From IMG/VR virus record IMGVR_UViG_3300025732_000016: a DNA stretch of 64,000 nucleotides. The stretch is one strand, 5' to 3'. The translations under genes and the position numbers were made by a program. Every line of letters starts with the position of its first letter. Position 1 is the stretch's first letter. A model generated the notes under the pieces. The model saw nothing but the letters and a program-made list of their open reading frames with translations, was not told the DNA's origin and searched no databases. This DNA is from a virus (lineage: Duplodnaviria > Caudoviricetes). Positions 1-64,000 of this stretch are shown piece after piece.

Positions 1-221
1 AGGATCTTCTTGCCCCGAAGCTTCCTCACTAGTCCCGCTCCCGCCCCTGCATCTCCGAGAAATACGTCACCGACGACGTACACAGTGTCTTCCTCTTTGA
101 CCGTCTCATTCCAGCGCTCGATTAGCGCGGCATTCATGGCTCCCAGAGACTCGAAGGGGCGGGAGCAGTATTTCAGAATGTTCTCATGGTTCAGGTGGAG
201 GTCGCTGGTGAACCAGTTCAA
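1..221 (-). CDS. Calcineurin-like metallophosphoesterase (3' partial, runs off window start; missing from ORF track)
   Basis: Manual translation from TTG at 221: MNWFTSDLHLNHENILKYCSRPFESLGAMNAALIERWNETVKEEDTVYVVGDVFLG; DxH and GD motifs of phage metallophosphoesterases; starts 1 nt after the stop of 223..1251. Confidence 0.85.
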   Translation of the reverse strand, partial: MNWFTSDLHLNHENILKYCSRPFESLGAMNAALIERWNETVKEEDTVYVVGDVFLGDAGAGAGLVRKLRGKKI

Positions 222-222
222 G

Positions 223-1251
223 TTAGACTCCGAAGATCTGGCGGACCCTCTCACCCTGCGTGACGTTGAGCTTCCTCATCTTTGCCTCCTGTTCAGGAGT
301 GATGTCCTTGGAGAGCTTCCTTCCAACATTCTCGTCCATTCCCTCTACGAAGGAATCGTAGATTGTCGTCAGCATCTCCCTCGAATCAACATCACCGGCT
401 TTCTCCATTGTCCTTGCCAGTCCTACAATACCATAAGCAAGTTCTGATATGTTTACATCGTCTGGGTTCAATCCCGGATATTGTTCGAGGAGAGGGTCAG
501 CGACGTAGGCTCCCTCGATGACGTAGTCCGCGATGTCCCTGAAGAAGCTCCTGAAGTCTGTAGAGACGGAGTGGTAGGTGATGCCGGCCCTGAACTTGGA
601 GGGGACCCTCTCACCGTCCTTTAGACGAGCCATCACACCCTCAGTGCCGATAGTGAGGACGAGGTAGTCACCGAGAGCCTTGTAGAGGTTACCGGTGACA
701 TAGCCCTTGATACCGCGCTCGGGAGTGTAGCGACCCTTCATCCACTCTGAATAGCTTGGATGCGTAACGACTGTATCAACTTGCGCCAGACCGCCTGAAG
801 GGACTTTGACAATGATCATGAGTGGGTGACCGCCCACAGTGAGATCGACGTCGACCATTGGGGGCCTGACCGTCGTGAGGTACTCGGTGAGGAGATCGGT
901 GTATTCTCTGACTGTGAGAGCCTCCTCTTTCCTCCTCTCTGTCAGATCCTTTCCAGTGTAGTCGACCGGGAAGGAGACAAGGTAGTCGATGTCACCGTAA
1001 GTCGCGCTCGGACGATCGACAATGTCTCTCTCAGCGTGAGTTGCAGAGCCTGTCGGACGAATGGGATCGAGCGGAGCCTTGCCTCTCGACTTGAGCCATT
1101 CATTGAACCCTTTTAAAAATTCTCTGTAGACTCCGCCCGCTTCTCTCACTAATGACGGTGTGAGATCTCTACGGTGCTCAGGAGGAAGTTTTAGACCACC
1201 CTCACTGAGGTAGGCCCTTACCAACTGACGAAGTTCTTTAATTGAGTTCAT
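223..1251 (-). CDS. Putative Pol-beta-superfamily nucleotidyltransferase with capsid-targeting-like N-terminus
   Basis: PTGS...YGDIDYLV (GS plus DxD) and a later QVD (candidate third Asp); N-terminus ELRQLVRAYLSE-GG. Confidence 0.6.
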   Translation of the reverse strand: MNSIKELRQLVRAYLSEGGLKLPPEHRRDLTPSLVREAGGVYREFLKGFNEWLKSRGKAPLDPIRPTGSATHAERDIVDRPSATYGDIDYLVSFPVDYTGKDLTERRKEEALTVREYTDLLTEYLTTVRPPMVDVDLTVGGHPLMIIVKVPSGGLAQVDTVVTHPSYSEWMKGRYTPERGIKGYVTGNLYKALGDYLVLTIGTEGVMARLKDGERVPSKFRAGITYHSVSTDFRSFFRDIADYVIEGAYVADPLLEQYPGLNPDDVNISELAYGIVGLARTMEKAGDVDSREMLTTIYDSFVEGMDENVGRKLSKDITPEQEAKMRKLNVTQGERVRQIFGV

Positions 1252-1282
1252 TTAATGGCCTCATGAATCAGAATGTAAAATT

Positions 1283-1480
1283 CTAAGAGCTCTGACCGAG
1301 TGAAGACCTGAGAGTCCTGATGAGAGCTTCCTCAATCTCCGGTGTCACCTTGAACGTTACGCTAGCCGTACCGTCAGGCTGAGAAGTAAGAGTGACTCCG
1401 CAGACTATCTCGCTGTTAAAGCTGAGAGTCCGATTCTCAGGATTCTGGACTGTCTGATTGAGTGTGACTGTTGTTTCCAT
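1283..1480 (-). CDS. Hypothetical protein (65 aa)
   Basis: Fills the gap between flanking genes, starts 1 nt after the upstream stop. Confidence 0.6.
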   Translation of the reverse strand: METTVTLNQTVQNPENRTLSFNSEIVCGVTLTSQPDGTASVTFKVTPEIEEALIRTLRSSLGQSS

Positions 1481-1481
1481 A

Positions 1482-2558
1482 CTATGACCCCGTTAGAATG
1501 AGAACTGTCCCAGCAGTGCCTGCGGCGCCGGTGGTGCCGCCATTTGCGCCATTTCCGAAGGCGCCCCCCACTGATGAAACTGTTCCAAGATTGATGACCG
1601 TGTTTGCTGCAACGATGACTCCGCCGCCTGCGCCGCCACCGCCGCCGCCGGCTTTTGTAGTACCACCTGCTGATGTTCCATTTGCACCGTTCCCACCGAT
1701 TGCACGAATTGTTCCAGCGTTATTAAGGGAGTCACAGAAAACGTAGCAGTTCGCCGCCCCTCCGCCACCGCCGCCGCCCGTCCCAGAATTGACACCGTCG
1801 CCGTTGACAGCCCCACCACCGCCGCCGCCCGAACCGTTTATTGATTGCACGGTTGCGACGTTGAAAACTCTACGTCGAACAAAGAAACCGATGTCACGCC
1901 AGCCTGTCACCACTGCAACAGGGGCAACAGTGGTGTTACCAGTTCCACCCGCTTGAGCGCCCGCGCCGCCGCCCCCGCCGCCGCTGGAGTTCGAGCCAGC
2001 TCCTGACGCATTCGAACCCGCAGCGTTTCCGGTCGTCGGACCGCCGCCGTTTCCTCCCCCGCCGGTTGAGTAGTTCCAGGACCCCTGGTTGGAGATTGCT
2101 CCACCTGCCGTGGCGTTTGTCGCATCGTTACCCTTCGCCTCGTAGGTTCCGTTGTTCGTCAGGGTCCCTTTCACAAAAGGGAGAAACCCAGCAACCCGAA
2201 GTGTCACCCCCGAGTTGATCGTGAGATCGCGAAGGTAGGCATCGCGGGTCATCGTATAGACGGAGCCCACTCTCGACGCCCAACTTACAGAAGCAGAACC
2301 ATCGAGAGTCGCCGAACCGTCTGACGCATCACCAAGGAAAGATGAGGGTATGTTGAAATTCTGGGCGCTGATACTTCCCGTTATGATGAGGGCTACGCCC
2401 GTGCCAGCGTTAATGGTGACAGCCCCTGAGTCTGCAGTGATCGTTCGACCCGTTCCCACCCCGCCGTTATCGTAAGCATCATCGAGTGAGTAGACAATGT
2501 CAGCGGGCCCGAGACTGTTGTCGGCAACCTGCAGACCTCTGATCCTTGTGGGTGGCAT
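1482..2558 (-). CDS. Glycine-rich virion/fibre-like protein
   Basis: Poly-Gly and GGxGG runs, beta-rich N-terminal half; GGAG SD upstream. Confidence 0.6.
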   Translation of the reverse strand: MPPTRIRGLQVADNSLGPADIVYSLDDAYDNGGVGTGRTITADSGAVTINAGTGVALIITGSISAQNFNIPSSFLGDASDGSATLDGSASVSWASRVGSVYTMTRDAYLRDLTINSGVTLRVAGFLPFVKGTLTNNGTYEAKGNDATNATAGGAISNQGSWNYSTGGGGNGGGPTTGNAAGSNASGAGSNSSGGGGGGAGAQAGGTGNTTVAPVAVVTGWRDIGFFVRRRVFNVATVQSINGSGGGGGGAVNGDGVNSGTGGGGGGGAANCYVFCDSLNNAGTIRAIGGNGANGTSAGGTTKAGGGGGGAGGGVIVAANTVINLGTVSSVGGAFGNGANGGTTGAAGTAGTVLILTGS

Positions 2559-2567
2559 TTTAGCTCC

Positions 2568-3356
2568 TTATCGTATCCTTTTCTCAGGGCGTGTGCCGAG
2601 TTTCCTCCGCTCAGCGCCAGACTTTATCCTGCGAACTCTTCCGAGTCTATCGACGATGTCGAACTCGGGCTCAGACTCGAGCTTCACAATGATGTCTTTG
2701 AGGACATCATCATCTGGTGTAGGTATCTGCATTACCCTGCAACAAGCATGCAAAACTTGAATTCGCTTTTGCGTGTCACCGAAAGAGATACCCCAGTGCC
2801 AGCTAATCGTCTTCTGAGATCCCTCGATCTCATCCCTGATCGATCTTATCTTTGACTCCAGAGCCCTCTCCAGCTCTGCAGTGGGGATCTCCACTTCAAT
2901 CTCAAGTTCTGCAGCGACCTCAGCAAGAGACTCATATTTCTTCTCGTGATACGCTGAAGTTGCTTCTCTATATAGAGAGATGAGCCTTTCGCGCTGATTG
3001 TCAGTGAGCCTTTCATCGTTGCCTATCCTGTCTGGATGCGTCTTGAGCGCGATCATCCTGTAGGCTTTCTTTGCCCACCCAGGCGTCGAATCAGCAGGAA
3101 TCTCACCAGTCGCTTCATCCTCTTCTAGTGGAGGTGGTGGAGGCGGTGGGTGTGAAGACTCTGGGGGATTTTGCTCACCGACAGGCCGTCTAATGTCAGG
3201 CGAGCTTTCCCTTTCGACTATCTTCGTGAAACGAGAGAGGGCCACAATCGCCCTGTTCACATCGTGATCGTAGGCCGCCTTTCTCTCAGAAACTTCATCC
3301 CTCTCATCCTTGAGATCTCTGAGGGCTTTTGCGAGGGACGAGGCCCTTGACATCAT
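2568..3356 (-). CDS. J-domain (DnaJ-like) protein
   Basis: WAKKAYRMIALKTHPDR...LYREATSAY: helix II, HPD motif, helix III; poly-Pro linker before it. Confidence 0.85.
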   Translation of the reverse strand: MMSRASSLAKALRDLKDERDEVSERKAAYDHDVNRAIVALSRFTKIVERESSPDIRRPVGEQNPPESSHPPPPPPPLEEDEATGEIPADSTPGWAKKAYRMIALKTHPDRIGNDERLTDNQRERLISLYREATSAYHEKKYESLAEVAAELEIEVEIPTAELERALESKIRSIRDEIEGSQKTISWHWGISFGDTQKRIQVLHACCRVMQIPTPDDDVLKDIIVKLESEPEFDIVDRLGRVRRIKSGAERRKLGTRPEKRIR

Positions 3357-3601
3357 TTTCTCCGCTTATACTCTTTCCAGATCTCAAGTGGCCAGAGGAA
3401 TGACTGCCGGTAGCGAGCAACGATCTTCTCCTCCACCGCTTGACACTCACGCTTTGTCTCTCTTGACCTCGTGAGCTCGCCGAGATCACGCACGAAATTA
3501 GCGATCACGATCTTGGAGACAAGAGAAGAGACTGCGATGACAGTATACTCTGCCGAGATGATCGCTAGAGCGCAAAGGACAATTTGAAGATTTTCTGACA
3601 A
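3353..3601 (-). CDS. Small membrane protein
   Basis: Hydrophobic N-terminal ~35 aa; TTG start with GGGAGG SD; overlaps next start. Confidence 0.6.
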   Translation of the reverse strand: MSENLQIVLCALAIISAEYTVIAVSSLVSKIVIANFVRDLGELTRSRETKRECQAVEEKIVARYRQSFLWPLEIWKEYKRRK

Positions 3602-3615
3602 GATAGCCTCCCTTG

Positions 3616-4092
3616 CTAACTATCGTTTTGCTTTCTGTTCTTTCTAACTCGTTCGGCTTCTCTGAGAGTCGAAATCTTCTCGGGGTGTCGTGGATCGCCT
3701 TCTTCGTTGATAACTCTCTCAATAGCTTCTTTCTTCCCGATGAGAGTCACTTTCTTGTCATCGAGAAAGCTAGAGAATGATTCGAGGACAGCAACTCTCT
3801 CTCTCATAGCTGGCAGCTTCTCCTTGATCTTGGTTGACTCAACCCTTGCATGCTCTATCATCTTTTCGATGCCTGTGACGAAAATGGAATTGAGCTCTTC
3901 TTGTGAGGTCGATTTCTTTGCGGACTCTAGCAGACCGACAGCGAATCTCTCAATCTCTCCTAATTGCCTGATGAACCGCATCTCGACTTGAGACTCAACG
4001 AATTCAGACCTTGCTCTTTCCAGAGTGTTCCTCAGCATTGTTGAGATCTCTTCGATCTCGCTGACTCTGGTTTCTATCTCTTCGTACTTCAT
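3616..4092 (-). CDS. Coiled-coil hypothetical protein
   Basis: E/K/R-rich helical sequence, 158 aa; ATG 6 nt after a TAGATT -10 box. Confidence 0.7.
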   Translation of the reverse strand: MKYEEIETRVSEIEEISTMLRNTLERARSEFVESQVEMRFIRQLGEIERFAVGLLESAKKSTSQEELNSIFVTGIEKMIEHARVESTKIKEKLPAMRERVAVLESFSSFLDDKKVTLIGKKEAIERVINEEGDPRHPEKISTLREAERVRKNRKQNDS

Positions 4093-4098
4093 TTCTTG

Positions 4099-4126
4099 AA
4101 TCTAAAAATTGATGTTAAAAGTAAAC
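4099..4126 (-). promoter_or_regulatory. sigma70-type promoter GTTTAC-N16-TAGATT, leaderless to 4092
   Basis: Matches the recurring class (see findings); directly follows the terminator hairpin. Confidence 0.45.
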
Positions 4127-4150
4127 GGCGGGGGACCGAAGTCCCCCGCC
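4117..4150 (-). terminator. Rho-independent terminator with cUUCGg tetraloop
   Basis: GGCGGGGGAC-TTCG-GTCCCCCGCC followed by GTTTACTTTT, downstream of 4179..5852. Confidence 0.85.
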
Positions 4151-4178
4151 GCCCCCTCGTCAACCGAGGGTCATGTCA

Positions 4179-5852
4179 TCAGCGGATGACAACCACAACC
4201 ACGTCGTCGATGGCCACGTCGAACGTGAAGTCGACGGAGGCACCTCCAGCAGAGATCGAGTAGTCTGCTGTCGAAGTCATCATCTGGCCGTTCAGGTAGA
4301 TGTCAACGCGTGTGAGGTCCGACGGGAAGACGTTAGATCCCATCGCTGCAGACATATCCACGATCGAGGCATCGGGGGAGGGCACGGCGCCGAGTATCGC
4401 CTTGGACCACTTGCCCTTGCCACCGCCGCCACCGGCAGCGAGCTCATTGAGAGCGCCGATGATCGAAGTCGAGGTGAAGCCAACGAGTGACGTCTGGCCA
4501 GACTGAGCAACGGTGATCGAACCACCGTTGTAGCCGAGCTGGAGGTACTGGCTTCCACCGTCGATGTAGGCGTCAGATGCGGTAGCACCGTCGATGAACA
4601 CCTTGCCGAACTGGACAGTCGCGGAGGTATTGATGCTCTGGGGCAGGCTGAGGGTGATGCCGTGGAGATCGGTTCCGCTGCCAGTGACGATCACCTGATT
4701 GGCGGTGCCGAGAACCCAGTCGGCGAAGTCCATCTCGACGAGGTTACCAGAAGGGTCAACAGCGACCGGAGCCGAACTGAGGTCCAGAGCCTGGATGGTA
4801 TCCGCGGCAAACTTGTCAGAGGCGATCCACTTGCCACCATCAGCCGTCGTCCAGCGGATGCTCTCATCGACGTTCGAATCGGAACCGAGGTAGATACCTG
4901 CTCCGTTAACGATCGAGCCCGAGGAGATGACGATCTTCGCGTCCTTCACCAGAAGGTCCTGGGTGTTGACGTAAGTCGTCGAACCCATGATGTTCAGGTC
5001 ACCGGTAACAGTGAGGTCACCCAAGAAGGAGCCGCTGCGAGCGCTGAGGTCCTTGCTGAGAGTGAGACCTGTCCCTGCCGCGTAGGTCATGCCAGCGTCA
5101 GAAATGATGCTCTTGTCGGTGTCAACGTAAGTGACCTGCGTAGCAGTGAGGTTGGTGCCCTGGAGCTTGGGAGCAACGAAGACGCTGTTCGGGGCGTCGT
5201 ACTTCAGCCCAGCGTTGTCGATAAGCTTCTTCGTGCTATCGTGGAAGACGATCGCACCAGCAGTGTTCGAGAGATCGTTGACCGTGAGAGGACCAGCGAG
5301 AGTCGTGCCCGCAGACTCGAACTTCGCCTTCTCTGCACCGCCGAACTGGATGGAGAGCTTCTCACCACCGAGGCTTCCGAGGTCCGCAACGATCTTCTTG
5401 CCACCAGCGGGTGAGAACTTGAGATCGTTAGCAGTAGAGACCTTCGCTTCGACAGCCTTGTTGAGGATCACGTCGCCAGAAGAAACGGTGACGTCACCCA
5501 CAATCTTCGCGGTGGCGCCGACGTCGAGATCAGCATTGAACTTCGCGCCAGCAGAACCGGTCACGGAGCCAGTAGCGTTGCCCACAGTGAACTTGTCGTT
5601 CGCCGAGCCGTCCTGAACCTTGAAGTCGCCACCCTTGATGGTGGTCGCCTGGGTGAAGAGTCCCGCCACCTGATTGGTGAACGCGCCTGCACCGTGGATG
5701 CGCTTGATGGCGCCAGCAAATTGTCCGAGAACTGCCTCAAGGTCGCCCGCGGCAATAGCGCTCGGCGCCGCCGCGATGGTACCAGAGGCGGCAGCCTCGA
5801 TGCTTGAAAGCGACCCTGTAATAGAGTCTAGTCTGAGTTGTGTACGTGCCAT
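4179..5852 (-). CDS. Virion fibre/appendage protein
   Basis: 557 aa, A/G/S/T/V-rich beta repeats, C-terminal VDIYLNGQ...DY module shared with 6259..7434; strong C/G-ending codon bias. Confidence 0.65.
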   Translation of the reverse strand: MARTQLRLDSITGSLSSIEAAASGTIAAAPSAIAAGDLEAVLGQFAGAIKRIHGAGAFTNQVAGLFTQATTIKGGDFKVQDGSANDKFTVGNATGSVTGSAGAKFNADLDVGATAKIVGDVTVSSGDVILNKAVEAKVSTANDLKFSPAGGKKIVADLGSLGGEKLSIQFGGAEKAKFESAGTTLAGPLTVNDLSNTAGAIVFHDSTKKLIDNAGLKYDAPNSVFVAPKLQGTNLTATQVTYVDTDKSIISDAGMTYAAGTGLTLSKDLSARSGSFLGDLTVTGDLNIMGSTTYVNTQDLLVKDAKIVISSGSIVNGAGIYLGSDSNVDESIRWTTADGGKWIASDKFAADTIQALDLSSAPVAVDPSGNLVEMDFADWVLGTANQVIVTGSGTDLHGITLSLPQSINTSATVQFGKVFIDGATASDAYIDGGSQYLQLGYNGGSITVAQSGQTSLVGFTSTSIIGALNELAAGGGGGKGKWSKAILGAVPSPDASIVDMSAAMGSNVFPSDLTRVDIYLNGQMMTSTADYSISAGGASVDFTFDVAIDDVVVVVIR

Positions 5853-5995
5853 GATTCCCTTCCCTGTCGGTTGGAGTGATCCCAGTGACTACCGAGTCAC
5901 TGAGTACGTTGACTGGACGCGTGGTCCAAAATCTTTCCGTCGTCCAGGCTCGTAGCCCTTAGCGGTTCGCGACTCGACTCAACATGGACTGGGCT
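5853..5995 (-). ncRNA. Candidate structured cis-regulatory RNA (intercistronic leader)
   Basis: Stems AUGUUGA/UCAACGU, CUGGACG/CGUCCAG and CAGUGACU-CGGU-AGUCACUG; possible loop UCGGU/ACCGA pseudoknot; no family recognised. Confidence 0.5.
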
Positions 5996-6222
5996 CATGG
6001 CCCGTAGAGCATTCTCTTCACCTGACGCAATGAAGCGTCATAGCGTGGATACTCTGAGAGTATGTATTCTTGAGAAAGTTCTAAAGCTCTATTTTCTGCA
6101 TCATCAAACTCAAAAACGAATTTCCCTTTTTCCCTGGTAGCTGAGATGATTCTCACACCTCTCATAAGCAGAAAGGCGGCGAGAGAGATGTCAGCAGTAG
6201 TGTAGTGCGTTTTTGTTTCCAC
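5995..6222 (-). CDS. DUF5659-like small protein
   Basis: HYTTADISLAAFLLMRG...FVFEF pattern resembling DUF5659. Confidence 0.6.
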   Translation of the reverse strand: METKTHYTTADISLAAFLLMRGVRIISATREKGKFVFEFDDAENRALELSQEYILSEYPRYDASLRQVKRMLYGP

Positions 6223-6258
6223 GTTATCAATTAGGCACCACGCGAAACTACATGCACA

Positions 6259-7434
6259 CTAATACGAGTACGTCGCAAAAAATCTCGATTCTTGAATGTC
6301 AACTAGTGAGACTGCGAGAACGACATTCTTGCCCGAAAGAATGTAATCATTTGTTTCTCCTGCAGTGAGGAGCTGGCCGTTCATGAATAACATGAGAGAA
6401 TCTGGTGGTGACGGAACGTTGGCGAGCTCGATCTCATATCCCGAATTTCCCATCGTCAGGCTGGTTATGGGCTCGTTGATGGAGTACGACTTCACTGGGA
6501 CCTCGTAGGAGTACATCGCCAGTATGACGTCGTCGAGATTGGGGGCGGGAATGAACTCTGATAGGACTACTTCGTCACCGATAGAAAGAAAATCAGATCC
6601 GTTGCCCCCTGCGAGGAGCTGACCGTTGAGGAACAGCATGAGAGAGGAAGGGGGAGACGGGACGTGTGAGAGGCTGAACGTCTTGTTGACTCCGTCCCTC
6701 ACACCCGCCACCTGCTCATTCATGGCTAGACCGACCCCCAGGCCGCCCTTCAGGTTAGAGACCTTCAGCTCAAGCGCGCTGAGCGAACCAGACAGGCTCG
6801 TCAGTGAACCAGAGATTGCTGAGACGCTGCCAGACAGAGAGCTAGAGAGCGCAGTGACCGAATTTGACAGGGAGCTCGAGACTTCCGTGACCCTGGTGTC
6901 GAGAGAGGAAGACGTGCTCGTTATGAATGTGTTGAGTGTGGTGACGTTTCCTGCGATCAAGTTCGTCGTGGACTGAAGGTTCGTGACTGATGACTGTAGA
7001 GTCGTCACATTGTTCGTGATCGAACCGAGACTCGAAGCGAATGAGCTCACAGTCGCCGCGAGGGATGACACTTGGGCTGAGAGGGAGTCCACGAGGCCCG
7101 GAACTTGGGCAAACTCCTCCGTCAGGGAGCTCGTGTCTGCCTCCGCGTTGATCACGATGCTGCCGTCAGTGTTATTCGCAATGGTAACGTTGTTGCCCGA
7201 TCTAACAGTCGGCGCACCGCTTGGGAGAGTCAGCGCTCCCTCGACACCGTCCTTAAAGTACGCGCTACCATAGACCGTTAGGTCTCCTGACGTGAGAACG
7301 TTCGCTTTCTTCTCTACGACGCCGATCTTCATGTCGTAGAGCGTGGTTATGCTCCTCACCGACTTCGTCTTTGGGTCTCTGACGATGGTGAAGAGCTGAT
7401 TCTCTACTTCAGTTCTTGCAATCTTTGCAGACAA
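6259..7434 (-). CDS. Virion structural/fibre-associated protein
   Basis: Central S/L heptad coiled coil, two C-terminal repeats (L.xVPSPPxSLMLFxNGQLL...D[FY]); TTG start; late motif upstream. Confidence 0.65.
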   Translation of the reverse strand: MSAKIARTEVENQLFTIVRDPKTKSVRSITTLYDMKIGVVEKKANVLTSGDLTVYGSAYFKDGVEGALTLPSGAPTVRSGNNVTIANNTDGSIVINAEADTSSLTEEFAQVPGLVDSLSAQVSSLAATVSSFASSLGSITNNVTTLQSSVTNLQSTTNLIAGNVTTLNTFITSTSSSLDTRVTEVSSSLSNSVTALSSSLSGSVSAISGSLTSLSGSLSALELKVSNLKGGLGVGLAMNEQVAGVRDGVNKTFSLSHVPSPPSSLMLFLNGQLLAGGNGSDFLSIGDEVVLSEFIPAPNLDDVILAMYSYEVPVKSYSINEPITSLTMGNSGYEIELANVPSPPDSLMLFMNGQLLTAGETNDYILSGKNVVLAVSLVDIQESRFFATYSY

Positions 7435-7449
7435 CTCAAGCTCCCAGAG

Positions 7450-7456
7450 TAATTAT
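7450..7456 (-). promoter_or_regulatory. Putative late promoter ATAATTA
   Basis: ATAnWTA motif 15 nt before the 7434 start. Confidence 0.55.
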
Positions 7457-7472
7457 CCCTGAGAGCCCGAGC

Positions 7473-7856
7473 TCAGTAACCGTTTTTTAGACGCTCTAAG
7501 ATCTTTTCGTGCTTTTTGCGGTAAGCATCGTGAAGCTCATCGGGACTGATTCCAATCAGCACCAGAGTCGTCAAGAAGTAATTGTAAGCGTCGACAATCT
7601 CCTCGAGGAACTCCTCCCTCTCAAAATGAGCCACCTCAGTCTGTCGATGGGGCTTCGAGTTCTTCAGGTGCTGAAGAGCTTCGAACATCTCCTCGACTCC
7701 TCGAAGGACGGAATCGCGAAGGATGACCTGGCTCTGCTTCTTGGAAACGTCTATCGGCCAGTCAGGATAATAGCCCGGCATCTTCTCTGAGATTGCCTGC
7801 ATGAACTCTTCACGCAGGCGAAAGATCTCTGTCAGCCTGTCATCAGTTGACGTCAT
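7473..7856 (-). CDS. All-alpha (dimeric dUTPase/MazG-like) NTP pyrophosphatase
   Basis: EEMFEALQHLK...FLEEIVDAYNYF acidic metal-binding helices; start moved to ATG 7856 (MTSTDDRL). Confidence 0.7.
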   Translation of the reverse strand: MTSTDDRLTEIFRLREEFMQAISEKMPGYYPDWPIDVSKKQSQVILRDSVLRGVEEMFEALQHLKNSKPHRQTEVAHFEREEFLEEIVDAYNYFLTTLVLIGISPDELHDAYRKKHEKILERLKNGY

Positions 7857-8067
7857 TCTGGAGATCCAGAGCCTTCTGCGCAAGGTCATCGAGATTCTTC
7901 TGGAAGTTCTCGTTGAACTCGGAAGTGGGGGTGAGCTCCTCTCCCTGGGCTTCAAGACGCAGAGTGCGAAGATTGTCAACGACGTCCGTGCCCGTCAGGA
8001 TGGCGAGCTGGACGAGCTTTGCGATGGAAGAAATGGTCTCATCAGAGAGTCTGTACTGCATATTCAC
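7843..8067 (-). CDS. Hypothetical protein (74 aa)
   Basis: Overlaps both neighbours in the operon pattern; GGAG SD. Confidence 0.7.
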   Translation of the reverse strand: MNMQYRLSDETISSIAKLVQLAILTGTDVVDNLRTLRLEAQGEELTPTSEFNENFQKNLDDLAQKALDLQNDVN

Positions 8068-8798
8068 TCCTTTGGCTTCTTGAAGAAGAGGTCTACTCGA
8101 GGACGGTCCTTCGTGAGAGCGTGCTCCCTATTGATCGTCCTGCCCGTATTGATCGTAGCCACGTAGCCACGATCAATGAAAAAGTCCCAGATATCAACAG
8201 AAGTGACTCCGCAACGAGACAGGTTCTCGTCCTGAGCCTCAATTTGAAAGACTGGGTTGTGCTTGTCGATGAGATTCTTCATTCCGTGGAGGGCTCTGAG
8301 TTCAAATCCCTCGACGTCCATCTTCACGAAGTCAACACTTCCCTCACCAATGTCAACATCATCGATGGCGACAATCGTGATCTCGTGTGAGACTTTTGTC
8401 GGAACGGCGGTCACAAAGGACCTTCCCTCGTTGCCCCTGATGAGATTGATGAAAGCCTTCGCGGGACCTGATCCGACCCCCAACTGTTCGAGCCTCACAT
8501 TCTTGATGTTGTTCTGGTCAACGTTCTGCTTGAGGACCTCGAAGGTCGCGGGATTGGGCTCAAATGAGATGATTCGATTCGCCCAACCGGTGTAGTAGAG
8601 CATCTCCTGACCGATGTTCGCACCGATGTCTAGAACGACGTCGGGCTTCTGGACGATCTTCTGTGCGTATGCCCAGTTGCGCTTCTCCCACGCGTTCTTT
8701 CCGTTTTCATACGCCTTCACCCACAGCTTGTTCTCTGTGAAGAAGGTTACGATCTTGCCGTCAAACTGCTTGACAGTTTGCGTGGGTTTCACAAACAT
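8064..8798 (-). CDS. FkbM-family SAM-dependent methyltransferase
   Basis: VVLDIGANIG, ISFEPNP, DFVKMDVEGFE motifs. Confidence 0.9.
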   Translation of the reverse strand: MFVKPTQTVKQFDGKIVTFFTENKLWVKAYENGKNAWEKRNWAYAQKIVQKPDVVLDIGANIGQEMLYYTGWANRIISFEPNPATFEVLKQNVDQNNIKNVRLEQLGVGSGPAKAFINLIRGNEGRSFVTAVPTKVSHEITIVAIDDVDIGEGSVDFVKMDVEGFELRALHGMKNLIDKHNPVFQIEAQDENLSRCGVTSVDIWDFFIDRGYVATINTGRTINREHALTKDRPRVDLFFKKPKE

Positions 8799-8815
8799 TT
8801 TGCTCCTTGCAAAAT

Positions 8816-8844
8816 AGTGTAATGAGCCGAGGAGAGTTGTTTAA
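8816..8844 (-). promoter_or_regulatory. sigma70-type promoter TTAAAC-N17-TACACT
   Basis: In the intergenic gap upstream of the 8798 start and its AAGGAG SD. Confidence 0.55.
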
Positions 8845-9632
8845 CTCTGAACTCGCGGAACCCACCACGTTGTGCGACCGTCCTTGGTCTCCTGGCACAC
8901 CACAGTCTCGCCGTTGGGGTCCGTCTTTCGGCCATAGACAAGCATAGAGTGTTTCCCTTCCTCACCGTCGAACCCCTTGTAGGTGAGGATGGTGGAGCCA
9001 CCGTTGAGGTACGCCGTCTTGATGACATCCTTCACGGATTCACAGAGAATTGTGAGCTGCTCATCTGTCGTCTGGTTCACCTTTCGCCATGGGCTGAGTT
9101 TCGCCATCCAGAGAGAGTCCGCCTTCAGGTAGTTTCCGACTCCTGAGACGATTCCCTGACTCATGAGGACTTCAGCCAGGGTCGCTTCAGGATGCTTTCG
9201 AAGCCTCTCGATGAAAGTGGCAGGCTTCACTATCTCGTTGAGCATGTCGGGGCCGAGTGAATCAAGCTTCACCTTCAAGTCCTTGCGGCTGCAGAACTTT
9301 AGGGTGCCGAAGTTTCGCGGATCATTGAAGTACAGTTCACCCTCGGATGTCTCGAACTTCACCCTTGCGTGACGAGGGGCGTTTGACCATGCACCTGACA
9401 TCCCGAGAGTGTTGAAGATGACTGTTTCAGTGTCCTGGAAGGTCCAGTAGATGAACTTGCCCTTGCAACCCACACTCTCGATTGTGAGAGGAAACTGGAC
9501 GTTGGCGAGTCCCTCGATGGGCTTCTTCGTGTAGCGACCTGATAGTGGCGTAACTGAGAGAAGCCTGTCACCCTCACCGAGGAAGCTGTTGATGGAGCGG
9601 ACAAAGTTTGCGACTTCGGGACCCTCGGGCAC
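8841..9632 (-). CDS. nei: Fpg/Nei-family DNA glycosylase/AP lyase, zincless-finger (NEIL1-like) type
   Basis: N-terminal PEGPEV, KGKF catalytic Lys, FNDPRNFG, H2TH SGVGNYLKADSLW, C-terminal GRTTWWVP without four Cys. Confidence 0.9.
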   Translation of the reverse strand: MPEGPEVANFVRSINSFLGEGDRLLSVTPLSGRYTKKPIEGLANVQFPLTIESVGCKGKFIYWTFQDTETVIFNTLGMSGAWSNAPRHARVKFETSEGELYFNDPRNFGTLKFCSRKDLKVKLDSLGPDMLNEIVKPATFIERLRKHPEATLAEVLMSQGIVSGVGNYLKADSLWMAKLSPWRKVNQTTDEQLTILCESVKDVIKTAYLNGGSTILTYKGFDGEEGKHSMLVYGRKTDPNGETVVCQETKDGRTTWWVPRVQS

Positions 9633-9641
9633 AACGCCTCC

Positions 9642-9911
9642 TTAGAATCGATCACAGGTTTGCAGGCTTCCGTTGACTCGGAACTGGTACTTCGACTTTG
9701 CACTCTCTGCGGTGTAGATGACCCACACTGGGCCCGTTCCCTCCCACACCTCGGTGGTTCCGACAAAGCCCGTCCTGCGGAGGTCTCCCTGGTGGTGGGC
9801 AGAGAAATTTCCCACCGCTGAGATGTAGTGGGGCTCATCACCCCAGAATTGACAGGTACCGATGAGAGTGTCAGCGAAAGAAAAGTTGAGCAAGAGATAG
9901 AGCGGTAGCAC
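9642..9911 (-). CDS. Hypothetical protein, possible signal peptide (89 aa)
   Basis: GTG at 9911 after GAGGAAGAG; C-ending codon bias; hydrophobic start MLPLYLLLNFSFA. Confidence 0.5.
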   Translation of the reverse strand: MLPLYLLLNFSFADTLIGTCQFWGDEPHYISAVGNFSAHHQGDLRRTGFVGTTEVWEGTGPVWVIYTAESAKSKYQFRVNGSLQTCDRF

Positions 9912-9924
9912 GTCTTCTCTTCCT

Positions 9925-10134
9925 CTAGCTCGAATGCCACTTTCGAGCGTTGAAAGATCCCATGAGAGCGGGTCGTTCATCGTGAGGTGTCCTGTTGACC
10001 TCAGCGAGCATATTCTCAATGTTGGCCAGCGCGGTGATCTCCCAATCACGAGGCGTCGACCCTGCCTCGCTGTCACAACGCTCACGTGCAAGCCGAAGAG
10101 CCGTATGAACTGCTGCAAGCTCGATATTGGTCAT
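9925..10134 (-). CDS. Hypothetical protein (69 aa)
   Basis: ATG preceded by AAGGAGG SD. Confidence 0.65.
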   Translation of the reverse strand: MTNIELAAVHTALRLARERCDSEAGSTPRDWEITALANIENMLAEVNRTPHDERPALMGSFNARKWHSS

Positions 10135-10208
10135 TCCAGCCTCCTTGTTCTTTTTAATTCATCGGATGAACAGAGAACACAATTTTGTGAAACTTTTGTG
10201 TCTTCCCG

Positions 10209-10661
10209 TCAACAGGTGAAGTTGTGGTTGGCAGACGGATGTTCTGACTCGCCGTAGTGCTTCTTCAGGAAGTCGTGGTAGTCATTGAGAGCGTGGTCCT
10301 GCGGCTGGACGCTGCGCCAGTCACCGAGGACGAAGATTCGGTACGCGTCCGAGGCATACTTCCCAACTCCGTGAAGCTGGAGGACGTCATTCCACTTGCC
10401 CTCGTGATACTGGGCCGACATCTTCTTCAGAGTATTGACGCGCTTCTTCCACATGCCAAGAGTTCGGATGACATCCGTGAGCTCTGCGTCATCAGCTTCT
10501 GACAGAGACTTTGCATCAGGCCATCGCTGGAACATCCTTTCAACAACTGGTTCCATCTGCTTCCTCGTAGTGAGGTTGAGACAGAGGCAGCAGACAAGGA
10601 TCTTCCAGGGATCAGGCCAGTACTTCTCTTGGATTAGTCCGTACTTTGGGGGAGTCCACAA
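10209..10661 (-). CDS. MBD4-like HhH-GPD mismatch DNA glycosylase
   Basis: WTPP...LIQE...DPWKIL...LHGVGKYASDAYRIF...W..V.PQDHALNDY closely parallels the MBD4 catalytic domain including the catalytic Asp; GGAGG SD. Confidence 0.85.
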   Translation of the reverse strand: MWTPPKYGLIQEKYWPDPWKILVCCLCLNLTTRKQMEPVVERMFQRWPDAKSLSEADDAELTDVIRTLGMWKKRVNTLKKMSAQYHEGKWNDVLQLHGVGKYASDAYRIFVLGDWRSVQPQDHALNDYHDFLKKHYGESEHPSANHNFTC

Positions 10662-10680
10662 GCTTCACCTCCGTATCAAG

Positions 10681-10708
10681 ATAATACATCCTGACGGAGA
10701 CTTTACAA
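10681..10708 (-). promoter_or_regulatory. sigma70-type promoter TTGTAA-N16-TATTAT (TG-extended)
   Basis: Intergenic, upstream of the MBD4-like gene. Confidence 0.45.
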
Positions 10709-10727
10709 ACTTGTGGACTCCCTTTGA

Positions 10728-11528
10728 CTACTTCACTGGGAGAGCGAGGAGAGCAGCCCAGATAGACTCATCGCCTGCAGTAATCTTCGCTTTCACGACA
10801 GCCTCTGCGAGCCCAAGGGCTAGACAAAGTGCGGCAATGCTCTTGGGACCGAGAGCACCGTCGATCTTGCCAATATCGAATCCAGCACGACAAAGAAGGG
10901 CCTGTGTGACCGCGGGGAAACCCTGGAGATCGCCGTGACCAACGAGGAGAGCGCCGCAGAGTGCGGCCTGCTCATAGCCGAGCCGGTTGAGAACGCCAGT
11001 GAGCTCGCCCCAGAAGTCAAAGTGCCAGGCTTCCTTCGCTCCCTCGTCCGCAGTCTTGATGATCGGCTTCCAGCCAAGAGGAATTGCGAGGTCCCAGAGC
11101 TTGTCAAGCTGCTTATCTGCAGGGACACCCGGGAACTTGAGCTCTGAGAGGTGAACGTCGATGCTTCTGCCTGCATTGTGACCGGAGCGACCCGGAAGAG
11201 CCACGAAAGCGTTCTTCATGGTGGCGGCGTTCCAGGTTGCAGATCCGGGCGACGGCTTGCCAGCCTTTACCCAGTTGTCATACTTTGTCCTTGCAGCCTG
11301 TTGGACTGCAACATCTCTGTGGCACTCAGTGATTCGGAGATCACCACCTGCAGCAGCAACTGCATCAGAGAGTGCCTTGAGAGCCGGTGCCATCTCGGGG
11401 TGGGCAATTCCTGCCTTACCCAGCTTGGCAAGGGGCGTGAGATTTGCTCTGGGACCACCTGTCCCACCTGACTTGTTGTATGACGATGCGATCGAGAGAT
11501 CAACTGGAACGAGCTTAACTGGCGGCAT
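10728..11528 (-). CDS. Endolysin: M15-family Zn peptidase with C-terminal peptidoglycan-binding domain
   Basis: HR..., PGRSGHNAGRSIDV (SxH-x6-D), EAWHFDF; tail QALLCRAGFDIGKIDGALGPKS (PG_binding_1-like). Confidence 0.8.
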   Translation of the reverse strand: MPPVKLVPVDLSIASSYNKSGGTGGPRANLTPLAKLGKAGIAHPEMAPALKALSDAVAAAGGDLRITECHRDVAVQQAARTKYDNWVKAGKPSPGSATWNAATMKNAFVALPGRSGHNAGRSIDVHLSELKFPGVPADKQLDKLWDLAIPLGWKPIIKTADEGAKEAWHFDFWGELTGVLNRLGYEQAALCGALLVGHGDLQGFPAVTQALLCRAGFDIGKIDGALGPKSIAALCLALGLAEAVVKAKITAGDESIWAALLALPVK

Positions 11529-11565
11529 GCTGTTATCCTTTACGGGCTGTTTACCCGTCCATCGA

Positions 11566-11572
11566 TAACTAT
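11566..11572 (-). promoter_or_regulatory. Putative late promoter ATAGTTA
   Basis: 37 nt before the endolysin ATG; leader contains hairpin ACGGG/CCCGT. Confidence 0.55.
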
Positions 11573-11579
11573 ACTGCAG

Positions 11580-12248
11580 TCAGTAAGGTGGGTGGAAAGT
11601 TTCCTCGACTCTGTCAGCGAGACCGAACGCCTCGATCGTGTGCTTGAACGGATTTGTTGGGATGCCGGCAACGAGCTGGAGCATCTGCTCTGCGATCTCT
11701 CTCACTTCCCTCTGAGCGTCACTCTTCATCCGCAGGTTGAGAAAGTGATTGAAGGAACGCCAGTTGAACATGACGTCCATCGTCACCTGGTTGCCATAGG
11801 GCAGATAGAATCGGGCAGACTCCTTGGCTCGCTTTCGATCCATCCCGTCCTTCACAAGACGCTCAAGGGTATCATGGTAGCGCATTATCGCGTCTTCCAT
11901 GAATGCGATATACTTCGCTTTCTCGACAGTGGGCCAGTCATCCGGCACCACGTACTTGTCGTCCTTGAGCTCCTTGTAACGAGCAGACTCTGCATTGATT
12001 GAGACGCCTATGCGATGCTTGAGGAGATGAATGTGAGTCGCAGTGTCCACTGTCACGAGGAAGTGAATCGAGCTCTTCTCAAACGGCGTCTCGTGCCCGT
12101 TCTCCGCGAGCATCTTCAAAAGCTCTGGAACTCTCTTTCTCTTCTCTGGGCTGATGTCCCTGCTCGTGCTCGTCCAAGCCGAAAGTGCGTGAGCCTCGTC
12201 TCCACCGTACCAACCAATGAGCTCTACCTTGTTCTCTTGAAAGGGCAT
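11580..12248 (-). CDS. thyX: Flavin-dependent thymidylate synthase
   Basis: GHETPFE, KHRIGVSINAESARY, FLNLR...AQREVR; start moved to ATG 12248 (MPFQENKV). Confidence 0.92.
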   Translation of the reverse strand: MPFQENKVELIGWYGGDEAHALSAWTSTSRDISPEKRKRVPELLKMLAENGHETPFEKSSIHFLVTVDTATHIHLLKHRIGVSINAESARYKELKDDKYVVPDDWPTVEKAKYIAFMEDAIMRYHDTLERLVKDGMDRKRAKESARFYLPYGNQVTMDVMFNWRSFNHFLNLRMKSDAQREVREIAEQMLQLVAGIPTNPFKHTIEAFGLADRVEETFHPPY

Positions 12249-12453
12249 TCCTAATTCTCTCTCTAATGTGTCTGTCCCAAATGATCTCAAACACCCACTG
12301 AAGGAGGGTGAGTGTTGAGCCCGTCAGAAAGACTATTCCTGCGGACTCTCCCACGCTGTGGGTGAAGATGTAGGTTATCGTGAATCCGTAGAGCATGGAA
12401 AAGAATCTCCATGCTACAACTTTTGTCAGCAGCTCTATCTTTGCTGGCTTCAC
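12079..12453 (-). CDS. DUF2061-like small membrane protein (C-terminal tail overlaps thyX)
   Basis: TKVVAWRFF...two TM segments...EIIWDR pattern; ATGA coupling to the GS stop. Confidence 0.55.
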   Translation of the reverse strand: MKPAKIELLTKVVAWRFFSMLYGFTITYIFTHSVGESAGIVFLTGSTLTLLQWVFEIIWDRHIRERIRNALSREQGRAHWLVRWRRGSRTFGLDEHEQGHQPREEKESSRAFEDARGERARDAV

Positions 12454-13484
12454 TCCACCCCGCAGACCGCCTCAAGAAGCAGACGGGTCACGACGTATGG
12501 ATCAACGTTAGCGCACGGTCGACGATCCTCGAGGTATCCACAGCCCTCTTGCGCCACATGGAGAGGTATCCGAATAGAGGCTCCTCTGTCACTCACACCG
12601 TATCGGAACTCTCTGTAGGAGCATGTCTCGTGGTGACCCGTGAGACGAAGCTCAATACCGTGGCCGTAGTGAGCAATGTGATGCTCGTGACGAACGCGAA
12701 GCAGCTCGCAAGCTTCCTTGATAGCATAGATTCCCTCAGGTTCACGCATACGCTTTGTTGAGAAATTGGTGTGGGCTCCTGCACCGTTAAGCTCTGCGAC
12801 TGGCTTGGGATCAAGCTTCACAGTGATCCCGTGCTTCTCGCCGATTCGGTAGAGAAGCCAACGTGCAAAGATGAGGTGGTCAGAGACAGTGAGAGCGTCA
12901 GCAGTTCCGATCTGGAACTCCCACTGGCCAGGCATCACCTCGGCGTTGATACCGCAAAGGGCGATGCGGGAGTCGAGACATGCTGCCATGTGCTCCTCGA
13001 CAAGCTCCCGACCGAAGACCTCATCGGATCCAACACCGCAGTAGAAAGGACCCTGCTGGGGAGGGTAGCCACCCGTGGGCCAACCGAGGGGCCGACCGTC
13101 CTTGAACATCGTGTACTCCTGCTCGATACCGAACAGGGGCTCGTGGTCAAGGGTCTTCTCAACAACTTCACGAAGCTTGCTGCGAGTGTTTGACTCGTGG
13201 GGCTTCATGTCCGCGGTGAAGACCTCGCAGATGACGAGAATGTGGACTCTCTCGTGATTCTTCTCTCGAGTGGGATCAAGAGTAAATCTTGCGGGAATCA
13301 GAAGACAGTCACTTCTGTCACCAGAAGCCTGTCCGGTGGAAGAGCCATCAAAGGTCCACCGAGGAATGTCCTCTATTCCGAAAGGCTTGTTTGCATCGCT
13401 GTATTGCAGGATTTTTGTCTTGCTTCGAAGTTTGTGGGTCGGATGGCTTCCGTCCTGCCAGATGTACTCGGCTACGATATTCAT
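12450..13484 (-). CDS. glnII: Glutamine synthetase type II
   Basis: AEYIW, WTFDGSSTGQA, QGPFYCGVG, NAEVMPGQWEFQIG, NGAGAHTNFST, RLTGHHET, RGASIRIP, YLEDRRP. Confidence 0.95.
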   Translation of the reverse strand: MNIVAEYIWQDGSHPTHKLRSKTKILQYSDANKPFGIEDIPRWTFDGSSTGQASGDRSDCLLIPARFTLDPTREKNHERVHILVICEVFTADMKPHESNTRSKLREVVEKTLDHEPLFGIEQEYTMFKDGRPLGWPTGGYPPQQGPFYCGVGSDEVFGRELVEEHMAACLDSRIALCGINAEVMPGQWEFQIGTADALTVSDHLIFARWLLYRIGEKHGITVKLDPKPVAELNGAGAHTNFSTKRMREPEGIYAIKEACELLRVRHEHHIAHYGHGIELRLTGHHETCSYREFRYGVSDRGASIRIPLHVAQEGCGYLEDRRPCANVDPYVVTRLLLEAVCGVE

Positions 13485-13486
13485 GC

Positions 13487-14089
13487 TTAGTCCAAGATGT
13501 AATCGAGGTTGATCTTACAAGTGAGAGTCGGGATTCGAAGCTCGTTGGCGAGGTTGTGACCCTTCGCCTCATTTGCATCGAGGTACCAATCTGCGTGACC
13601 CCTCTCGTGGACCATCTTCAGGAAATAGTCCGATGGCTTGCCGCAGTTGCGAGCCATCATCTCGTAGACCTTCTTGTTGAGGCGCTCGACTTCCTTCGCG
13701 TCGGCCTTGATCTCCTCGACCTTGCCCCATGCGCCGCTGGAGACGTCGTGGATCATGAGGGTCGCGTCCGGGTCCATGTAACGCTTCCCCTCAGCTCCGA
13801 AGCTGAAGAGGATCGCTCCGCAGCTCATTGCCTTGCCCTCGATGATGGTGGCCACCGGAACTCGGGAGGCCTTGATCGCCGAGATCATTGCCATGAGGGA
13901 GTAGACCTGACCGCCGTAGGAGTCGATGACGATGGGGATCACCGACTGGCCCGTGTTCTGTGCCATGCTCATCTGGGAGGTAAACTCCTTCGCCGAATCC
14001 TCGTCGAACTTGTTCACTCGGATGATGATCGGATCGACCTTGAGCTCGACTGCCTTGATGTGATTAGAAACGTCTGCGATGAAGTTCAC
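13487..14089 (-). CDS. clpP: ClpP-like serine protease
   Basis: IDSYGGQVY, AMSCG (Ser), MIHDV (His), DWYLDANEA (Asp); start moved to GTG 14089 (MNFIADV). Confidence 0.88.
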   Translation of the reverse strand: MNFIADVSNHIKAVELKVDPIIIRVNKFDEDSAKEFTSQMSMAQNTGQSVIPIVIDSYGGQVYSLMAMISAIKASRVPVATIIEGKAMSCGAILFSFGAEGKRYMDPDATLMIHDVSSGAWGKVEEIKADAKEVERLNKKVYEMMARNCGKPSDYFLKMVHERGHADWYLDANEAKGHNLANELRIPTLTCKINLDYILD

Positions 14090-14141
14090 TGCGTACCCCG
14101 GTTGTGTTAGGTTGCGAATAGCCTGTTCGATTTCGTCTTCT

Positions 14142-16631
14142 TCACTTGCACTTGGAGAAGCCACACGCCTTGCAAGAGAGGCACCCCTCTTGATAGACGA
14201 GCTCTGAGTTACCACACTCAGGGCACCCCTTTTCGCTTGACTTTGTACCATCCTTGATGTACCCCTTGAGAACTCTTGCGATTACTCTTGCGTATGAGAA
14301 CATGTCACTGTTCTTGTCCTTCTGTAGTTGTTCCACGATGTACTGGAGTGGGACATCGTGACGGAGAGCCAGTGATATAGTCCTCGTGAACGCTCCTTGA
14401 GTCGGATTGTCGAAGAGGTTGACAACGTCCTTGAAGACGAGATTCTCATCGTCACCGACCGGGACAGAGAGGTTGTATGTGGCAACACCATCACGCTTAC
14501 CATTTTTAATCAAGGAACCTGATTTGTATCGCTTCGGGATCTCGATATTCTCAGGAATGCCGCAGAAGACTTCGTAGGGCTTGCCATCGTTGAGACCTAT
14601 GAGGACCATCCACGACTCAGTGTTCTCACCGTTCCTGATGTTGGCCCGGTGAATGTCGCAGTGAAGAGACTTCGGCCTCCTGGGAGTGAGTCTCCCATCC
14701 TCTGACTTCTTCTCCTTCTTGGGCTCATCATTCTGCACCAGAACGCCTGTCCTACATCCGTCACGGTAGACTGTGAAACCCTTACAACCGAACTTCCACG
14801 CCTTCATATAGACGTCATTCACAATCTCACGTGTAGCAGAGTTCGGGAGGTTGCAAGTTTTAGAGATGGAGTGATCGATCCACTGCTGAGCCGCAGCCTG
14901 GATGTCGACCGACTTTTCCCAATCGATGTCGTTCGCAGTTGCTCCCCAGTATGGGCTCTCCTTTGGGTCGGTCTTTCCCGTACGATCCATCCACTTCTTG
15001 AACCAGTGGTGGTAGACCGTGTACTCCTGCCACTTGTCACCCATCGGATCCACAAAGTCGACCCTTGACGTGAGATCTCCCTGCGTGATCTTACGACGAC
15101 GCTTGTATGAGAGCAGGAATGCAGGTTCGATACCCGATGTCGTCCTGGTAAGACAGGAGACTGAGCCAACCGGCGCCGTAGTCGTTAGGGCAATGTTGCG
15201 GCGGCCAGTGGTCTTCCACATATTATAGCTGTCACCATTGCAGGCTGACATCACCCTGCACAGGTAGAGATGGTCCTTCTCCTTCTCATAGTCGAAGGCT
15301 GGGAAAGCGCCGCGCTCCTTCGCCATGATGAGTGAAGAACGGTGAGCTCCGATTGCGAGAGCTCTGTAGATCTCACGAGTAGCGTCGATCGAACAACCGT
15401 CACCGTAGCGAATGTTCATTGCTGCAAGAGCGTCACCGAGTCCAGTGACGCCGAGACCCGTCCGTCGACCATTCTTACCAGCCGCGCGGATCTTGTGCCA
15501 GAGATCCCATTCAATCCGCTTCACGTGATCTGGCTGCGGGTCCTTCTCGATCTTCTCGAGGATTCGATCCACGCACTCAATCTCAAGATCGACAAGGTCG
15601 TCCATGAGACGCTGGGCCTTCATCACCACAGTGTTGAATCGATTGAAGTCAAACGTAGGACTGTCGCCGAAAGGATCGGTTACAAAGGACGTGAGATTAA
15701 TGACCATCAAACGACACGAGTCATAAGGACTGAGAGGAATCTCACCGCATGGATTGGTAGAGATCGTCTTGTAACCGACGTCACGATAGCAGTCAACGAT
15801 TCCTTGGTTGACGATGGTGTCCCAGAAGAGAGCGCCAGGCTCCGCGGAAGCCCAGGCTGCATCAACGAACTTATCCCAGATCTGCTTCGCGTCGACCATC
15901 TTGACGATCTCTGCGTCCTCGGGATGAGCCTCAACCGGCCAGCGAAGGCAGAAACCGGTGTTGCCCTCGACCGCCTGCATGAACTCGTCCGTGAAACGGA
16001 TAGAGATATTCGCGCCCGTCACCTTCTTCAGGTCACGCTTGATGTCAATGAATGTCTCGATCTCCGGGTGGCGACAGTCAATCGTGAGCATCAGAGCGCC
16101 ACGTCGGCCGCCCTGCGCCACCTCGCGTGTAGAGTTAGAGAATCTCTCCATGAAGACACCGATGCCATCAGTCGTCCGAGCAGCATTCGTGGTGGGCTGA
16201 CCCTTTGGGCGAATGGTGGAGACATCGAATCCGACTCCGCCGCGGCGCTTCATGATCTGGACCTGCTCCTGGTCAGTGAAGAGAATGCCACCGTAAGAGT
16301 CCTGTGGCTGCTCAATAACGAAGCAGTTTGACAGGCTCTGCAGTTGGTAGTAATTCCCGATGCCCGACATCGGAGAACCCTGTGGGATGACGTCCTTGAA
16401 GTCCTTCAGGAGCTCGTAGATCTCGTCTTCGCTCATCGGGTTCGGATACTTTGCCTCAATACGGGCAAACTCCTTCGCGAGTCGACGATGCATCTGGTCC
16501 GGATTGGTCTCGATTAGGTCGTCGTCTGCGTCGCGAAGCGCATACTTCATGAAGACGTCTGGAGCGAGCTCATCACCCTCGAAGTAAGCGGATGTCTCCC
16601 TAAGTGCAGTTTGCCTCGTTGTCTCGTTCAT
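14142..16631 (-). CDS. nrdJ: Class II (adenosylcobalamin-dependent) ribonucleotide reductase
   Basis: SLSNCF, QGGRRGALM, STNPCGEIPL, TAPVGS...TTSGIEP, DHSISKT, YRDG, C-terminal CPEC..C..C Zn ribbon; start ATG 16631 overlapping the helicase TAA. Confidence 0.9.
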   Translation of the reverse strand: MNETTRQTALRETSAYFEGDELAPDVFMKYALRDADDDLIETNPDQMHRRLAKEFARIEAKYPNPMSEDEIYELLKDFKDVIPQGSPMSGIGNYYQLQSLSNCFVIEQPQDSYGGILFTDQEQVQIMKRRGGVGFDVSTIRPKGQPTTNAARTTDGIGVFMERFSNSTREVAQGGRRGALMLTIDCRHPEIETFIDIKRDLKKVTGANISIRFTDEFMQAVEGNTGFCLRWPVEAHPEDAEIVKMVDAKQIWDKFVDAAWASAEPGALFWDTIVNQGIVDCYRDVGYKTISTNPCGEIPLSPYDSCRLMVINLTSFVTDPFGDSPTFDFNRFNTVVMKAQRLMDDLVDLEIECVDRILEKIEKDPQPDHVKRIEWDLWHKIRAAGKNGRRTGLGVTGLGDALAAMNIRYGDGCSIDATREIYRALAIGAHRSSLIMAKERGAFPAFDYEKEKDHLYLCRVMSACNGDSYNMWKTTGRRNIALTTTAPVGSVSCLTRTTSGIEPAFLLSYKRRRKITQGDLTSRVDFVDPMGDKWQEYTVYHHWFKKWMDRTGKTDPKESPYWGATANDIDWEKSVDIQAAAQQWIDHSISKTCNLPNSATREIVNDVYMKAWKFGCKGFTVYRDGCRTGVLVQNDEPKKEKKSEDGRLTPRRPKSLHCDIHRANIRNGENTESWMVLIGLNDGKPYEVFCGIPENIEIPKRYKSGSLIKNGKRDGVATYNLSVPVGDDENLVFKDVVNLFDNPTQGAFTRTISLALRHDVPLQYIVEQLQKDKNSDMFSYARVIARVLKGYIKDGTKSSEKGCPECGNSELVYQEGCLSCKACGFSKCK

Positions 16632-18016
16632 TACTTCGCTCCCATCACCTGGGTCCACTTTTCCTTGATCAGCTTCTTCCGGTCGTTGTCATCTTGGTTC
16701 AACGCTTCCTGAAGAGTAAGTTCGCTCTCTTCCAAGATCTTGATTGTGGATCGCGCTGTGTCAATGTGAACTGGGAAGAGAATTCCGTCCCGACCCGCTC
16801 GATTCTTAGCCACGAAGAGTCGGCCAGCTCCGGTCGCCTTCTCGGTCGGCTTTCGAGAGAGTGAGAGAACCACATCGGCGACCATCGCCTTTCCGTAAGA
16901 TTCTGACATATTCTCGAGACCGACAACATCTGCGTTCGACGAATCCCTGTTCGCCTGAGAGGCAGTCCAGATCGGAATGTTCCTCTCCATCGCAAGGTTG
17001 CGAAGCTCCTCGTAGATGAGCTTCAGCTCAAGGCGGAGGGCATCATACTCACGGCTCGAACGCATGATGTCTGCATAGTCGATGAGCAGCATGCTGGGAG
17101 TGAAGCCACGGAGCGAGAGCTTCTCAAGGTGATTGCGGATCGTGTTCACCGTCGCTGCGCCTGTCGGGTATTCCTTGATGATGAGCTTTCCGAGATCCAT
17201 CTCCTTGTACTTGTCAAGGACCTCCTGCTTCGAGTCCTGGATTTCGTTGGAAGCAATACCAGTCAAGTGAGAGTCGTACCTGATTCCGACCGCGGTCTCT
17301 GTGAGCTCAAAGGTGTAGTGGACGACGTTCTTGCCGAGCTTGAGAGCCTGCGCGCCGAGTCCAACCAGCATGTGGCTCTTGCCGACGCCAGTGTTCGCCA
17401 CAATGACACCGAGCTCACCTCGACCGAGTCCACCGTTGAGAACGGTCTTCTGGTCGAGCTGCTCGAGACCAGTCGGGCAAGCGAGACGATTGATCTTCAC
17501 AAAGCGGGCCTCTGCATCCTCGAAGAAGTCATGACCGACAGAAGTGGGTAGACCGACGGAAACCGCCTTGCGCATGAGATCGACAACGGCATCGTACTTG
17601 TCACCTGAGATGAGCTCAACGGACTTCTCAAGCGCCTCACGAAGTGCCTGCTTTCTGCAGAAGTCGAGTGACTTGTCCTTCACATAGGCAATGTCGCCCA
17701 TGTCGGGAGAAGTCCGCATGCGACCGAGGTACTCAACGATCTGTTCCTTGAGGACAGCGTTGTTCTGCTCCTTTAGCTCGTCCTTGATGATCGAGATGAG
17801 GAGAGACATCGTCGGGAAAGCCTTGTACTTCGTGTGGTACTTGAAGTACTTGTCGCTGAGAAACGCGAGGTACTTGAGATCGAAGTAGACAGGCTTCATC
17901 ACCTCGGTCATCTGTGCTGCCCACGTGTGGTCAGTCAAGAGACCTTGGAAGATTTTCTCTTGGAAAGCCTTCCCGTATTGCTTGAACAGGGCTTCACCCG
18001 GATTGAACTCAGACAT
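16631..18016 (-). CDS. dnaB: Replicative DnaB/gp41-like helicase
   Basis: Walker A ANTGVGKS, LLIDYAD, IWTASQANR, KNRAG. Confidence 0.92.
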   Translation of the reverse strand: MSEFNPGEALFKQYGKAFQEKIFQGLLTDHTWAAQMTEVMKPVYFDLKYLAFLSDKYFKYHTKYKAFPTMSLLISIIKDELKEQNNAVLKEQIVEYLGRMRTSPDMGDIAYVKDKSLDFCRKQALREALEKSVELISGDKYDAVVDLMRKAVSVGLPTSVGHDFFEDAEARFVKINRLACPTGLEQLDQKTVLNGGLGRGELGVIVANTGVGKSHMLVGLGAQALKLGKNVVHYTFELTETAVGIRYDSHLTGIASNEIQDSKQEVLDKYKEMDLGKLIIKEYPTGAATVNTIRNHLEKLSLRGFTPSMLLIDYADIMRSSREYDALRLELKLIYEELRNLAMERNIPIWTASQANRDSSNADVVGLENMSESYGKAMVADVVLSLSRKPTEKATGAGRLFVAKNRAGRDGILFPVHIDTARSTIKILEESELTLQEALNQDDNDRKKLIKEKWTQVMGAK

Positions 18017-18983
18017 TCTGCTTTGCCGCCTTGAGGTTTACTGTTGCGTTGAGATAGAGTCGATCGACGTCGAATGTCTTGATCCCAGCCTTGATTAAGG
18101 AACGTATGAGCTCAATCTTGTTCCCTTCGGGAAGGGAGTTTTCGACTGCACCGTTCACTTTCGAGACTTGGTTCCAGCTGAGGTTCGAGACATCCAACTT
18201 CATCAATTTCCAGTTCATTCTACCCAGGTCTGCGCTGTTTTTCACCTGTGCGTAAACCTTGGGAGACTTGTCGGGCATGGAGCTCGCCTTCTCGATTATC
18301 TGTTCGAGCTTTACCTCTTCGTCCCCAGCGAGCTCTGGGAAACGCTTGACCATCGTCCTCAAACCGAGACCTTTCACTCCCGGCAGTGCGTCTGATGTGT
18401 CGCCACAGAAACAGCGGGCGACGAGAAGGTTGTGCGGCCATATCCCGGTCTTCTCCTTGACAGACTCTCTCGTCACAATCGATCTCAGTGTAGGAGACCA
18501 TATCGTGATCCGATCGTCCACCAGCTGTAAGTAATCATGATCTGAGGAGACGATCAGCACCCGTGATCGTGAGTATGAGTATTTTGCGAGGTAGCCGATG
18601 ACGTCATCCGCCTCGCAGTCAGAGACGTAGACCTGCCTGACCGGGAGGTTCCTCATGACGTGGATGAGCAGTTTCACCTGCCAGTTCCTGTTCTCGAGAG
18701 TGTCTGGAATGTCACCCTCGTGGAACCTGTTGAGCTTTACGGGACGACGCTTTGCCTTGTAGTCAGGATAGATGTCCCGCCTCCGGGTCGAACCTCCACC
18801 CTCCCAGACGACGACGCACTCCTTCGGCCTGTGAGCAGCTATGAGAGAATTCAGTGACTGTAGGAACCCCACAACTCCGCCCACGTGCTGTCCATCCGCC
18901 ATCAGCGGGTTAGCGCAGAAATTGCGAATGAACAGGTTGTAGGCGTCGATGAGTAGGACTGGGCGTTCGTCCTGCATTTTCAT
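18009..18983 (-). CDS. 5'-3' exonuclease/flap endonuclease (T4 RNase H-like)
   Basis: LLIDAYN, YKAKR, CEADDVI, SSDHDYLQL, GDTSDALPGVKGLG. Confidence 0.92.
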   Translation of the reverse strand: MKMQDERPVLLIDAYNLFIRNFCANPLMADGQHVGGVVGFLQSLNSLIAAHRPKECVVVWEGGGSTRRRDIYPDYKAKRRPVKLNRFHEGDIPDTLENRNWQVKLLIHVMRNLPVRQVYVSDCEADDVIGYLAKYSYSRSRVLIVSSDHDYLQLVDDRITIWSPTLRSIVTRESVKEKTGIWPHNLLVARCFCGDTSDALPGVKGLGLRTMVKRFPELAGDEEVKLEQIIEKASSMPDKSPKVYAQVKNSADLGRMNWKLMKLDVSNLSWNQVSKVNGAVENSLPEGNKIELIRSLIKAGIKTFDVDRLYLNATVNLKAAKQNV

Positions 18984-20191
18984 TCCGGTGAGATATCGTA
19001 TCCAGACTCGGTGAGTTGATCAGCGAGAGAGCGAACTTCCTCGTAGGACTCAGGATCGATGTCGACATCCTCAGCCTTCAGCGCAGTTCGAGTCATGGCA
19101 CGCTCGAGGAGTCCGTCGATCCACGGCTTGTACTTCGGATCGTTCATGAGCTCGAGGAAATCGGGCTTGTGGAACTTCTTCGTGATGACATTCTCGTTCT
19201 TCTCATTGACGACGCTGAGAGTCTTCCAGGCACCCGTGCCCTCGACTGTCACCTGGTGGTTGTCGACCATATCGGGACCGTGCTGACGCAGGATGTCAAA
19301 GATCTCCTCGTGCTCCTCGATCCCCTTGCCGAAGATGATTCGGAAGCTCGCTGCGCGGAAGGGCGGCCCGACCTTGTTCTTGATCGTCTTCGCGGAGACG
19401 TTGATGCCGATGACAGAGTCGTTCGGTCCCTTGATCTGCTGTCCAGCACCGAGCTTGATGCGGACAGAGGAGTGGAACGGGATCGCGTTGCCACCCGGCA
19501 CCGCAGTCGGGTCTCCGTACATCACACCGATCTTCGTGCGGATCTGATTGAGACAGACGAAGAGGACGGACTGGTCACCGATGACGCCAGTGATCTTGCG
19601 CATCGCCTTCGAGATCACGCGGGCCTGGAGACCGATGGTGTCCTTGTCGTAGGCACCCTCGAGCTCAGCCTTCGGGGAGGAGGCAGCGACCGAGTCCCAG
19701 ATGATGGTGATGGGGACGTCCTTGTTGAGCGCCTTCGCCTTCAGGACCGTCTTCTCGGCAATGTCGAAGACCTCTTCGGTGCAGTGAGTATCGACGTACA
19801 CGAAACGCTTCGAGATGTCGACACCGAGCGCCTGCAGGTTCTCTGGGTTCGTGGCATTCTCGGTGTCGATGTAGACCACGATCCCGCCCATCTTCTGGGT
19901 GGAGCGGGCAATGTGAGTCGCGATGTGGCTCTTACCGATCGAGGGCGGGCCAAAGATCTCGACGATTCGACCCTCGGGGAGTCCACCATCGCGTCGATTC
20001 GCCACAATGTAATCGAGCTGCTTCGAACCCGTAGAGATCCACCGCTTCACGTGGGTGGGCGACTGGTCCGATGCGAGATTGTACGCGACCCGGTGGCCGA
20101 GGTCCCGGTTGAGAGAGTCGATGAGATCCGAAGTGAAGTCATCGGTGGGATTCGTGGTGCCCTCAGTGAGGGGCAGCTTCCTTCTTGACAT
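18980..20191 (-). CDS. recA: RecA/UvsX recombinase
   Basis: ISTGS..LD, GRIVEIFGPPSIGKS, IDTENA, WDSVAA, NQIRTKIG, GGNAIPFHSSVRI, KNKVGPPFR. Confidence 0.95.
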   Translation of the reverse strand: MSRRKLPLTEGTTNPTDDFTSDLIDSLNRDLGHRVAYNLASDQSPTHVKRWISTGSKQLDYIVANRRDGGLPEGRIVEIFGPPSIGKSHIATHIARSTQKMGGIVVYIDTENATNPENLQALGVDISKRFVYVDTHCTEEVFDIAEKTVLKAKALNKDVPITIIWDSVAASSPKAELEGAYDKDTIGLQARVISKAMRKITGVIGDQSVLFVCLNQIRTKIGVMYGDPTAVPGGNAIPFHSSVRIKLGAGQQIKGPNDSVIGINVSAKTIKNKVGPPFRAASFRIIFGKGIEEHEEIFDILRQHGPDMVDNHQVTVEGTGAWKTLSVVNEKNENVITKKFHKPDFLELMNDPKYKPWIDGLLERAMTRTALKAEDVDIDPESYEEVRSLADQLTESGYDISPE

Positions 20192-20209
20192 TTGTCCTCC
20201 TGCTTACTG

Positions 20210-20237
20210 ATTCTAATCGGCGCCTTAAAGTGTTCAC
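20210..20237 (-). promoter_or_regulatory. sigma70-type promoter GTGAAC-N16-TAGAAT
   Basis: Upstream of recA and its GGAGG SD; -35 overlaps the 3' arm of the terminator. Confidence 0.55.
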
Positions 20238-20260
20238 CCCGGGCCGAAACCCGGGGTGAA
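20233..20260 (-). terminator. Terminator hairpin with UUCG loop
   Basis: TTCACCCCGGG-T-TTCG-G-CCCGGGGTGAA then CACTTT, downstream of SSB. Confidence 0.75.
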
Positions 20261-20282
20261 GGCTCGTTAGAGCCGGTTTGAG

Positions 20283-21110
20283 CTACTCGAGCTCTGCGAA
20301 TGCGTCATCGAGGTCATCGAATGCCTTCGACTTGGGCTTCGGCTTCGACCCACCGCCCCCGCCACCGGAGCGCATCGCCGCGATGTCATCATCGATGGTT
20401 TCCGCCGAGGAGGTCTTCGTCTCGACCTTCACGGCAGGAGTCTCGGAGGAACCGCCCGTGAGCCAGTCATTCACTCGCTTCTCGATCTCCTCCACACCGA
20501 GGAGCTCATCGTAGTCCTCCATGCGGGGGATCGCCGAGAGCCACTGCTTCATCTGCGCCGAGTCCTTCGAGAGGGGAGTCGGCGTGGCGCGGGGAGTCAC
20601 CTTCGTATCCGCGAACGCCTTGCCCGGAGCGCGGCTGACGGAGACCTTCACATCGCGGCCGGCCTCGGGATCCGTGATGTCACCGTAATCCTCATCGAGC
20701 ATGAGCTTCAGGAGGTCCTGGTAAATCATCTTGCCGAAGGACCAGAGGCGGACACCCTTGTCCTCCTCGCCGCGGACAACCACCGCCGCAGTGGTGCGGA
20801 GCTTCGGGTAGAGCTTCTTGGCGAGCTCGCGGGAAGCATCGGAGTTGTCCTCACGGAGCTTCGTGATGAGGTCTTGGATCGGATCCTTCTTACCGAACTG
20901 GTACGGAGCAAGGATAGCGCCAGCCTTGTCACCACCGATGCCGTAGTAGTACCAGCGGTCCTTGAAGGGCTGGCCGTCGTTGTCCGGGAAGGCGATGATG
21001 CGGACCTGGTAGTCCTTGCCCTCCTCGGGGCGCCACGTCACTGCGGACTTCTTGTTCTGGCCGGAGAGCTGGCCGAGCTTCTTGCGGATTGCGTCAAAAT
21101 CGATTGCCAT
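20283..21110 (-). CDS. gp32-like single-stranded DNA-binding protein
   Basis: MAIDFDAIRKKL...W.P..G...VRI...; DITDPEAGRDVKV; acidic aromatic tail FDDLDDAFAELE. Confidence 0.85.
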   Translation of the reverse strand: MAIDFDAIRKKLGQLSGQNKKSAVTWRPEEGKDYQVRIIAFPDNDGQPFKDRWYYYGIGGDKAGAILAPYQFGKKDPIQDLITKLREDNSDASRELAKKLYPKLRTTAAVVVRGEEDKGVRLWSFGKMIYQDLLKLMLDEDYGDITDPEAGRDVKVSVSRAPGKAFADTKVTPRATPTPLSKDSAQMKQWLSAIPRMEDYDELLGVEEIEKRVNDWLTGGSSETPAVKVETKTSSAETIDDDIAAMRSGGGGGGSKPKPKSKAFDDLDDAFAELE

Positions 21111-21141
21111 GTTGTTTTTGTCCTTGATTGTTGGGAGTTTA

Positions 21142-21192
21142 GCATCCGGAAGCGTCGCCCCTTACCGGATGCCTCTTTGTGGAACCATCCAC
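21142..21192 (-). promoter_or_regulatory. Structured 5' leader of the SSB mRNA
   Basis: GTGGA/TCCAC hairpin at the predicted +1 and GCATCCGG/CCGGATGC hairpin, followed by an A/C-rich unpaired tract to the ATG. Confidence 0.5.
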
Positions 21193-21198
21193 ATTGAG

Positions 21199-21227
21199 AT
21201 TGTAGAAAGTGTAGTAGAGTTGTTCAG
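21199..21227 (-). promoter_or_regulatory. sigma70-type promoter CTGAAC-N17-TACAAT
   Basis: Upstream of the SSB leader; predicted +1 coincides with the 5' hairpin. Confidence 0.6.
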
Positions 21228-21607
21228 TAGCGCGGAGTCAAATGTTTCTTGACGTGGTGATGAGAGTCGAAAGGACTTTCAGACCCACCGAATGAACGTG
21301 CGAGTCTCTCGACTGAGTCATAGTACATCTGCTCACGGGTGCGTGGGACCTTCCCAAATGTTGAATCAGGTTTCCCGTCTCCGTCGTAATCACCAGAAAC
21401 TATGACAGAGCCAGCAGAATAGACTGTGCTCGCCTCCTTGATCTTTCGCTTCTTCCCGATTTCTGAGTCAGGATAGTGAGCGTCCGTTCCGAGCGGCATG
21501 GCGGGACCGCCGCCAAGAGCTGCGACACCAGAGAATTCGTCGAGGCCCTCTTCCTCCTCGATCTCCTCGATCATCTCTCGAATGATGGCCCGTAGTTCTC
21601 TGTGCAT
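21224..21607 (-). CDS. Hypothetical protein with capsid-targeting-like N-terminus
   Basis: MHRELRAIIREMIEE; late motif 4 nt upstream. Confidence 0.7.
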   Translation of the reverse strand: MHRELRAIIREMIEEIEEEEGLDEFSGVAALGGGPAMPLGTDAHYPDSEIGKKRKIKEASTVYSAGSVIVSGDYDGDGKPDSTFGKVPRTREQMYYDSVERLARSFGGSESPFDSHHHVKKHLTPRY

Positions 21608-21610
21608 GCT

Positions 21611-22201
21611 TTAAGTATTATGCCCCTTGAGAATCCACTGGCGTGCCTGGGTGAGAAGTACACTAATGTCCGGCTCAGAGCCGATGTAGAACCTATTCTC
21701 CTCCCTCGAGGGACCCGTCGAGGTCGCAATTGCCACCCACTCGTCCATTGAGAGGCACACACCGAAGTGCTGTAGCACGTGGAGGGACCTGTGAGCGATC
21801 GGCATCTTCGGGAGATGCTCATTGTAGCGGTAGAGCCGGCCCTGCTTTCGATGCCAATCAGAGTCCTGCTCAACGAGATAGTCCTCACCCTCGAGGGGTC
21901 CGCCCACCATGCCGATGTTGTGGAAGAGCCCCACGAGGATGAGGGACTCCGTTGGGACCTGGATTTCCAGGGCTTTCGCGATGGAACGCATCTTCATGGT
22001 GACGCCGATCGACTGGTCAATGAGTCCGCCCGGTCGGCTCCAGGGCTGTCCCTCGTTGAGAGAGCCTGGGCACATGAGAAGCCTCTCACCGAGAGACTCT
22101 ACCATCTCCTTTACTTGTGAAGATCTCCCCTCACCTGCAGAGTGAGAGAGCTTGCAGAACTTTTCGTATCGGGCCTGGAGCTGAGTGAGTTGATCTTCCA
22201 T
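21611..22201 (-). CDS. HD-domain-like protein with degenerate catalytic motifs
   Basis: PGGLIDQS (usually xHS), LFHNIGMVG (usually HDxGK), QDSDWHR, MPIAHRSLHVLQHFG. Confidence 0.7.
   Translation of the reverse strand: MEDQLTQLQARYEKFCKLSHSAGEGRSSQVKEMVESLGERLLMCPGSLNEGQPWSRPGGLIDQSIGVTMKMRSIAKALEIQVPTESLILVGLFHNIGMVGGPLEGEDYLVEQDSDWHRKQGRLYRYNEHLPKMPIAHRSLHVLQHFGVCLSMDEWVAIATSTGPSREENRFYIGSEPDISVLLTQARQWILKGHNT
21612..21618 (-). promoter_or_regulatory. Putative late promoter ATACTTA (leaderless)
   Basis: 4 nt before ATG 21607, no SD. Confidence 0.55.
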
Positions 22202-22207
22202 GAGAAG

Positions 22208-22235
22208 ATTCTAAGAGCTTGCCGTCGAAGTTCAA
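22208..22235 (-). promoter_or_regulatory. sigma70-type promoter TTGAAC-N16-TAGAAT (leaderless)
   Basis: -10 lies 6 nt before ATG 22201. Confidence 0.65.
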
Positions 22236-22732
22236 CCCTTGTAGGTGATTATGACAGCAAATTTCTCGCTTCCCTTCTGCTCTTTGCCCGTGCCACCGAG
22301 CTGGATGTCGTCTCTCACAAAATCAAAATCTATCAGCCCATTTGAAGTGGCGGCAAGAAGAGTCGCTTGCACGTAGCGAGGTGCCTGTGACTTTGGCACT
22401 GCTGGAGTTTTACCGGCGATCATTGTTATTGGGATTGAGATTCCCTTGTCTGCCTTCTGCGGCCTCTCAAACGCGATGCCCAGCTCAGACTTCGTGAATA
22501 CCTCGATGAGGAAGTTTAGGACCTCATCGAGCTTGGTGTTTCCCTTTGTCTTGTAGTTGTCGACCTTCAGCCGACGAAGAAGCTCAGTCGGATTCGTGGC
22601 TGCAAGACCGAGTGATTGCCTCGCCTTCGCAGAGATTCTGCCTGCGCCAAGACCTTTTCTCGTTGAGTACTTCGGCCCTTCCTCACTGAGGATCTTACGA
22701 GTGTGGTGTCTGATGAATTGCAAGGTGTCCAT
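22232..22732 (-). CDS. Hypothetical protein with capsid-targeting-like N-terminus
   Basis: MDTLQFIRHHTRKILSE-E; late motif 5 nt upstream. Confidence 0.7.
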   Translation of the reverse strand: MDTLQFIRHHTRKILSEEGPKYSTRKGLGAGRISAKARQSLGLAATNPTELLRRLKVDNYKTKGNTKLDEVLNFLIEVFTKSELGIAFERPQKADKGISIPITMIAGKTPAVPKSQAPRYVQATLLAATSNGLIDFDFVRDDIQLGGTGKEQKGSEKFAVIITYKG

Positions 22733-22737
22733 GGCGA

Positions 22738-22744
22738 TAACTAT
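22738..22744 (-). promoter_or_regulatory. Putative late promoter ATAGTTA (leaderless)
   Basis: 5 nt before ATG 22732. Confidence 0.55.
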
Positions 22745-23868
22745 TCCGTGAACTCCAGTCCATTCAGAGAAACGGGAAACCTTCCGTAAGGGGAAACCTT
22801 TATTCCCTCAGATGCGATCTCTGAGATTATCCCAGTGTTCTCAGAGGGAACGTCAATGAACATCGCGTCGTGGACGAGGAAAAGCGGGTCAGCGAAACCG
22901 CTGAGGCGCTGCGCAAGATCACTGAACCCGAGGAGGCAGACGTCCACTGCAGTTGACTGCACCCAGTGAGGTATTAGCAGACGCTCCTCTTCGACCTGAA
23001 GCGGCCTACCGTAGCCGTTGCGACCTTGACAGTCCTCAATCTTTCTGCGCAACTCGTTCACGTTGAAGAAATCTCGGACGTGTCGCTTGAGCCTGTCGCC
23101 GACTCCGTCCGTCGCGGCAGCGCCATACAAGAAAGAGAGAGTCGCTATCTTTGTCTTTGCCCGAGACTCGCCTGACAGCCTCGACATCTCGTCATAAACG
23201 TCACCAGCAGACTTCTTGCCCACTGCGAAGAGAGCGAGACGGGGCTCAAGAGAGACAAAGTCAATGCTCAGAATTTTCCCACCAGGATACCTTGACGTGA
23301 GAACATTCCTGTGCTGCTTTGACATGGTGAGGACGCGGGGACCAGACTCAACCCTCAACCGACCCGTCTTTGTACCGTGTGTGTACCGTACCCTTTCGCA
23401 CTCATTGCCAGATGGTGGAATGAAGGACTCGAGAGGCTCACCAGAATCGACAAGAGACCTCACTCTCACTGGATCAACCCTGATCGGTTGGAGGTTCTCA
23501 AATATCCTGCGACCCCTGATGAGGACTTCTGCGTAACCCGTAGACTCCATTTCCTCAACAATCTCGAGCACATCGGATCGATATCTCTTCAACTCTGCAG
23601 CGAGACCCCTCGCTCCAAGCGCGAGGTTCCAATCGATCTCGTTGCTACCAAGATATTTCTCGTAAGCAGCTCGCATCTCTTTTGAGACTAGCTGTGGGAG
23701 CTCAAGCGAGAAACCCGTGACAAGGTCCTCGAGTGAGGTCGAGGCCGGAGAAGTCGACCCGACTAAGTAAGAGCCCTCTGGGGGACTCTTGAGGGTCTGC
23801 AGACGTTCCCTGATTGAGATTGTCTTTCCCGAACCTGTCACTTGCGGAAGTAAAGTTATTTCTCTCAC
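22741..23868 (-). CDS. Minimal family A DNA polymerase (polymerase core only)
   Basis: TKTGRL, motif A DFVSLEPR, motif B RAKTKIATLSFLYG, VQSTAVDV, motif C LVHDA; only 375 aa. Confidence 0.8.
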   Translation of the reverse strand: MREITLLPQVTGSGKTISIRERLQTLKSPPEGSYLVGSTSPASTSLEDLVTGFSLELPQLVSKEMRAAYEKYLGSNEIDWNLALGARGLAAELKRYRSDVLEIVEEMESTGYAEVLIRGRRIFENLQPIRVDPVRVRSLVDSGEPLESFIPPSGNECERVRYTHGTKTGRLRVESGPRVLTMSKQHRNVLTSRYPGGKILSIDFVSLEPRLALFAVGKKSAGDVYDEMSRLSGESRAKTKIATLSFLYGAAATDGVGDRLKRHVRDFFNVNELRRKIEDCQGRNGYGRPLQVEEERLLIPHWVQSTAVDVCLLGFSDLAQRLSGFADPLFLVHDAMFIDVPSENTGIISEIASEGIKVSPYGRFPVSLNGLEFTE

Positions 23869-23873
23869 GCTTG

Positions 23874-23902
23874 ACTATAGTCTCAAGTCGAAATGTTTTC
23901 AC
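23874..23902 (-). promoter_or_regulatory. sigma70-type promoter GTGAAA-N17-TATAGT (leaderless)
   Basis: -10 lies 5 nt before GTG 23868. Confidence 0.55.
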
Positions 23903-26900
23903 TGGCTCTTTCTTTCTCTTTTCATGGAAGCGACTTCCTCTTTCTTACCAGAGATCACTGCGTCAAAGCCGTCCATGTTCACGTAGAGAACATTTCGCTT
24001 GATAGGAGGCGCGCCCCTTGGCGAAAAATCGTACAAGTATCCCTTTTGTTGTATGTTCACAGATTTTGTGGTTGGAATCGCAATTTCATAACACCTGTAC
24101 TTTTCTTGCTCAGGTGTAAGTGAAGCGAGGCCCTGCGGAGAGGTCGAGACAGGAGTGACGACCTCGATGTGTGAGTCTCCCACAAGGTTGAGCTTGAAAT
24201 ACTTCGAGAGGCTAGAAGCCGGTTGCCCGTCAGTGCTCATCCAGAACCTCAACCCGCTGATCGCTCTGTTGATGGTCTTCACTACTTCAATCTGCGTGTA
24301 CAAGTCATCTAGCGAGACCGTGCCCATGAGGCTTTCAATCGGTGTCGGTTTCGGAGTTGTCGCAGTTGAAGACGTCGCTGACCCGGAGACCGGGGCTGGG
24401 CCGCGGCCGAGGAGTTGGGCAAGTGAGGCCGCAACCTTAAACTCTCTCGCCGCAGAAGAGTATATGCCGAAGGCTCCAACGTTCAAGGTAAACTTTCCTG
24501 TGGTCGTGAACTCTCCCGGAGTGATCTTGTGTGAGAGGCCAGTGCAGACGTAAATGTTGTCTATCGAAGTGTTCGTGCCGAAGTCAATGTAGAAAGACTG
24601 CCCAAAGTTCAATATAGGACAGCCCACCATGTCTACGTTGACCTCGGTTCCGTTCACGAGCAGAGGAAGACCCCTTTCACGAGCAGAACTCTCAGCCTGA
24701 CCCGAAGTTTCGTTATTCCTCAACATGGACACGGTGTTCATTCTCGGATCGGAGATGCTGCTCACTGAGATGTTAGTGACTAGTCCTGCAGAGCTTCCGT
24801 AGCGTATGACTGGCAGTCCCCGCTGCATGAAGGACTTCAGCTTGCGAGGATCACCTGCCCTAAATAACGCGTTCAGATCTATTTTCCACTCACTCGTATC
24901 AGGAGCTGCAGATGTCGTCGCCACCGCGGTGAGAACTCCTTCGGATTGCATTTTTGTGAAGACATCTGTGCGTGTTTTGAGAATCACGGCACTACTCAAA
25001 TCGTTAGTCACGAAACCTCTTGTGAACAGAGGATGCTTGGGAGAGATACTTCCCATGTCTACGAATCTCGTCACATCAGATCTACCAGCCGTAATGGCTT
25101 CAGCATATTCTTGGTATGCGCTGCAGGACTCATCGCGGACGTAAACTCGAAGTATTGTCTCTTCCTTTCTTTGCCAGTGCGGCACACACTCGAACTGCAC
25201 AGAAAGCTGTGGTTTTTGAAATTGCGAGTCCAGGATTCCGGCATTCTTTAGAGCCTGATCTATTATACTGGGCTCACCCTGCTTCTGCTCTATGAGCTTG
25301 CCGTCTTTGTCATACGCTGTACTGAACCCGTATGCTGGGTGCGCGATGTCTCCGACGTGTTGGTCGGCGATTACCGATATTAACTGAGAAATTGAGACTC
25401 TAACATTTTCTTTATAGAGCTTTGTAACGCTGTCCTTTAGCTTGTTGTAGTCGAGTGGGAATGCAGCTGTTGACAGACTTCTCATGAAACCAGCTCTATC
25501 GTTGAACTTGTTGAAGATGAATTGAATCTCGTCAAATTTGCCAGAGGCTTGTAGTGGGTTGCCTGCCAGAGTGACTAGGGCGGCTCCAAGAGAAACTGCG
25601 CCGCCCTCGTACGCATCGGATGAAAGAGGCTTTAGTCCCGAGTATTCTAGCGCACCCTTGGCGGTTTTGTAATGCCATAGATTACCGGCGTCGTTGAGCA
25701 CCACGCCGCCGGCGCCGGTGCCTCCGCCGAAGTTCCTAGCGAGTTCTTCTTCACAGCTTGGAAAGGTCGCGGATGCACCTACGACCATGTTAGAGAACAT
25801 CTGATCCACCGCTCTGACAGCGGCGGTCTTTGCTTCCTCGTTCGCAGCAAGCGCAGCGTTCATTTTAGCAGCAATGCTAGAGAGGCTTGCTTCTGACGAA
25901 CGTGACTTCTGGAACTTTTTAACGTCAGCTGCAACTTCCTTTAGCTGTTTTTCATCTAGGGCGTAGACGGCGTCTTCGCTCGCGACAGCTCCGAGAAGAT
26001 TCTCAGGAATGACCGACTTCAGCTGTTCTGAAGTTCCCGTAAGCGTGCTATTAAGATCTTCTATTATCGCCCTGAGTCTCTCCTTCGCAGTGCTTGGAGT
26101 GGAAGCAGTAATATCGAGACTTCTGGCATCGGCAGCCCCCTTCATCGAAAGATCGAGCGAAATGTTGACCTGTCCGGTATCATCAAAATTGAAGGTCGAG
26201 TTCACAACGATGTACTTCTCAGTCACTCTTAGTGAGTCAACAAATTGTGCAAGAGTATCGTCTTTGAGCCTTGCACCGTAAATTGCATCTCCTACACTCA
26301 TCTCTTCGCCCCTCACGGCCGCCGCGGTGGCGTCGGCGGGGCTCGCCTTCCTTCCCGCAGAAGCATCTATCGACCACCCGTACTCTATCTCAATCTCTGT
26401 GCTGCCGTAGAGACCCGCCTTGACAAATGGTGCCACCTCTGCAAGACGACCCCTGTCATGAAGAACGATCTCAGCCTTCGCAGTCTTGAAAGACATGAAT
26501 CCTGCCGCGGCGCTGGCCACGTCAATAGACAGACTAGTGAGCGTCATCAGGGGTCTAAATCTATCGATGGGCTTGGATTTTGAGAACCCCGCGGTCCACA
26601 ACTCATCGGACACCATCGTTTGGGGGGCTGTGAAGAGCTCCATCCCACCCGGAGTTGGATAGATGCCTGTTTCATCCGCAACCGTCTCACCTTCAAATCC
26701 CAAGATTCCATCAGAGGGATTGGAAGAGTTCCACGGCACCTCACCCTTCAAGTAGCGAAGGAGATTCATGCTCTTTGCGGAGATCCGACCGTCTTCACCT
26801 TGAGCTGTTGTCGGCGCACCGTGAATTCTCAAAGAGACATAGGGCACAGCCCTTGAGATCACATGCGTAGGAATGAGGCTGGCAAAGATGCTCAAACCAG

Positions 26901-27492
26901 TTGTGTCCCTCACAGAAGTCCCAAGATTCGAGTTGAGAACCTCGATCACAGAGACATGCGTCGACGTCTTCGAGGGTGAAGGGTTACCGATAGGGACCCA
27001 AAACCCAGCCTGCGGGGTAGCTATGGATTCCAGAACAATTTCAGGAGCAAGCGCCAAATCCCCAGCACTGTTTATGATTTTAGCTTTAAAGCACTCAGGG
27101 AAACGTTGCGCCCCCAAGGCCACCGTGCCCTCAGCAGATGATGAGTAAAGCGAGTTTACATTCGTAGAGAGAGTAAAACGAATAAACTCAGCGATTCTTT
27201 GAGCGCTTTGATTTTTGCCTCCGTCCGCAGTTCCCTTGAGCGCCTCTTCAAGACGTTCCAATATTTCGGTAGTATAATAGCCTCCGTTGATAACGTCGAC
27301 TATCGGACCGAGCAGTCGTTGTAAAAATTCAGTCCTTTGATTATATTCGATGTCCGTTGAAGTGTTAGCCGCAATGAGATCTTGTCCCGTGAGAATCGCG
27401 GCTACAAAATCTTCTTTGCTTGTTGAGTTCAGATAGGGTTTCAACTTTGCAACTGCGTCGAGATAGACATCACGTCTTGTAGTGAAAGCCAT
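23899..27492 (-). CDS. Large baseplate hub-like protein
   Basis: Position after LysM/gp53-like gene; IEIEYGWS, MVGCPILNFGQSFYIDFGTNTSIDNIY...HKITPGEFTT pattern of hub proteins; 1197 aa. Confidence 0.6.
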   Translation of the reverse strand: MAFTTRRDVYLDAVAKLKPYLNSTSKEDFVAAILTGQDLIAANTSTDIEYNQRTEFLQRLLGPIVDVINGGYYTTEILERLEEALKGTADGGKNQSAQRIAEFIRFTLSTNVNSLYSSSAEGTVALGAQRFPECFKAKIINSAGDLALAPEIVLESIATPQAGFWVPIGNPSPSKTSTHVSVIEVLNSNLGTSVRDTTGLSIFASLIPTHVISRAVPYVSLRIHGAPTTAQGEDGRISAKSMNLLRYLKGEVPWNSSNPSDGILGFEGETVADETGIYPTPGGMELFTAPQTMVSDELWTAGFSKSKPIDRFRPLMTLTSLSIDVASAAAGFMSFKTAKAEIVLHDRGRLAEVAPFVKAGLYGSTEIEIEYGWSIDASAGRKASPADATAAAVRGEEMSVGDAIYGARLKDDTLAQFVDSLRVTEKYIVVNSTFNFDDTGQVNISLDLSMKGAADARSLDITASTPSTAKERLRAIIEDLNSTLTGTSEQLKSVIPENLLGAVASEDAVYALDEKQLKEVAADVKKFQKSRSSEASLSSIAAKMNAALAANEEAKTAAVRAVDQMFSNMVVGASATFPSCEEELARNFGGGTGAGGVVLNDAGNLWHYKTAKGALEYSGLKPLSSDAYEGGAVSLGAALVTLAGNPLQASGKFDEIQFIFNKFNDRAGFMRSLSTAAFPLDYNKLKDSVTKLYKENVRVSISQLISVIADQHVGDIAHPAYGFSTAYDKDGKLIEQKQGEPSIIDQALKNAGILDSQFQKPQLSVQFECVPHWQRKEETILRVYVRDESCSAYQEYAEAITAGRSDVTRFVDMGSISPKHPLFTRGFVTNDLSSAVILKTRTDVFTKMQSEGVLTAVATTSAAPDTSEWKIDLNALFRAGDPRKLKSFMQRGLPVIRYGSSAGLVTNISVSSISDPRMNTVSMLRNNETSGQAESSARERGLPLLVNGTEVNVDMVGCPILNFGQSFYIDFGTNTSIDNIYVCTGLSHKITPGEFTTTGKFTLNVGAFGIYSSAAREFKVAASLAQLLGRGPAPVSGSATSSTATTPKPTPIESLMGTVSLDDLYTQIEVVKTINRAISGLRFWMSTDGQPASSLSKYFKLNLVGDSHIEVVTPVSTSPQGLASLTPEQEKYRCYEIAIPTTKSVNIQQKGYLYDFSPRGAPPIKRNVLYVNMDGFDAVISGKKEEVASMKRERKSQ

Positions 27493-27776
27493 CAGATCAC
27501 CCTACTCACTTGCTCTAAATTTGGTACAAGCAGCCGAGTCCCAGGCGGCATTTGCAGACCCCAGCCTATGCCTGATGCGGCTGCGATGATCCACCAGAGA
27601 GTCGAGTCGCCATATTCCTCTCCAGCGATAGTGTCAATTCTCTCGCCTTCCTGCGTGACTCTCACGGACGCTGGGACGATGCCGAGGCGGACTGCGTCGT
27701 ACACCGCGCCAGGTGATCTGGCAGCGCCGCGAGCCTTGCCGAGGTTGTAAACAGTTGAGCTCGTGTATCTTCTCAT
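27492..27776 (-). CDS. LysM/tail-X/gp53-like baseplate wedge protein
   Basis: GERIDTIAGEEYGDSTLWWIIAAASGI...PGTRLLVP. Confidence 0.8.
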   Translation of the reverse strand: MRRYTSSTVYNLGKARGAARSPGAVYDAVRLGIVPASVRVTQEGERIDTIAGEEYGDSTLWWIIAAASGIGWGLQMPPGTRLLVPNLEQVSRVI

Positions 27777-30700
27777 TTAGTTTCAGCGACCTTGCGCAGT
27801 TGTTGTAGGCTGTAGTCTGCTTGGACCCTGTCTGGGAAATGCATTCTTCGTGTTAGGTCGCCGACAGGGTATGCGACTGCTCTTGCGGTTCCGTCCGCGG
27901 CGAGACCCATCGGAATGTCGTGAACCGGCGTGAACGAGACTGATACAGTGACCATGTTAGGAGCCCTGGATCCGGCATCTGTCGTCCAAGTTATGTCCGT
28001 TGAACCGTATTCCATTCCGAGCTGCGTGATAAATCCCGCGAGACCCCGGCCGCCTGAGCCTTGCTCGAACGATCTAACCACGGCGTTCGTAGTAGGATCG
28101 AGAAACTTTTGCACAAGAACTTGCGTGGCATCGTCAGGCGGTGAAGAAAGACCGAGCAAAGCAGCAAGACCCGGAGGGAGACCTGCAGACGGATCTACTG
28201 AGTCAGTGCTGATGGTGATTTGATCTTTCGTGCAAGAGATATACGCATACTCTTCTTGCAATATTCCTAATTTCAACGGCATGTCAAGCTGCACTATGAT
28301 GTTAGAGCCCGGAGTCTTAGTTTCGTTGCTTTCCGCCACTGAGTAAGCGACCACCTTACCTTCGATGATTCTTACAAGGCCTTTCTTGCCATTTTGTCGG
28401 AAGGCAGCATCAGTAGCAGACTTGTAGAGCGTGTATTTGTTCTCTTCGACTAGAACGCTGACTGGACTAACCAGCAGTGAAATAGTTCCAGCGAGTGTGT
28501 AGATGATGTTGTTGAGAACTCCTCCGTCTAGCGGAGTGTTGAGATCATTGGAGGCGACTATAACCGTGCTGCCCGCTTCAGCTGCGACGCCGGTCTTCGC
28601 AACATCGCTAACGCCCTTGAGGTCGCCTGATGTGCTCTTCTCAAAACTCGTGATGTCAGCATCAACTGCTGCGGTAGGAACTTCCAGCGACACATCCTGC
28701 AATTTTGAGTCAGCCTTGTCCAACCCAAAGATTCTGCTCAAAGCGAATCTTGAATAGTTGCTGTGGATCACATCTCCTATTCTCACCCGCAGCATCGGCG
28801 ACGCTGCAATCGTCTGGCTGAAGGGCTGCGTGAAAGTCTGGTTCTTACCACCCGAAAGTCCGCTGATTTGCTCACCCTCACTCCACTGCGGGTAGACCAT
28901 GTTGACTAGCTTATTCACAGAATACCACATGTTGTCGTGATCGTCCTTCGACGTGGCCACAACCGTGAAGGTGAAGCTAATGCTACGCGTCGTATTCTTA
29001 TACGTCTGGACGGGATCCATTCTCCCGAAGCCCTCTGTCGAGTTGTAGTTAGCGCTGAAGCTGTCGGATATGGATGACAGGAATGCATGGAATGAAAGAA
29101 TCTCGTTGGTGCGAAGGTCGTGAAAGTAAAAGGGCATGTACTCGCCGTCTAAGAGCTTTTCATGATACTCTCGTTCCTCAGCGCTAATCCTACCCACGCT
29201 ACTGAAGACCTTCCTCGCCTTCAGCTTTCGAAGAGCTCCCGTTCCAGTGACCTGGCTTCCCACATTGATCGGGTAATTCGCATAGGCTCTTAGAACCTGA
29301 TCGGTCACAAGCTCAGCTCTTGTGTAACCGATGGAAGAGTGTGCCCATGCCAATCGCTTGCTACCCTTAACTTCACGTGATCTAGAAACTCTTGCCTGAC
29401 CCGCTTTGTAAGCACTCGTTCTAAGAGTTGCGGGAGAGCTGGAATCTCCTCCCGCTATGTACATTAGATTTGTGCTTATAGGGTCATCAGGTTGGATAGC
29501 TGGGTCGATGTTCTTCGCATAAGAGTTTACGATCCCCAACCTTGCACAGGTATCAACAAATCTTGTCAGCTTCATTCCGCCGAGGCCCTGCAGGATTCCC
29601 AGTATGCTCGACTCAGTTTTTGGACCGAGCTTCTGTCCAATATAGTAGAAGTCCCTGGCGATCTCCCTTACTAGAATGAGATAGAAACTCGGCGCTGTTC
29701 CGAAATTTATCGCGATATTTGCAGCAGATGACAGGAGCGCTCCGCCAATGTTTCCGGCGGTGAAACTGTCAGTGTTGATGCCGATGATTGACAGGGCTCC
29801 CTCTAGGGCTGAGAAGAAGTACGCGATGAAGTCTGCAGCGACCGAGTCGAAAGGACTCTCGTAGGGTTGCATGAGACCCATCACTTTCGCTATGAGACTT
29901 CCTAAAACTCTAAGAACGTCGAGGATTCCGCTACCAGAGTCTGCGTCAAACAGGAACTTACCGAAGTCTGCTCCCCTCTCAGAACCTCGCGGAAGCTCTG
30001 AGATCTGTGCATCGGGACGTGGCAGCCTGTTGACGACTATTGAGATAATGAGAGAAAGTACAACTGTACCGATGAAGATCGCAGCATAGGCTAAAAGAGC
30101 GAGTGGTATTGTCGCAAGAGTCCCTCTGCCAGAGAATTGACTGAGGTAGTTGTTCAACTGACCGAATGACCTGTTGTTGTAAACAACCTCAGCGGCTAGA
30201 AATGAATCTTGCAATCCGCTTGTCCTGTCGATGTCCGTGTCATCTCCACCGAAATTGGGAGGATCAATGCTGACAGTGTCAGGGTTGTTGAGGTCAACGA
30301 GCCCTCCACCCGGAGCAATGTACTTCGCTCTATCTGCTCCCACTCTTAGCTTGTCGACATCCGCAATTTTCGCTTCCTTCTCTTCTATTGCACCAAATGG
30401 GAGAGCCAAGGAAGTGAATGCGAAACCGAGACGAGAAGTGTTTATCTTATCGCCCGTCTCCCCCCACGCAGCGTACTCCATCGCAGCGATGGCTTTCTTT
30501 CGCATCGCAGTGTACACGTCCTCATCGCCGTCAGTCGGAGTGTTGCCCGTCGGTGCCCTCGGCATCGCCTTCTTGTAACCGATGTTGGCGAACTTATTAT
30601 CAGAGTTGAAGCGATTGCTCATGAGAACGCTACTGACAGCGGGCTTGACAATGGGTTCTGAGTTTAGGACATCATTTCCATTCGGAGCATCGACAGTCGT

Positions 30701-31594
30701 TGATCGATCGGCAGATGGGACAACTTTGACAGTATTGCGAAGACCAGGCTCATACGAGCGACCGCGTGACAGAGCTTCATCGTCAGCAAACTTACCCTGC
30801 AGCTTGACGTCTGCTCCGATGGGTGAGCCCGGATAATTGCTGCCCGGATCTATTGGGTAGTTGTTCGCTCTTGTTGTGTTGCTCCGATACAGTCCGTCAG
30901 CCTGCGATTCATCAACAATCGGCTCAGGAACGACGTTGCTAGTGCGGTTAGAGAGATAATCGCCAAGTTTCGCAACAGTGTCGCTTGATCTTAGATTGAC
31001 GCCATTTCGACCGAGCACTCCAGGCGATCCGGTGTAGCCGTCTCCCAAGCCGCTGACAGTCTTCACTGAGTCGTAGGGTGAACCACTCTCTCCTGAGCGA
31101 CCGTACTCTGCTCCGTTCTCTGGTGAGTTATAGTTCTGCGAAAATACGCCGCTGTCAGCAGAGTTGTAGATTTCTGAGTTTGCCACTGACGTTTCATCAG
31201 CAACAGTCTCCAGAAGACGGTGACCACCTGTCGCACCCGCAGACATTCCTGTTCTTGCAGATGGCTCAAGACTCACGACTGAGGCTAGTGTAGGATTTCC
31301 AGCGTGCGCTGTGAGGTCAGCGGCAAAAGCTGGTTGCGTGGACTCTGAGGGGGAGTGATGGTCTGCTGACGCGTGAATCTCCGTCGGACCCGTGCTCGAA
31401 TCTATGTTAAATTCGTTGGGCCGCGGAGGCATGTAGGTGTAAGTGCCATCATGCCCGGGCTGGACGTATGTCTCTGCTCCGCCAAGAGTCCTCGAAGAGA
31501 GATAGTCGGCGAGAGTCTTTTTGGAAGTCGCCTTGATGTCCTTTGTGATCTCATCAACGATGTAATCGCTAGAATCGACTTTGCTAGACATCAC
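27773..31594 (-). CDS. Baseplate/tail-tube initiator-like protein with long N-terminal extension
   Basis: MPFYFHDLRT...FHAFLSSISDSFSANYN...GRMDPVQTYKNTTRSISFTF and C-terminal GFITQL...APNMVTVSVSFTPVHD tube-fold motifs; follows tape measure. Confidence 0.6.
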   Translation of the reverse strand: MMSSKVDSSDYIVDEITKDIKATSKKTLADYLSSRTLGGAETYVQPGHDGTYTYMPPRPNEFNIDSSTGPTEIHASADHHSPSESTQPAFAADLTAHAGNPTLASVVSLEPSARTGMSAGATGGHRLLETVADETSVANSEIYNSADSGVFSQNYNSPENGAEYGRSGESGSPYDSVKTVSGLGDGYTGSPGVLGRNGVNLRSSDTVAKLGDYLSNRTSNVVPEPIVDESQADGLYRSNTTRANNYPIDPGSNYPGSPIGADVKLQGKFADDEALSRGRSYEPGLRNTVKVVPSADRSTTVDAPNGNDVLNSEPIVKPAVSSVLMSNRFNSDNKFANIGYKKAMPRAPTGNTPTDGDEDVYTAMRKKAIAAMEYAAWGETGDKINTSRLGFAFTSLALPFGAIEEKEAKIADVDKLRVGADRAKYIAPGGGLVDLNNPDTVSIDPPNFGGDDTDIDRTSGLQDSFLAAEVVYNNRSFGQLNNYLSQFSGRGTLATIPLALLAYAAIFIGTVVLSLIISIVVNRLPRPDAQISELPRGSERGADFGKFLFDADSGSGILDVLRVLGSLIAKVMGLMQPYESPFDSVAADFIAYFFSALEGALSIIGINTDSFTAGNIGGALLSSAANIAINFGTAPSFYLILVREIARDFYYIGQKLGPKTESSILGILQGLGGMKLTRFVDTCARLGIVNSYAKNIDPAIQPDDPISTNLMYIAGGDSSSPATLRTSAYKAGQARVSRSREVKGSKRLAWAHSSIGYTRAELVTDQVLRAYANYPINVGSQVTGTGALRKLKARKVFSSVGRISAEEREYHEKLLDGEYMPFYFHDLRTNEILSFHAFLSSISDSFSANYNSTEGFGRMDPVQTYKNTTRSISFTFTVVATSKDDHDNMWYSVNKLVNMVYPQWSEGEQISGLSGGKNQTFTQPFSQTIAASPMLRVRIGDVIHSNYSRFALSRIFGLDKADSKLQDVSLEVPTAAVDADITSFEKSTSGDLKGVSDVAKTGVAAEAGSTVIVASNDLNTPLDGGVLNNIIYTLAGTISLLVSPVSVLVEENKYTLYKSATDAAFRQNGKKGLVRIIEGKVVAYSVAESNETKTPGSNIIVQLDMPLKLGILQEEYAYISCTKDQITISTDSVDPSAGLPPGLAALLGLSSPPDDATQVLVQKFLDPTTNAVVRSFEQGSGGRGLAGFITQLGMEYGSTDITWTTDAGSRAPNMVTVSVSFTPVHDIPMGLAADGTARAVAYPVGDLTRRMHFPDRVQADYSLQQLRKVAETK

Positions 31595-31818
31595 TTCCTC
31601 CCAGTGCGATCCTTGATCGCTGATTCTATCTGTTCCATAGTGATGTCAGATTCAGAGGCTTTCATTTGAAAGCTTGACAGTGCATACGAAGCGAGCTTGA
31701 TGAGTTCGTCGACAGCTCCATCAACCTCTTTACGCTCTTCAGGCTTTATCGAATCGTAGATGGCCTTGAAGAACTTATCATTCGCAAGCTCTTTGCGAAT
31801 CTTCTCGTCGTACTTCAT
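31591..31818 (-). CDS. Hypothetical protein (75 aa)
   Basis: ATGA-type overlaps with both neighbours. Confidence 0.7.
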   Translation of the reverse strand: MKYDEKIRKELANDKFFKAIYDSIKPEERKEVDGAVDELIKLASYALSSFQMKASESDITMEQIESAIKDRTGRK

Positions 31819-34800
31819 CTTCCGCTCCTCGACTTCTCTGCCTCTTCATATTGCTTCTTCGCGAATGTGCTGAGGTTGAAATTTCCTTCCTTAGTCAGCT
31901 TACCAGCGACCTTGAACACGTCCTTTGTAAACTCTTCAGCCTTGAAGGAGACGTGCATCTGCAGGTTGATGTTGATGGGCTTGTGATTAATGCTGATGCT
32001 CTCCTTGGAGATTTCCATGTTCTTCGCCAGTCTGTCGATTGTTGCATCAATTGGACCGATGTGAAGATCTTTTAGAATCTCGTCAAGCTCATTCATACTC
32101 ACAACAGCGTCTCTCACCTGCTCGACAATCTCAGCTTGTGCTGCTTTTGTGAAACTCCCAATAGCTTGCGATGCAGGCTTGATCTTGTCAAAGGTTGTAG
32201 TCATCTTTTCATACGCTTCTGGTACTCCAGCTAGTGCCGCTTGCACGTTGGAAGAGTCAATTGCAAATTGTTCTGCGCCTCCGCCGCGATTTATCCAGTT
32301 TGACATGTCTCTCATTCCCGATAGAACCCACATGCCAGCGTTCGATATTCTTGTGACTGCCTCTTCGATTGTTTCCTTCCTTGGGACGTCCTTCTTTGCG
32401 TTAGTTGTAACGTCCTTCAACTGCATGCCAGACACAAATTGGCTTAGATCTTTGAAAGTGTTCATGACGATGTAGATCTTCTTCGCTTGCTCTCTCATGC
32501 TCTTGAGATCCATCGTGAACTGCACGGCCATGAACTTGTTGGCGAGAACCTGGAGCTGTGGACCGATGGCTTCTGTGATTGTCGCGAAGTATCCCTTTAT
32601 GTTTGTCATCTGTCGCTTTATGACTTTAGCATCCTTACCGCTTCCGACAACTACGTCATATTGCGGTATTGCTCCAGAGAGTTCAGAGAGCGTTGATCCC
32701 ATCGTAGCGATTGCTTCCACGATCTTTCCGATCACTTCCACTCTCTTGGAGAGTTTTGCTAGCTCCTTGGGATCCTTCGGAAGCTTTTCTGCTGCGCCCC
32801 TCATCATGTCAATGACTCGAGGTATCTCACTGGTGATCGACTTGATCATTCCGTTCGGTCCAAAGATGACGCTCCTCATTGCGTTGAGAGCATCAATGAA
32901 AGCCCTCGCGACACTCGCAGCGGTGTCAGCCTTGCCTTTTTCTATTTTAGGGAGAGCGGACAGGATCCCAGTGAATGAAGAGATCAACTTCGTCGTCATA
33001 TCGACGGCCTTCGCGACCATCTCGAATCTCTTTTGAAGGCCCTCATCGACGGTAAGAGAATTTGCGGCCACTATGATTATCGCGAATGTGCTTGATGCTG
33101 ACTTGCTAATCGTTTGTATGAACGTTCCAAGTGAGTCTATCATCTTCTTAGTGTTCTCTGCCTTCGTAGCAGAGCTTGTGAACCAGCCGCCAGCACTGTC
33201 ATGCACTTTCATGAACATCTCAAGTGCAGGTGCCATGCCTGACATTAGGTTGGCAATGAGACCGACCACCTGATCGACACCGGTGGGAACATTCACGCCA
33301 GCTATTCCCTTCAATGAAGGGACAAGGTCTTTTTCGATGCTCTTGAGAAATCCTCCTATCGCCCTGAATCCAACCTGCATTGGTGAATCGACGAGACCGA
33401 ACAAACCTGCGATGTCATTGGCAATGAGGATTTCTCCCGCAGTTGTCAACAGCACCATCGAATCGATGATCTGTCTGAGAGTGGAAGAAACTCCTGCCAT
33501 GATTTCACCCGCAGACGAGATTTGTGCCCCGTCCATCTTGAACAGCGGAGTTAGTCCTTCTTGGAAGAACTTGCCTATGTTTTTCATAGCGCTAACGCCA
33601 GCCTCTGACAAGGTCCAAGCTCCGAGGAGAGCACCCACCGAAGCTAATCCGGCTAGCGTTGCGTAGCCGAACAGATTGATCACATCACCCAGGGCTGACG
33701 TGGCGCTCTTTGTGAAAGTTGCAACCTCATCGGGCTTGATCTTACTCTTCATCTCATTGATGGTAGTGAAGAGACCGACTTCAAAGAACGTCATGATCAT
33801 GTTGAGGGCAGCGACGCCAGTGCTTGCAAGAAGGGCAGCCCCCACCATCGCGACCACCGCCGCAGCTCCAGCTGCGGTGGTGTAACCGAACGCTATTATC
33901 ACGTCTCCAAGAGCGCTATTCAATGCATCAGTGAAGGCCGTGACCGCCGCAGGATCTATCTTTATCTGACTGGTGATAGAGCTGAGAGTTTCGAAAAAGA
34001 GTCCCAAGTACCCCATCGTAGCTATGCCGAATATAGCGAGTAGCGCTGCACCTGCTGCTGCAATGACTGCTGCAGCTCCCGCGAGTATGACAGCTCCAAA
34101 TGCGATTGCTAGCCAGCCGAGAGACTCGGCGACAGCCTTAGAGTAATCACTCACCGCAGTCGCATCGATTGGCATTTTAGAGACGGTGTCGTCCAGAGCT
34201 TGCATCAATTTGCCGATGCCCCAGAGAGTAGCTGGGCCGAAAAGCCCCAGCAGCCCGGCGGCGGCTGCGGCAAACACGACGGCGCCGCCTGCGATTATAG
34301 TAGCAGCAAATGCAATTGCCATTGAGCCCAGTGCTGCTGCTGTGGCTAAAGAGAAGTCGATTATTGACTTTGAATCGATCGGTCCGATTGAGCTCACGAT
34401 CTGATTCATGATCCCCATGAACTCGCCGAACGCGTAGAGAGAGGCGGCGATGAGACCAAGGCCAAGAAGAGCAGCACCCACCGCGACCCAACCGCCGAGA
34501 GTCATCAGCGCTGCGCCTGCGAGCGCTGCTGCCCCGAAGGCAATGGCAATTGCACCGATGCCGATGGCGGCAGCGGTAGAAAATGCGAGTATTGCGTTGC
34601 TGTCTATTGGACCGACCATCTGGACAGCTTGGTTGAGCGCATAAACGAATAGTCCGAGCGGAACGAGGAACAGGGTCGCAGCTAGCATTCCAGCCGAGGC
34701 TTTCAAGATAGCGCCAGGACTGATGAATTTTGCGGCAAAGGTTATCCCTACGATTGCGAGTATGCCAGCTGCCAGAGCTTCAAGACCTTCGATGAATACT

Positions 34801-37196
34801 CCCATGCCGCCGCCTGCTGCGATCAATTTGCCGATAAGAATCATGCCGCCAACCATTGCAGCTGCGGCGACAGTGAGCATTGCAGCGATGGCGAGCATCT
34901 TTGCGCCGGCCTTTGCGATGCCTGTGAGACTGATCTTTGCAAAGCCGTCAATGAAGCCACCCACTGCACCACCCGCTCCTGCTCCCATACCGGGTGGTGC
35001 AGTGGGAGCTGCCGCCTTCGAAACTGCAGCTCCAAACTTCTTCAAGATCGCGTTCTTCACGACCTCGCCGATGGCTGCCTTCACTCCGCCCGTCACGGCA
35101 CTCATGAGCCCCATCGTTATCGCAAATGTGAGATAGATGCTCATGTACTTTATGATGGTGGGGGCAAGCTTGATTAGCAGAGCCTTGAAGAGATCTCCCA
35201 TCGCCGAAGCAATCTTCGGCAGGACGTCTGCCATCGACGCAAGAATGGGGTCGAAGAAAGTCTGACCCATGGTCTTCGCTTTCCCCACCAGCTGATCTGG
35301 GTTTCTAATAAAGTCTGCAAACCTCTTGATGCCATCAGCGAGGTGCTCTCCAACGATCTTTATCCCGCCAGCTATGATCGCGCCCACAGTCACGAGAAAC
35401 TTTTTGGCCCCTTCTATGAAACCCTTTCCTGCTGAGCTGTTTCTATCAAAAATGTCCGTGAACTTCTTCTTTAGATTCTGATAGAAGTTATCGAGAGCCT
35501 TCTTTGGGTCTTTCTCGAGGTCCAAGAAAAACTTCTTGAAGACTTCTCTAAAGTCGTTGAGAGTCTTTTTGAAATTTCCACCCTTGAAGAACTCGTGCAA
35601 GGCATCGAGCATCTGCTTCACGCCCGGGAACATCTTGACGAACATGTCACCGACTTCCCTACCGAACATGCGCACGCTCCGTAGCGCGCCGCCCATATCA
35701 CGAAGAACTTGGCGCATGGGGCCTGAGCGCTTGATTCCCTCTCCCATCCCACTCAAGAATTGGTTGAAGAACCCACCGCTATACGAAAGAGCCTCAGTCA
35801 TCTTCTTGATGGCATTACCGAGCTCTTCGAACATCTCTTGTTGAGACTTCTGCTTCTTCGCGCTCTTCTCAGACTCATCGCTGAGCTGCTTGTAGGACTT
35901 GCCCATGTTCTTCGTTGAGAGAGCCTGCTCAACGATTGACTCATCAAGACCCGCAGTCTGGGCAAGGAGCTGCTTTTCTTGCCGTGTCATCTGGTCGATT
36001 GACTTGCCTGTCGCTCTGAACGAGTCGCGGAGCATCTGCAATCGCTTGCCCGGATCCTGCTCCTTCATCATCTTCATCGCATCAACTTGCATGCCGAACG
36101 CTTGAGCGAGCTTTGAAGCGTTCGTTGCTGCAGTCTCAAAGTCGTCGAATGCAGCGTTGAGGCTCTCTATCTGCTTCACCTCGAGGCCGAGCTTCTTCAC
36201 GTAAGCAGTTGTCGCTGCGACTTGGGCTGCTGAGAGCTTGCCGTACTTCACTGTATTGGTGAGCATGTACGTCATGTCTCTGGCAAATCCCTTTGTGCTG
36301 AATCCCATCTTCGCAAAGTCTTGAGAAAGTTTTTGGATCGTTCCAGCGAGATCTCCAACCTTCTGACCGCTGACGGTGGCAGCGACAACGAGACCCTTTA
36401 TGTCCTCATTGGCGAGACCCATCCCTGTCTTGAAAACGTAGAGATCTCCAGCAGCCTTGTCAAAATCTTCACCGAGGATGTTCACGACATCGCCGAGACC
36501 CTTGGCAAGATCAGCGGCTGCTTCAAAGCTTGCAGCGATGCCTTGAGGGCCGGTTCCAAAGACGCTGGCGATGGATCTCCCAGATTTTGCGAGAGCTTGA
36601 GAGATCGAAGCCTGCGCACTGATTACCTGCTTCGCTAAGCCACTGTTGAGGTCTCCGAACTCTTCACGAATTCTCTCCTTTGCTTCGAAGATTGACGTGT
36701 CACTCGCCATCTCACCCGCAGCCTCAGCCATCTTATCGAAGACTGTCAGGGGTAGCTTGAGTAAGCTGAGGCCGAGACTGAAGATCCCCTGCCCAATAGC
36801 GGTTATGCTCTTTACGAAGCCCTTTGCAATTGCAGTGGCCTTGCCAAAGCCCGATCCGAAATCATTCGCAAACTTCTTGAATGATTCCTGCGCCTCTTCG
36901 GCCGCAGTTTTCATGTTCTGCGTGGAACCCGTTGCCTTATCAAGACCGTTTACGAGGTCGTTGATTCCACCCGTTGCATTGTCGGCGGCCTTCTTAGCAG
37001 CGCCGAGGCCGGCCCGAATCTCAGCGATGCGCTCAGTGATCTTGTCGATGTCCTCACACTTCATCGCCTTGCAGAACTGTGTTGCAAGCTCTACCTGCGT
37101 TGAAATTTGAGACGTCTGTGCGTTGAGAAGCTTACTTCTCTCTGCGATCGCAGCGTTAATCTGTAGCTGGATTTTGAGGTTTTCAGCGTCTGCCAT
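31815..37196 (-). CDS. Tail tape measure protein
   Basis: 1793 aa, Ala/Gly-rich helical, hydrophobic central repeats, downstream of tube and chaperone genes. Confidence 0.88.
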   Translation of the reverse strand: MADAENLKIQLQINAAIAERSKLLNAQTSQISTQVELATQFCKAMKCEDIDKITERIAEIRAGLGAAKKAADNATGGINDLVNGLDKATGSTQNMKTAAEEAQESFKKFANDFGSGFGKATAIAKGFVKSITAIGQGIFSLGLSLLKLPLTVFDKMAEAAGEMASDTSIFEAKERIREEFGDLNSGLAKQVISAQASISQALAKSGRSIASVFGTGPQGIAASFEAAADLAKGLGDVVNILGEDFDKAAGDLYVFKTGMGLANEDIKGLVVAATVSGQKVGDLAGTIQKLSQDFAKMGFSTKGFARDMTYMLTNTVKYGKLSAAQVAATTAYVKKLGLEVKQIESLNAAFDDFETAATNASKLAQAFGMQVDAMKMMKEQDPGKRLQMLRDSFRATGKSIDQMTRQEKQLLAQTAGLDESIVEQALSTKNMGKSYKQLSDESEKSAKKQKSQQEMFEELGNAIKKMTEALSYSGGFFNQFLSGMGEGIKRSGPMRQVLRDMGGALRSVRMFGREVGDMFVKMFPGVKQMLDALHEFFKGGNFKKTLNDFREVFKKFFLDLEKDPKKALDNFYQNLKKKFTDIFDRNSSAGKGFIEGAKKFLVTVGAIIAGGIKIVGEHLADGIKRFADFIRNPDQLVGKAKTMGQTFFDPILASMADVLPKIASAMGDLFKALLIKLAPTIIKYMSIYLTFAITMGLMSAVTGGVKAAIGEVVKNAILKKFGAAVSKAAAPTAPPGMGAGAGGAVGGFIDGFAKISLTGIAKAGAKMLAIAAMLTVAAAAMVGGMILIGKLIAAGGGMGVFIEGLEALAAGILAIVGITFAAKFISPGAILKASAGMLAATLFLVPLGLFVYALNQAVQMVGPIDSNAILAFSTAAAIGIGAIAIAFGAAALAGAALMTLGGWVAVGAALLGLGLIAASLYAFGEFMGIMNQIVSSIGPIDSKSIIDFSLATAAALGSMAIAFAATIIAGGAVVFAAAAAGLLGLFGPATLWGIGKLMQALDDTVSKMPIDATAVSDYSKAVAESLGWLAIAFGAVILAGAAAVIAAAGAALLAIFGIATMGYLGLFFETLSSITSQIKIDPAAVTAFTDALNSALGDVIIAFGYTTAAGAAAVVAMVGAALLASTGVAALNMIMTFFEVGLFTTINEMKSKIKPDEVATFTKSATSALGDVINLFGYATLAGLASVGALLGAWTLSEAGVSAMKNIGKFFQEGLTPLFKMDGAQISSAGEIMAGVSSTLRQIIDSMVLLTTAGEILIANDIAGLFGLVDSPMQVGFRAIGGFLKSIEKDLVPSLKGIAGVNVPTGVDQVVGLIANLMSGMAPALEMFMKVHDSAGGWFTSSATKAENTKKMIDSLGTFIQTISKSASSTFAIIIVAANSLTVDEGLQKRFEMVAKAVDMTTKLISSFTGILSALPKIEKGKADTAASVARAFIDALNAMRSVIFGPNGMIKSITSEIPRVIDMMRGAAEKLPKDPKELAKLSKRVEVIGKIVEAIATMGSTLSELSGAIPQYDVVVGSGKDAKVIKRQMTNIKGYFATITEAIGPQLQVLANKFMAVQFTMDLKSMREQAKKIYIVMNTFKDLSQFVSGMQLKDVTTNAKKDVPRKETIEEAVTRISNAGMWVLSGMRDMSNWINRGGGAEQFAIDSSNVQAALAGVPEAYEKMTTTFDKIKPASQAIGSFTKAAQAEIVEQVRDAVVSMNELDEILKDLHIGPIDATIDRLAKNMEISKESISINHKPININLQMHVSFKAEEFTKDVFKVAGKLTKEGNFNLSTFAKKQYEEAEKSRSGR

Positions 37197-37212
37197 TTGA
37201 GTCCCTCACTAC

Positions 37213-37219
37213 TAACTAT
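37213..37219 (-). promoter_or_regulatory. Putative late promoter ATAGTTA
   Basis: 16 nt before the tape measure ATG. Confidence 0.55.
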
Positions 37220-37235
37220 GAAAGAGCGAGTGTAC

Positions 37236-37475
37236 TCAAATGTCCCAGTCCTCGCCAGTTACATTCTTGAAACGCTCTGCAGCTCTCTTCCTGCGATCGA
37301 GTGACTCTCTCAGTCTCTCAGGAGATTCTCCCCTGCGAAGGGTAGCGAGCAGGCTTCTCGATGATTCTATTGCCTCGTGAAGAGTCGCAAGGACTCTTGG
37401 AGGTCCAGAAATTTCAAGACTCTTTCTCTTACCGAGAATGTACTCAAGGATGGACTTTCTAAGCTCAGGTTCCAT
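37236..37475 (-). CDS. Hypothetical protein with capsid-targeting-like N-terminus
   Basis: MEPELRKSILEYIL; late motif 5 nt upstream. Confidence 0.7.
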   Translation of the reverse strand: MEPELRKSILEYILGKRKSLEISGPPRVLATLHEAIESSRSLLATLRRGESPERLRESLDRRKRAAERFKNVTGEDWDI

Positions 37476-37480
37476 GCAAC

Positions 37481-37487
37481 TAACTAT
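37481..37487 (-). promoter_or_regulatory. Putative late promoter (GTGA)ATAGTTA (leaderless)
   Basis: 5 nt before ATG 37475. Confidence 0.55.
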
Positions 37488-37501
37488 TCACAATGTCGTC
37501 T

Positions 37502-37768
37502 TCATGTGAAACGTCTTAATCGTGAAGGAACCTGCTCCCTTGCTCTACTTTGCAGGGATCGAACGTCAGGAGTATTATGGTGAAGAGCTCGTGACTGCCC
37601 TTCACCCTTTTCATTCGTCTTCTTGATCTCCTCGTTGATTCTCCTGATGAACCATATCCTGTACGATATGGGAATGTTGTAGCACTCCCAATAACTGAAT
37701 CCCATATAGTACATCAAGAGGAACGCCTGCTCGAGGAAGATCTCCTTATCACCCGGCGTCAGGCCAAA
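37502..37768 (-). CDS. Tail assembly chaperone T segment, probably reached by +1 frameshift from 37749..38594
   Basis: Frame open from TTT at 37768: FGLTPGDKEIFLEQAFLLMYYMGFSYWECYNIPISYRIWFIRRINEE; no well-spaced SD for its own ATG/TTG. Confidence 0.7.
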   Translation of the reverse strand, partial: FGLTPGDKEIFLEQAFLLMYYMGFSYWECYNIPISYRIWFIRRINEEIKKTNEKGEGQSRALHHNTPDVRSLQSRAREQVPSRLRRFT

Positions 37769-38594
37769 AGAAGGACGGTCCCAAAGGGATCCGCACCTCC
37801 GAGCTCTCAGAGCATGAAGGGCAGTCCATGTAAGACTTCATGTCGATTCCCGGCTCAGCCTGATCGATCATCTGTCGCATAAAGAGAGAATCCTTCGCTG
37901 GAATGCTCCTGATGAAAGAATTGATGAGATTCTTGTCGGACTTTCCATCGACCTCTACAAGGCTAAACTGCAGCCTCGTTGTCACGAGATTGTCTGCGAG
38001 ACCGCCGGCCTTCTTCTTTCTCTCCTGGATGACGAGGATCTCCTCTTCATCCGCACCCGTGAGGAACTTGAACTTGACGTTCTTCTTGGTGACTGGAAGC
38101 TGGACCTCGAAAAGATTCTGTCCAATCTCAACAGGCTGCAGATCTAGAGGCTTGAGCTCAAGCTCAGAGAGATTGAAAGTCTGCTTTGACTTGCTCTGGC
38201 AGTGCGGACACTCGATCTCAACGTTGTAATCTGATCCATAGCCGGTCACACGAAGGCCAACCATCAGTGCGTTCCTGTCACCAGAAACCATCTTCGAGAC
38301 ATCAATCCTCTTGTCAACCAGGCAGGACTTGATGAGCTCAGTGATGACAGTCCCCTTCTTAATGAGAGCTCTTGAGGTAAGAATGTCCTCCTCACGAGCA
38401 GTCATCGCTCTCACCTCGACAGTCTCCTTGCCGTGCAAGGGAGAGTCTGTCGGATACACTAGACCCCTTGACGGAAGGGGAATCGACTCCACGGGAATCT
38501 CAAAGCCGAAATCATCCTTCATTACATCGCGAGTGGGGATTCCCATGGGATGACCACCACCGAACACTTGATTACGATCGCCTCTGTCTGACAA
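37749..38594 (-). CDS. Tail assembly chaperone G / gp26-like baseplate assembly protein
   Basis: IPLPSRGLVYP, MTAREEDILTS, GDRNALM..R..GYG, two CxxC motifs, ends SFFWPDAG; between tube and tape measure. Confidence 0.8.
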   Translation of the reverse strand: MSDRGDRNQVFGGGHPMGIPTRDVMKDDFGFEIPVESIPLPSRGLVYPTDSPLHGKETVEVRAMTAREEDILTSRALIKKGTVITELIKSCLVDKRIDVSKMVSGDRNALMVGLRVTGYGSDYNVEIECPHCQSKSKQTFNLSELELKPLDLQPVEIGQNLFEVQLPVTKKNVKFKFLTGADEEEILVIQERKKKAGGLADNLVTTRLQFSLVEVDGKSDKNLINSFIRSIPAKDSLFMRQMIDQAEPGIDMKSYMDCPSCSESSEVRIPLGPSFFWPDAG

Positions 38595-38621
38595 GTAGCC
38601 TCCGGAAAGTTTGTACTTTCA

Positions 38622-38649
38622 ACTGTAGAAACTTTGAGAGGGTGTTAAA
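38622..38649 (-). promoter_or_regulatory. sigma70-type promoter TTTAAC-N16-TACAGT
   Basis: Between the tube terminator and the chaperone start. Confidence 0.45.
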
Positions 38650-38679
38650 CAAACTTGCCCCACTTTCGCGGGACAAGTT
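38644..38679 (-). terminator. Terminator with GAAA tetraloop after the tail tube gene
   Basis: AACTTG-TCCC-GC-GAAA-GT-GGGG-CAAGTT then TGTTT. Confidence 0.7.
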
Positions 38680-38694
38680 GCGCGATGCAGAGAA

Positions 38695-39183
38695 TCAGTA
38701 CTGCAGGACGCAGTTATCGAACTGCAGTGTGAGAGCGACTTCCATCGCCTCCTCAGCACCGTAATCGAGGTCGTTGAACTGCGCAGTCGCGATCTGGGCA
38801 CCCTTGATGTCCCAGAGTTCAACCACAGTTCCAACAGGATCAAGCATCTTCAGCTGGATGTCTCTCTTGTAGAAGTCGGCGTAGCCTGCGCGGCCAGAGA
38901 CCGACTCATAGTGGGTCCTCACCCACTCCATCACCTGCTGCGCACCGGAGGGCGCAATCGGGTCGTAGAGGGTGACTGCCATCGTGCTGAACTTCGCCTT
39001 ACCGGCGACGTAGCGGACCGTGTTAATCCAGTGGATTTCCGTTGCCGCCATGTCGATCTGGGGTCTTGCGGTAGTCTTCACCAAGAAAGCGTCGATGCCC
39101 TCAATGGCAAGAACCCATCGGAACTTGCGCTTGGGCTCGAACCTATTGGGAAGCATGTCGGTAACTGACAGTGTCTCGGCCAT
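38695..39183 (-). CDS. Tail tube protein (gp19-like)
   Basis: FEPKRKFRW, VTLYDPIAPSGAQQVMEWVR, FYKRDI.L..LDPVG..VE.W.IKGA, LQFDNC. Confidence 0.9.
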   Translation of the reverse strand: MAETLSVTDMLPNRFEPKRKFRWVLAIEGIDAFLVKTTARPQIDMAATEIHWINTVRYVAGKAKFSTMAVTLYDPIAPSGAQQVMEWVRTHYESVSGRAGYADFYKRDIQLKMLDPVGTVVELWDIKGAQIATAQFNDLDYGAEEAMEVALTLQFDNCVLQY

Positions 39184-39202
39184 TGTTGAACTCCTTATGC
39201 TT

Positions 39203-39209
39203 TATCTAT
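39203..39209 (-). promoter_or_regulatory. Putative late promoter ATAGATA
   Basis: 19 nt before the tube ATG; AAGGAG SD between. Confidence 0.55.
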
Positions 39210-39222
39210 ATCGATTCGAGAC

Positions 39223-42141
39223 TCAAATCTCTACGTTGGGGTTGGAAACCACGAAGTCGAGAGAGATAAACTCAACCGAGCGCGTGGGCTGGATGAAGAT
39301 CTTGCCACGAATGGTGTTATTTTCCACGTCAGCCTGTGTCGTGGTAGTTGTGTCAATCTTCACCTTGTAACGATCAACACCCTGCTGGGCTTGGATCTGC
39401 TTGAGGATGGGGTCGACAAGAGCAGAGAACCTCGCCAGCGTTGCAGCCCTGTTCGGCTCGAACAGGATGGTGTTGGCAACGGTCCTCACCCTGCGACGGA
39501 GGTCGATGAGCAGACGTCGGACATTTACACGATCAAGAGCAGAGGCTCTTGCGAGGAGTGTCTTCTGTCCGTAGACGACCGGAGTCGCAGATCCAGCAAT
39601 CGTTGTGATCGGATTGACGTCGTTGCTGTACAGGACGTCGAGATTGTCCCTATTGAGCTTCGTCTGCGTCTCAACGACTGTCGAGAGTGCGCCGCGAGTG
39701 AAGCCCGCAGGAGCAAACCATGGGTAGGCCAGCGAGTCGTTGAGACCGAAGGCTCCAAGAACCGCGACAGTGGGAGGACAGATGAGGTTTGTCTGTGTTG
39801 TTGGGTCTGTCATCACCACGTCAGGGAAGTAGGCTGCCGCGAATGAGGTGTCGAGACGCCTGTTCTTGAGGCCGTTGGCAGTGAGTGAGACAGAGACCGT
39901 GTCACCAGAACCGGTGATGACCTCATCGTTGATGTTCCTCTCCTCGATGTCCATCAGGTAGATGGCATCGAAGCGGTTCGTGACAGCATCGATTGCGTAA
40001 TCCGTGATTCCCGGCTCCCTGATGCCAGGGATTGCGAGGATCTGGATGTCAGCGAACGACTTGTCCTGTAGGATGTCGATGGCCTTCCTGTATGCCGCCA
40101 CCGTCGGACCCGCAGGGCCGAACTGCGTGGTGGTGTAGTCCATCTCTCTTGCAGCTGCATTCGTAAGGAGCTTTGCCTTGTCGCTGTTGAAGATGTTGAC
40201 ACCGTCGAACCCACCCTGGACGAAGAAGCTGAACTTGAGGAACTTCCTTGTGGTGAAGTCCGCGAAGTCAGAAGTCGGGTCAATGAATCTGGTGAAACCG
40301 GAACCGAGCGTTCCGTTCCTTGAGTAACCAGCGTTCGCCCACTTGTTCGGATCAGGATAGCCCGTGAGAGAAGATGTGTCCGTCACCTGCACTCTTGTGA
40401 GAGTGAACAGGTTGTTATTGTGAGTATCAGCGTTCGTCGAGATCCACGGGTTCGCAGAGACCGTAAAGTAGTTGCTGAAGTACTTCGTCAGCGATGACAC
40501 TGTGTTGTCAGTGTACGTGTTCTTGTTCGGCTCTGACGTTGAGTTGTTGACCTCGAACTGGACTCCCCAGTGGAAGTAGGGGGAGGCTGATGCGGCAGTT
40601 CCAGTGCCGAGAGCGAGAGAGCGTCTGAATGGAACAGGAACCTGTTTGACAGTATCCACTCTTGTCAACTGGCTGGATCCCGCTATGTTCAGGTAGTTGA
40701 TTCCGCGGAAACCCATGGGCAGTGCATTCGCTGGTACTTCCTGATTCTCAACGTCATCAGGAATCTCAAGGCGAATGTAGGATGACATGTTGCTATAGTT
40801 GCCCTCAACGACAATCTTCTGAGCTCCTGCGACTCTGTCAAAGTCGTAGTAGGTCTTCATATCGCCGATCATCTTGCCGATGTATCGCTCTGAAGCGGGA
40901 TTGATTGTGAGGCCGATGAACGATTCGAGGACCTGTGGAACGTCGTCAGTGTCGCTGAACTCTCTCACGTAGAGGTCAAAAGAGCCATACTCTGACGTGG
41001 GGTCGGTCGACGGTGTAATGTTCCTGATCGAGATCTTGAACTTCGTGTTTGCGTACGCACCGTCATCAAGAGCATGAACCTTGAAGAGGTTTACAGGAGA
41101 ACCACCGAAATCCTGTGAGATTACGTAGGGTGAGAACGCCGTCTGGAATCTGTCCTCGAATCCCTCGAAGTTTGGAGCAGTCGTTGATCCAGTGTTGAAC
41201 GCCTGTGAGCCTGTGAGAATGAAAGCAATTTCCTCGTTAGTACCAGCAACGTTTCCACCCGCTCCAGCTGTAACGACTCCTGTGCCGGTCACTGGAGCGT
41301 ATGCGCGATACACATCATATGCAGTGTAAAGATAGTGACCTGCTTGTTCGATCTTCGTTGGGTCAGTGTTGAAGATTTCCGCAAAGTAATTTGGAGCCTG
41401 CGGGTCAAAGCTTGCTGTCACTATGTTCGGATAAGTTGAAGTCGCCTTATGGCCGCTGAGGAGGAGAACAAACTCTTGAATCGCGTTAGCAGATGAATCC
41501 ACAAGCTTCACGGTTCCAGTCATGAAACCGTATGAAGTAGTAGGCTGAGTCGTCGCAGGTAGGCTGTTATTGACTCCTGAGTTACCAGAAAGAACCAGCT
41601 GGACTCCCGATGGAGCCATTACAACTGCACGGAGAACAGGAATAGCTGCTGAAGTAGTCTGCGTTCCCGCCTCTGAGAACACGGTCACTCCGCTCGACTC
41701 CGACATATAGCAACCGAGGAAGTGCGTACGACCCTTGAAGTCACCAACAAATGCGTACGGGTTATCTCCGAGGTCTCCACCAATTTGGACTTGCTGCGAG
41801 CCAACAACGAAGCCTGCATTTTCAACCTTACCTGCATTGTTACCTGCGTCAGCAGCCCTCTTCTTTGCATCACCAACACCGAGGACCTTCACGTAAGTTC
41901 CCGCTCTCGCAGTGCGGAACCACTCGTTCATCGCCAGTGGACCGAACTTCTCTCCGTCCGTCGGACCAAACTTGTTGACGAAGTCTGCGAAGCTTGCTAC
42001 GGTGACCGGCACAAATGCGGGGCCTCGCAGTGAAGTACCGATTACGCCCGCCGGTACGCCTTGTGGCGCGGCCTGCGTTGGACCAGAGAGGTCAATCTCT
42101 CTGGTTCCTACACCGGGACTCTTGAAAGTAAGTTCTGCCAT
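39223..42141 (-). CDS. Tail sheath protein, copy 2 (gp18-like)
   Basis: SPGV..REID, PWFAPAGFTRG, VYGQKTL...LDRVNVRRLL, LFEPN, IFIQPTRSVEFI. Confidence 0.92.
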   Translation of the reverse strand: MAELTFKSPGVGTREIDLSGPTQAAPQGVPAGVIGTSLRGPAFVPVTVASFADFVNKFGPTDGEKFGPLAMNEWFRTARAGTYVKVLGVGDAKKRAADAGNNAGKVENAGFVVGSQQVQIGGDLGDNPYAFVGDFKGRTHFLGCYMSESSGVTVFSEAGTQTTSAAIPVLRAVVMAPSGVQLVLSGNSGVNNSLPATTQPTTSYGFMTGTVKLVDSSANAIQEFVLLLSGHKATSTYPNIVTASFDPQAPNYFAEIFNTDPTKIEQAGHYLYTAYDVYRAYAPVTGTGVVTAGAGGNVAGTNEEIAFILTGSQAFNTGSTTAPNFEGFEDRFQTAFSPYVISQDFGGSPVNLFKVHALDDGAYANTKFKISIRNITPSTDPTSEYGSFDLYVREFSDTDDVPQVLESFIGLTINPASERYIGKMIGDMKTYYDFDRVAGAQKIVVEGNYSNMSSYIRLEIPDDVENQEVPANALPMGFRGINYLNIAGSSQLTRVDTVKQVPVPFRRSLALGTGTAASASPYFHWGVQFEVNNSTSEPNKNTYTDNTVSSLTKYFSNYFTVSANPWISTNADTHNNNLFTLTRVQVTDTSSLTGYPDPNKWANAGYSRNGTLGSGFTRFIDPTSDFADFTTRKFLKFSFFVQGGFDGVNIFNSDKAKLLTNAAAREMDYTTTQFGPAGPTVAAYRKAIDILQDKSFADIQILAIPGIREPGITDYAIDAVTNRFDAIYLMDIEERNINDEVITGSGDTVSVSLTANGLKNRRLDTSFAAAYFPDVVMTDPTTQTNLICPPTVAVLGAFGLNDSLAYPWFAPAGFTRGALSTVVETQTKLNRDNLDVLYSNDVNPITTIAGSATPVVYGQKTLLARASALDRVNVRRLLIDLRRRVRTVANTILFEPNRAATLARFSALVDPILKQIQAQQGVDRYKVKIDTTTTTQADVENNTIRGKIFIQPTRSVEFISLDFVVSNPNVEI

Positions 42142-42161
42142 GGGTGCTCCTTATCTCTCTC

Positions 42162-42168
42162 TAAGTAT
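42162..42168 (-). promoter_or_regulatory. Putative late promoter ATACTTA
   Basis: 20 nt before sheath-2 ATG, overlapping the sheath-1 stop. Confidence 0.55.
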
Positions 42169-45100
42169 CACTCGAAAGAGACGCCTGATGGGGTGATTAC
42201 GAAGTCGACAGCAATGAATTCGATCGTCTTGGTCGGAATGAGGACGATCTTACCATTCAGTCTATTCTGTTCGGCGTCCTGTGGTGTGTTGTTAGTGTCA
42301 TCCATGATGACCCTGAACTTTTCGATGCCAGCCTGTGCCTGGATGAGCCCAAGCAGAGGGTTGACAGATGCGATGAACCTCGAGCGGACAGCGGGAGTGT
42401 TCTGCTCGAACAGCAGTCTTCCTGCCACGTCGCTTACAACTCTCTTGACCTCGAGGAGAAGACGTCTGACGTTCACTCTGTCGAGCGCGGACTTCTTCAG
42501 CTGTAGGGTTTTCTGTCCGAAGATGACGAACCCACCCGCCGGGAATGTCGCGATCGGGTTGATTCTCGCATCGTACAGTGTGTCCCTGTCTCCCTGGTTG
42601 AGCCTCACTTGGACGTTCGTGACGAAGTCAAGCGCTGCGCGGTTGAAACCAGCCGGGGCAAACCACGGGTAAGCAACCTTGTCGTTATAGGCAATCGCTC
42701 CAAGGGCAGCCACCGACGCTGGAACCTTTACTTTCTTGTTGAGATTGGCATCGTTGATGTAAACGTCTGGGAAGTACGTTGCAGCGTAGTTGTTGTCAAT
42801 CGTGAGGCTTGTGAAAGTCTCTGATGTCTGTCTTACCGATGGGCGCCTGCTCTCAGTATCGTCAAAGATGCGGAAACCGCTGTCATCATAGGATGGAATG
42901 TCTCTCACATATAGGGCAAGTGAGTAGTCTCTAACAGCGTCCTGGGCGTATGTCGTGACCAGCGGCTCTCTGATTCCCGGCACTGCGAGAATGTTGATGT
43001 TCGAGGAAACCTCATCAGTCAGGATATCGATTGCAGATCGATACGCGTAAACGACGTTGTTATTTGCTCCCGAACCAGCAGCATTGTTCACCAGGCCCGA
43101 TTCAACAGCACCGTTTGCCTTGCCGTCATCACCGCCAGTTCCTGTCTCTGTTGAAGACGCCTTGTCGTTCATAAGCCTGTTGTCACGGTCAAGAATGTTT
43201 AGACCATCAAACCCACCATAGAAGATCGAGGTGAACTTGTTGAACGATGCGAATCTGTTGAAGACTACAGACGATGATGCGACCAGAGTCGCAAGAGTTA
43301 CACGATTTGCTGAACCATAGCTGACTCTGTAATCGACTGAAGATGGTACGCCATCACGAACGTATGCAGCCTCTCTCATGTGAACCTCTGCGGTGCCAGT
43401 CACGGTGGAGAGAGATTGGTTCGCAAGAGCAACCCTCGCAAGCGTGAACTTGTTCGCGTTGAATGCATCTGCCGCCGAGCCCGTAACAAGAACATCCTGC
43501 TTGAAGATTCCTTGGAACTTCGTGTAGCTGTTCACCAGAGAATTCTGCAGTGTTCCAAGATTGTAGTTAAGAACCGCGTTGTCAACTGATGCAGTCGTGG
43601 GCATTGCTTGAACAACAACACCCCAGTACAGTCTTGAGTCTGCTCTTTCATTGGCACCAGGGCTTCCGATGTTTGCCGAACCGTTTGTCTCGGTCATCGT
43701 TCCTCGCGTGACCTTGAAGCGGTAGGGAAGAGGAGGAAGGATGGACGCTGTCAGCGGGCTCACCGCTGGGTTCACGAGCCTTGTGCCTCCCGAGAAAGTT
43801 GCGCCCTCAAAGTTGAGAGTCCCCAGATCGCTGTCTGTGAGATTATCGACGGTCTTCAGGACAGGCACTCCTCTGAATCCGAACGGAAGAGCAGGAGCAG
43901 GAATCTGACCGGCCTCGAGTAGGGGGTTCATAACAACCCTGAAGTTTACGCTCCTGTTCGGGTACTTACCAGAGATGATGAGCCTGCGTTCTGATCTCTC
44001 ATCAGTGTCGAAGTTCCAGTTGACCTTCTTGTCACCGATCGCCTTTGCGATGTAGTTCTCGGCCTTCGGGTTGAGACCTACAGCTGGGTAGTACTCGAGA
44101 CCCTGTGGGTTGAGATCGTCATCACTGAACTGGCGGAGGGTGACATCGAAGGTACCATAAGGCTGGTCTGGATCAGTGCTCGCCTGAATGTTCGAAATCG
44201 AGACCTTCAGCTTGTCATTCGCATATTCACCGTCAGAGATGGTCTCAAAGTGGAAGAGGTCATACTCATATGCACCGAAGGGCTGTGAGATGAACGAGGG
44301 GGTCTTTGGAGTTGTGAATCTCGTATCATAGCGACCGAAAGAGTTTCTCCAAGTGGAGTTGCCCGAAAGAATGAGAACTGTTGGGTCTGTGACTGCCGTT
44401 CCAGTTTGGACGGGAGCAAGCTCCTTCTCAATCGGAAAGTCGAGATAGAGGAGGTGCTTCTTCGTTGCGAAGAGGTCCGGATCGGTGTTGAGCACTCTCG
44501 AGATGTAAGCGTTGTCAGTCGGATCGAGAGATGCAGTTAGAATCTTCACCCCAACATATCCGTCGTCATTATCGAATGAAGAGCCTGCGGAAGAAGAGAT
44601 GATGATCTTGAACCTACGCGCAAGACCGTCAGTGAGGCTGTCTGGCCCAAGAGATGCAGAGAGGGCAAGGGGTGAGTACGTCTTGTCATAGGGAGCGACT
44701 TGGATTCTCGTGCCTGAAGCTGGAAAGATGACGCCGCGGATGAGGTTGACAGTCGTTCCACCAGCGTGTGATACAGAGAAGCTCGGATTGTCTGTGAAGA
44801 TTGGGAACCCTTCACTTTCTGTCGGTCCGGCAGTCGATGAGGAGATGTAGTGACGAGCAGCGATGAACTGGACAGTGCTGTCTGTGACCGTGCTTTCTGC
44901 AAGTGATGTAGCAGAGCTAATCTTGAAGCCAGCGTTTGTCACTGTTCCCTGCGTGTTAGTCGTGCCGATCTGCGAAAGCGTTGTGTTTGCACCCGCACCG
45001 AGAACTCTCAAGAAGGTGAGGGCCTGCTTGTGCTTAAGGAACTCGTTGACTGCATAGGGGGCGAAGCGCTGGGGATCGAGATCTCCGAAGCGCGCCGTGA

Positions 45101-45257
45101 AGTCTGTCATGTTCGCAATGGTGACAGGCACGAACGCTGGCCCCTTCTGGGCGGTTCCGATGATGCCACCTGGGACACCGACGGGCTGCTGAGCCCCGGC
45201 TACGAGCTCAATCTCCTGCTCGTAGAAGCCTGGGGAACGGAATGTCTGCTCGGCCAT
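42168..45257 (-). CDS. Tail sheath protein, copy 1 (gp18-like)
   Basis: SPGFYEQEIE, GTAQKGPAFVP, PWFAPAGFNR, FGQKTL...LDRVNVRRLL, LIPTKTIEFI. Confidence 0.92.
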   Translation of the reverse strand: MAEQTFRSPGFYEQEIELVAGAQQPVGVPGGIIGTAQKGPAFVPVTIANMTDFTARFGDLDPQRFAPYAVNEFLKHKQALTFLRVLGAGANTTLSQIGTTNTQGTVTNAGFKISSATSLAESTVTDSTVQFIAARHYISSSTAGPTESEGFPIFTDNPSFSVSHAGGTTVNLIRGVIFPASGTRIQVAPYDKTYSPLALSASLGPDSLTDGLARRFKIIISSSAGSSFDNDDGYVGVKILTASLDPTDNAYISRVLNTDPDLFATKKHLLYLDFPIEKELAPVQTGTAVTDPTVLILSGNSTWRNSFGRYDTRFTTPKTPSFISQPFGAYEYDLFHFETISDGEYANDKLKVSISNIQASTDPDQPYGTFDVTLRQFSDDDLNPQGLEYYPAVGLNPKAENYIAKAIGDKKVNWNFDTDERSERRLIISGKYPNRSVNFRVVMNPLLEAGQIPAPALPFGFRGVPVLKTVDNLTDSDLGTLNFEGATFSGGTRLVNPAVSPLTASILPPLPYRFKVTRGTMTETNGSANIGSPGANERADSRLYWGVVVQAMPTTASVDNAVLNYNLGTLQNSLVNSYTKFQGIFKQDVLVTGSAADAFNANKFTLARVALANQSLSTVTGTAEVHMREAAYVRDGVPSSVDYRVSYGSANRVTLATLVASSSVVFNRFASFNKFTSIFYGGFDGLNILDRDNRLMNDKASSTETGTGGDDGKANGAVESGLVNNAAGSGANNNVVYAYRSAIDILTDEVSSNINILAVPGIREPLVTTYAQDAVRDYSLALYVRDIPSYDDSGFRIFDDTESRRPSVRQTSETFTSLTIDNNYAATYFPDVYINDANLNKKVKVPASVAALGAIAYNDKVAYPWFAPAGFNRAALDFVTNVQVRLNQGDRDTLYDARINPIATFPAGGFVIFGQKTLQLKKSALDRVNVRRLLLEVKRVVSDVAGRLLFEQNTPAVRSRFIASVNPLLGLIQAQAGIEKFRVIMDDTNNTPQDAEQNRLNGKIVLIPTKTIEFIAVDFVITPSGVSFE

Positions 45258-45289
45258 TGTTGTCTCCTGGAAGTGAAGTAACTCAGGAC

Positions 45290-45296
45290 TAAGTAT
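45290..45296 (-). promoter_or_regulatory. Putative late promoter ATACTTA
   Basis: 32 nt before sheath-1 ATG. Confidence 0.55.
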
Positions 45297-45324
45297 ACAG
45301 CGAGAAAGCGATTTCTATTCTGCT

Positions 45325-46581
45325 TCACAACTTTGAGAAGTCAGAGATGGCGATCACTTCTTCACCCTTGCGTGGGTTCGCATCGACGACGTGACCGACG
45401 ACTCTACCCCTCTTGCCAGTCACTGGATCAATATCGTAGACTACTCTCCGCGTCCTCGTCTTGACAGTGTCAGTATTACCCACCGCTGAGCCGTTGGGCT
45501 TGATGTCGCGCAGAACTCTGCTTGCGTCTGCCCTGTCGGCGCCTGCCTGTGACTCTGCCTGTGACTTCCCATTCTCGCCAACGGTCCCAGAGGGTCTCTC
45601 AGTGTCATCAGTTGCAACTTCCGACAGGATATAGGTATCCACCTTTCCACTGGGTACGGGTGTCTCCTGTGATCTCTCAGAGTCTCCGATGTATGCTCCG
45701 AATGATATCGTAGGCGCAGAAATGTAAGAACGGATTCCGCTAGGGATTCCTCTCACCTCGGGGAGAATGAGGTATCCCGGGACTTCCGCAGTGATCGTCG
45801 CCTTCGCCACCCTTTCTTCATCATTGAAACCGTCAAAATTGTTTCCTGATCCGATGGACGCCTCAAAGTAAGCGACAAACCAGTAGCCCTTTTTGGTAGT
45901 GATCTTTATGGAGCGATTGCCAGGTTGGATGTACGATCCCATGAGAGTCGTGATCATCTCATTGAGGTGACCGACATACTGCGCCCAAAAAGTAATTTCA
46001 TACTTCAGCGTGAAGTATTTTGGCATGGGTATGACGAGAACTTCGTACAATCCACGCTTCAGGTTTGGGTTGAGCTGTCTCCCAGTTGACTCGTAATAGT
46101 CACGCTCCAGATTGTTAGTATTTCCAGCTCCCTCTGTAGGAGCGTTCCTAAAGCCGTGTGTGTTCTGCAATGCCTGGTACAGCGGGTCATCAGCAGAGAT
46201 TCTCTTCTTGATGACGAGCTCATTGAAGCGGTCTGATATTCCTGAGCCCTTTGTGGAATCCTGCTCTACGCCAGAACGAGATATCGAGATGATCGGGAGA
46301 ATGAGTGCATTATTCCTGTCACGCAGAGGGGACTTTTTCGATGCGAGAGCAAATCTTTCTCCCGTTGCAAAGACAACCGGTATCTTTCTGATCTCATCGT
46401 TGTCCTTTGAAGCCTTGTAGGTGAACGGTAGAACCTTGTCGAAGAGCTCGAAGAAAGCTCTGTCAACGTCCTCGATGCCGCAAGGAGGAAGCGAGAAATC
46501 TTTTGGTACGTTAGACCCCTCGTACCCACTCGGCAACACCCCTGGGATGTCAAGCCTCTTATCGTACCTTGTCTGCATCAT
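45325..46581 (-). CDS. Tail completion/terminator-like protein (gp15-like)
   Basis: IEDVDRAF, IPVVF..GER, LPIISISR, PKYFTLKYEITFWAQY; between neck and sheath genes. Confidence 0.7.
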   Translation of the reverse strand: MMQTRYDKRLDIPGVLPSGYEGSNVPKDFSLPPCGIEDVDRAFFELFDKVLPFTYKASKDNDEIRKIPVVFATGERFALASKKSPLRDRNNALILPIISISRSGVEQDSTKGSGISDRFNELVIKKRISADDPLYQALQNTHGFRNAPTEGAGNTNNLERDYYESTGRQLNPNLKRGLYEVLVIPMPKYFTLKYEITFWAQYVGHLNEMITTLMGSYIQPGNRSIKITTKKGYWFVAYFEASIGSGNNFDGFNDEERVAKATITAEVPGYLILPEVRGIPSGIRSYISAPTISFGAYIGDSERSQETPVPSGKVDTYILSEVATDDTERPSGTVGENGKSQAESQAGADRADASRVLRDIKPNGSAVGNTDTVKTRTRRVVYDIDPVTGKRGRVVGHVVDANPRKGEEVIAISDFSKL

Positions 46582-47231
46582 TCATCTCCGTAGAATGAGG
46601 AACCGGTAGCATCCTCAGTCACTCGGCGAGGCTGCGATAGAGGTGCGTCAAGAACACCCTTGTCCTGTAGAGTACGAACATCATTGGTCTCTCCAACTGT
46701 ATTCTTCTCATAGCCCCTCTGCTGCTCGAATGTTTCTTGGATAGCATTCGAATCCGTGAAGTTGTCTCCAAGAGGACCGAGAGGAGCCTTCCCAATTTGT
46801 CCCTCACGAGCCTGCTTGCCGGTGATCTTGTACCCTGTGACGTGCTCTATCTGTCCAAAGATTTTGCTGATGGGAATGAGAGACGTCGCCTCGTAGAATG
46901 TCGGACCGTATGAGAAGTAATCACCCTCTCTAATGACGACGTTCTTGTCCAGCAGGTCTCTCTGGTGTATCATGACGTTGACGGTACCCTTCGTTTCAGA
47001 GCCGAACTGGTTTGTGTTGATCTCTGGAGATGTCCACTCAACGAGAGCTTCAAGCTCGACGGGAGGATCGAAGACCTTCTCCGTCGCCTCTTCATACACA
47101 TCGTGGACCTGTGTGAGCTCTTCTCTCACGCGGTAGTAGTAAATCTTCTGTCCGATGACGTCCTTGATGACCTCTTTTGTGAGGTCTGAGATGAGGTCGA
47201 GCTCTCTCGTCGTGATGAAGAGTCTTGCCAC
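46578..47231 (-). CDS. Head closure/neck protein (gp14-like)
   Basis: GQKIYYY...DVYEEATEKVFDPPVEL; position after gp13-like. Confidence 0.7.
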   Translation of the reverse strand: MARLFITTRELDLISDLTKEVIKDVIGQKIYYYRVREELTQVHDVYEEATEKVFDPPVELEALVEWTSPEINTNQFGSETKGTVNVMIHQRDLLDKNVVIREGDYFSYGPTFYEATSLIPISKIFGQIEHVTGYKITGKQAREGQIGKAPLGPLGDNFTDSNAIQETFEQQRGYEKNTVGETNDVRTLQDKGVLDAPLSQPRRVTEDATGSSFYGDE

Positions 47232-47234
47232 GGA

Positions 47235-48404
47235 TCACCCGATGCTTATCGCGCGGCCCAGGGGTATGGGAACTGCGCGAAGTATCTTCTGGAGATTGTC
47301 GACCTTTGTCGCCTGGGTCTCGACGAGCTTATCGTGTGTGAGAGTGTCGAGCATCTCCTTCAGCTGCGTGATGAGTTTTTCCTTCTCCTCTCTGCCCTGT
47401 GAGACGAGGTCACCCCCGTTCAGCTGTAGTTCTGCACCCGGTATGGGTATGCTGCCGAACTTTGACCTCACAAGACCGAGGACTTCTTTGCTCAGCGCCA
47501 GAGTGTATTGTCTGGTCCATTGCCTTCCAATCGAGTTAATTCTGCTGTACACAAAGTTACCGAACGGAACGTTCGATAGGTTGCTCACGCCATAGATCGT
47601 ATTGTCGGCAAGCGCTGGGTTGAAGGGGTCTTGTTGAAAACCGACGCTGATCCAAAGCTTTGGAGGATTGTCAGCAACAGGCATCGGGAAGATGCGAAGC
47701 TTCGTCCCGACTATCATGTAGCTGTAATTTGAACGACGAACCTTGTTCGATATCTTCATCTGGCCGCCACGAAGAATGTCTTCAAAAACCGGAAGTACGT
47801 AGAAGACAGTCTCAGGAGTGAATGACTCGAAGCTAAACTCATTGTTGAGATAATTGATCGCAGAGGTAGTGTCGAAGAACCTGTAAGCGGCTGCAGGGCT
47901 GAAGTGTGAGACTTCAAAGATTCTCATCTTTCCGCGTGAAGGGTTCAGGGAAGAAGAAACAAGCGGAACTCCAGAGGTGTCAACTAGATCCGTGTACAGG
48001 TCATAGTCCTGTCTGCTGTGCTGTAATTGAATCGATCCAGAGACCGTGTTGTAACTGCCCCCGAGTCCCGCAGTAGAGATGTATGGCTCTGCTAGACGAA
48101 GCGCAAACTCAAGCGTTTCTCTTGGAAGCTTCTGCTCTTTCCCACTGAGTGAACCCGTTGCAGCGCCCATCAGGTTCATCAGCTGAGACTTTGCTTGGTA
48201 CTGGTTGACAACTGCACCGTACTCGCAAAAGGCTTCTTCGAAGCACGCCCATATTTGCTTAGAGGTGAGCTCTACTGACAGAATATCGTCGCCGAGCTTC
48301 CTCTTCACAAAAGTGATCATCGCATCGGCCTCTGACTGGAACTCGGAGTCCGTGTCGAAGAAACCGAACGGTGTTGGAGCCTGTGTGTTCGCGAAACTCG
48401 CCAT
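47235..48404 (-). CDS. Neck adaptor protein (gp13-like)
   Basis: RKLG..ILSVELT, WTRQYTLALSKEVLG..RSKFG..P.PG....LNG; late motif upstream. Confidence 0.82.
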   Translation of the reverse strand: MASFANTQAPTPFGFFDTDSEFQSEADAMITFVKRKLGDDILSVELTSKQIWACFEEAFCEYGAVVNQYQAKSQLMNLMGAATGSLSGKEQKLPRETLEFALRLAEPYISTAGLGGSYNTVSGSIQLQHSRQDYDLYTDLVDTSGVPLVSSSLNPSRGKMRIFEVSHFSPAAAYRFFDTTSAINYLNNEFSFESFTPETVFYVLPVFEDILRGGQMKISNKVRRSNYSYMIVGTKLRIFPMPVADNPPKLWISVGFQQDPFNPALADNTIYGVSNLSNVPFGNFVYSRINSIGRQWTRQYTLALSKEVLGLVRSKFGSIPIPGAELQLNGGDLVSQGREEKEKLITQLKEMLDTLTHDKLVETQATKVDNLQKILRAVPIPLGRAISIG

Positions 48405-48419
48405 CTTCTCTCCCCATCC

Positions 48420-48426
48420 TAACTAT
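48420..48426 (-). promoter_or_regulatory. Putative late promoter ATAGTTA
   Basis: 15 nt before ATG 48404. Confidence 0.55.
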
Positions 48427-48453
48427 GACAGGGAGAGAGATTTAATCCAGACA

Positions 48454-49497
48454 TCAACCCTTTATCAGACCAGCGAGCTTCTGCCAACGTTCAAGAATGA
48501 CTTCATCATCTCTCGAGGTTGACTCCTTTTTCGGAGCAAAGGGCTCATTGACATTGAAATCACCGGATTGAAGACCCACGTAAATTTCGCCCTTGACCTT
48601 CTTCTTGTCTCCCATCGACTTGTGATCGAATTGCGGCATGTCTGCTCGAGGAGGTGCATTGGGGTTCTTGGGAAGAGTAGAAAGATTGTCAGCGACCTTG
48701 TCTGCTATGGCGTCCAAGACTTTTTCCCTTTCATCTCCAACCTCAAAACCCGCCCACTTTGCTATCACAGGATCATTTGCTGATGCTGCGAGCATCTCAT
48801 CATTGAGAAGGGGTCCTGGAGCATCAGGGTCAGTTTGCGTTCCCACGTTGTCGAGAATCATCGTCTTAATGGCATCCTTGCCTTTTCCGAGGATGTTGTA
48901 GGGAATCGGGTCTTCGGCAGAGGGTTGCGGAAGAGAGGCAGGCTTGTAGGCAGCAATTGCGAGCTGGGCTGCAGCGAGCTTCTGGTCGGTGTTACCCTTG
49001 AAACCCATGTCCTGCACGCTAATCTTGCCCTTATCACCACCAGAGATGCCCCAAACACCTGACCAGCGGTGATGTCCGTCAAGCACCTCATTGCCAGCGA
49101 CAGAGATCGAACCTGGTGCTCCGCTTGTGTTGGAAGTGACCATCTTCTTGAGATCGTTGAACCCACCCAGAGGGTAAGCGACAGACTTCATGAGGTCAAT
49201 TTCATTCTGTGTGGGTATGAAGTCAGAGACGCTGGCTGTCGTGCCTCCGCCGATGTCGACATTGTCATCGTTCCCAAGTTTATCGTGCGCTCCCTGCAGC
49301 GCTGTCTTGAGCTCTTCCTTGTCAGGATAGGAGTTCGCAAGTTTTCTCACCGCCCCGGGTCCTGAGTCGGCGGCCTTCTTTATTTCGTCTTCGACATCTT
49401 CGAAGAGATAAGAGGAAAGTGACCTTCTTCTGGGCACTCTGCTTTTTGCAATCTCCTCAAGAACGAGCCTGCGGATAGTTGAGTGATCGAGCTTCAT
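48454..49497 (-). CDS. ParB/Srx-like domain protein with capsid-targeting-like termini
   Basis: FIPTQNEID..KS and VLDGHHRW; N-terminus IRRLVLEE...YLFE, C-terminus ILERWQKLAGLIKG. Confidence 0.65.
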   Translation of the reverse strand: MKLDHSTIRRLVLEEIAKSRVPRRRSLSSYLFEDVEDEIKKAADSGPGAVRKLANSYPDKEELKTALQGAHDKLGNDDNVDIGGGTTASVSDFIPTQNEIDLMKSVAYPLGGFNDLKKMVTSNTSGAPGSISVAGNEVLDGHHRWSGVWGISGGDKGKISVQDMGFKGNTDQKLAAAQLAIAAYKPASLPQPSAEDPIPYNILGKGKDAIKTMILDNVGTQTDPDAPGPLLNDEMLAASANDPVIAKWAGFEVGDEREKVLDAIADKVADNLSTLPKNPNAPPRADMPQFDHKSMGDKKKVKGEIYVGLQSGDFNVNEPFAPKKESTSRDDEVILERWQKLAGLIKG

Positions 49498-49519
49498 TTG
49501 CTACAAACTCCTGTGAGTC

Positions 49520-49526
49520 TATGTAT
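49520..49526 (-). promoter_or_regulatory. Putative late promoter (GTGA)ATACATA
   Basis: 22 nt before ATG 49497, immediately after a terminator. Confidence 0.6.
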
Positions 49527-49532
49527 TCACTT

Positions 49533-49566
49533 AAAAACGACAGCGGGAGCGCAAAGGCTCCCGCTG
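49533..49566 (-). terminator. Rho-independent terminator
   Basis: CAGCGGGAGC-CTTTGC-GCTCCCGCTG then TCGTTTTT. Confidence 0.8.
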
Positions 49567-49584
49567 AAGCATTGTTTTGAAGAG

Positions 49585-50013
49585 TTACGCGATGGTTACA
49601 GAGCCAGAACCGGGCATCACAATGTAGTTGACACCGTCTGACACGAGAGCAACGGAAGCTCCAGCAACTCCCTGTAGAGTCAGCGAGCCCCCATTCTTGA
49701 CTGAGCCGGCAGCCGTGTTTCCTAGCACGAAGACCTTAGTCCCCGCAGCTTCCCCAGAACCAGTTAGGATGTTGGCATTTGCGTCGCCGTTCCTAAAGAT
49801 GAACATACCGCCTGGATACGTCGACGCGCGCGGCAATTCAACAGTGGCAACAGCTCCCGCAGTCACCACGTAAAGTCCCGGAAGAGAGCCGGTATTGTTT
49901 GCGGCTGACGTGATTGTTGTAGTAGTAGTTGTGTATGGGAAAGTACTGAACTGAACTCCCGAGCCTGCCTCTTGAATAAGGCCTTTTCCTGTCGTGTATG
50001 TTACCTTTGGCAT
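49585..50013 (-). CDS. Small beta-rich virion protein (possible head decoration)
   Basis: 142 aa T/G/A-rich, own late promoter and terminator, directly after the major capsid gene; GGAGG SD. Confidence 0.55.
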   Translation of the reverse strand: MPKVTYTTGKGLIQEAGSGVQFSTFPYTTTTTTITSAANNTGSLPGLYVVTAGAVATVELPRASTYPGGMFIFRNGDANANILTGSGEAAGTKVFVLGNTAAGSVKNGGSLTLQGVAGASVALVSDGVNYIVMPGSGSVTIA

Positions 50014-50085
50014 GTGATCCTCCTATGCTCCGAAAGCTTCCAGTCATCTGTCGGTGTCAGATGATCACTAGACTGGGCTTGACTT
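50014..50085 (-). promoter_or_regulatory. Structured 5' leader sharing motifs with 5853..5995
   Basis: CCAGUC/GACUGG enclosing UCAUCUG/CAGAUGA; contains AGCCCAGUC and GAUCA-N6-ACCGACAG. Confidence 0.5.
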
Positions 50086-50092
50086 TATGTAT
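50086..50092 (-). promoter_or_regulatory. Putative late promoter (GGTGA)ATACATA
   Basis: 72 nt before ATG 50013, just after the capsid terminator. Confidence 0.6.
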
Positions 50093-50109
50093 TCACCTCT
50101 GCAAGATTA

Positions 50110-50139
50110 AACTACAACGGCCACCCCGAAGGGTGGCCG
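50110..50139 (-). terminator. Terminator with cUUCGg tetraloop after the major capsid gene
   Basis: CGGCCACCC-TTCG-GGGTGGCCG then TTGTAGTTT. Confidence 0.8.
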
Positions 50140-50162
50140 CGTAGCGCCTAACGGCTAGAACA

Positions 50163-52076
50163 TCAGATGATGTTCATGTCGAGGCAGGTGACCGTTCCGT
50201 AGAAGTCGGAGCGGACCATCTTCTTGCCGTAGCGGGTCATGACACCCTTACGTGGCGTGAAGTCTTCCGGAGCAAAGATCGTCGGGGTGACGATGAGCGG
50301 GACGTACGGAGCGTAGACGTATCCGGTCTCGAGGTAGCTGCCGCCCTTGAAGCCGACGAGGATCTTGTTCCTGGGGAAGTAAGGATCCTTGTAGACCGTG
50401 AAGCGGTTGCTCAGGGTACCGATCTTCTCTGCACCGATGGTCATCGGGGAGCCGACCTGGCCGCTGCCGTCGATCGAGTAGACCGGCTTGTAGAGCACGG
50501 AGGCCTCGAGGATGGTGGCAACGTCCGGGGAGACCACGATGAAGTTCGCGGAGCCGCGAAGCGTCTTGCGGTGGATCTCATTGGCGACGTCGATGACTGT
50601 CTCGATGAGGGTCTCGTACCACTCACGGACCGTTCCGGTGAAGGCCGGGCCGGGGGTGAGTGAGGTGGCGCGGGAGACCTCAACGCCGTTCTGCTTGTTG
50701 ACGAACTTGCCAGGGGCGCGTGACCAGAAGAAGTTCGCACCAGTTCCAGTCGTGAGGAGGTCGTTCAGGATCTCGCGATCGAGCTCGAGAGCGATCTGCT
50801 CGGAGAGGATCTGGGTGAGCTCGACCTCGGCGTCCAGTGAGTGGTACGCGTTGAGGTCCTGGGCAAGCTCCGGAGACCACCTGGCGCGGAGCTTCCTGGT
50901 TGTCGCCACGACCGAGATGCTCTCAATCTTGATGTCAATCTCAGGAATGACCGGTGAGGGGCTCGATGCGCTGAAGTTCGACTCAAACGTCGGAATGACG
51001 AGGGTCGAACCATCAGCGGCCGTGTTGAGTGTCGAAGCAAGCGGGAAGCTAACGAGGTAGTCGCTGGAGTTGTTGGTGCCGAATGTCGTACCAGAGACGA
51101 TCATGAGCACCGCAGCGTTGGAGTCGTCAGCTGCGACGAAGCCGTTCGCAGTGAAGGTGTTCGTGGTCGAGTCCCAGGTGCCGAGCTGGTTGAGGCGACG
51201 AACGTTGAGGACGCTCGTGCCACCCTGTACCGACTGGGGCAGAGCAGCAACGTCCTTGTCGCCGTTCGCAGAACCAGTGAGGAACAGACCGTACTCCTTC
51301 ACCATCGTCGAATCAGTCTGTGCACTGAAGCCGTTGGTGGTCGCGAACTTGAGGACTGCAGCGAAGAACTTACCCTGGCTGTTATCGATCAGGTTCGAGA
51401 TCTGGGGGTCGAACTGTAGGAGGCGACCATCAGAACCGGAGCTCGAGAGAGTGCCGGCAGTGAGGGTCGTTCCCGCGCCATAAGCGCCCTGGGCGAGGCG
51501 GGCGGAGCCGATAGTGCTGTTGAGGCTCGATCCGCTGTGCACCTTCGAGTAAGCAGCTCCAACGAGGTCGTACTGACCACCGGTGCCGAGAGATCCTGAC
51601 TGGATGCCACGGCCTGCAGGGTTGTTGTAGATCGACTGGCCGACCGAGTAGGTCGAACGGGCTCCAGCAGTGTCGCTGCCATCAACGCCAGTGTTGCCAC
51701 CGCGGTTGGTGCCGTAGGTGTAGTCCAGGTAGAAGAGCAGACCGGAGGGAAGGCTCATCGGCTGGATCGACACGAGGTCGTTGGCCACGAGACCGCCGAA
51801 CACCCTGCGAACGATGGGGAACGCGATGTTGGTGAAGCCGCGGAGGTCGCCAGAGGACGAGGATGAGCCAGCGCCAGCACCGACGGAGTTAGCCTCCTTC
51901 AGGATCTGGGCGGTCTGGTTCTCCAGGAGGCGAGCCATGTTCTCCTTGCGGACCCCATCGAGGCCGCGGAGGAGACCGGTGCGGTTCCACTTCTCGAGGA
52001 GCCTGCGGCCCTCGGTACCGAGATGACGCTCGCGGATTCCCTCGGCGAGCTGGTCAAGTGTAAATGCCTTTGACAT
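50163..52076 (-). CDS. Major capsid protein (gp23-like) with large insertion
   Basis: VRRVFGGLVANDLVSIQPMSLPSGLLFYLD, TRKLRARWSPELAQDLNAYHSLDAEVELT, GYVYAPYVPL, DFTPRKGVMTRYG; AAGGAG SD. Confidence 0.95.
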   Translation of the reverse strand: MSKAFTLDQLAEGIRERHLGTEGRRLLEKWNRTGLLRGLDGVRKENMARLLENQTAQILKEANSVGAGAGSSSSSGDLRGFTNIAFPIVRRVFGGLVANDLVSIQPMSLPSGLLFYLDYTYGTNRGGNTGVDGSDTAGARSTYSVGQSIYNNPAGRGIQSGSLGTGGQYDLVGAAYSKVHSGSSLNSTIGSARLAQGAYGAGTTLTAGTLSSSGSDGRLLQFDPQISNLIDNSQGKFFAAVLKFATTNGFSAQTDSTMVKEYGLFLTGSANGDKDVAALPQSVQGGTSVLNVRRLNQLGTWDSTTNTFTANGFVAADDSNAAVLMIVSGTTFGTNNSSDYLVSFPLASTLNTAADGSTLVIPTFESNFSASSPSPVIPEIDIKIESISVVATTRKLRARWSPELAQDLNAYHSLDAEVELTQILSEQIALELDREILNDLLTTGTGANFFWSRAPGKFVNKQNGVEVSRATSLTPGPAFTGTVREWYETLIETVIDVANEIHRKTLRGSANFIVVSPDVATILEASVLYKPVYSIDGSGQVGSPMTIGAEKIGTLSNRFTVYKDPYFPRNKILVGFKGGSYLETGYVYAPYVPLIVTPTIFAPEDFTPRKGVMTRYGKKMVRSDFYGTVTCLDMNII

Positions 52077-52127
52077 TTGAAATTTCTCCTTGAATGGTTG
52101 GATTGACTAACTGAATGTCCCGGCCTA

Positions 52128-53957
52128 TCAGGCCTTGTCCCCGATGCCGGCCAGAACAGCCCAGCGATCAGTCTCACCGACGGATTCATTGATCATGCCA
52201 CCTGGCCTCGTCGATCTTGAAGAGCTGCCCACTGTCCTGTTTGCACCCTCTGACAGAGAAGAAGTCGTCCTTGAGAGGGACTCGTTCAGGCTCTTGTAGA
52301 GGAGGTTCGCCTCTCTGAGTGTCTTAGCAGAGTCGAGAGCTTCCACGACGGCCTTTAGCTTGGTCTGTGGGAGCGCCGTGTTCTGCATAAGCTTGTTGAC
52401 GTACAGAAGCTTGGCGTTGAAGAGCTTCTGTTCGTTGAGCTCGCGGCGTAGCCCATTGATTGCCGCAGCCGCCTCCTTGAGGCGACCCATGAGAGCCCGA
52501 TTCTTGCGGGCCTCCTTTACTGCCTTCTCCTCGGCTCCCGCAGCCCTCTCTTCGGCCTCGTTAGCCTTGCCCTCAGCTTCCTCGGCCTTTGCCTCAGCAG
52601 CTGCAACCTTATCAGCCTCGCGGACCTTCCTCTCGGTCTTGGGCTTCTCAGTCTCAGAAACGTTGGCGTTGAGCTCAACGTCATCGTATGCACCGAACTC
52701 CTCCTCGGGGTCTCCACCGAATGAGCTCGTGGGCTCAACCTCCTCACGGAGGCGACGGAGGCGACGAAGCTCACGGCGAAGCATGGACTCGTCGATGGTG
52801 TAGACAGTGTTACCACGAGCTGCCCTGCGACGACGTGACTCCATCTTCATCTCATTCTGATCGCCCTCGCCATACTCACCCATGTCGTCGGCCTCGCCAT
52901 ACTCGCCCATGTCGCTCTCGTTATCGAGCTCATAGACGCTGCTCTCTTCCATTTCTTCACCACCCTCTTCTGGAGACTTGATCTCCATTCCAACGGCAGA
53001 AGCAAGGGACTCGAGGGCGGACTTCACCGCGTCAACGTCGACGTCTCCACCAGCGGCTTCCTCACCGCCTTCCTCATCACCGCCCATGTCAGCGGCTTCC
53101 TCATCAGCGGCTTCCTCATCACCGCCTTCCTCATCACCGCCCATGTCAGCGGCATCATCATCAGCTTCGTGCAGTCTCGCTCTCCTCTCCTCACGCTCGA
53201 GAAGGGTGCGAAGTAGTGACCTTGTAGACATTTGCTTTATCTCCTTTAGTAGTAAGCTCAATTCTCTCGAAGAGGACTCCCTCAACTTCCCCTTGGGCAG
53301 AGTGTTGATCTCTCCCTGGTAACCAAGTGACTTGCGAAGAATGTTGTTGAAGTTCTCGACGATTCGAAGAGCAGCTGTCCTTCCGGTCCTGCCTTCATTA
53401 AGGGCGCCGAGGGCCCTTCCAAGAAGCTTTAGCTCCATCCTGGCTTCGCGGATGCGATCTGTTAGACCGCCCTTGCCATCGATGATGCCGAGCAAAGTGT
53501 TAATGGATTCGTTGGTGAGCTCGATGCTCTCATTCTGCTTGTCCTTATCTGTAAGGACCTTCTCACCCTCGAACTCAATGTTGATCTTCTTCACACCCTT
53601 CAACGGGAATGAAGCCATGTCGTCAGACGAGGAGAAGGAATCCACGTCGAAGTCATCGTCGTCATCCTCCTCATCGTCATACTCATACTCGCTCTCTTCA
53701 GAGTCGAAGTCTTCAGAGTCATCAGTCCCACCCATCTCACCAGCTTCAGGAACTTCATCGGTTTCCTCACTGTCAAGGCTCGCGACAATGTTATCGATAT
53801 CATCGTCTTCATCGGTGGAAGCCTCAACTAGCCTCTTCTCGACGATCTTCCTGATCCTCGGAGCAACAGCCTCAATGAGCTTATTGGTGGCGTTCTCTTC
53901 CGCCATGCGAACGAGTTCCTTCGCATCTGCAATTGCTTCATCGTATAGTGATGACAT
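52128..53957 (-). CDS. Prohead scaffolding/core protein (gp22-like)
   Basis: MSSLYDEAIADAK, acidic tracts, NEQKLFNAKLLY.NKL, LREANLLY; C-terminal RWAVLAGI; directly upstream of the capsid gene. Confidence 0.8.
   Translation of the reverse strand: MSSLYDEAIADAKELVRMAEENATNKLIEAVAPRIRKIVEKRLVEASTDEDDDIDNIVASLDSEETDEVPEAGEMGGTDDSEDFDSEESEYEYDDEEDDDDDFDVDSFSSSDDMASFPLKGVKKINIEFEGEKVLTDKDKQNESIELTNESINTLLGIIDGKGGLTDRIREARMELKLLGRALGALNEGRTGRTAALRIVENFNNILRKSLGYQGEINTLPKGKLRESSSRELSLLLKEIKQMSTRSLLRTLLEREERRARLHEADDDAADMGGDEEGGDEEAADEEAADMGGDEEGGEEAAGGDVDVDAVKSALESLASAVGMEIKSPEEGGEEMEESSVYELDNESDMGEYGEADDMGEYGEGDQNEMKMESRRRRAARGNTVYTIDESMLRRELRRLRRLREEVEPTSSFGGDPEEEFGAYDDVELNANVSETEKPKTERKVREADKVAAAEAKAEEAEGKANEAEERAAGAEEKAVKEARKNRALMGRLKEAAAAINGLRRELNEQKLFNAKLLYVNKLMQNTALPQTKLKAVVEALDSAKTLREANLLYKSLNESLSRTTSSLSEGANRTVGSSSRSTRPGGMINESVGETDRWAVLAGIGDKA
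52865..52914. repeat. 27-bp tandem repeat (DMGEYGEA x2) in scaffold gene
   Basis: cctcgccatactcRcccatgtcg at 52865 and 52892. Confidence 0.8.
53063..53153. repeat. 34-bp direct repeat, 57-bp period (AADMGGDEEGG x2) in scaffold gene
   Basis: caccgccttcctcatcaccgcccatgtcagcggc at 53063 and 53120. Confidence 0.85.
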
Positions 53958-53974
53958 CAGTTTCTCCGTGTCTC

Positions 53975-53981
53975 TATGTAT
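53975..53981 (-). promoter_or_regulatory. Putative late promoter ATACATA
   Basis: 17 nt before the scaffold ATG. Confidence 0.55.
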
Positions 53982-54001
53982 ATTCGCTCATGATGAAAAA
54001 C

Positions 54002-54559
54002 TCATCTTTCTCTCTTGTTCTCATCGGAAATTACTCTGATAAGCTCTCGAACAGCCTGCAGCTCGGGAGCTTCCTCTTGATCTTCGCTGGGTTCGAGAAA
54101 AATGGGGGCAAACTGAGTTCCGTGAGGTGTAGACTTGGTCCTGAGTATGTCTTTCGTGGTCTGCCACTGATTGCTACCAACTAACCCGCTGTCCCTTCCT
54201 TTATAAAGATCGGGCTTCGGAACCATTGAGCCTCTCGTCGTGTTCCTAACTATGGATTCGAACCTCGTCGCAGCTCCAAAGAAGTAGAACGGATCGTTCT
54301 TCTTGGTCGCAAGTCCATCGGACGGCACGTAGGAGGAGAGCTTACGGCTGACTTTGGAGTCGAACTCTTCGTCTCTCTCTTCCTCATCAACCTCAAGCTC
54401 TTCATCGCTCGGCGGCTCTTTATAGGGATAAGATCCCTGATACTGCCTTTGAGCATGAAACCCGGACTGAGTCCCGTATCCGAGACCCGTCCGGGCATCA
54501 TAGTTGGGGAAGTTTGCAGGACCTCCCCCGATAGCTTCCCAGAGACTCTTACGAGGCAT
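54002..54559 (-). CDS. Hypothetical head-region protein
   Basis: Start moved to ATG 54559 (MPRKSLWEAIGGG); ends LQAVRELIRVISDENK. Confidence 0.65.
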   Translation of the reverse strand: MPRKSLWEAIGGGPANFPNYDARTGLGYGTQSGFHAQRQYQGSYPYKEPPSDEELEVDEEERDEEFDSKVSRKLSSYVPSDGLATKKNDPFYFFGAATRFESIVRNTTRGSMVPKPDLYKGRDSGLVGSNQWQTTKDILRTKSTPHGTQFAPIFLEPSEDQEEAPELQAVRELIRVISDENKRER

Positions 54560-55058
54560 TCTGCGTGGCCGGTGACTGGCCAAGCTCTGCTGTCGTAACT
54601 CTCGTTGACATGTTTGCCGACGAGACTGACGGATTTCTTCCTTCTGCTGTGACCGCAGTGGAGTTTCCAGCGTGGGCGCCGTTTGTTGGAGTTGTACCGA
54701 AACCTGACGGTGGTGCGGCCATGTCCGTGGGATTTGTAGATCCCTCTCCGGGGCTCACAGGATTTGGGACATATGCAGAAGCAGGCAGACCACCAGCTCC
54801 AGTTGCCACGTCAGCGTAGTTTGGTGCACCGTTAGAAGAGTAATCCCTGTTGTAATTCCCAATCTGCTGGTTCTCCACAATCTCACCGTCGAGGAGCAGT
54901 GCTAGAGCGGCTTCCTTGTAGTCTGCAGATGCTAGAGAAAGACCCGGTGTCTGCGGAAACATCGCCTGGATGGTCGCAGAGTCAGAGTCTCCCTTACCGC
55001 GCGTTGTAGTTCCCACAGTCACGATTGTGGGGTATGTGTATGTGCGACTCATGTTCAA
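54549..55058 (-). CDS. Hypothetical head-region protein (T/G/S/A-rich)
   Basis: GGAGG SD; overlaps neighbour in the operon pattern. Confidence 0.7.
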   Translation of the reverse strand: MNMSRTYTYPTIVTVGTTTRGKGDSDSATIQAMFPQTPGLSLASADYKEAALALLLDGEIVENQQIGNYNRDYSSNGAPNYADVATGAGGLPASAYVPNPVSPGEGSTNPTDMAAPPSGFGTTPTNGAHAGNSTAVTAEGRNPSVSSANMSTRVTTAELGQSPATQNAS

Positions 55059-55076
55059 GACCTCCAGTTGGTGAAA

Positions 55077-55376
55077 TTAGCGACGAAGGAGACGGGCGCG
55101 GATGTTGCGCTTGCTCTCACGAATCTGATGGAGCTTGTTGATGAGCTTCCTCTCAGCGATTGTGAGTGCCTGGTAGCGCCTGCGGGCCTCATTCTTCGGG
55201 GTGTGAACCTCAGGTGCCTCAAGCGTGTCAGCGTACTCGTCAGCACCGACTTCCTCTGCAGTAGCGAGAGGCTCATCGGCCTCATGCTTCATCTTCGCTT
55301 CACGAACAAGCTTGCGCTTCTCCTCAAGAACGATCCTGCGAAGGAGAGCGGGAGTGAGTGTCATTGTCTTTGCCAT
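55077..55376 (-). CDS. Small protein with capsid-targeting-like N-terminus
   Basis: LTPALLRRIVLEEKRKLVRE-A; late motif upstream. Confidence 0.75.
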   Translation of the reverse strand: MAKTMTLTPALLRRIVLEEKRKLVREAKMKHEADEPLATAEEVGADEYADTLEAPEVHTPKNEARRRYQALTIAERKLINKLHQIRESKRNIRARLLRR

Positions 55377-55407
55377 TTGTGAACTCCGGAGCTGTTTTGC
55401 TCAGCTG

Positions 55408-55414
55408 TATGTAT
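55408..55414 (-). promoter_or_regulatory. Putative late promoter (GGTGA)ATACATA
   Basis: 31 nt before ATG 55376. Confidence 0.6.
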
Positions 55415-55867
55415 TCACCTACGTGAGGTGTTTCTAGATTCTGAGAATGCCATCATTGCCCAGTTCTCAGCCCCCTCGAACAGATTGGGATCGACGCCAG
55501 TGTCCATGAGGGGGTTAGCTTGAGAATTGCTGCCACCGTCGGGGGAGCCGAGCCTTTCAACCAGTCCGCTCGCAGCAGTATCGGCGAAAACTGATGCTAG
55601 CACATCATTTCCGCCAACGAGCTCCTTGTAATTAGCAGCGCTTGGTCGTGGTCGATCCGGTTGTCTTTGTGTTGGGACAGGAGAGCTTGCAGGAGCCCTA
55701 CCCTTCGGGTGGATGAGGTCGAGAGCAGGACGGGTTGCAACAGGCCTCGTCGACTGCTTGGTAGTGTTCCTTTCCCTCACATTCTCGACAACTCTTTTTG
55801 GAGAGCCCTCAACGATAATCTCGAGCAGGCACTCCTTGACGAGCTCTTTCAAATCATCTCTTGTCAT
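55415..55867 (-). CDS. Hypothetical protein with capsid-targeting-like N-terminus
   Basis: Start ATG 55867: MTRDDLKELVKECLLEIIVE-G. Confidence 0.7.
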   Translation of the reverse strand: MTRDDLKELVKECLLEIIVEGSPKRVVENVRERNTTKQSTRPVATRPALDLIHPKGRAPASSPVPTQRQPDRPRPSAANYKELVGGNDVLASVFADTAASGLVERLGSPDGGSNSQANPLMDTGVDPNLFEGAENWAMMAFSESRNTSRR

Positions 55868-56477
55868 TCTTTCTCCACGACAGGACTTCGTTGAACACTC
55901 TATCAATTCTGTCGCTTCGAGTGAAGGTCTGCTTTAGATCTCTATCACTTATCTTCTTACCCTCAGCCATCATGAATGCACCTGGAGTCGAGGGCTCTGC
56001 AACGAAATCCCAGCAGATGAGCTGGAAGTCATCTTGGACGACTTGCGTGTCACCGTCTCTCTTTGTTGAACCAACTCCTCTCGAAGAAATCCCAAGAGTG
56101 ATGCCAGACTCCACAAGGCTTTGGAGAATTTTACCGCAGGGTGTGTCGAGGATCTCAACTGTACCGTAGCAGACAGTCCCTTCCATGTAAGCTTCACGGA
56201 CGATGTGGCTCACCTTCTTGAGCTCAACGACGGAAGAGTCTGGGTGATCACACTCACCGAGAGCCCTGTTTTCACGAATGAACTTCTGGTAATTGCGAAC
56301 CTCTCTCTCGAGGATAGAGATTGGATACACTCTTCCGTTCTGGTTGAGAGTTTCTGCCTTCTGGAGGATGCCTCTCATGACAATCTTCCCGCCGTTCTTT
56401 TCGCGACTCTCCTTGATCATTTCCGGAGAGTATGAGAAGGCAGTCCACTCTGTGAGGAGTCTTTTATCACTTGACAT
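55854..56477 (-). CDS. Prohead core protease (gp21-like)
   Basis: GILQKAETLNQNGRVYP, ALGECDHP, VSH, LGISSRGVGS, DFQLICWDFVAEPSTPGA. Confidence 0.93.
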   Translation of the reverse strand: MSSDKRLLTEWTAFSYSPEMIKESREKNGGKIVMRGILQKAETLNQNGRVYPISILEREVRNYQKFIRENRALGECDHPDSSVVELKKVSHIVREAYMEGTVCYGTVEILDTPCGKILQSLVESGITLGISSRGVGSTKRDGDTQVVQDDFQLICWDFVAEPSTPGAFMMAEGKKISDRDLKQTFTRSDRIDRVFNEVLSWRKNDKR

Positions 56478-57315
56478 TTTCCTTATCCTCCACTTCGCTG
56501 ACTAGCTTTATGAGAGTGAGATACTTGGAAAGTTCACTCTCATGAATGTTCTGGTTCGGAAGAGACTCAATCTCCTTCTTCACCGGGTCGAACTTCTCTT
56601 GAAGAATCTTGTCGTTCTTCTCTCCGCGTAGGTGAGTGAGAGATCTTAGCGCCCTTATCTTGATGCTCTCGCATGCTTCCCTTAGAGGCTTAGAGTCTCC
56701 ACGAGCGGAAGCCTTGACGTAAAGGTTGATGAGCGAGATCTGCTCAGAATTGAGAGTAGTCGAGTACTTTCTCTCAAGCTTCTCTTGCATGAGCTTCAGA
56801 GAAAGAGAAGTGACCTCGCTCTTCTTTATGAGGGGCGCTGTCTCTTGCTTGTCAGTGAGGTGCTGTACTACCTTTGACTCATACATGGCTCTTTGAGCGC
56901 TCACAGTTGAATCTTTGCCGCGCCAGTCATTCAAGAGAGTCTGGACAGTTGCAAGCTTTCTGTACTCGGGAATCCTCATGTCAAAGAATCCCGGAAAATC
57001 TAGCTTCTTGTTGATGCTGCGAATCAGGAGACTCTTTTCATTGTCTAGTCTCTTTGGATCGTGCGTCAGAGCGGCGACCTTCGCCTCTTCAAGAACTCTG
57101 ATCGCAAGCGAATCGCTTGGGACCCGAGTCTGTACCAGGGCGTTAAAGAGACGAAACTCCTTGTAGAGCTCAGTCCCAGGCTTGAAGTGATCCTTCATGA
57201 TCTGCATGGCGATCTCGGCCCTGTCCGTCTTTCCCTCGAGTATGCACTTCGAGGCGTAGCGAATCAACTGCTCGTAGATCAGCCCGACATTGCGCTTTTT
57301 GTTGTGGTTACTCAT
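56467..57315 (-). CDS. Conserved hypothetical protein between portal and protease
   Basis: Start ATG 57315 (MSNHNKKRNVGLIYEQL); helical, K/E-rich. Confidence 0.75.
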   Translation of the reverse strand: MSNHNKKRNVGLIYEQLIRYASKCILEGKTDRAEIAMQIMKDHFKPGTELYKEFRLFNALVQTRVPSDSLAIRVLEEAKVAALTHDPKRLDNEKSLLIRSINKKLDFPGFFDMRIPEYRKLATVQTLLNDWRGKDSTVSAQRAMYESKVVQHLTDKQETAPLIKKSEVTSLSLKLMQEKLERKYSTTLNSEQISLINLYVKASARGDSKPLREACESIKIRALRSLTHLRGEKNDKILQEKFDPVKKEIESLPNQNIHESELSKYLTLIKLVSEVEDKENVK

Positions 57316-59239
57316 TGTCGTCGGACTCTCCAGTGCTTGAGTTCTCAATTTCCTCACGGAGGACTGTTCGTTCTCCTCTCTTTGTATCTATCTCTCGACC
57401 GAGCAAGCTTAGAAGAGAATTGACTTCTGGAGTCTTTCTCGGTATGGGAGATTCTCCGAACATTGCTTTCGAGAGAGAAAGATCTTCCCAAATGCCCTTT
57501 CTCATGCTAGAGGGGCCGTATGGCTCATTCATCGTTGACTGTGGACGCTTGTCCATGGTCATTACGAGGAAGTCCGGAACCTCAGCTTTTGCGTTGGAAG
57601 ACCTCTGCTTCTTTTTGCGTCTCCTCGAACCAAAGACGTTTTTCGCTTCTGATGAGGGCTTGATCGGAAATTCCTCGACCTCACCGAGAATCGGACCGTC
57701 CTTGTAGTCACCCGAGAACAGATCTTCTGCGCCGCCAGCTTCTTCACCACCTGGTGGGGCGCCGCCAGCCTCTTCACCGCCTGGAGGAGCTCCAGTATCA
57801 GCAGCGCCTGCCTCAGCACCGCCTTCTTCTCCACCCTCTGGCTTCGCAGCTTCAACCTCGGCGTCTTCGATCTTGTCAGCCTTGCGACCCTCCTTGATTT
57901 TGAGGATCTCTTCATCAGTGAGCCCAAGAATGTTCTTGCGAATCCACTGCCTGTCCACTGCTCCTTCAGGCGCGGCACCAGCAATTTCAAACTTCGTCTT
58001 GATGAGCTCAAGCTTCTGTAGCTGCGCAACCGAAGAAGGGTTGTTGAGGCTCAGGTGGAAATTGAGCAGCTCGTCGTCAGTGAAGCCGTGCGAGTACAGG
58101 TGAATCATCGCCATCTTGTTAAGCTCAGATATGATGACCTTCTGTATCCTGGCGATGGTCCTCGAGAACCTGATGTCCTCCTGCGCCAGGGTTGCCTTCG
58201 CACCGATCTCTTCATCGTAGCCGAGGTAAGCCTTCGGAATCTTGAGAGCCGCGAAGAGCTTCTTCTGAATGTATTGGACGTCCTCTACCGCCGCGGCGTT
58301 CTGTCCACCAGCTAGGGTGTCGATCTTCGTGCCAGACTCCCCACCTCTGACCGGAATGAAGTAGTCATCATCAACTGCGAGAGGATTATAGCGGAGATCG
58401 AGGCGTCCCGTTGTCTGGTCTATCGCCTTGTTCCTCTTCAGGCTCGTCTGAGCCTGCTGCATGTAATTCTCAATCTCTTCGGGAGGAACGTTACCGACGT
58501 CAATGTAGAATATGCGCCTCTCAGGCGCTCTCACGATTCGGTAAACGAGCATTGCGTCCTCGATGAGGATGAGCTGTCTCCAGATTCTTCTTGCAGACTC
58601 GAGGACCGAGGCTCCATAGGGTAGGAAGGCGTCGTTACCAAGCAGCCTGAAGTGGGTCACCTGCCAGTTCTCGAGCGTCTGATTTCCTCTCGTGATCCAG
58701 CGAAACCTGACTGCCATCGGGTCCTGTGGATCGTAACCTTCCTCTCTCTCGATCTCAGCGATGGGAATCGGGTAAGCGTTGAGGACTCCGTACTTGGGGT
58801 CGACATCGTTGAAGAGGAAGAAGTCTCCGTACTTGCAGAGGTTCCTCACCCACATCGGGAGGTTGAAGTTGACATTAAGAACGTCGTCGAAGAGGTTCGT
58901 GAGAAGCTCTTGGATCGCCCTGTTCTCAGAGTAGACGTGAAGGACCCTGCCGGTGTCATCCTGCGAAGCAGTTTCCTCTGCGTAGATGTCGAGAGCGGAG
59001 GCAATCTCAGGTGTTGCCTCCATCTCGGAGAAGTCTGAATACCTCGACATTCTGTCGTAGGCACCATACGCTGAAACAGTGCTTGCGTATACATCTGAAA
59101 CGTTCCTCCGGAACATCTCGTACGCCGACGAGGCTGTCGGCTCAGTCGCATTCTTGACCTTTCTCCTTACGACTGGCCCACTGCGGAAGAGCTTGGTCAG
59201 CCTCGAGAAAAGATTACCTTGTTGCTTTGCCACTATCAC
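57308..59239 (-). CDS. Portal protein (gp20-like)
   Basis: YSDFSEMEATPEIASALDIYAEE, IEDAMLVYRIVRAPERRIFYIDVGNVP, DDYFIPVRGG, IDTLAGG, KLFAALKIPKAYL. Confidence 0.95.
   Translation of the reverse strand: MIVAKQQGNLFSRLTKLFRSGPVVRRKVKNATEPTASSAYEMFRRNVSDVYASTVSAYGAYDRMSRYSDFSEMEATPEIASALDIYAEETASQDDTGRVLHVYSENRAIQELLTNLFDDVLNVNFNLPMWVRNLCKYGDFFLFNDVDPKYGVLNAYPIPIAEIEREEGYDPQDPMAVRFRWITRGNQTLENWQVTHFRLLGNDAFLPYGASVLESARRIWRQLILIEDAMLVYRIVRAPERRIFYIDVGNVPPEEIENYMQQAQTSLKRNKAIDQTTGRLDLRYNPLAVDDDYFIPVRGGESGTKIDTLAGGQNAAAVEDVQYIQKKLFAALKIPKAYLGYDEEIGAKATLAQEDIRFSRTIARIQKVIISELNKMAMIHLYSHGFTDDELLNFHLSLNNPSSVAQLQKLELIKTKFEIAGAAPEGAVDRQWIRKNILGLTDEEILKIKEGRKADKIEDAEVEAAKPEGGEEGGAEAGAADTGAPPGGEEAGGAPPGGEEAGGAEDLFSGDYKDGPILGEVEEFPIKPSSEAKNVFGSRRRKKKQRSSNAKAEVPDFLVMTMDKRPQSTMNEPYGPSSMRKGIWEDLSLSKAMFGESPIPRKTPEVNSLLSLLGREIDTKRGERTVLREEIENSSTGESDDNE
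57729..57790. repeat. 30-bp tandem repeat (GGAPPGGEEA x2) in the portal C-terminal tail
   Basis: gcgccgccagcYtcttcaccRcctgg at 57729 and 57759. Confidence 0.75.
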
Positions 59240-59251
59240 ACTCCGATTTCA

Positions 59252-59258
59252 TAACTAT
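59252..59258 (-). promoter_or_regulatory. Putative late promoter ATAGTTA
   Basis: 12 nt before the portal GTG. Confidence 0.55.
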
Positions 59259-59270
59259 CGGACTCAGAGC

Positions 59271-60857
59271 TCACCTGTAAAGCCAGGCAATGCCGGGAGG
59301 AACCGGTGCAGAAGGATCACTGCCAGGCTCTTCGTGAAGCTTGGCGTCGTAGGGTCTCGGAGTGAAGGGGTTACCAGTGAACATCGGAGGGGGACGAGCT
59401 GCGGGAGACTTGTTGACTCCGAACGCAGCCAGCATTCCTCTGTATGCGCTTGAATTGACCTTCTTCACCTCTCCGATTGTTGGCTCATAGAGAGTCCCCG
59501 CTATCGCAAGAGCGAGAACGAGGTCGTCATTGAACCCCTTCTGAGCTCTAGGGCTGTCTCCATACCAAACGAAAGTCCTGAGCTCGTCAAGGAGACGGGA
59601 AGAGTAGACCTTCATTGCTCCCGTTCTCAGATACTCCTCGAGCTTGGTGAGAGCAGCAGCGCGGCTTGGTCCTGATGTCGCAAACCCGAACTTCGCGACA
59701 GGTATGTCTATCGCATACTGGTAACGCTTGTCGTTGAGGTGGAGGTTCGGATAGCTAATGTCTCTCAACTTTGTTATCGTTGCGAAACCGTAGGTGTTAT
59801 TCTCTGGGCAAAGTAGCGCCTTGTTATAGCGTAATCCGACCTCACTCAGCAGAACGCCGAACTGGTCAGGAGGAATCTTACCCTTGAACTCGCAGACCTG
59901 CTCGGACTCATTTGTGTCAATCACATGGAAAGTCGAGTAGTCGTTAGAGTCACCGCGTGCGATGTCTGCTGAGATGACGTACTTGTGGTCAGGTAAAGCA
60001 TACTTCCACACCCACACTCCAGCCTCTGGTCCCCACTTCTCGATCGGGGTCCTCGCATTCATGCGAAGCCTCTCGAGGTCCTCTGCTCCGAGGAAAGTGT
60101 CGCCTGATGAGGCAAAGTCACAGAGGAGCTCCTGGGCTATCTGCTTCCTCGACATCTGGCGAGCCTCTTTCTCGAACCAATTCTGATCGCGCTCTGGGTG
60201 GACGTCCCACATGAGCTTGATGGGGTTGAAGTCAGAGATCTTGTTCTCGGCATCGATCCAGAGCTTGTGATACTGGTTACCGACACCGTTCGGTGTGCTA
60301 AGTATTATCGCTCCACCACCCGTCGACAGTGTGGGGTAGAGGCCCTTCCACAGCTCCTCGAAGTTCCTAATGAACGCAGCCTCGTCGATGATGAGCAGCG
60401 ACAGGGCTTCTGAACGACCGGCATCCTCTGAGGTGGGAACTGCCTTGATGATTGATCCGTTCGAGAACTCTATGCAAGTCCTCGTCTCGGAAGTGATCGT
60501 AGGAATGAGCAGCCAGGGAGGAAGAGAAGCGAGCATCGTCTTCACCTTCCTCACGAAGTTTGCAGCAGTCGCCATCTTCGTGGCGATGACAAGAATGTTC
60601 TTCTCCTTGTAGAAGATTGCCCTCCACAGCGAGAATGCGGCAGTGACGGTGGAGAGGCCGAGCTGCCTGCTCTTCAACACGATGTTGAAACGGTGCTTCA
60701 CAAACTCATTGACGCACATGTCTTGGAACGGGTATGTCTTGAACCCAATGAGACCCCTCTCAGGGTGGGTAATCTTCGTCCACTTGTTTATGAAGTGAAC
60801 GGGATCCTTCCCACATCTGATGATCTCATCGACCTGTGCGCTCTTGGAGACGGGCAT
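59271..60857 (-). CDS. terL: Terminase large subunit (gp17-like)
   Basis: KSRQLGLST, GRSEALSLLIIDEAAF, STPNG, ISADIARG, GFNDDLVLALAI. Confidence 0.95.
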   Translation of the reverse strand: MPVSKSAQVDEIIRCGKDPVHFINKWTKITHPERGLIGFKTYPFQDMCVNEFVKHRFNIVLKSRQLGLSTVTAAFSLWRAIFYKEKNILVIATKMATAANFVRKVKTMLASLPPWLLIPTITSETRTCIEFSNGSIIKAVPTSEDAGRSEALSLLIIDEAAFIRNFEELWKGLYPTLSTGGGAIILSTPNGVGNQYHKLWIDAENKISDFNPIKLMWDVHPERDQNWFEKEARQMSRKQIAQELLCDFASSGDTFLGAEDLERLRMNARTPIEKWGPEAGVWVWKYALPDHKYVISADIARGDSNDYSTFHVIDTNESEQVCEFKGKIPPDQFGVLLSEVGLRYNKALLCPENNTYGFATITKLRDISYPNLHLNDKRYQYAIDIPVAKFGFATSGPSRAAALTKLEEYLRTGAMKVYSSRLLDELRTFVWYGDSPRAQKGFNDDLVLALAIAGTLYEPTIGEVKKVNSSAYRGMLAAFGVNKSPAARPPPMFTGNPFTPRPYDAKLHEEPGSDPSAPVPPGIAWLYR

Positions 60858-61216
60858 TACGCCACCGAGATGAGCAGATGGTACCTGTAGTAAGCAACTC
60901 GACGGGGATTGTGGGCAGTCGCCTGGATGATCTCAATGTCATCTGACTCGTTGATGACCTTTGTCGTGAGGTCCTTCTTTGTGTAGCCCTTGTATTCCTT
61001 CGCGACTGTCTTCACAGCGTCCTTCAGCATTGCCTTCGCCCTATCGGCTTCTCTGGCAGTCTGGGCTCTAAACGATGCCTCACCCGCATAGTGAACGACG
61101 CAGGTGTAGCAGAGGTTGACCCTGTCGGTGCCGAGGATCTTTGATGTGATGGAAGTCGTGCCGTCCTTCGATCCCTTGCATGATTCGAGAGCCTGGCCGA
61201 GAGCATTGTAGTCCAT
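60857..61216 (-). CDS. Hypothetical protein (119 aa)
   Basis: GGAG SD, late motif upstream, TAATG coupling to terL. Confidence 0.75.
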   Translation of the reverse strand: MDYNALGQALESCKGSKDGTTSITSKILGTDRVNLCYTCVVHYAGEASFRAQTAREADRAKAMLKDAVKTVAKEYKGYTKKDLTTKVINESDDIEIIQATAHNPRRVAYYRYHLLISVA

Positions 61217-61234
61217 GTGAGTACTCCGTATCGA

Positions 61235-61241
61235 TAACTAT
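61235..61241 (-). promoter_or_regulatory. Putative late promoter ATAGTTA
   Basis: 18 nt before ATG 61216. Confidence 0.55.
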
Positions 61242-61538
61242 CTAGCGAGGAAAGAAGAGTCTCGAATCCCTGACAGAGATCACCGTTTGTTCATCAGGTC
61301 TCCACCCATCTGCCCACTTCTCCCTGTGCGGCTCGTAAAACTGCTGCTCGCAGCCTCTGCAACACCCTGTCCTCTCCATTGCCTCGATGTCGTACATGTC
61401 ACCGAGAGCAGAGTGACAGAGATTGCAGAAGGCTGCGAGCTTTGGCAGCCCAGAGCTAATTGTTCGGTACGGAATCAACGGCGCTAACGTGTGCGTCCGC
61501 TCCCCTCGTTGTGACCTCAATGAACCCGTCGACCGCAT
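61242..61538 (-). CDS. Small Zn-binding hypothetical protein (start uncertain)
   Basis: FCNLC...CCRGC...W..GWRP. Confidence 0.6.
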   Translation of the reverse strand: MRSTGSLRSQRGERTHTLAPLIPYRTISSGLPKLAAFCNLCHSALGDMYDIEAMERTGCCRGCEQQFYEPHREKWADGWRPDEQTVISVRDSRLFFPR

Positions 61539-64000
61539 CCTTCACCGCATCAACGTGAGAGATTACGAGGACAGTCTTGAAGAACCTCTTTAGGGAGTGC
61601 AGAAGCTTGTTGCATGCCTCCACATTCTGTTCGTCAAGGGCCCCGAAACCCTCATCGATGATGAGTATATCAGACTTCGGAAGGCATGAAATGTTAATCA
61701 GTGCGACACGAATGGCGAGCGATGAGAGCATCTTTTCCATGCCTGAGCCGAGCTCAATGGGTCGACGTGAGTCCCCGTAGTCGAGGTAGATGTCGAGGTC
61801 AGAGCCGCTGTCGTCAGTCTCAAGTGTGACGGTGAAACCAGTTACTCCTTGTAGGATCTTCGCGATCTCATCGTTGATGCGCGGAAGCTCATTCTTCACG
61901 ATCACCATCGGGATGCCGTCCTTGCCGTACGCAGCGAGGAGCTTCTCATAGAAGGCCCACTGGGACTTCACTTCAACGAGCCTCTTCTCCTCCTCGTCGA
62001 GGGTCCTCATCTTCTCTTGGGTGACAGCCTTCTTGCTGTTCGACTCAACGATAGAGTCTCTCTCAGTCTTGAGGAGTGACTCAACCTGCGTGAGCCTCCG
62101 GCGGTTGTTTGATGCAAGCTCGACCTCGGGAGAGTCAGTGAGGTGTGCCCTTGCGTGCTCAAGGTTTCCACGAAGCTCGATCACCTGTGCGGTAAACTTC
62201 TCAATGTTGCTCTTTGAGAGGGCGACCTTCGACTCGAAGTTGGTCTTCTCAGTAAGGAGAATCTTCTCTTTTGTCAGTGCATCGTTGTACTTGCGGACCT
62301 TCTCAGTCGCCTCCTCGATGTTGTTCGACTTCAGCGATCCCGCAATGACCTTCAGAGCCTCCTTGAGCTCGATGATCCTCGCCCTCTGCGACTCGATGAG
62401 CTTCTTGTCCTTGATCGAGTCCTTGATGAACTTGCAAGTGGGAAAGCTCTCACCGCACGGAACTTCGCTGAGCTTTGCCGCTGACTTCTCCTGCGCAGTG
62501 AGGACGATGTTCTCGCGATCGATGAGGTGACGAGTGTCAACGCTCTTCTTCTCGAGATTCGTGTGCTCGGCAATTCGAGCGTTCATCTCATCGATCGGGA
62601 ACTTGAGCTTGATCTGTTCAATCGCAGAGATCTTTCGGACGATCTCTGAGATCCTCTCCTCGCAATCTCTCAGGTTCTCCTTCTCGCTGTCGAGCTTCTC
62701 AGAGGCAGACCTCACCTTCATCTCAAGGTCTGCGATGTCCTTACTGGAGTAGCCCTGCACCGCAGCCACGTTCAGTAGCCTGCGACCGAGGTCCTCCCTC
62801 TCCTTCTCAAGCTCGAGGATCGAATTCTCTGATTCAGTGATCCTCTTGTCGCAGGACTCAACAGCGTTGAGGTACTCAGTCCTGAGAGACCTGAAGTTCC
62901 TTTCGGGCATCGTCTTGAGGACACCCTTCAGAGTCGCAGACTCCTCCTTCACCCTCCAGTGGAGGACATCGAGAACGTGGAGGTCGAGAAACCTCGAGAG
63001 GAGTGCCTTTCTGGACGTCGCCTTCTGGCGGATGAAGTTGTTCATCTCACCCTGTGCCGCGAAAGAGGTGAGAAGGAAGTCGTCGGCAGTTCCCACGAGG
63101 CTTCGGAGGACCTTCTCAGAGTCCTTCCTCTGCTCACCCGAGATGTCAGCAATGGGATCGCCGTTCTCATCGACTCGGAAGAGGTTGAGATGTGTCGCGG
63201 CGTGTACGTGTCCCTTCCTGTTTGTCGACTTCACGGTCTGGCGTTCAGCCCGGTACGGCACTCCGTCAACTCGAAATTCGACCGCAGCAGTGCAGTGTCC
63301 CTTCCTCGTGTTGACGATGTGGATGTTACTCAGGTTCCCTCGATCAGTGTTGTTGAAGAGGGCGTACATCGCAGTGCCAGGTATCGAGGACTTTCCGATC
63401 CTGTTCCTTCCAAAGAGGCCGACGACTCCCGTCAGGGCGTTGAAGTCGATAACGTTGTCCTTTCCGTACGAGAAAGTGTTCTCCCACTCGAGTTTGTCGA
63501 GAGTCCACTTCTGGTTGCGAACGACATCATCCTCTTCCTCGAGCCGACTGAGGTTCTTCTGGATAATCTCAACGTACTTGTCGATGTTCGGATCATCCTT
63601 CATGACCGAGGCCAGAAGCCCCCTGTGTGTCTCCACATCGCGAAGGCTCTTTCGAGTCGTATCAATGCGCTCATAGGACTTCGAGCGATCGATCTCATTC
63701 TCCCACTTCCAGACAATCTCATGAGCGTTGAGCTCTTCCTTGAGGAACGCCGCGAGCTGCTTGATCTCTTCCTGCAGGAGGGACTCGTTCGAAGAGATGC
63801 GGAAGCGAGTTCCCTTGCGTTGGTCTCTGAGAGAGTCGATGGTCTTCTCTACGTCGCCTTTCCATGAGACAGTGACATACGGGTGGGGAGTCTCAAGGAG
63901 CCTGCGCTCAACGTTGAAGTCATCGGGGCCAGAGATCTGCCAGAGCAGGTAACCCTTGTCCTGTGATTCTCCAAAGTTCTGTTGAATGGTCGAGCCAGGG
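61456..64000 (-). CDS. sbcC: Fused SbcD-SbcC (Mre11-Rad50, gp47-gp46-like) nuclease/ATPase, 5' partial
   Basis: Frame open from 63999 to 61456: PGSTIQQNFGE...KGYLLW (SbcD motif) joined to Walker A GRNRIGKSS, coiled coil, signature GSGME, Walker B IIDEGFGALD, H-loop VISH. Confidence 0.88.
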   Translation of the reverse strand, partial: PGSTIQQNFGESQDKGYLLWQISGPDDFNVERRLLETPHPYVTVSWKGDVEKTIDSLRDQRKGTRFRISSNESLLQEEIKQLAAFLKEELNAHEIVWKWENEIDRSKSYERIDTTRKSLRDVETHRGLLASVMKDDPNIDKYVEIIQKNLSRLEEEDDVVRNQKWTLDKLEWENTFSYGKDNVIDFNALTGVVGLFGRNRIGKSSIPGTAMYALFNNTDRGNLSNIHIVNTRKGHCTAAVEFRVDGVPYRAERQTVKSTNRKGHVHAATHLNLFRVDENGDPIADISGEQRKDSEKVLRSLVGTADDFLLTSFAAQGEMNNFIRQKATSRKALLSRFLDLHVLDVLHWRVKEESATLKGVLKTMPERNFRSLRTEYLNAVESCDKRITESENSILELEKEREDLGRRLLNVAAVQGYSSKDIADLEMKVRSASEKLDSEKENLRDCEERISEIVRKISAIEQIKLKFPIDEMNARIAEHTNLEKKSVDTRHLIDRENIVLTAQEKSAAKLSEVPCGESFPTCKFIKDSIKDKKLIESQRARIIELKEALKVIAGSLKSNNIEEATEKVRKYNDALTKEKILLTEKTNFESKVALSKSNIEKFTAQVIELRGNLEHARAHLTDSPEVELASNNRRRLTQVESLLKTERDSIVESNSKKAVTQEKMRTLDEEEKRLVEVKSQWAFYEKLLAAYGKDGIPMVIVKNELPRINDEIAKILQGVTGFTVTLETDDSGSDLDIYLDYGDSRRPIELGSGMEKMLSSLAIRVALINISCLPKSDILIIDEGFGALDEQNVEACNKLLHSLKRFFKTVLVISHVDAVKDAVDGFIEVTTRGADAHVSAVDSVPNN

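Follow-up and report, generated by a model that had tools for sequence, protein, structure and literature searches.

A conserved tail-fibre mRNA leader with a predicted long-range helix over the ribosome-binding site in large uncultured phages

The spacer between a DUF5659 gene and a fibre-like gene on the minus strand of a giant freshwater phage, uncultured like its host (IMG/VR record IMGVR_UViG_3300025732_000016) raises the question of what a structured noncoding stretch does directly ahead of the fibre start codon. The initial annotation of this locus described a complex RNA, possibly a switch-like cis-regulator or a processing site, in the longest intergenic gap of the window (the whole stretch of DNA analysed, 64,000 nt). 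The length of the spacer (142 nt, 5853-5994) was borne out but the superlative was not: the gap at 50014-50162 is longer (149 nt), and the larger holes of the ORF map have open frames inside. The window comes from a large phage genome (GC 53% over the 64 kb), carries 54 of its 57 mapped ORFs on the minus strand and encodes a T4-type major capsid protein (Gp23), a portal protein (Gp20), two sheath-like proteins and a ribonucleotide reductase.

On balance, we favour the reading that the spacer forms the bulk of a conserved, single-copy leader on the tail-fibre mRNA, in which the ribosome-binding site (RBS) stays base-paired until, most simply, ribosomes translating the DUF5659 gene open it. We consider an RBS-masking cis-regulatory leader likely, and we give somewhat less than even weight to its being opened here by translation of the upstream gene. 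Such a leader would most likely throttle or time fibre production. Conservation, covariation and pairing potential are established, and from them we infer the effect on translation. The features on which this reading rests are collected in Table 1.

Table 1. Coordinates of the features of the leader and its flanking genes in the window.
Feature	Position	Strand	Description
DUF5659 gene	5995..6222	(-)	75 aa; Pfam PF18903 (E 2.6e-10); constant 5' neighbour of the leader
Late-promoter-like site	6054..6071	(-)	Core ATACATAC at 6067-6060; within the DUF5659 ORF, codons E-Y-I (GAA-TAC-ATA)
Stop/start helix, 5' strand	5995..6006	(-)	UACG 6006-6003 and GCCAUGA 6001-5995; last DUF5659 codons and stop; present in the minimum free energy (MFE) fold
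H1	5991..6003	(-)	GGGC-CAUGA-GCCC; DUF5659 stop codon (5997-5995) in the loop
AGUC 5' cluster	5971..5990	(-)	Copies at 5990-5987, 5979-5976 and 5974-5971; others at 5914-5911 and 5890-5887
P1, 5' strand (anti-Shine-Dalgarno)	5980..5988	(-)	UCCAUGUUG; contains UCC; begins 7 nt past the DUF5659 stop
H2 (variable middle region)	5931..5970	(-)	GGCU-ACG-AGCC hairpin at 5957-5947, plus CUGGACG at 5947-5941
H3	5914..5928	(-)	UGGAC-CACGC-GUCCA, then near-invariant AGUC; conserved local hairpin
H4	5881..5904	(-)	10-bp hairpin CUCAGUGACU-CGGU-AGUCACUGGG; extends CAGUGACU/AGUCACUG; ensemble probability 0.81-1.0
P1, 3' strand	5861..5869	(-)	CGACAGGGA; takes in the leading GGA of the Shine-Dalgarno purine tract (5864-5856)
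Stop/start helix, 3' strand	5843..5854	(-)	5854-5848 and 5846-5843; fibre start codon (5852-5850) and flanks
Fibre-like gene	4179..5852	(-)	557 aa; conserved N-terminus MARTQLRL..TGS
Hairpin 3' of the fibre gene	4124..4153	(-)	GC-rich, 13 bp, then UUUACUUUU; U-rich tail; fold of 4093-4178

The spacer belongs to a gene module that recurs in uncultured phages. Homologues of the fibre-like protein (33-60% identity) reside on large viral contigs, and the protein matched no Pfam and no PHROG family. Relatives of the locus were gathered by protein-guided scans of IMG/VR and metagenomes, followed by a scan with a DUF5659 alignment. Whenever upstream sequence was available, the initial fibre homologues had a DUF5659 gene and a spacer of 83-167 nt on their 5' side. 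In total, 51 distinct homologous leaders, which fall into about 30 sequence groups, were gathered from large contigs of uncultured phages; each is flanked on its 5' side by a DUF5659 gene and on its 3' side by a fibre gene that starts with M-A-R-T-Q-x-R-L. In IMG/VR, 41 distinct loci have the order DUF5659, 83-250 nt, then a gene with the shared N-terminal motif M-x(1-4)-[TS][QK]x[RK]-x(3,4)-[ST][GA]S. All relatives retain this gene order, their leaders range from 83 to 250 nt across the family, and the contigs that carry them reach 332 kb and come from marine and freshwater sources. Nucleotide and protein (tblastn) searches of 50,697 cultured-phage records recovered neither the locus nor DUF5659 nor the fibre N-terminus, and cellular-genome contigs scanned with the fibre N-terminus yielded no relatives.

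A covariance model of two hairpins of the leader (H3 and H4) and the tail to the start codon found exactly one match in the 64-kb window (57 bits) and one in each relative, plus one in a relative outside the seed (E about 3e-5). Scans of five whole contigs, the longest named being 257 kb, gave a single confident match (E < 1e-4) in each; one of the five had two additional weak matches (E 0.03 and 0.3). With one confident match per genome, the leader is specific to its gene, unlike a promoter, a terminator or a dispersed repeat. A repeated genomic element was thus excluded.

The fold of the spacer is somewhat better than expected by chance (MFE -56.4 kcal/mol, z = -2.4, with 4 of 200 shuffles equally stable). 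All the segments from which the initial annotation built its structure are where it placed them on the minus strand: AUGUUGA (5985-5979) and UCAACGU (5912-5906), proposed to close a junction; CUGGACG (5947-5941) and CGUCCAG (5919-5913), proposed as a stem stacked on it; CAGUGACU-CGGU-AGUCACUG (5902-5883), with a loop proposed to pair with ACCGA (5871-5867); and CCCAGU (5993-5988), a proposed competitor for ACUGGG (5886-5881). The helices fared less evenly. The closing helix AUGUUGA/UCAACGU has an ensemble probability of 0.0 in the window and is not kept in relatives. The predicted fold is junction-like, in that a long-range helix encloses the hairpins, but it is closed by the 5' end of the leader pairing with the Shine-Dalgarno (SD) sequence. 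The loop-to-ACCGA pairing, which would form a pseudoknot, is specific to this phage. Only one helix of that first structure, the CAGUGACU/AGUCACUG hairpin that forms part of H4, proved to be conserved, and it covaries.

The CUGGACG/CGUCCAG stem takes an intermediate position. It is favoured in the window, where the ensemble gives this longer-range pairing (5947-5941 with 5919-5913) a probability of 0.6-0.8 versus 0.2 for H3, but it is specific to this phage, and relatives keep a local UGGAC-loop-GUCCA hairpin. The alternative pairings that had been proposed for the repeated GUCC and GGAC segments are allowed, and competing stems appear in the window ensemble. As the CUGGACG/CGUCCAG stem outweighs H3 there, some alternative pairing is real in this phage.

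H3 and H4 recur on the 5' side of the start codon throughout the GC-richer clade, which includes the window. In a model-based alignment of 13 sequences, 86% of the H3/H4 cells were paired compared to 25-40% in slid controls, a figure biased towards pairing by an alignment that was fitted to the structure. Both sides changed in 8 of the 16 H3/H4 pairs, and seven of these are among the ten modelled pairs of H4; none of 500 shuffles reached the covariation score. For example, the near-identical relatives L046 and L016 differ in H4 by a clean swap of U-A to C-G, and H3 occurs as GGAC/GUCC, GGUCUC/GAGACC and GGGCU/AGCCC. Furthermore, G-U pairs outnumber A-C mismatches by 11 to 4, an excess that points to an RNA of the sense strand.

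These substitutions bear on whether the element acts as DNA, as an array of protein-binding sites or palindromes, a promoter or a recombination site. H3 is palindromic, and the oriented repeat motifs of the leader (described below) could be protein sites on DNA. However, the stems covary instead of keeping their sequence, the G-U to A-C ratio implicates the sense strand, the repeat motif is strongly strand-asymmetric with a 5.8-nt period that misfits the DNA helical repeat, and the pairing partner of the leader's 5' end is the Shine-Dalgarno sequence itself. We therefore consider a DNA-level element very improbable.

The remaining hairpins are more variable. H2 is common only to the window, L016 and L046; other leaders have a different hairpin at this position or none. 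H3 is missing in L002, the AT-rich clade is devoid of any middle hairpin, and whole clades lack both H3 and H4. H1 covaries among relatives (GGGC/GCCC, GGAC/GUCC, GAGC/GCUC and AGAAAU/AUUUCU) and keeps the stop codon in or beside its loop; its probability is 0 in the window ensemble, where it competes with a helix between the DUF5659 stop and the fibre start.

This variability weighs on the idea of a metabolite-sensing riboswitch or a self-cleaving ribozyme. The alternative pairings of the GUCC and GGAC copies would suit a switch, as would the absence of a known family: Rfam 15 covariance models matched nothing in the spacer (E <= 10) or in the leaders of ten relatives (E <= 1). To that extent the relatives bear out the initial annotation, which had proposed a structured, gene-specific cis element outside the Rfam families. 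A ligand-sensing switch is disfavoured by middle hairpins that vary or are absent among relatives (H2 variable, H3 absent in L002, none in the AT-rich clade), by leader lengths that span the whole range given above, and by relatives that share no conserved junction core or aptamer-like architecture. The Rfam searches likewise matched no riboswitch and no ribozyme, which leaves the suggested self-cleavage without a model at E <= 10, and a tail fibre offers no obvious ligand logic. Of the explanations weighed here, we find this one the least probable.

The predicted helix P1 pairs the UCC-containing 5' segment with the Shine-Dalgarno sequence. In the window, P1 (5988-5980 with 5869-5861) has an ensemble probability of 0.83-1.0, and its strands are about 110-120 nt apart, with the variable hairpin, H3 and H4 enclosed between them. 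Minimum-energy and partition-function folds identified the homologous 5' UCC segment as the best partner of the SD GG in 18 of 21 leaders, mostly with a probability of about 0.6-1.0. In a 19th leader (L053), the SD pairs instead with another UCU-containing segment just past the stop. P1 is also the only consensus helix that RNAalifold recovered in the AT-rich clade. SD pairing alone is not unusual, since the same folding (157 nt) gives an SD pairing probability of at least 0.9 for one in three of the window's other genes. In the family, the SD region is complementary to the 5' leader sequence across 51 leaders (mean z -1.8), with p <= 0.05 in 49% of them.

The core of P1 (UCC/GGA) is invariant, and its flanks vary between clades in a matched manner. 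Among the variants are UCCUGUC/GACAGGA; UCCUUGUC/GAUAAGGA, longer by a U and an A; UCCUUUGUU/AACAAAGGA, longer by two nucleotides per side and with A-U in place of a G-C; and AGUACCU/AGGUACU in L002, which extends the helix beyond the other side of the core. From their sequences, these flank variants look compensatory. MAFFT and RNAalifold on full-length leaders put the P1 strands out of register, and the covariation of P1 was therefore assessed by swap tests and alignment by hand. When the windows were picked independently of the fold, cognate strands paired with a mean of -9.7 kcal/mol versus -7.7 kcal/mol for non-cognate strands (p = 1.5e-4). With chosen windows, none of 100,000 permutations matched the cognate result, a comparison biased by the window choice; shared ancestry and base composition can inflate both P1 swap tests.

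In this phage, the end of the DUF5659 gene contributes a second masking helix. The stop/start duplex (-16.2 kcal/mol, z -4.0) pairs the DUF5659 stop region with the fibre start, and thus the AUG is predicted to be masked as well. This helix is confined to the window and its closest relatives; masking of the AUG by the end of the DUF5659 ORF was rejected as a family-wide trait (mean z -0.04).

In the mechanism that we propose, P1 would sequester the fibre SD by closing a junction around the variable hairpin, H3 and H4, the last DUF5659 codons and stop would additionally pair with the fibre AUG in this phage, and the fibre would be translated only once the masking helices open. Most simply, the helices would be opened by ribosomes reaching the DUF5659 stop, a form of translational coupling by unmasking; folding would also place this stop near the fibre start. 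The geometry of coupling fits this phage because the anti-SD strand begins 7 nt past the stop and the stop itself is paired to the start. Similarly, the 5' strand of P1 starts within the DUF5659 ORF or no more than 17 nt past its stop in 13 of 13 leaders of the GC-rich clade. Two further readings of the spacer were considered and rejected. A short upstream ORF (AUG-UUG-...-UAA, 5985-5959) has no SD and is missing from L016. Read-through, frameshifting or gene-60-like bypass from DUF5659 into the fibre gene is contradicted by stops in the spacer, a CCA landing site that is out of frame and last sense codons that vary among relatives.

Coupling by unmasking is known from the long-range pairing between the coat and replicase genes of phage MS2 and from E. 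coli rpmI-rplT. As in those systems, the downstream RBS is predicted to pair in or beside the upstream ORF, where terminating ribosomes would melt the pairing, and in this phage there is direct predicted pairing between the DUF5659 stop region and the fibre AUG. The family departs from them in that the 5' strand lies 34-40 nt past the DUF5659 stop in many relatives (the AT-rich clades) and 3' of a promoter-like site, which rules coupling out as the mechanism of the whole family.

A motif that resembles a T4-type late promoter, ATA[CG][AT]TA[GAT], lies 5' of at least 13 genes in the window. We built a position weight matrix (PWM) from 13 such sites (scores 9.5-16.8), which scores almost exclusively positions upstream of genes. 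The spacer gave no good late-promoter match (best score 2.4), and a scan of 5853-5994 found no sigma-70-like promoter and no intrinsic terminator. A site within the DUF5659 ORF (6071-6054), 72-76 nt before its stop, scored 10.2 and ranked 16th in the 64-kb window, and nearly all of the matches ranked above it are 5' of genes. At the corresponding position of DUF5659, ten relatives have ATA(C/T)NTA or something close to it, and in nine of the ten the codon for I, L or V at the site is NTA. Such codons make up 0-5.5% of the I/L/V codons in the fibre ORFs of relatives and 9.8% in the window; that they are kept at the site though rare indicates selection at the nucleotide level. The site is a candidate for the start of a fibre leader of roughly 200 nt. 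The AT-rich clades do not have the ORF-embedded site; their spacers contain sequences resembling TATATAAT or TATTTAAT, 5' of the anti-SD segment. Because promoter-like sites lie upstream in every clade, the fibre message probably starts 5' of both P1 strands throughout the family.

This arrangement has consequences for coupling and for a T4-style temporal control, in which the RBS would be masked only on read-through transcripts and an internal late promoter would yield transcripts without the 5' strand. T4-type phages sequester the RBS in hairpins ahead of several genes (T4 e/lysozyme, I-TevI, I-TevII, I-TevIII, segB and Aeh1 mobE), and in T4 e and I-TevI a late promoter inside the masking hairpin produces late transcripts that are open (PMC2988022). 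The leader resembles them as a cis-acting RNA in which a late-gene SD is predicted to form a helix with the 5' leader, and the phage that carries it has capsid and portal genes of T4-like type. A conserved GUA(A/C)C(C/U)CA element between H3 and H4 could also be taken to support the T4 scheme. The T4-type hairpins are simple and local, however, whereas P1 is long-range and encloses two or three hairpins, and there is no sequence homology. Furthermore, the best late-promoter score within the spacer falls far below those of the matrix sites (2.4 versus 9.5-16.8), and the good site is 5' of the P1 5' strand, as is the promoter-like site of the AT-rich clades. Late transcripts would therefore still hold both strands, which speaks against the T4 scheme and makes it highly improbable in our view. 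A message that starts upstream of both strands also means that DUF5659 coupling cannot be the universal opener. In this phage as well, the strong promoter-like site inside the DUF5659 ORF implies that many fibre transcripts may lack the DUF5659 start, weakening the case for coupling as the general mechanism.

The hairpins could alternatively mark where a transcript is cleaved, or shield the termini of the fibre or DUF5659 messages, in which case the complementarity to the SD would be non-regulatory. Intercistronic hairpins are numerous in T4-like phages, and hairpins at or just past the DUF5659 stop are common throughout this family (z < -1.64 in 35% of the segments scored). H4, about 30 nt 5' of the start, could stabilise a processed message. 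It is followed by AUCACUCC and does not constitute the GC-rich stem with a U tract of an intrinsic terminator. The transcription unit probably ends instead beyond the fibre gene, at the GC-rich hairpin with a U-rich tail (4124..4153) predicted by folding; a consensus terminator scan did not flag this hairpin, and relatives have equivalents 3' of their fibre genes. An element for RNA stability or processing would leave the conserved, co-varying partner of the SD unexplained. In addition, the longest continuous stem (10 bp) is too short for RNase III, and no ribozyme family was matched. We consider this explanation improbable.

The RBS-masking model leaves one feature of the leader unexplained, a periodic array of AGU(C/U) motifs. 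The window leader has five AGUC copies in 142 nt (35 per kb, compared to 5.2 in other spacers and 4.5 in coding sequence), spaced in phase (p = 0.001). Across the 51 leaders, AGU[UC] occurs 196 times versus 59 expected, and the distances between copies peak at 5-6, 11-12, 17-18 and 23 nt (z 12 to 39). The array is significant in 30 of the 51 leaders and 17 of the 30 sequence groups, with 3-9 copies. The enrichment of AGUC is six-fold and strand-specific (52 AGUC versus 9 GACU in the first 18 leaders).

These repeats suggest a different opener, a translational switch operated by an oligomeric or cooperative RNA-binding protein that would stabilise or open P1 from the array. Such a switch shares the RBS-masking core of the preferred reading and differs from it only in what opens the helix. 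In its favour are the enrichment of the array in this leader within the window, its period of 5-6 nt and its strand specificity, the two repeat copies that L020 carries in excess of L019, and the position of the anti-SD strand, which is embedded in the array. Also in its favour is the order DUF5659-leader-fibre, which is kept in the 41 loci even with a promoter-like site between the genes. Being strictly linked to the leader, DUF5659 is a candidate for the protein that binds the array. However, some lineages with a P1 helix (L001, L002, L003 and L017) have a weak array or none, some repeats may be merely spare copies of the anti-SD, and DUF5659 has no clear structural relative. We judge a protein-operated switch unlikely, although less so than the other alternatives weighed here.

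The predicted structure of DUF5659 is confident (pLDDT 88), but Foldseek returned nothing at E <= 0.001, and the best VIA-align hits (Z 4.4), to ferredoxin-like and ring-building folds, fall below noise. The ESM atlas gave no functional lead on DUF5659, and a literature search found no paper that mentions it. The protein of the window and most of its homologues are free of cysteines, and none has a Cys4 pattern; the window's protein matches DUF5659 and no other Pfam family. This distinguishes DUF5659 from Com, the zinc-finger protein encoded upstream of mom in phage Mu. In the com-mom operon, a small upstream gene precedes a start region locked in an inhibitory stem with conserved RNA features adjoining (PMC6483171). 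The locus described here has the same layout, with a small upstream gene and a downstream start region locked in a predicted helix, but differs in having a repeat array and a far longer leader.

The array itself recalls the operators of oligomeric or cooperative RNA binders such as TRAP and gp32. TRAP of B. subtilis binds (G/U)AG repeats separated by spacers of 2-3 nt, and the gene 32 operator of T4 has UUAAA/UAAA repeats. Like these, the leader has a short tandem motif, here with a period of 5-6 nt, in a region predicted to control access to the RBS. It differs in its motif, AGU(C/U) in 3-9 copies, in the loss of the array from some lineages, and in having a cognate protein that is only hypothetical. 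A ring-like or cooperative DUF5659 oligomer that reads the array and so sets the pairing of the anti-SD with the fibre RBS is a speculative proposal that we consider improbable. If true, it would assign a function to DUF5659 and reveal a TRAP-like class of regulators in an abundant, uncultured clade of giant phages.

Masking of the RBS by RNA structure is a classic form of phage control, and the principle is already known. The leader is a new RNA family of this known regulatory kind that is absent from Rfam. What is new is its spread, since contigs as long as 332 kb from the sea and from fresh water carry at least 30 sequence groups of it, and a surrounding gene module without a detectable homologue in the 50,697 cultured-phage records. 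Unusual, too, are the long-range junction in place of a simple hairpin, the periodic repeat array and the upstream codons that double as a late-promoter-like signal. The array, as yet unexplained, could hide something more novel. The leader provides the first functional lead for DUF5659 and a testable handle on how abundant, uncultured T4-like phages dose or time their receptor-binding fibres.

A tblastn search of 50,697 cultured-phage records returned no match to the DUF5659 protein (5995-6222) or to the conserved N-terminus of the fibre-like protein (gene 4179-5852). Dozens of large contigs from uncultured viruses carry the DUF5659-fibre module and, on this distribution, the whole clade appears to be without a cultured representative.

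At least 13 genes of the window share the motif ATA[CG][AT]TA[GAT], located 16-83 nt upstream of each gene and often preceded by GA or GTGA. The scoring positions of a matrix derived from this motif are almost all upstream of genes. The motif is probably the late promoter of this phage group, the counterpart of T4 TATAAATA. A late-promoter-like site is embedded in the DUF5659 coding sequence, where it is spelled by the E-Y-I/L/V codons. Nine of the 10 relatives checked in the GC-rich clade, which includes the window, use otherwise rare NTA codons at this site. In the AT-rich clades, the promoter-like site is in the spacer and not in the DUF5659 coding sequence. Also on the minus strand, a 264-codon open frame overlaps the end of the ribonucleotide reductase gene.

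Coordinates of features in the window and in related contigs (L handles)
Feature	Position	Strand	Remarks
ATA[CG][AT]TA[GAT] motif, examples	45300, 49530, 61245, 53985, 37223, 11576, 50096	minus	in the window
Late-promoter-like site within DUF5659 ORF	6054-6071	minus	same position in L001-L004, L016-L020, L029
264-codon open frame	13487-14281	minus	fills apparent 657-nt gap after ribonucleotide reductase gene
DUF5659 ORFs without usual stop	L001:2672-2914, L015:868-1110, L017:874-1113
AGU-repeat leaders of the gene upstream of DUF5659	L007:1265-1347, L008:1523-1582		AT-rich relatives
Longest spacer, 149 nt	50014-50162		terminator-like hairpin, late-promoter-like site, ~75-nt leader

Loss of the usual stop lengthens the DUF5659 ORF by 8-10 codons in three relatives. 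The extension crosses the anti-SD segment, which is predicted to pair with the fibre Shine-Dalgarno (SD) region, and terminates within the loop of the hairpin that follows. The marine clade (L077, L078, L081, L082, and L092) has a covarying 11-12-bp hairpin (e.g., UGUCAAAUUUGC/GCAAAUUGACA versus GAUGAUUUUUGCA/UGCAGAUCAUC) ~30-75 nt upstream of the fibre start, followed by a conserved box (GCCAAUAAUCUAUAAA) directly upstream of the SD. By position, this hairpin is the analogue of H4, the conserved 10-bp hairpin of the window leader. The periodic AGU repeats of fibre leaders are not confined to them in two AT-rich phages, because the leader of the gene upstream of DUF5659 consists of ~9 AGUUU units in tandem in L007 and of AAGUU(U) variants in L008.

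The initial annotation described the 142-nt fibre leader as the longest intergenic gap of the window, a rank that belongs instead to a 149-nt spacer. Its terminator-like hairpin is GC-rich and lies downstream of the capsid gene. The ~75-nt leader that follows the promoter-like site contains a long hairpin with the strands CCAG..UCAUCUG and CAGAUGA..CUGG. The GAUCAC directly upstream of the AUG has its complement in a GUGAUC segment of this leader, which may contain a further masked start.

Follow-up and report, generated by a model that had tools for sequence, protein, structure and literature searches.

Across a large clade of T4-like jumbo phages from aquatic habitats, an MBD4-type DNA glycosylase (MBD4L), a Nei-type glycosylase and an all-alpha NTP pyrophosphohydrolase (NTP-PPase) are encoded by a conserved, co-directional and usually adjacent gene trio, and the recognition of this trio is new here. 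On balance, we favour the view that the three genes form a "pyrimidine hygiene" module that guards DNA with probably modified cytosine against uracil-like and oxidised bases.

The locus analysed lies in a 64,000-nucleotide stretch of DNA (the window) from an uncultured freshwater giant phage (Table 1). The original prediction had named a dUTPase-like enzyme, a Nei glycosylase, an MBD4-like glycosylase and ThyX, and all four were located on the minus strand, at or close to the positions it assigned to them. Its list lacked three interleaved genes, namely the FkbM methyltransferase, the 9642-10118 ORF and the VanY-type peptidase, the last of which is unrelated to DNA repair; GlnII is also interspersed in the window. 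The sigma-70-like promoter match precedes the MBD4L start by 20 nt, and no terminator-like sites were found within 7473-12290.

Table 1 Features of the window with their supporting matches
Feature	Position	Strand	Match or remark
All-alpha NTP pyrophosphohydrolase (NTP-PPase; dimeric-dUTPase / MazG / DCTPP1 superfamily)	7473..7856	-	phrog_12184 5e-14; third trio gene
FkbM-family methyltransferase	8064..8798	-	PF05050 2e-20, TIGR01444 1.6e-26
Nei/NEIL1-type bifunctional DNA glycosylase/AP lyase, zincless finger	8841..9632	-	three Pfam domains; second trio gene
ORF without family match, 112 aa (158 aa from upstream TTG, 9642-10118)	9642..9980	-
MBD4-type monofunctional mismatch glycosylase (MBD4L), stand-alone catalytic domain	10209..10661	-	human MBD4 match; first trio gene
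Sigma-70-like promoter match	10681..10708	-	TTGTAA-16-TATTAT, 9/12, consensus match only
VanY-type peptidase, endolysin-like	10728..11528	-	PF02557 1.5e-8; phrog_2649 endolysin 1.8e-5
ThyX, flavin-dependent thymidylate synthase	11580..12248 (ORF to 12290)	-	PF02511 1.6e-36; TIGR02170
ClpP-like protease	13487-14251	-	PF00574 3.5e-28
Ribonucleotide reductase (RNR) large subunit	14142-16658	-	PF02867 2.8e-87
Flap endonuclease	18009-18983		E 7e-34
HD-like ORF (originally "phosphoesterase")	21611-22201		sub-threshold
PolA-like ORF	22741-23868		PF00476 E 0.0014, phrog_17 6e-13

Conservation and neighbourhood of the trio

Gene neighbourhoods were surveyed within 10 kb of the best 80 MBD4L loci and the best 80 Nei loci in IMG/VR, two sets that share contigs. 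Nei accompanies MBD4L in 30/80 and NTP-PPase in 24/80 of the MBD4L loci, usually on the same strand at +412 bp and +1450 bp from MBD4L, respectively, and with MBD4L identity as low as 41%; in most relatives MBD4L abuts Nei, at about 412 bp start to start. The Nei loci contain MBD4L in 45/80 and NTP-PPase in 50/80 cases. When Nei was grouped into 17 clusters at 60% identity, 10 had MBD4L immediately upstream, 11 had NTP-PPase immediately downstream, and 8 had both neighbours. The original prediction depended on the genes co-occurring in relatives, and the three are indeed adjacent and co-directional in many distant ones, which supports its grouping of the dUTPase-like enzyme with both glycosylases.

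In the window the trio is broken by two insertions, the ORF at 9642-9980 between MBD4L and Nei and the FkbM methyltransferase between Nei and NTP-PPase. The methyltransferase was not matched by tblastn in the closest relatives (L003-L005), in which NTP-PPase comes directly after Nei, and it is an insertion outside the conserved trio. The ORF is unmatched in Pfam, PHROG, NCBIfam and Atlas; it is 93% identical in L003 and L004 and only partial in L005. ThyX, originally counted within the repair cluster, occurs near the trio in 11/80 MBD4L and 26/80 Nei loci and proves to be a variable upstream neighbour, not a repair component. RNR (33/80 MBD4L and 52/80 Nei loci) and ClpP (28/80 and 56/80), always upstream on the same strand, serve as a conserved anchor for the block on that side. 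As all trio loci fall in one broad lineage sharing RNR and ClpP, inherited synteny accounts for part of the adjacency.

Synteny could be taken further, the three being independent accessory genes in a slowly rearranging stretch between replication genes (RNR, DnaB, FEN, UvsX, gp32) and structural genes. The RNR and ClpP order is kept over the same range of relatives, VanY, FkbM, GlnII and the unmatched ORF are interspersed in the window, and every trio member is absent from some relatives. We nevertheless consider this reading quite improbable, as MBD4L, Nei and NTP-PPase directly abut at 40-50% protein identity while surrounding genes come and go, both adjacencies recur in deep Nei clusters, and all three enzymes are predicted to target pyrimidines in DNA or dNTPs.

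Family features and predicted activities

MBD4L is an HhH-GPD protein that aligns along its entire length with the glycosylase domain of human and mouse MBD4 (residues 2-136; E 1.5e-33). It shares with the mammalian MBD4/MED1 catalytic domain (PDB 4DK9, 3IHO, 4E9E, 1NGN) the HhH motif, the absence of an Fe-S cluster, and equivalents of the catalytic Asp D560 and of Q449 and Y540, which recognise the flipped base (human numbering; roles from PMC3479182). These residues are invariant or near-invariant across the phage family, and the 447-449 backbone of the base-recognition pocket is also conserved, which predicts U, T or 5hmU rather than C as the substrate. In contrast to the mammalian enzyme, the phage-encoded protein lacks a methyl-CpG-binding domain, its DNA-intercalating loop has the sequence LNLTTR where human MBD4 has LNRTSG (R468 to Leu, G471 to Arg), and Ala takes the place of K562, both changes being family-wide. 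Because the loop and K562 differ, specificity may differ from that of human MBD4. MBD4L is almost absent from prokaryotic genomes, with 10 MAG loci among 185,579 species in a search by a single motif pattern of limited sensitivity.

Nei carries the Pfam Fapy_DNA_glyco, H2TH and C-terminal domains, and its best solved match is Mimivirus Nei1 (3a45, E 1.9e-33). All of 22 phage homologues compared have residues P2, E3, K59 and R253, the last two corresponding to MvNei1 K60 and R277 (PMC7139703). With Mimivirus Nei1 (MvNei1, L315) and human NEIL1 it shares the (M)PEGPEV N-terminus, the K60-equivalent Lys, the H2TH motif and a zincless finger that bears the R277-equivalent Arg and a single Cys. It differs in being shorter than MvNei1 by about 25 residues, the gaps falling between its H2TH motif and finger, and in being encoded by a bacteriophage and fixed beside an MBD4-type glycosylase. 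Its substrates are putative, and its catalytic residues read as the canonical repair set.

Comparison with relatives places the NTP-PPase start at the ATG at 7856, giving 127 aa (the ORF was called as 7473-7979). Its Pfam dUTPase_2 match (E 5e-4) is under the cut-off, and the metal motif EExxE...EExxD is invariant in 22 homologues. The AF2 model is an all-alpha protein of four helices (pLDDT 92) whose top fold neighbours, all weak (E >0.3), are phage dimeric dUTPases, YpjD, DCTPP1 and DR2231, with dUTPases and dCTPases equally close. The enzyme is a candidate dUTP/dCTP pyrophosphatase, and the uracil avoidance originally ascribed to it is one possible job, a dCTPase role like that of T4 gp56 fitting equally well. 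ThyX scores 113 bits against TIGR02170 (equivalog cut-off 87.9) and keeps the dUMP-binding Arg equivalents (Tm R90, R147, R174), with R78 and H53 replaced by Lys.

The proposal of a largely self-contained base-excision repair pathway finds no support. Searches of five large relatives (45-87% complete) found no ExoIII- or EndoIV-type AP endonuclease, PNK3P phosphatase, NAD ligase or PolX, and an ATP ligase in just one; the window, as originally stated, has no AP endonuclease or ligase among its ORFs of at least 100 aa. Among the repair genes reported elsewhere in the window, the flap endonuclease is confirmed, the minimal PolA is a weak match and the phosphoesterase amounts at most to an HD-like ORF below threshold. 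The latter two lie about 10 kb from the repair genes.

Herpes- and poxviruses pair dUTPase with UNG, and Mimivirus and ASFV carry base-excision repair sets. The phage trio likewise combines pool sanitation with base excision in a large DNA virus, but it has MBD4-type and Nei enzymes instead of UNG, a bacterial host, and relatives in which viral AP endonuclease and PolX were not found and ligase in one only.

T4 nucleases destroy cytosine-containing DNA. By analogy, the glycosylases could be weapons that excise bases from unmodified host or rival-phage DNA, which the Nei lyase would then cut, for nucleotide recycling or rival exclusion. Anti-phage attack on modified DNA is a known role of host HhH and UDG-family glycosylases (PMC11078745; bioRxiv 10.1101/2025.10.29.685425), the loop and K562 changes in MBD4L are family-wide, and a lineage without its own AP endonuclease and mostly without ligase would suit cutting over mending. 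We regard such a role as very improbable, since the conserved pocket predicts substrates other than C, the Nei catalytic set is that of repair enzymes, and a normal genome would not be degradable by excision limited to G-mismatched bases.

Probable association with cytosine modification

At the position of E. coli N177, every thymidylate synthase (TS)-family hit within 10 kb of MBD4L (12/12) or Nei (20/20) has Asp, which marks the cytosine-reading type, and no canonical ThyA was found among these 32 hits from overlapping sets of loci. Close relatives (G001, L013-L015, G006-G008, G011) encode a MilA-like TS (E 1e-41) with Asp at the N177 and L143 positions, which adjoins a dNMP kinase, a GT-like gene, an NAD-epimerase and a cupin. 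In these relatives the cluster lies about 6 kb past the marker gene that ends the window at its left edge; the window itself stops short of the cytosine-modifying gene, and the relatives retrieved in a JGI scan were 89-92% identical.

Xanthomonas phage Xp12 has 5-methylcytosine in place of all cytosine. Among cultured phages, MBD4L is found in the Xp12 group, where the homologue (37% identity, E 4e-17; annotated hypothetical) is directly beside a HAD hydrolase, a dCMP methylase (TS homologue, Asp at N177), a dCMP deaminase and DHFR. Xp12 differs as a siphovirus of 64 kb, and a Nei or all-alpha NTP-PPase homologue is absent from the 18-kb locus examined. Cyanophage S-TIM54 also encodes MBD4L, and its sole TS is of the Asp type. 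Furthermore, the relatives resemble T4 in their structural genes and its pyrimidine pathway (gp56 dCTPase/dUTPase, gp42 dCMP hydroxymethylase, gp1 dNMP kinase, cd dCMP deaminase, td) in carrying an all-alpha NTP-PPase, an N177D TS homologue, a dNMP kinase, a dCMP deaminase (5/5 large relatives) and a thymidylate synthase. Unlike T4, they use ThyX instead of ThyA, a MilA-like TS homologue and a DnaE-type replicase; T4 has no MBD4- or Nei-type glycosylase, and tblastn detected no similarity between NTP-PPase and gp56.

The N177D-only TS homologues, the dCMP-modifying cluster and the Xp12 gene back the earlier suggestion of modified cytosine as the reason for the repair genes. In this lineage cytosine is very probably replaced by a C5-modified, probably sugar-decorated form, which is probably present in this very genome too. 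Were the base 5-hydroxycytosine (PMC13326640), a Nei enzyme should also attack it in the phage's own DNA wherever it is unglycosylated, which counts against our preferred explanation. The module is not strictly tied to cytosine modification, as fairly complete MBD4L-bearing contigs (G017, 87% complete; G028, 70%; G035, 68%) have no TS-family gene and C5 DNA methyltransferases are nearly absent (1/50).

Those contigs, which hold the whole or partial trio, also fit a generic dUTPase-plus-glycosylase kit that guards a very large genome in sunlit oxic water against uracil and oxidative damage, the cytosine-modification genes being merely neighbours in the same nucleotide-metabolism region. With trimeric dUTPase found in 0/5 large relatives, the role of phage dUTPase may simply fall to the all-alpha enzyme, whose actinophage homologues are annotated as dUTPase. 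We find this account unlikely given the exclusive Asp type of the nearby TS homologues, the position of the Xp12 gene within a 5mC nucleotide cluster and the specialisation of MBD4-type enzymes for G-mismatched deamination products (PMC3458566, PMC3479182).

A model for pyrimidine hygiene

In the favoured model, the module runs in the order MBD4-type glycosylase, Nei and all-alpha NTP-PPase, split in this phage by its two insertions. NTP-PPase would convert dUTP, and probably dCTP, as T4 gp56 does, to the monophosphate, keeping U and unmodified C from new DNA; ThyX would receive the dUMP, and the cytosine-modifying enzyme the dCMP. MBD4L would flip out and excise U, T or 5-hydroxymethyl-U opposite G, the bases that arise when C, 5mC and 5hmC are deaminated. 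Nei would excise oxidised pyrimidines, and its beta,delta-lyase activity would cut the abasic sites left by the monofunctional MBD4L, producing a one-nucleotide gap; end cleaning, gap filling and sealing would fall to other phage or host enzymes. What we observe directly is the family membership, the catalytic residues, the gene order with its conservation and the nearby cytosine-type TS homologues; all of these substrates, the hand-over from MBD4L to Nei and the modified cytosine of this genome are inferred. Such a module would be especially useful because the lineage very probably has C5-modified cytosine, and host repair would miss, or be misled by, what its deamination yields.

Conserved co-occurrence of MBD4L, Nei and NTP-PPase

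The region at 7473-12290 comprises seven minus-strand ORFs, and the four genes named there by the original prediction (encoding a dUTPase-like enzyme, a Nei glycosylase, an MBD4-like glycosylase and ThyX) are all present, together with three further ORFs that it had omitted. We refer to three of the products as MBD4L (stand-alone MBD4-type glycosylase), Nei (Fpg/Nei glycosylase/lyase) and NTP-PPase (all-alpha NTP pyrophosphohydrolase). Co-occurrence of the glycosylases and the dUTPase-like enzyme in relatives had been set beforehand as a test, and the three genes were found to be usually adjacent and co-directional. MBD4L homologues occur in at least 592 IMG/VR stretches, and inspection of ±10 kb around the best 80 loci revealed Nei in 30, NTP-PPase in 24, ThyX in 11, ribonucleotide reductase (RNR) in 33 and ClpP in 28. 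The usual layout, on one strand, is RNR, ClpP, (ThyX), MBD4L, Nei at +412 bp and NTP-PPase at +1450 bp, and it persists down to 41% MBD4L identity. The reciprocal search from Nei produced 497 loci, the best 80 of which contain MBD4L in 45 cases and NTP-PPase in 50, mostly directly abutting. Of 17 Nei clusters formed at 60% identity, 10 have MBD4L immediately upstream, 11 have NTP-PPase immediately downstream, and 8 have both neighbours. Four more distant loci (L006-L009) had suggested that MBD4L alone is retained at greater distance, a view overturned by these wider 80-locus sets. The trio occurs in a single broad lineage, whose members have RNR and ClpP in common too. Inherited synteny therefore accounts for some of the adjacency, yet the three genes remain abutting though their surroundings vary. 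This conserved co-occurrence in relatives is the main new result of the analysis.

Features of the window, those of the seven-ORF region first and in order of transcription
Feature	Coordinates	Strand	Order	Remarks
ThyX	11580-12290, probable Met start 12248	-	1	Pfam 1.6e-36; above TIGR02170 cut-off
VanY-type peptidase	10728-11528	-	2	
MBD4L (HhH-GPD protein)	10209-10661	-	3	
ORF without family match	9642-9980, up to 10118 in longer form	-	4	112 aa
Nei (Fpg/Nei protein)	8841-9632	-	5	
FkbM-family methyltransferase	8064-8798	-	6	
NTP-PPase	ORF 7473-7979	-	7	start 7856, not 7979, by relatives' genes
GlnII-type glutamine synthetase	12450-13484	-		
ClpP-like protease	13487-14251	-		
HD-like protein	21611-22201	-		196 aa
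PolA-like protein	22741-23868	-		375 aa
Tail-sheath paralogue	39223-42141	-		972 aa
Tail-sheath paralogue	42168-45257	-		1029 aa
T4-type prohead protease	55854-56477			

In the window itself the trio is broken by the fourth ORF of the region and by the FkbM gene. The former has no match in any profile library or Atlas and has detectable relatives only in the closest contigs, occupying the site where MBD4L normally abuts Nei. The FkbM gene is inserted between Nei and NTP-PPase and is missing in the approximately 90%-identical relatives (L003-L005); as the lineage has sugar-modification genes, its product could methylate a sugar.

Every long ORF of the window lies on the minus strand. The structural genes are those of a T4-like myovirus (gp23-type capsid protein, T4-type portal, large terminase, baseplate and tube proteins, and two sheath paralogues, which are adjacent and very long), and the replication and nucleotide genes encode gp32, a RecA/UvsX-like protein, a 5'-3' exonuclease/flap endonuclease, a DnaB-like helicase and a class I/II RNR. 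In place of a T4 gp43-type enzyme, the lineage replicase is a bacterial DnaE-type Pol III alpha with PHP, NTPase, finger and HhH domains, as seen in the related contig G001 (locus L011, 3577-7167). A ClpP-like protease, distinct from the T4-type prohead protease, is encoded directly after the RNR gene, a position kept lineage-wide (28/80 and 56/80 loci). The phage also encodes a eukaryote-like type II (GlnII-type) glutamine synthetase (478 bits against NF041605, E 1e-143, slightly below the cut-off of 500); the gene turned up in no relatives other than the closest ones (L003-L005). The window is part of a 208-kb contig. At the DNA level the region has no match among cultured phages, and a single JGI metagenome scan recovered relatives at 89-92% identity. 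CheckV completeness values of related IMG/VR contigs imply a genome of about 300-400 kb for the lineage.

Relationships of the encoded enzymes

Over its whole length MBD4L can be aligned with the glycosylase domain of human and mouse MBD4 (phmmer E 1.5e-33; residues 2-136 of the query on residues 15-151 of the 4DK9 chain), and it matches MutY and Mig only at about 1e-3. This agrees with the label "eukaryote/giant-virus-like" given to the enzymes of the cluster by the original prediction; the Pfam HhH-GPD profile scores above its cut-off. We mapped MBD4L residues on human MBD4 by alignment, taking residue roles from PMC3479182, and observed that D122, Q11 and Y102 align with the catalytic D560 and the base-recognising Q449 and Y540, respectively. 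Among 21 phage homologues D122 and Y102 never vary, and at least 90% keep Q11. The Arg468 plug of the MBD4 466-471 loop is absent, its position being taken by Leu; family-wide, the intercalating loop reads LNLTTR as against LNRTSG in human MBD4, with G471 replaced by Arg and, outside the loop, K562 by Ala. A near-invariant Arg lies three residues after the Leu, and this later Arg may functionally replace the plug.

Among solved structures Nei is most similar to Mimivirus Nei1 (MvNei1; E 1.9e-33), with bacterial Fpg at 1e-20 and E. coli Nei at 1e-6, so that the label is borne out here as well; Pfam H2TH is above its cut-off. The protein begins with (M)PEGPEV at the start codon, placing Pro then Glu at the N-terminus, in the window and in 21/21 aligned relatives, and K59, N167/Y168 (the GNY motif of the H2TH domain) and R253 are invariant in the family. 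K59 and R253 are the counterparts of MvNei1 K60 and of R277 in its zincless finger (residue roles: PMC7139703). In the window protein the last 45 residues contain one Cys and no four-Cys zinc site, and its finger is zincless, like that of MvNei1.

For NTP-PPase, the dUTPase-like call stood as regards fold and metal motif and fell short at family level, where Pfam dUTPase_2 reaches 20.8 bits (cut-off 22.9) over the C-terminal 54 residues only. A sequence search against solved structures returned no match. The metal motifs EExxE and EExxD (E55/E56/E59 and E85/E86/D89) are invariant in 22 homologues, and the AlphaFold (AF2) model is a four-helix bundle with a pLDDT of 92. Its nearest solved folds, all with E above 0.3, are staphylococcal phage dimeric dUTPases, YpjD, DCTPP1 (a dCTPase) and DR2231; all belong to one superfamily (all-alpha NTP-PPase), and the fold is equally distant from dUTPases (5MYD, DR2231) and dCTPases (DCTPP1).

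ThyX scores 113 bits against TIGR02170 (cut-off 87.9), its RHRxxSxxxxSxRY motif reads KHRIGVSINAESARY, and the arginines equivalent to R90, R147 and R174 of the T. maritima enzyme are conserved in it, with Lys at the R78 and H53 positions. From these features we read it as an ordinary dTMP synthase. A rewired, cytosine-specific ThyX is unsupported, as the protein passes the equivalog cut-off and retains the equivalents of the uracil-contacting arginines.

Association with modified cytosine

The bases 5mC and 5hmC and their sugar-decorated derivatives deaminate to T-like bases that are invisible to ordinary uracil repair. Matches to the thymidylate-synthase (TS) family lie within 10 kb at 12 MBD4L loci and 20 Nei loci (the two sets share contigs), and all carry Asp at the E. 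coli N177 position, the state that reads cytosine; a canonical TS was found within 10 kb of MBD4L or Nei at none of these 12 and 20 loci, shared contigs included. The association of TS with MBD4L rests on this all-Asp result and not on an enrichment statistic; counted over whole contigs, Asp-type TS occurs in 11 of 50, and 4 of 50 have canonical ThyA alone. Three loci (L096, L104 and L103, on contigs G041, G046 and G045) have short TS-like ORFs of 236-247 aa with the unusual motif MRSQNM..VLKLD, which accompany a canonical ThyA with a long insertion; one match crosses a stop codon. That MBD4L tracks phage C5 DNA methyltransferases was rejected, since such a gene is present in 1 of 50 contigs.

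Among cultured phages, MBD4L occurs in the Xp12 group and in cyanophage S-TIM54. All cytosine in Xp12-group DNA is replaced by 5-methylcytosine (PMC8256090), and the Xp12 MBD4L gene adjoins genes for a HAD hydrolase, a TS homologue that makes 5-methyl-dCMP (bioRxiv 10.1101/2024.12.05.627091), a dCMP deaminase and DHFR. S-TIM54 has a single TS-family gene, which likewise encodes Asp at N177; a so far unreported cytosine modification is suggested for this phage. In its record (OP053362.1; loci L002/L222) the MBD4L gene is annotated as hypothetical.

Close relatives of the window were picked by a 342-aa marker gene at its left end (84-89% identical). At a distance of approximately 6 kb past this gene they encode a DnaE-type polymerase, a GT-like protein, a dNMP kinase, a TS homologue, an NAD-epimerase/dehydratase, a cupin and a thymidine kinase. 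The nearest match of the TS homologue is MilA, a CMP hydroxymethylase (E 1e-41), and the homologue carries Asp at the N177 and L143 positions. An N177D TS together with a dNMP kinase, the combination expected for T4-type cytosine replacement, is seen in these relatives. Enzymes of the N177D type can yield 5mC, 5hmC or 5-hydroxycytosine (5hoC), and assigning the relatives' product to one of these from sequence is not possible (PMC13326640). Five large relatives encode dCMP deaminase in 5/5 cases and trimeric dUTPase in 0/5. The pyrimidine scheme of the relatives equals that of T4, but with ThyX in place of td; in such a scheme NTP-PPase could plausibly act as a dCTP/dUTP pyrophosphatase in the manner of gp56. 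By tblastn NTP-PPase has no similarity to T4 gp56; its matches are actinophage and Aeromonas phage genes.

Modified cytosine as the reason for such repair genes, put forward in the original prediction, thus finds a basis in the all-Asp TS neighbours, in Xp12 and in the gene cluster of the relatives. Against it stand the location of the TS gene outside the window, the trio in fairly complete contigs without any TS-family gene, for example G017 (87%), and the scarcity of phage C5 DNA methyltransferases.

Extent of the repair pathway and implications

A largely self-contained base-excision-repair (BER) pathway had also been proposed, and this part is not supported. No AP endonuclease or ligase was found among the window ORFs of 100 aa or more, as already noted from the sequence, and no 3'-end cleaning enzyme or convincing gap-filling polymerase was found there with the glycosylases. 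In five large relatives (45-87% complete) ExoIII, EndoIV, PNK3P phosphatase, NAD ligase and a PolX palm were all missing, and an ATP ligase is present in one of the five (G017); absence is not proven, because these records are fragments, but no finding points to a complete pathway. A Nei beta,delta-lyase would make an AP endonuclease unneeded, but would leave a 3'-phosphate for another enzyme to clear. Of the accessory genes claimed elsewhere in the window, the flap endonuclease is solid and the other two are weak: the "minimal PolA" is probably the PolA-like protein, which has the palm/fingers part only (phrog_17 6e-13, PF00476 sub-threshold), and the "phosphoesterase" is probably the ORF with a faint HD-domain signal.

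Overall, the functional grouping and the modified-cytosine rationale are retained, the self-contained pathway is not, and we consider it rather likely that the conserved MBD4L-Nei-NTP-PPase trio is a pyrimidine-hygiene module serving a genome with probably C5-modified cytosine. Such a module would be a variant of the repair and pool-sanitation kits already known from viruses.

A literature search found no description of a phage MBD4-type glycosylase. In prokaryotes (one genome per species, 185,579 species) a search with one motif pattern, of limited sensitivity, confirmed 10 MBD4L loci, all in aquatic MAGs. A far-reaching scenario, which we regard as improbable, is that MBD4-type glycosylases, essentially a phage family outside eukaryotes (at least 592 IMG/VR stretches against 10 MAG loci), arose as the deamination-repair arm of C5-modified-cytosine genomes, in a fixed MBD4L-Nei-dC/dUTPase unit for AP-endonuclease-independent repair, and that eukaryotic MBD4 and the zincless NEIL1-type Nei share ancestry with the phage module.

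Deamination in cytosine-replacing phages is a little-studied problem. A conserved module of MBD4-type mismatch glycosylase, Nei lyase and dC/dUTP-cleaving enzyme would provide a first candidate solution to it. As the Xp12 group and S-TIM54 are cultivable, the module is directly testable. It would also serve as an inexpensive sequence marker by which to spot modified-cytosine genomes in metagenomes, and as a source of small MBD4- and NEIL1-type enzymes that stand alone, of use in biochemistry and in sequencing chemistry. It further prompts the question of how the catalytic domains of eukaryotic MBD4 and NEIL1 originated.
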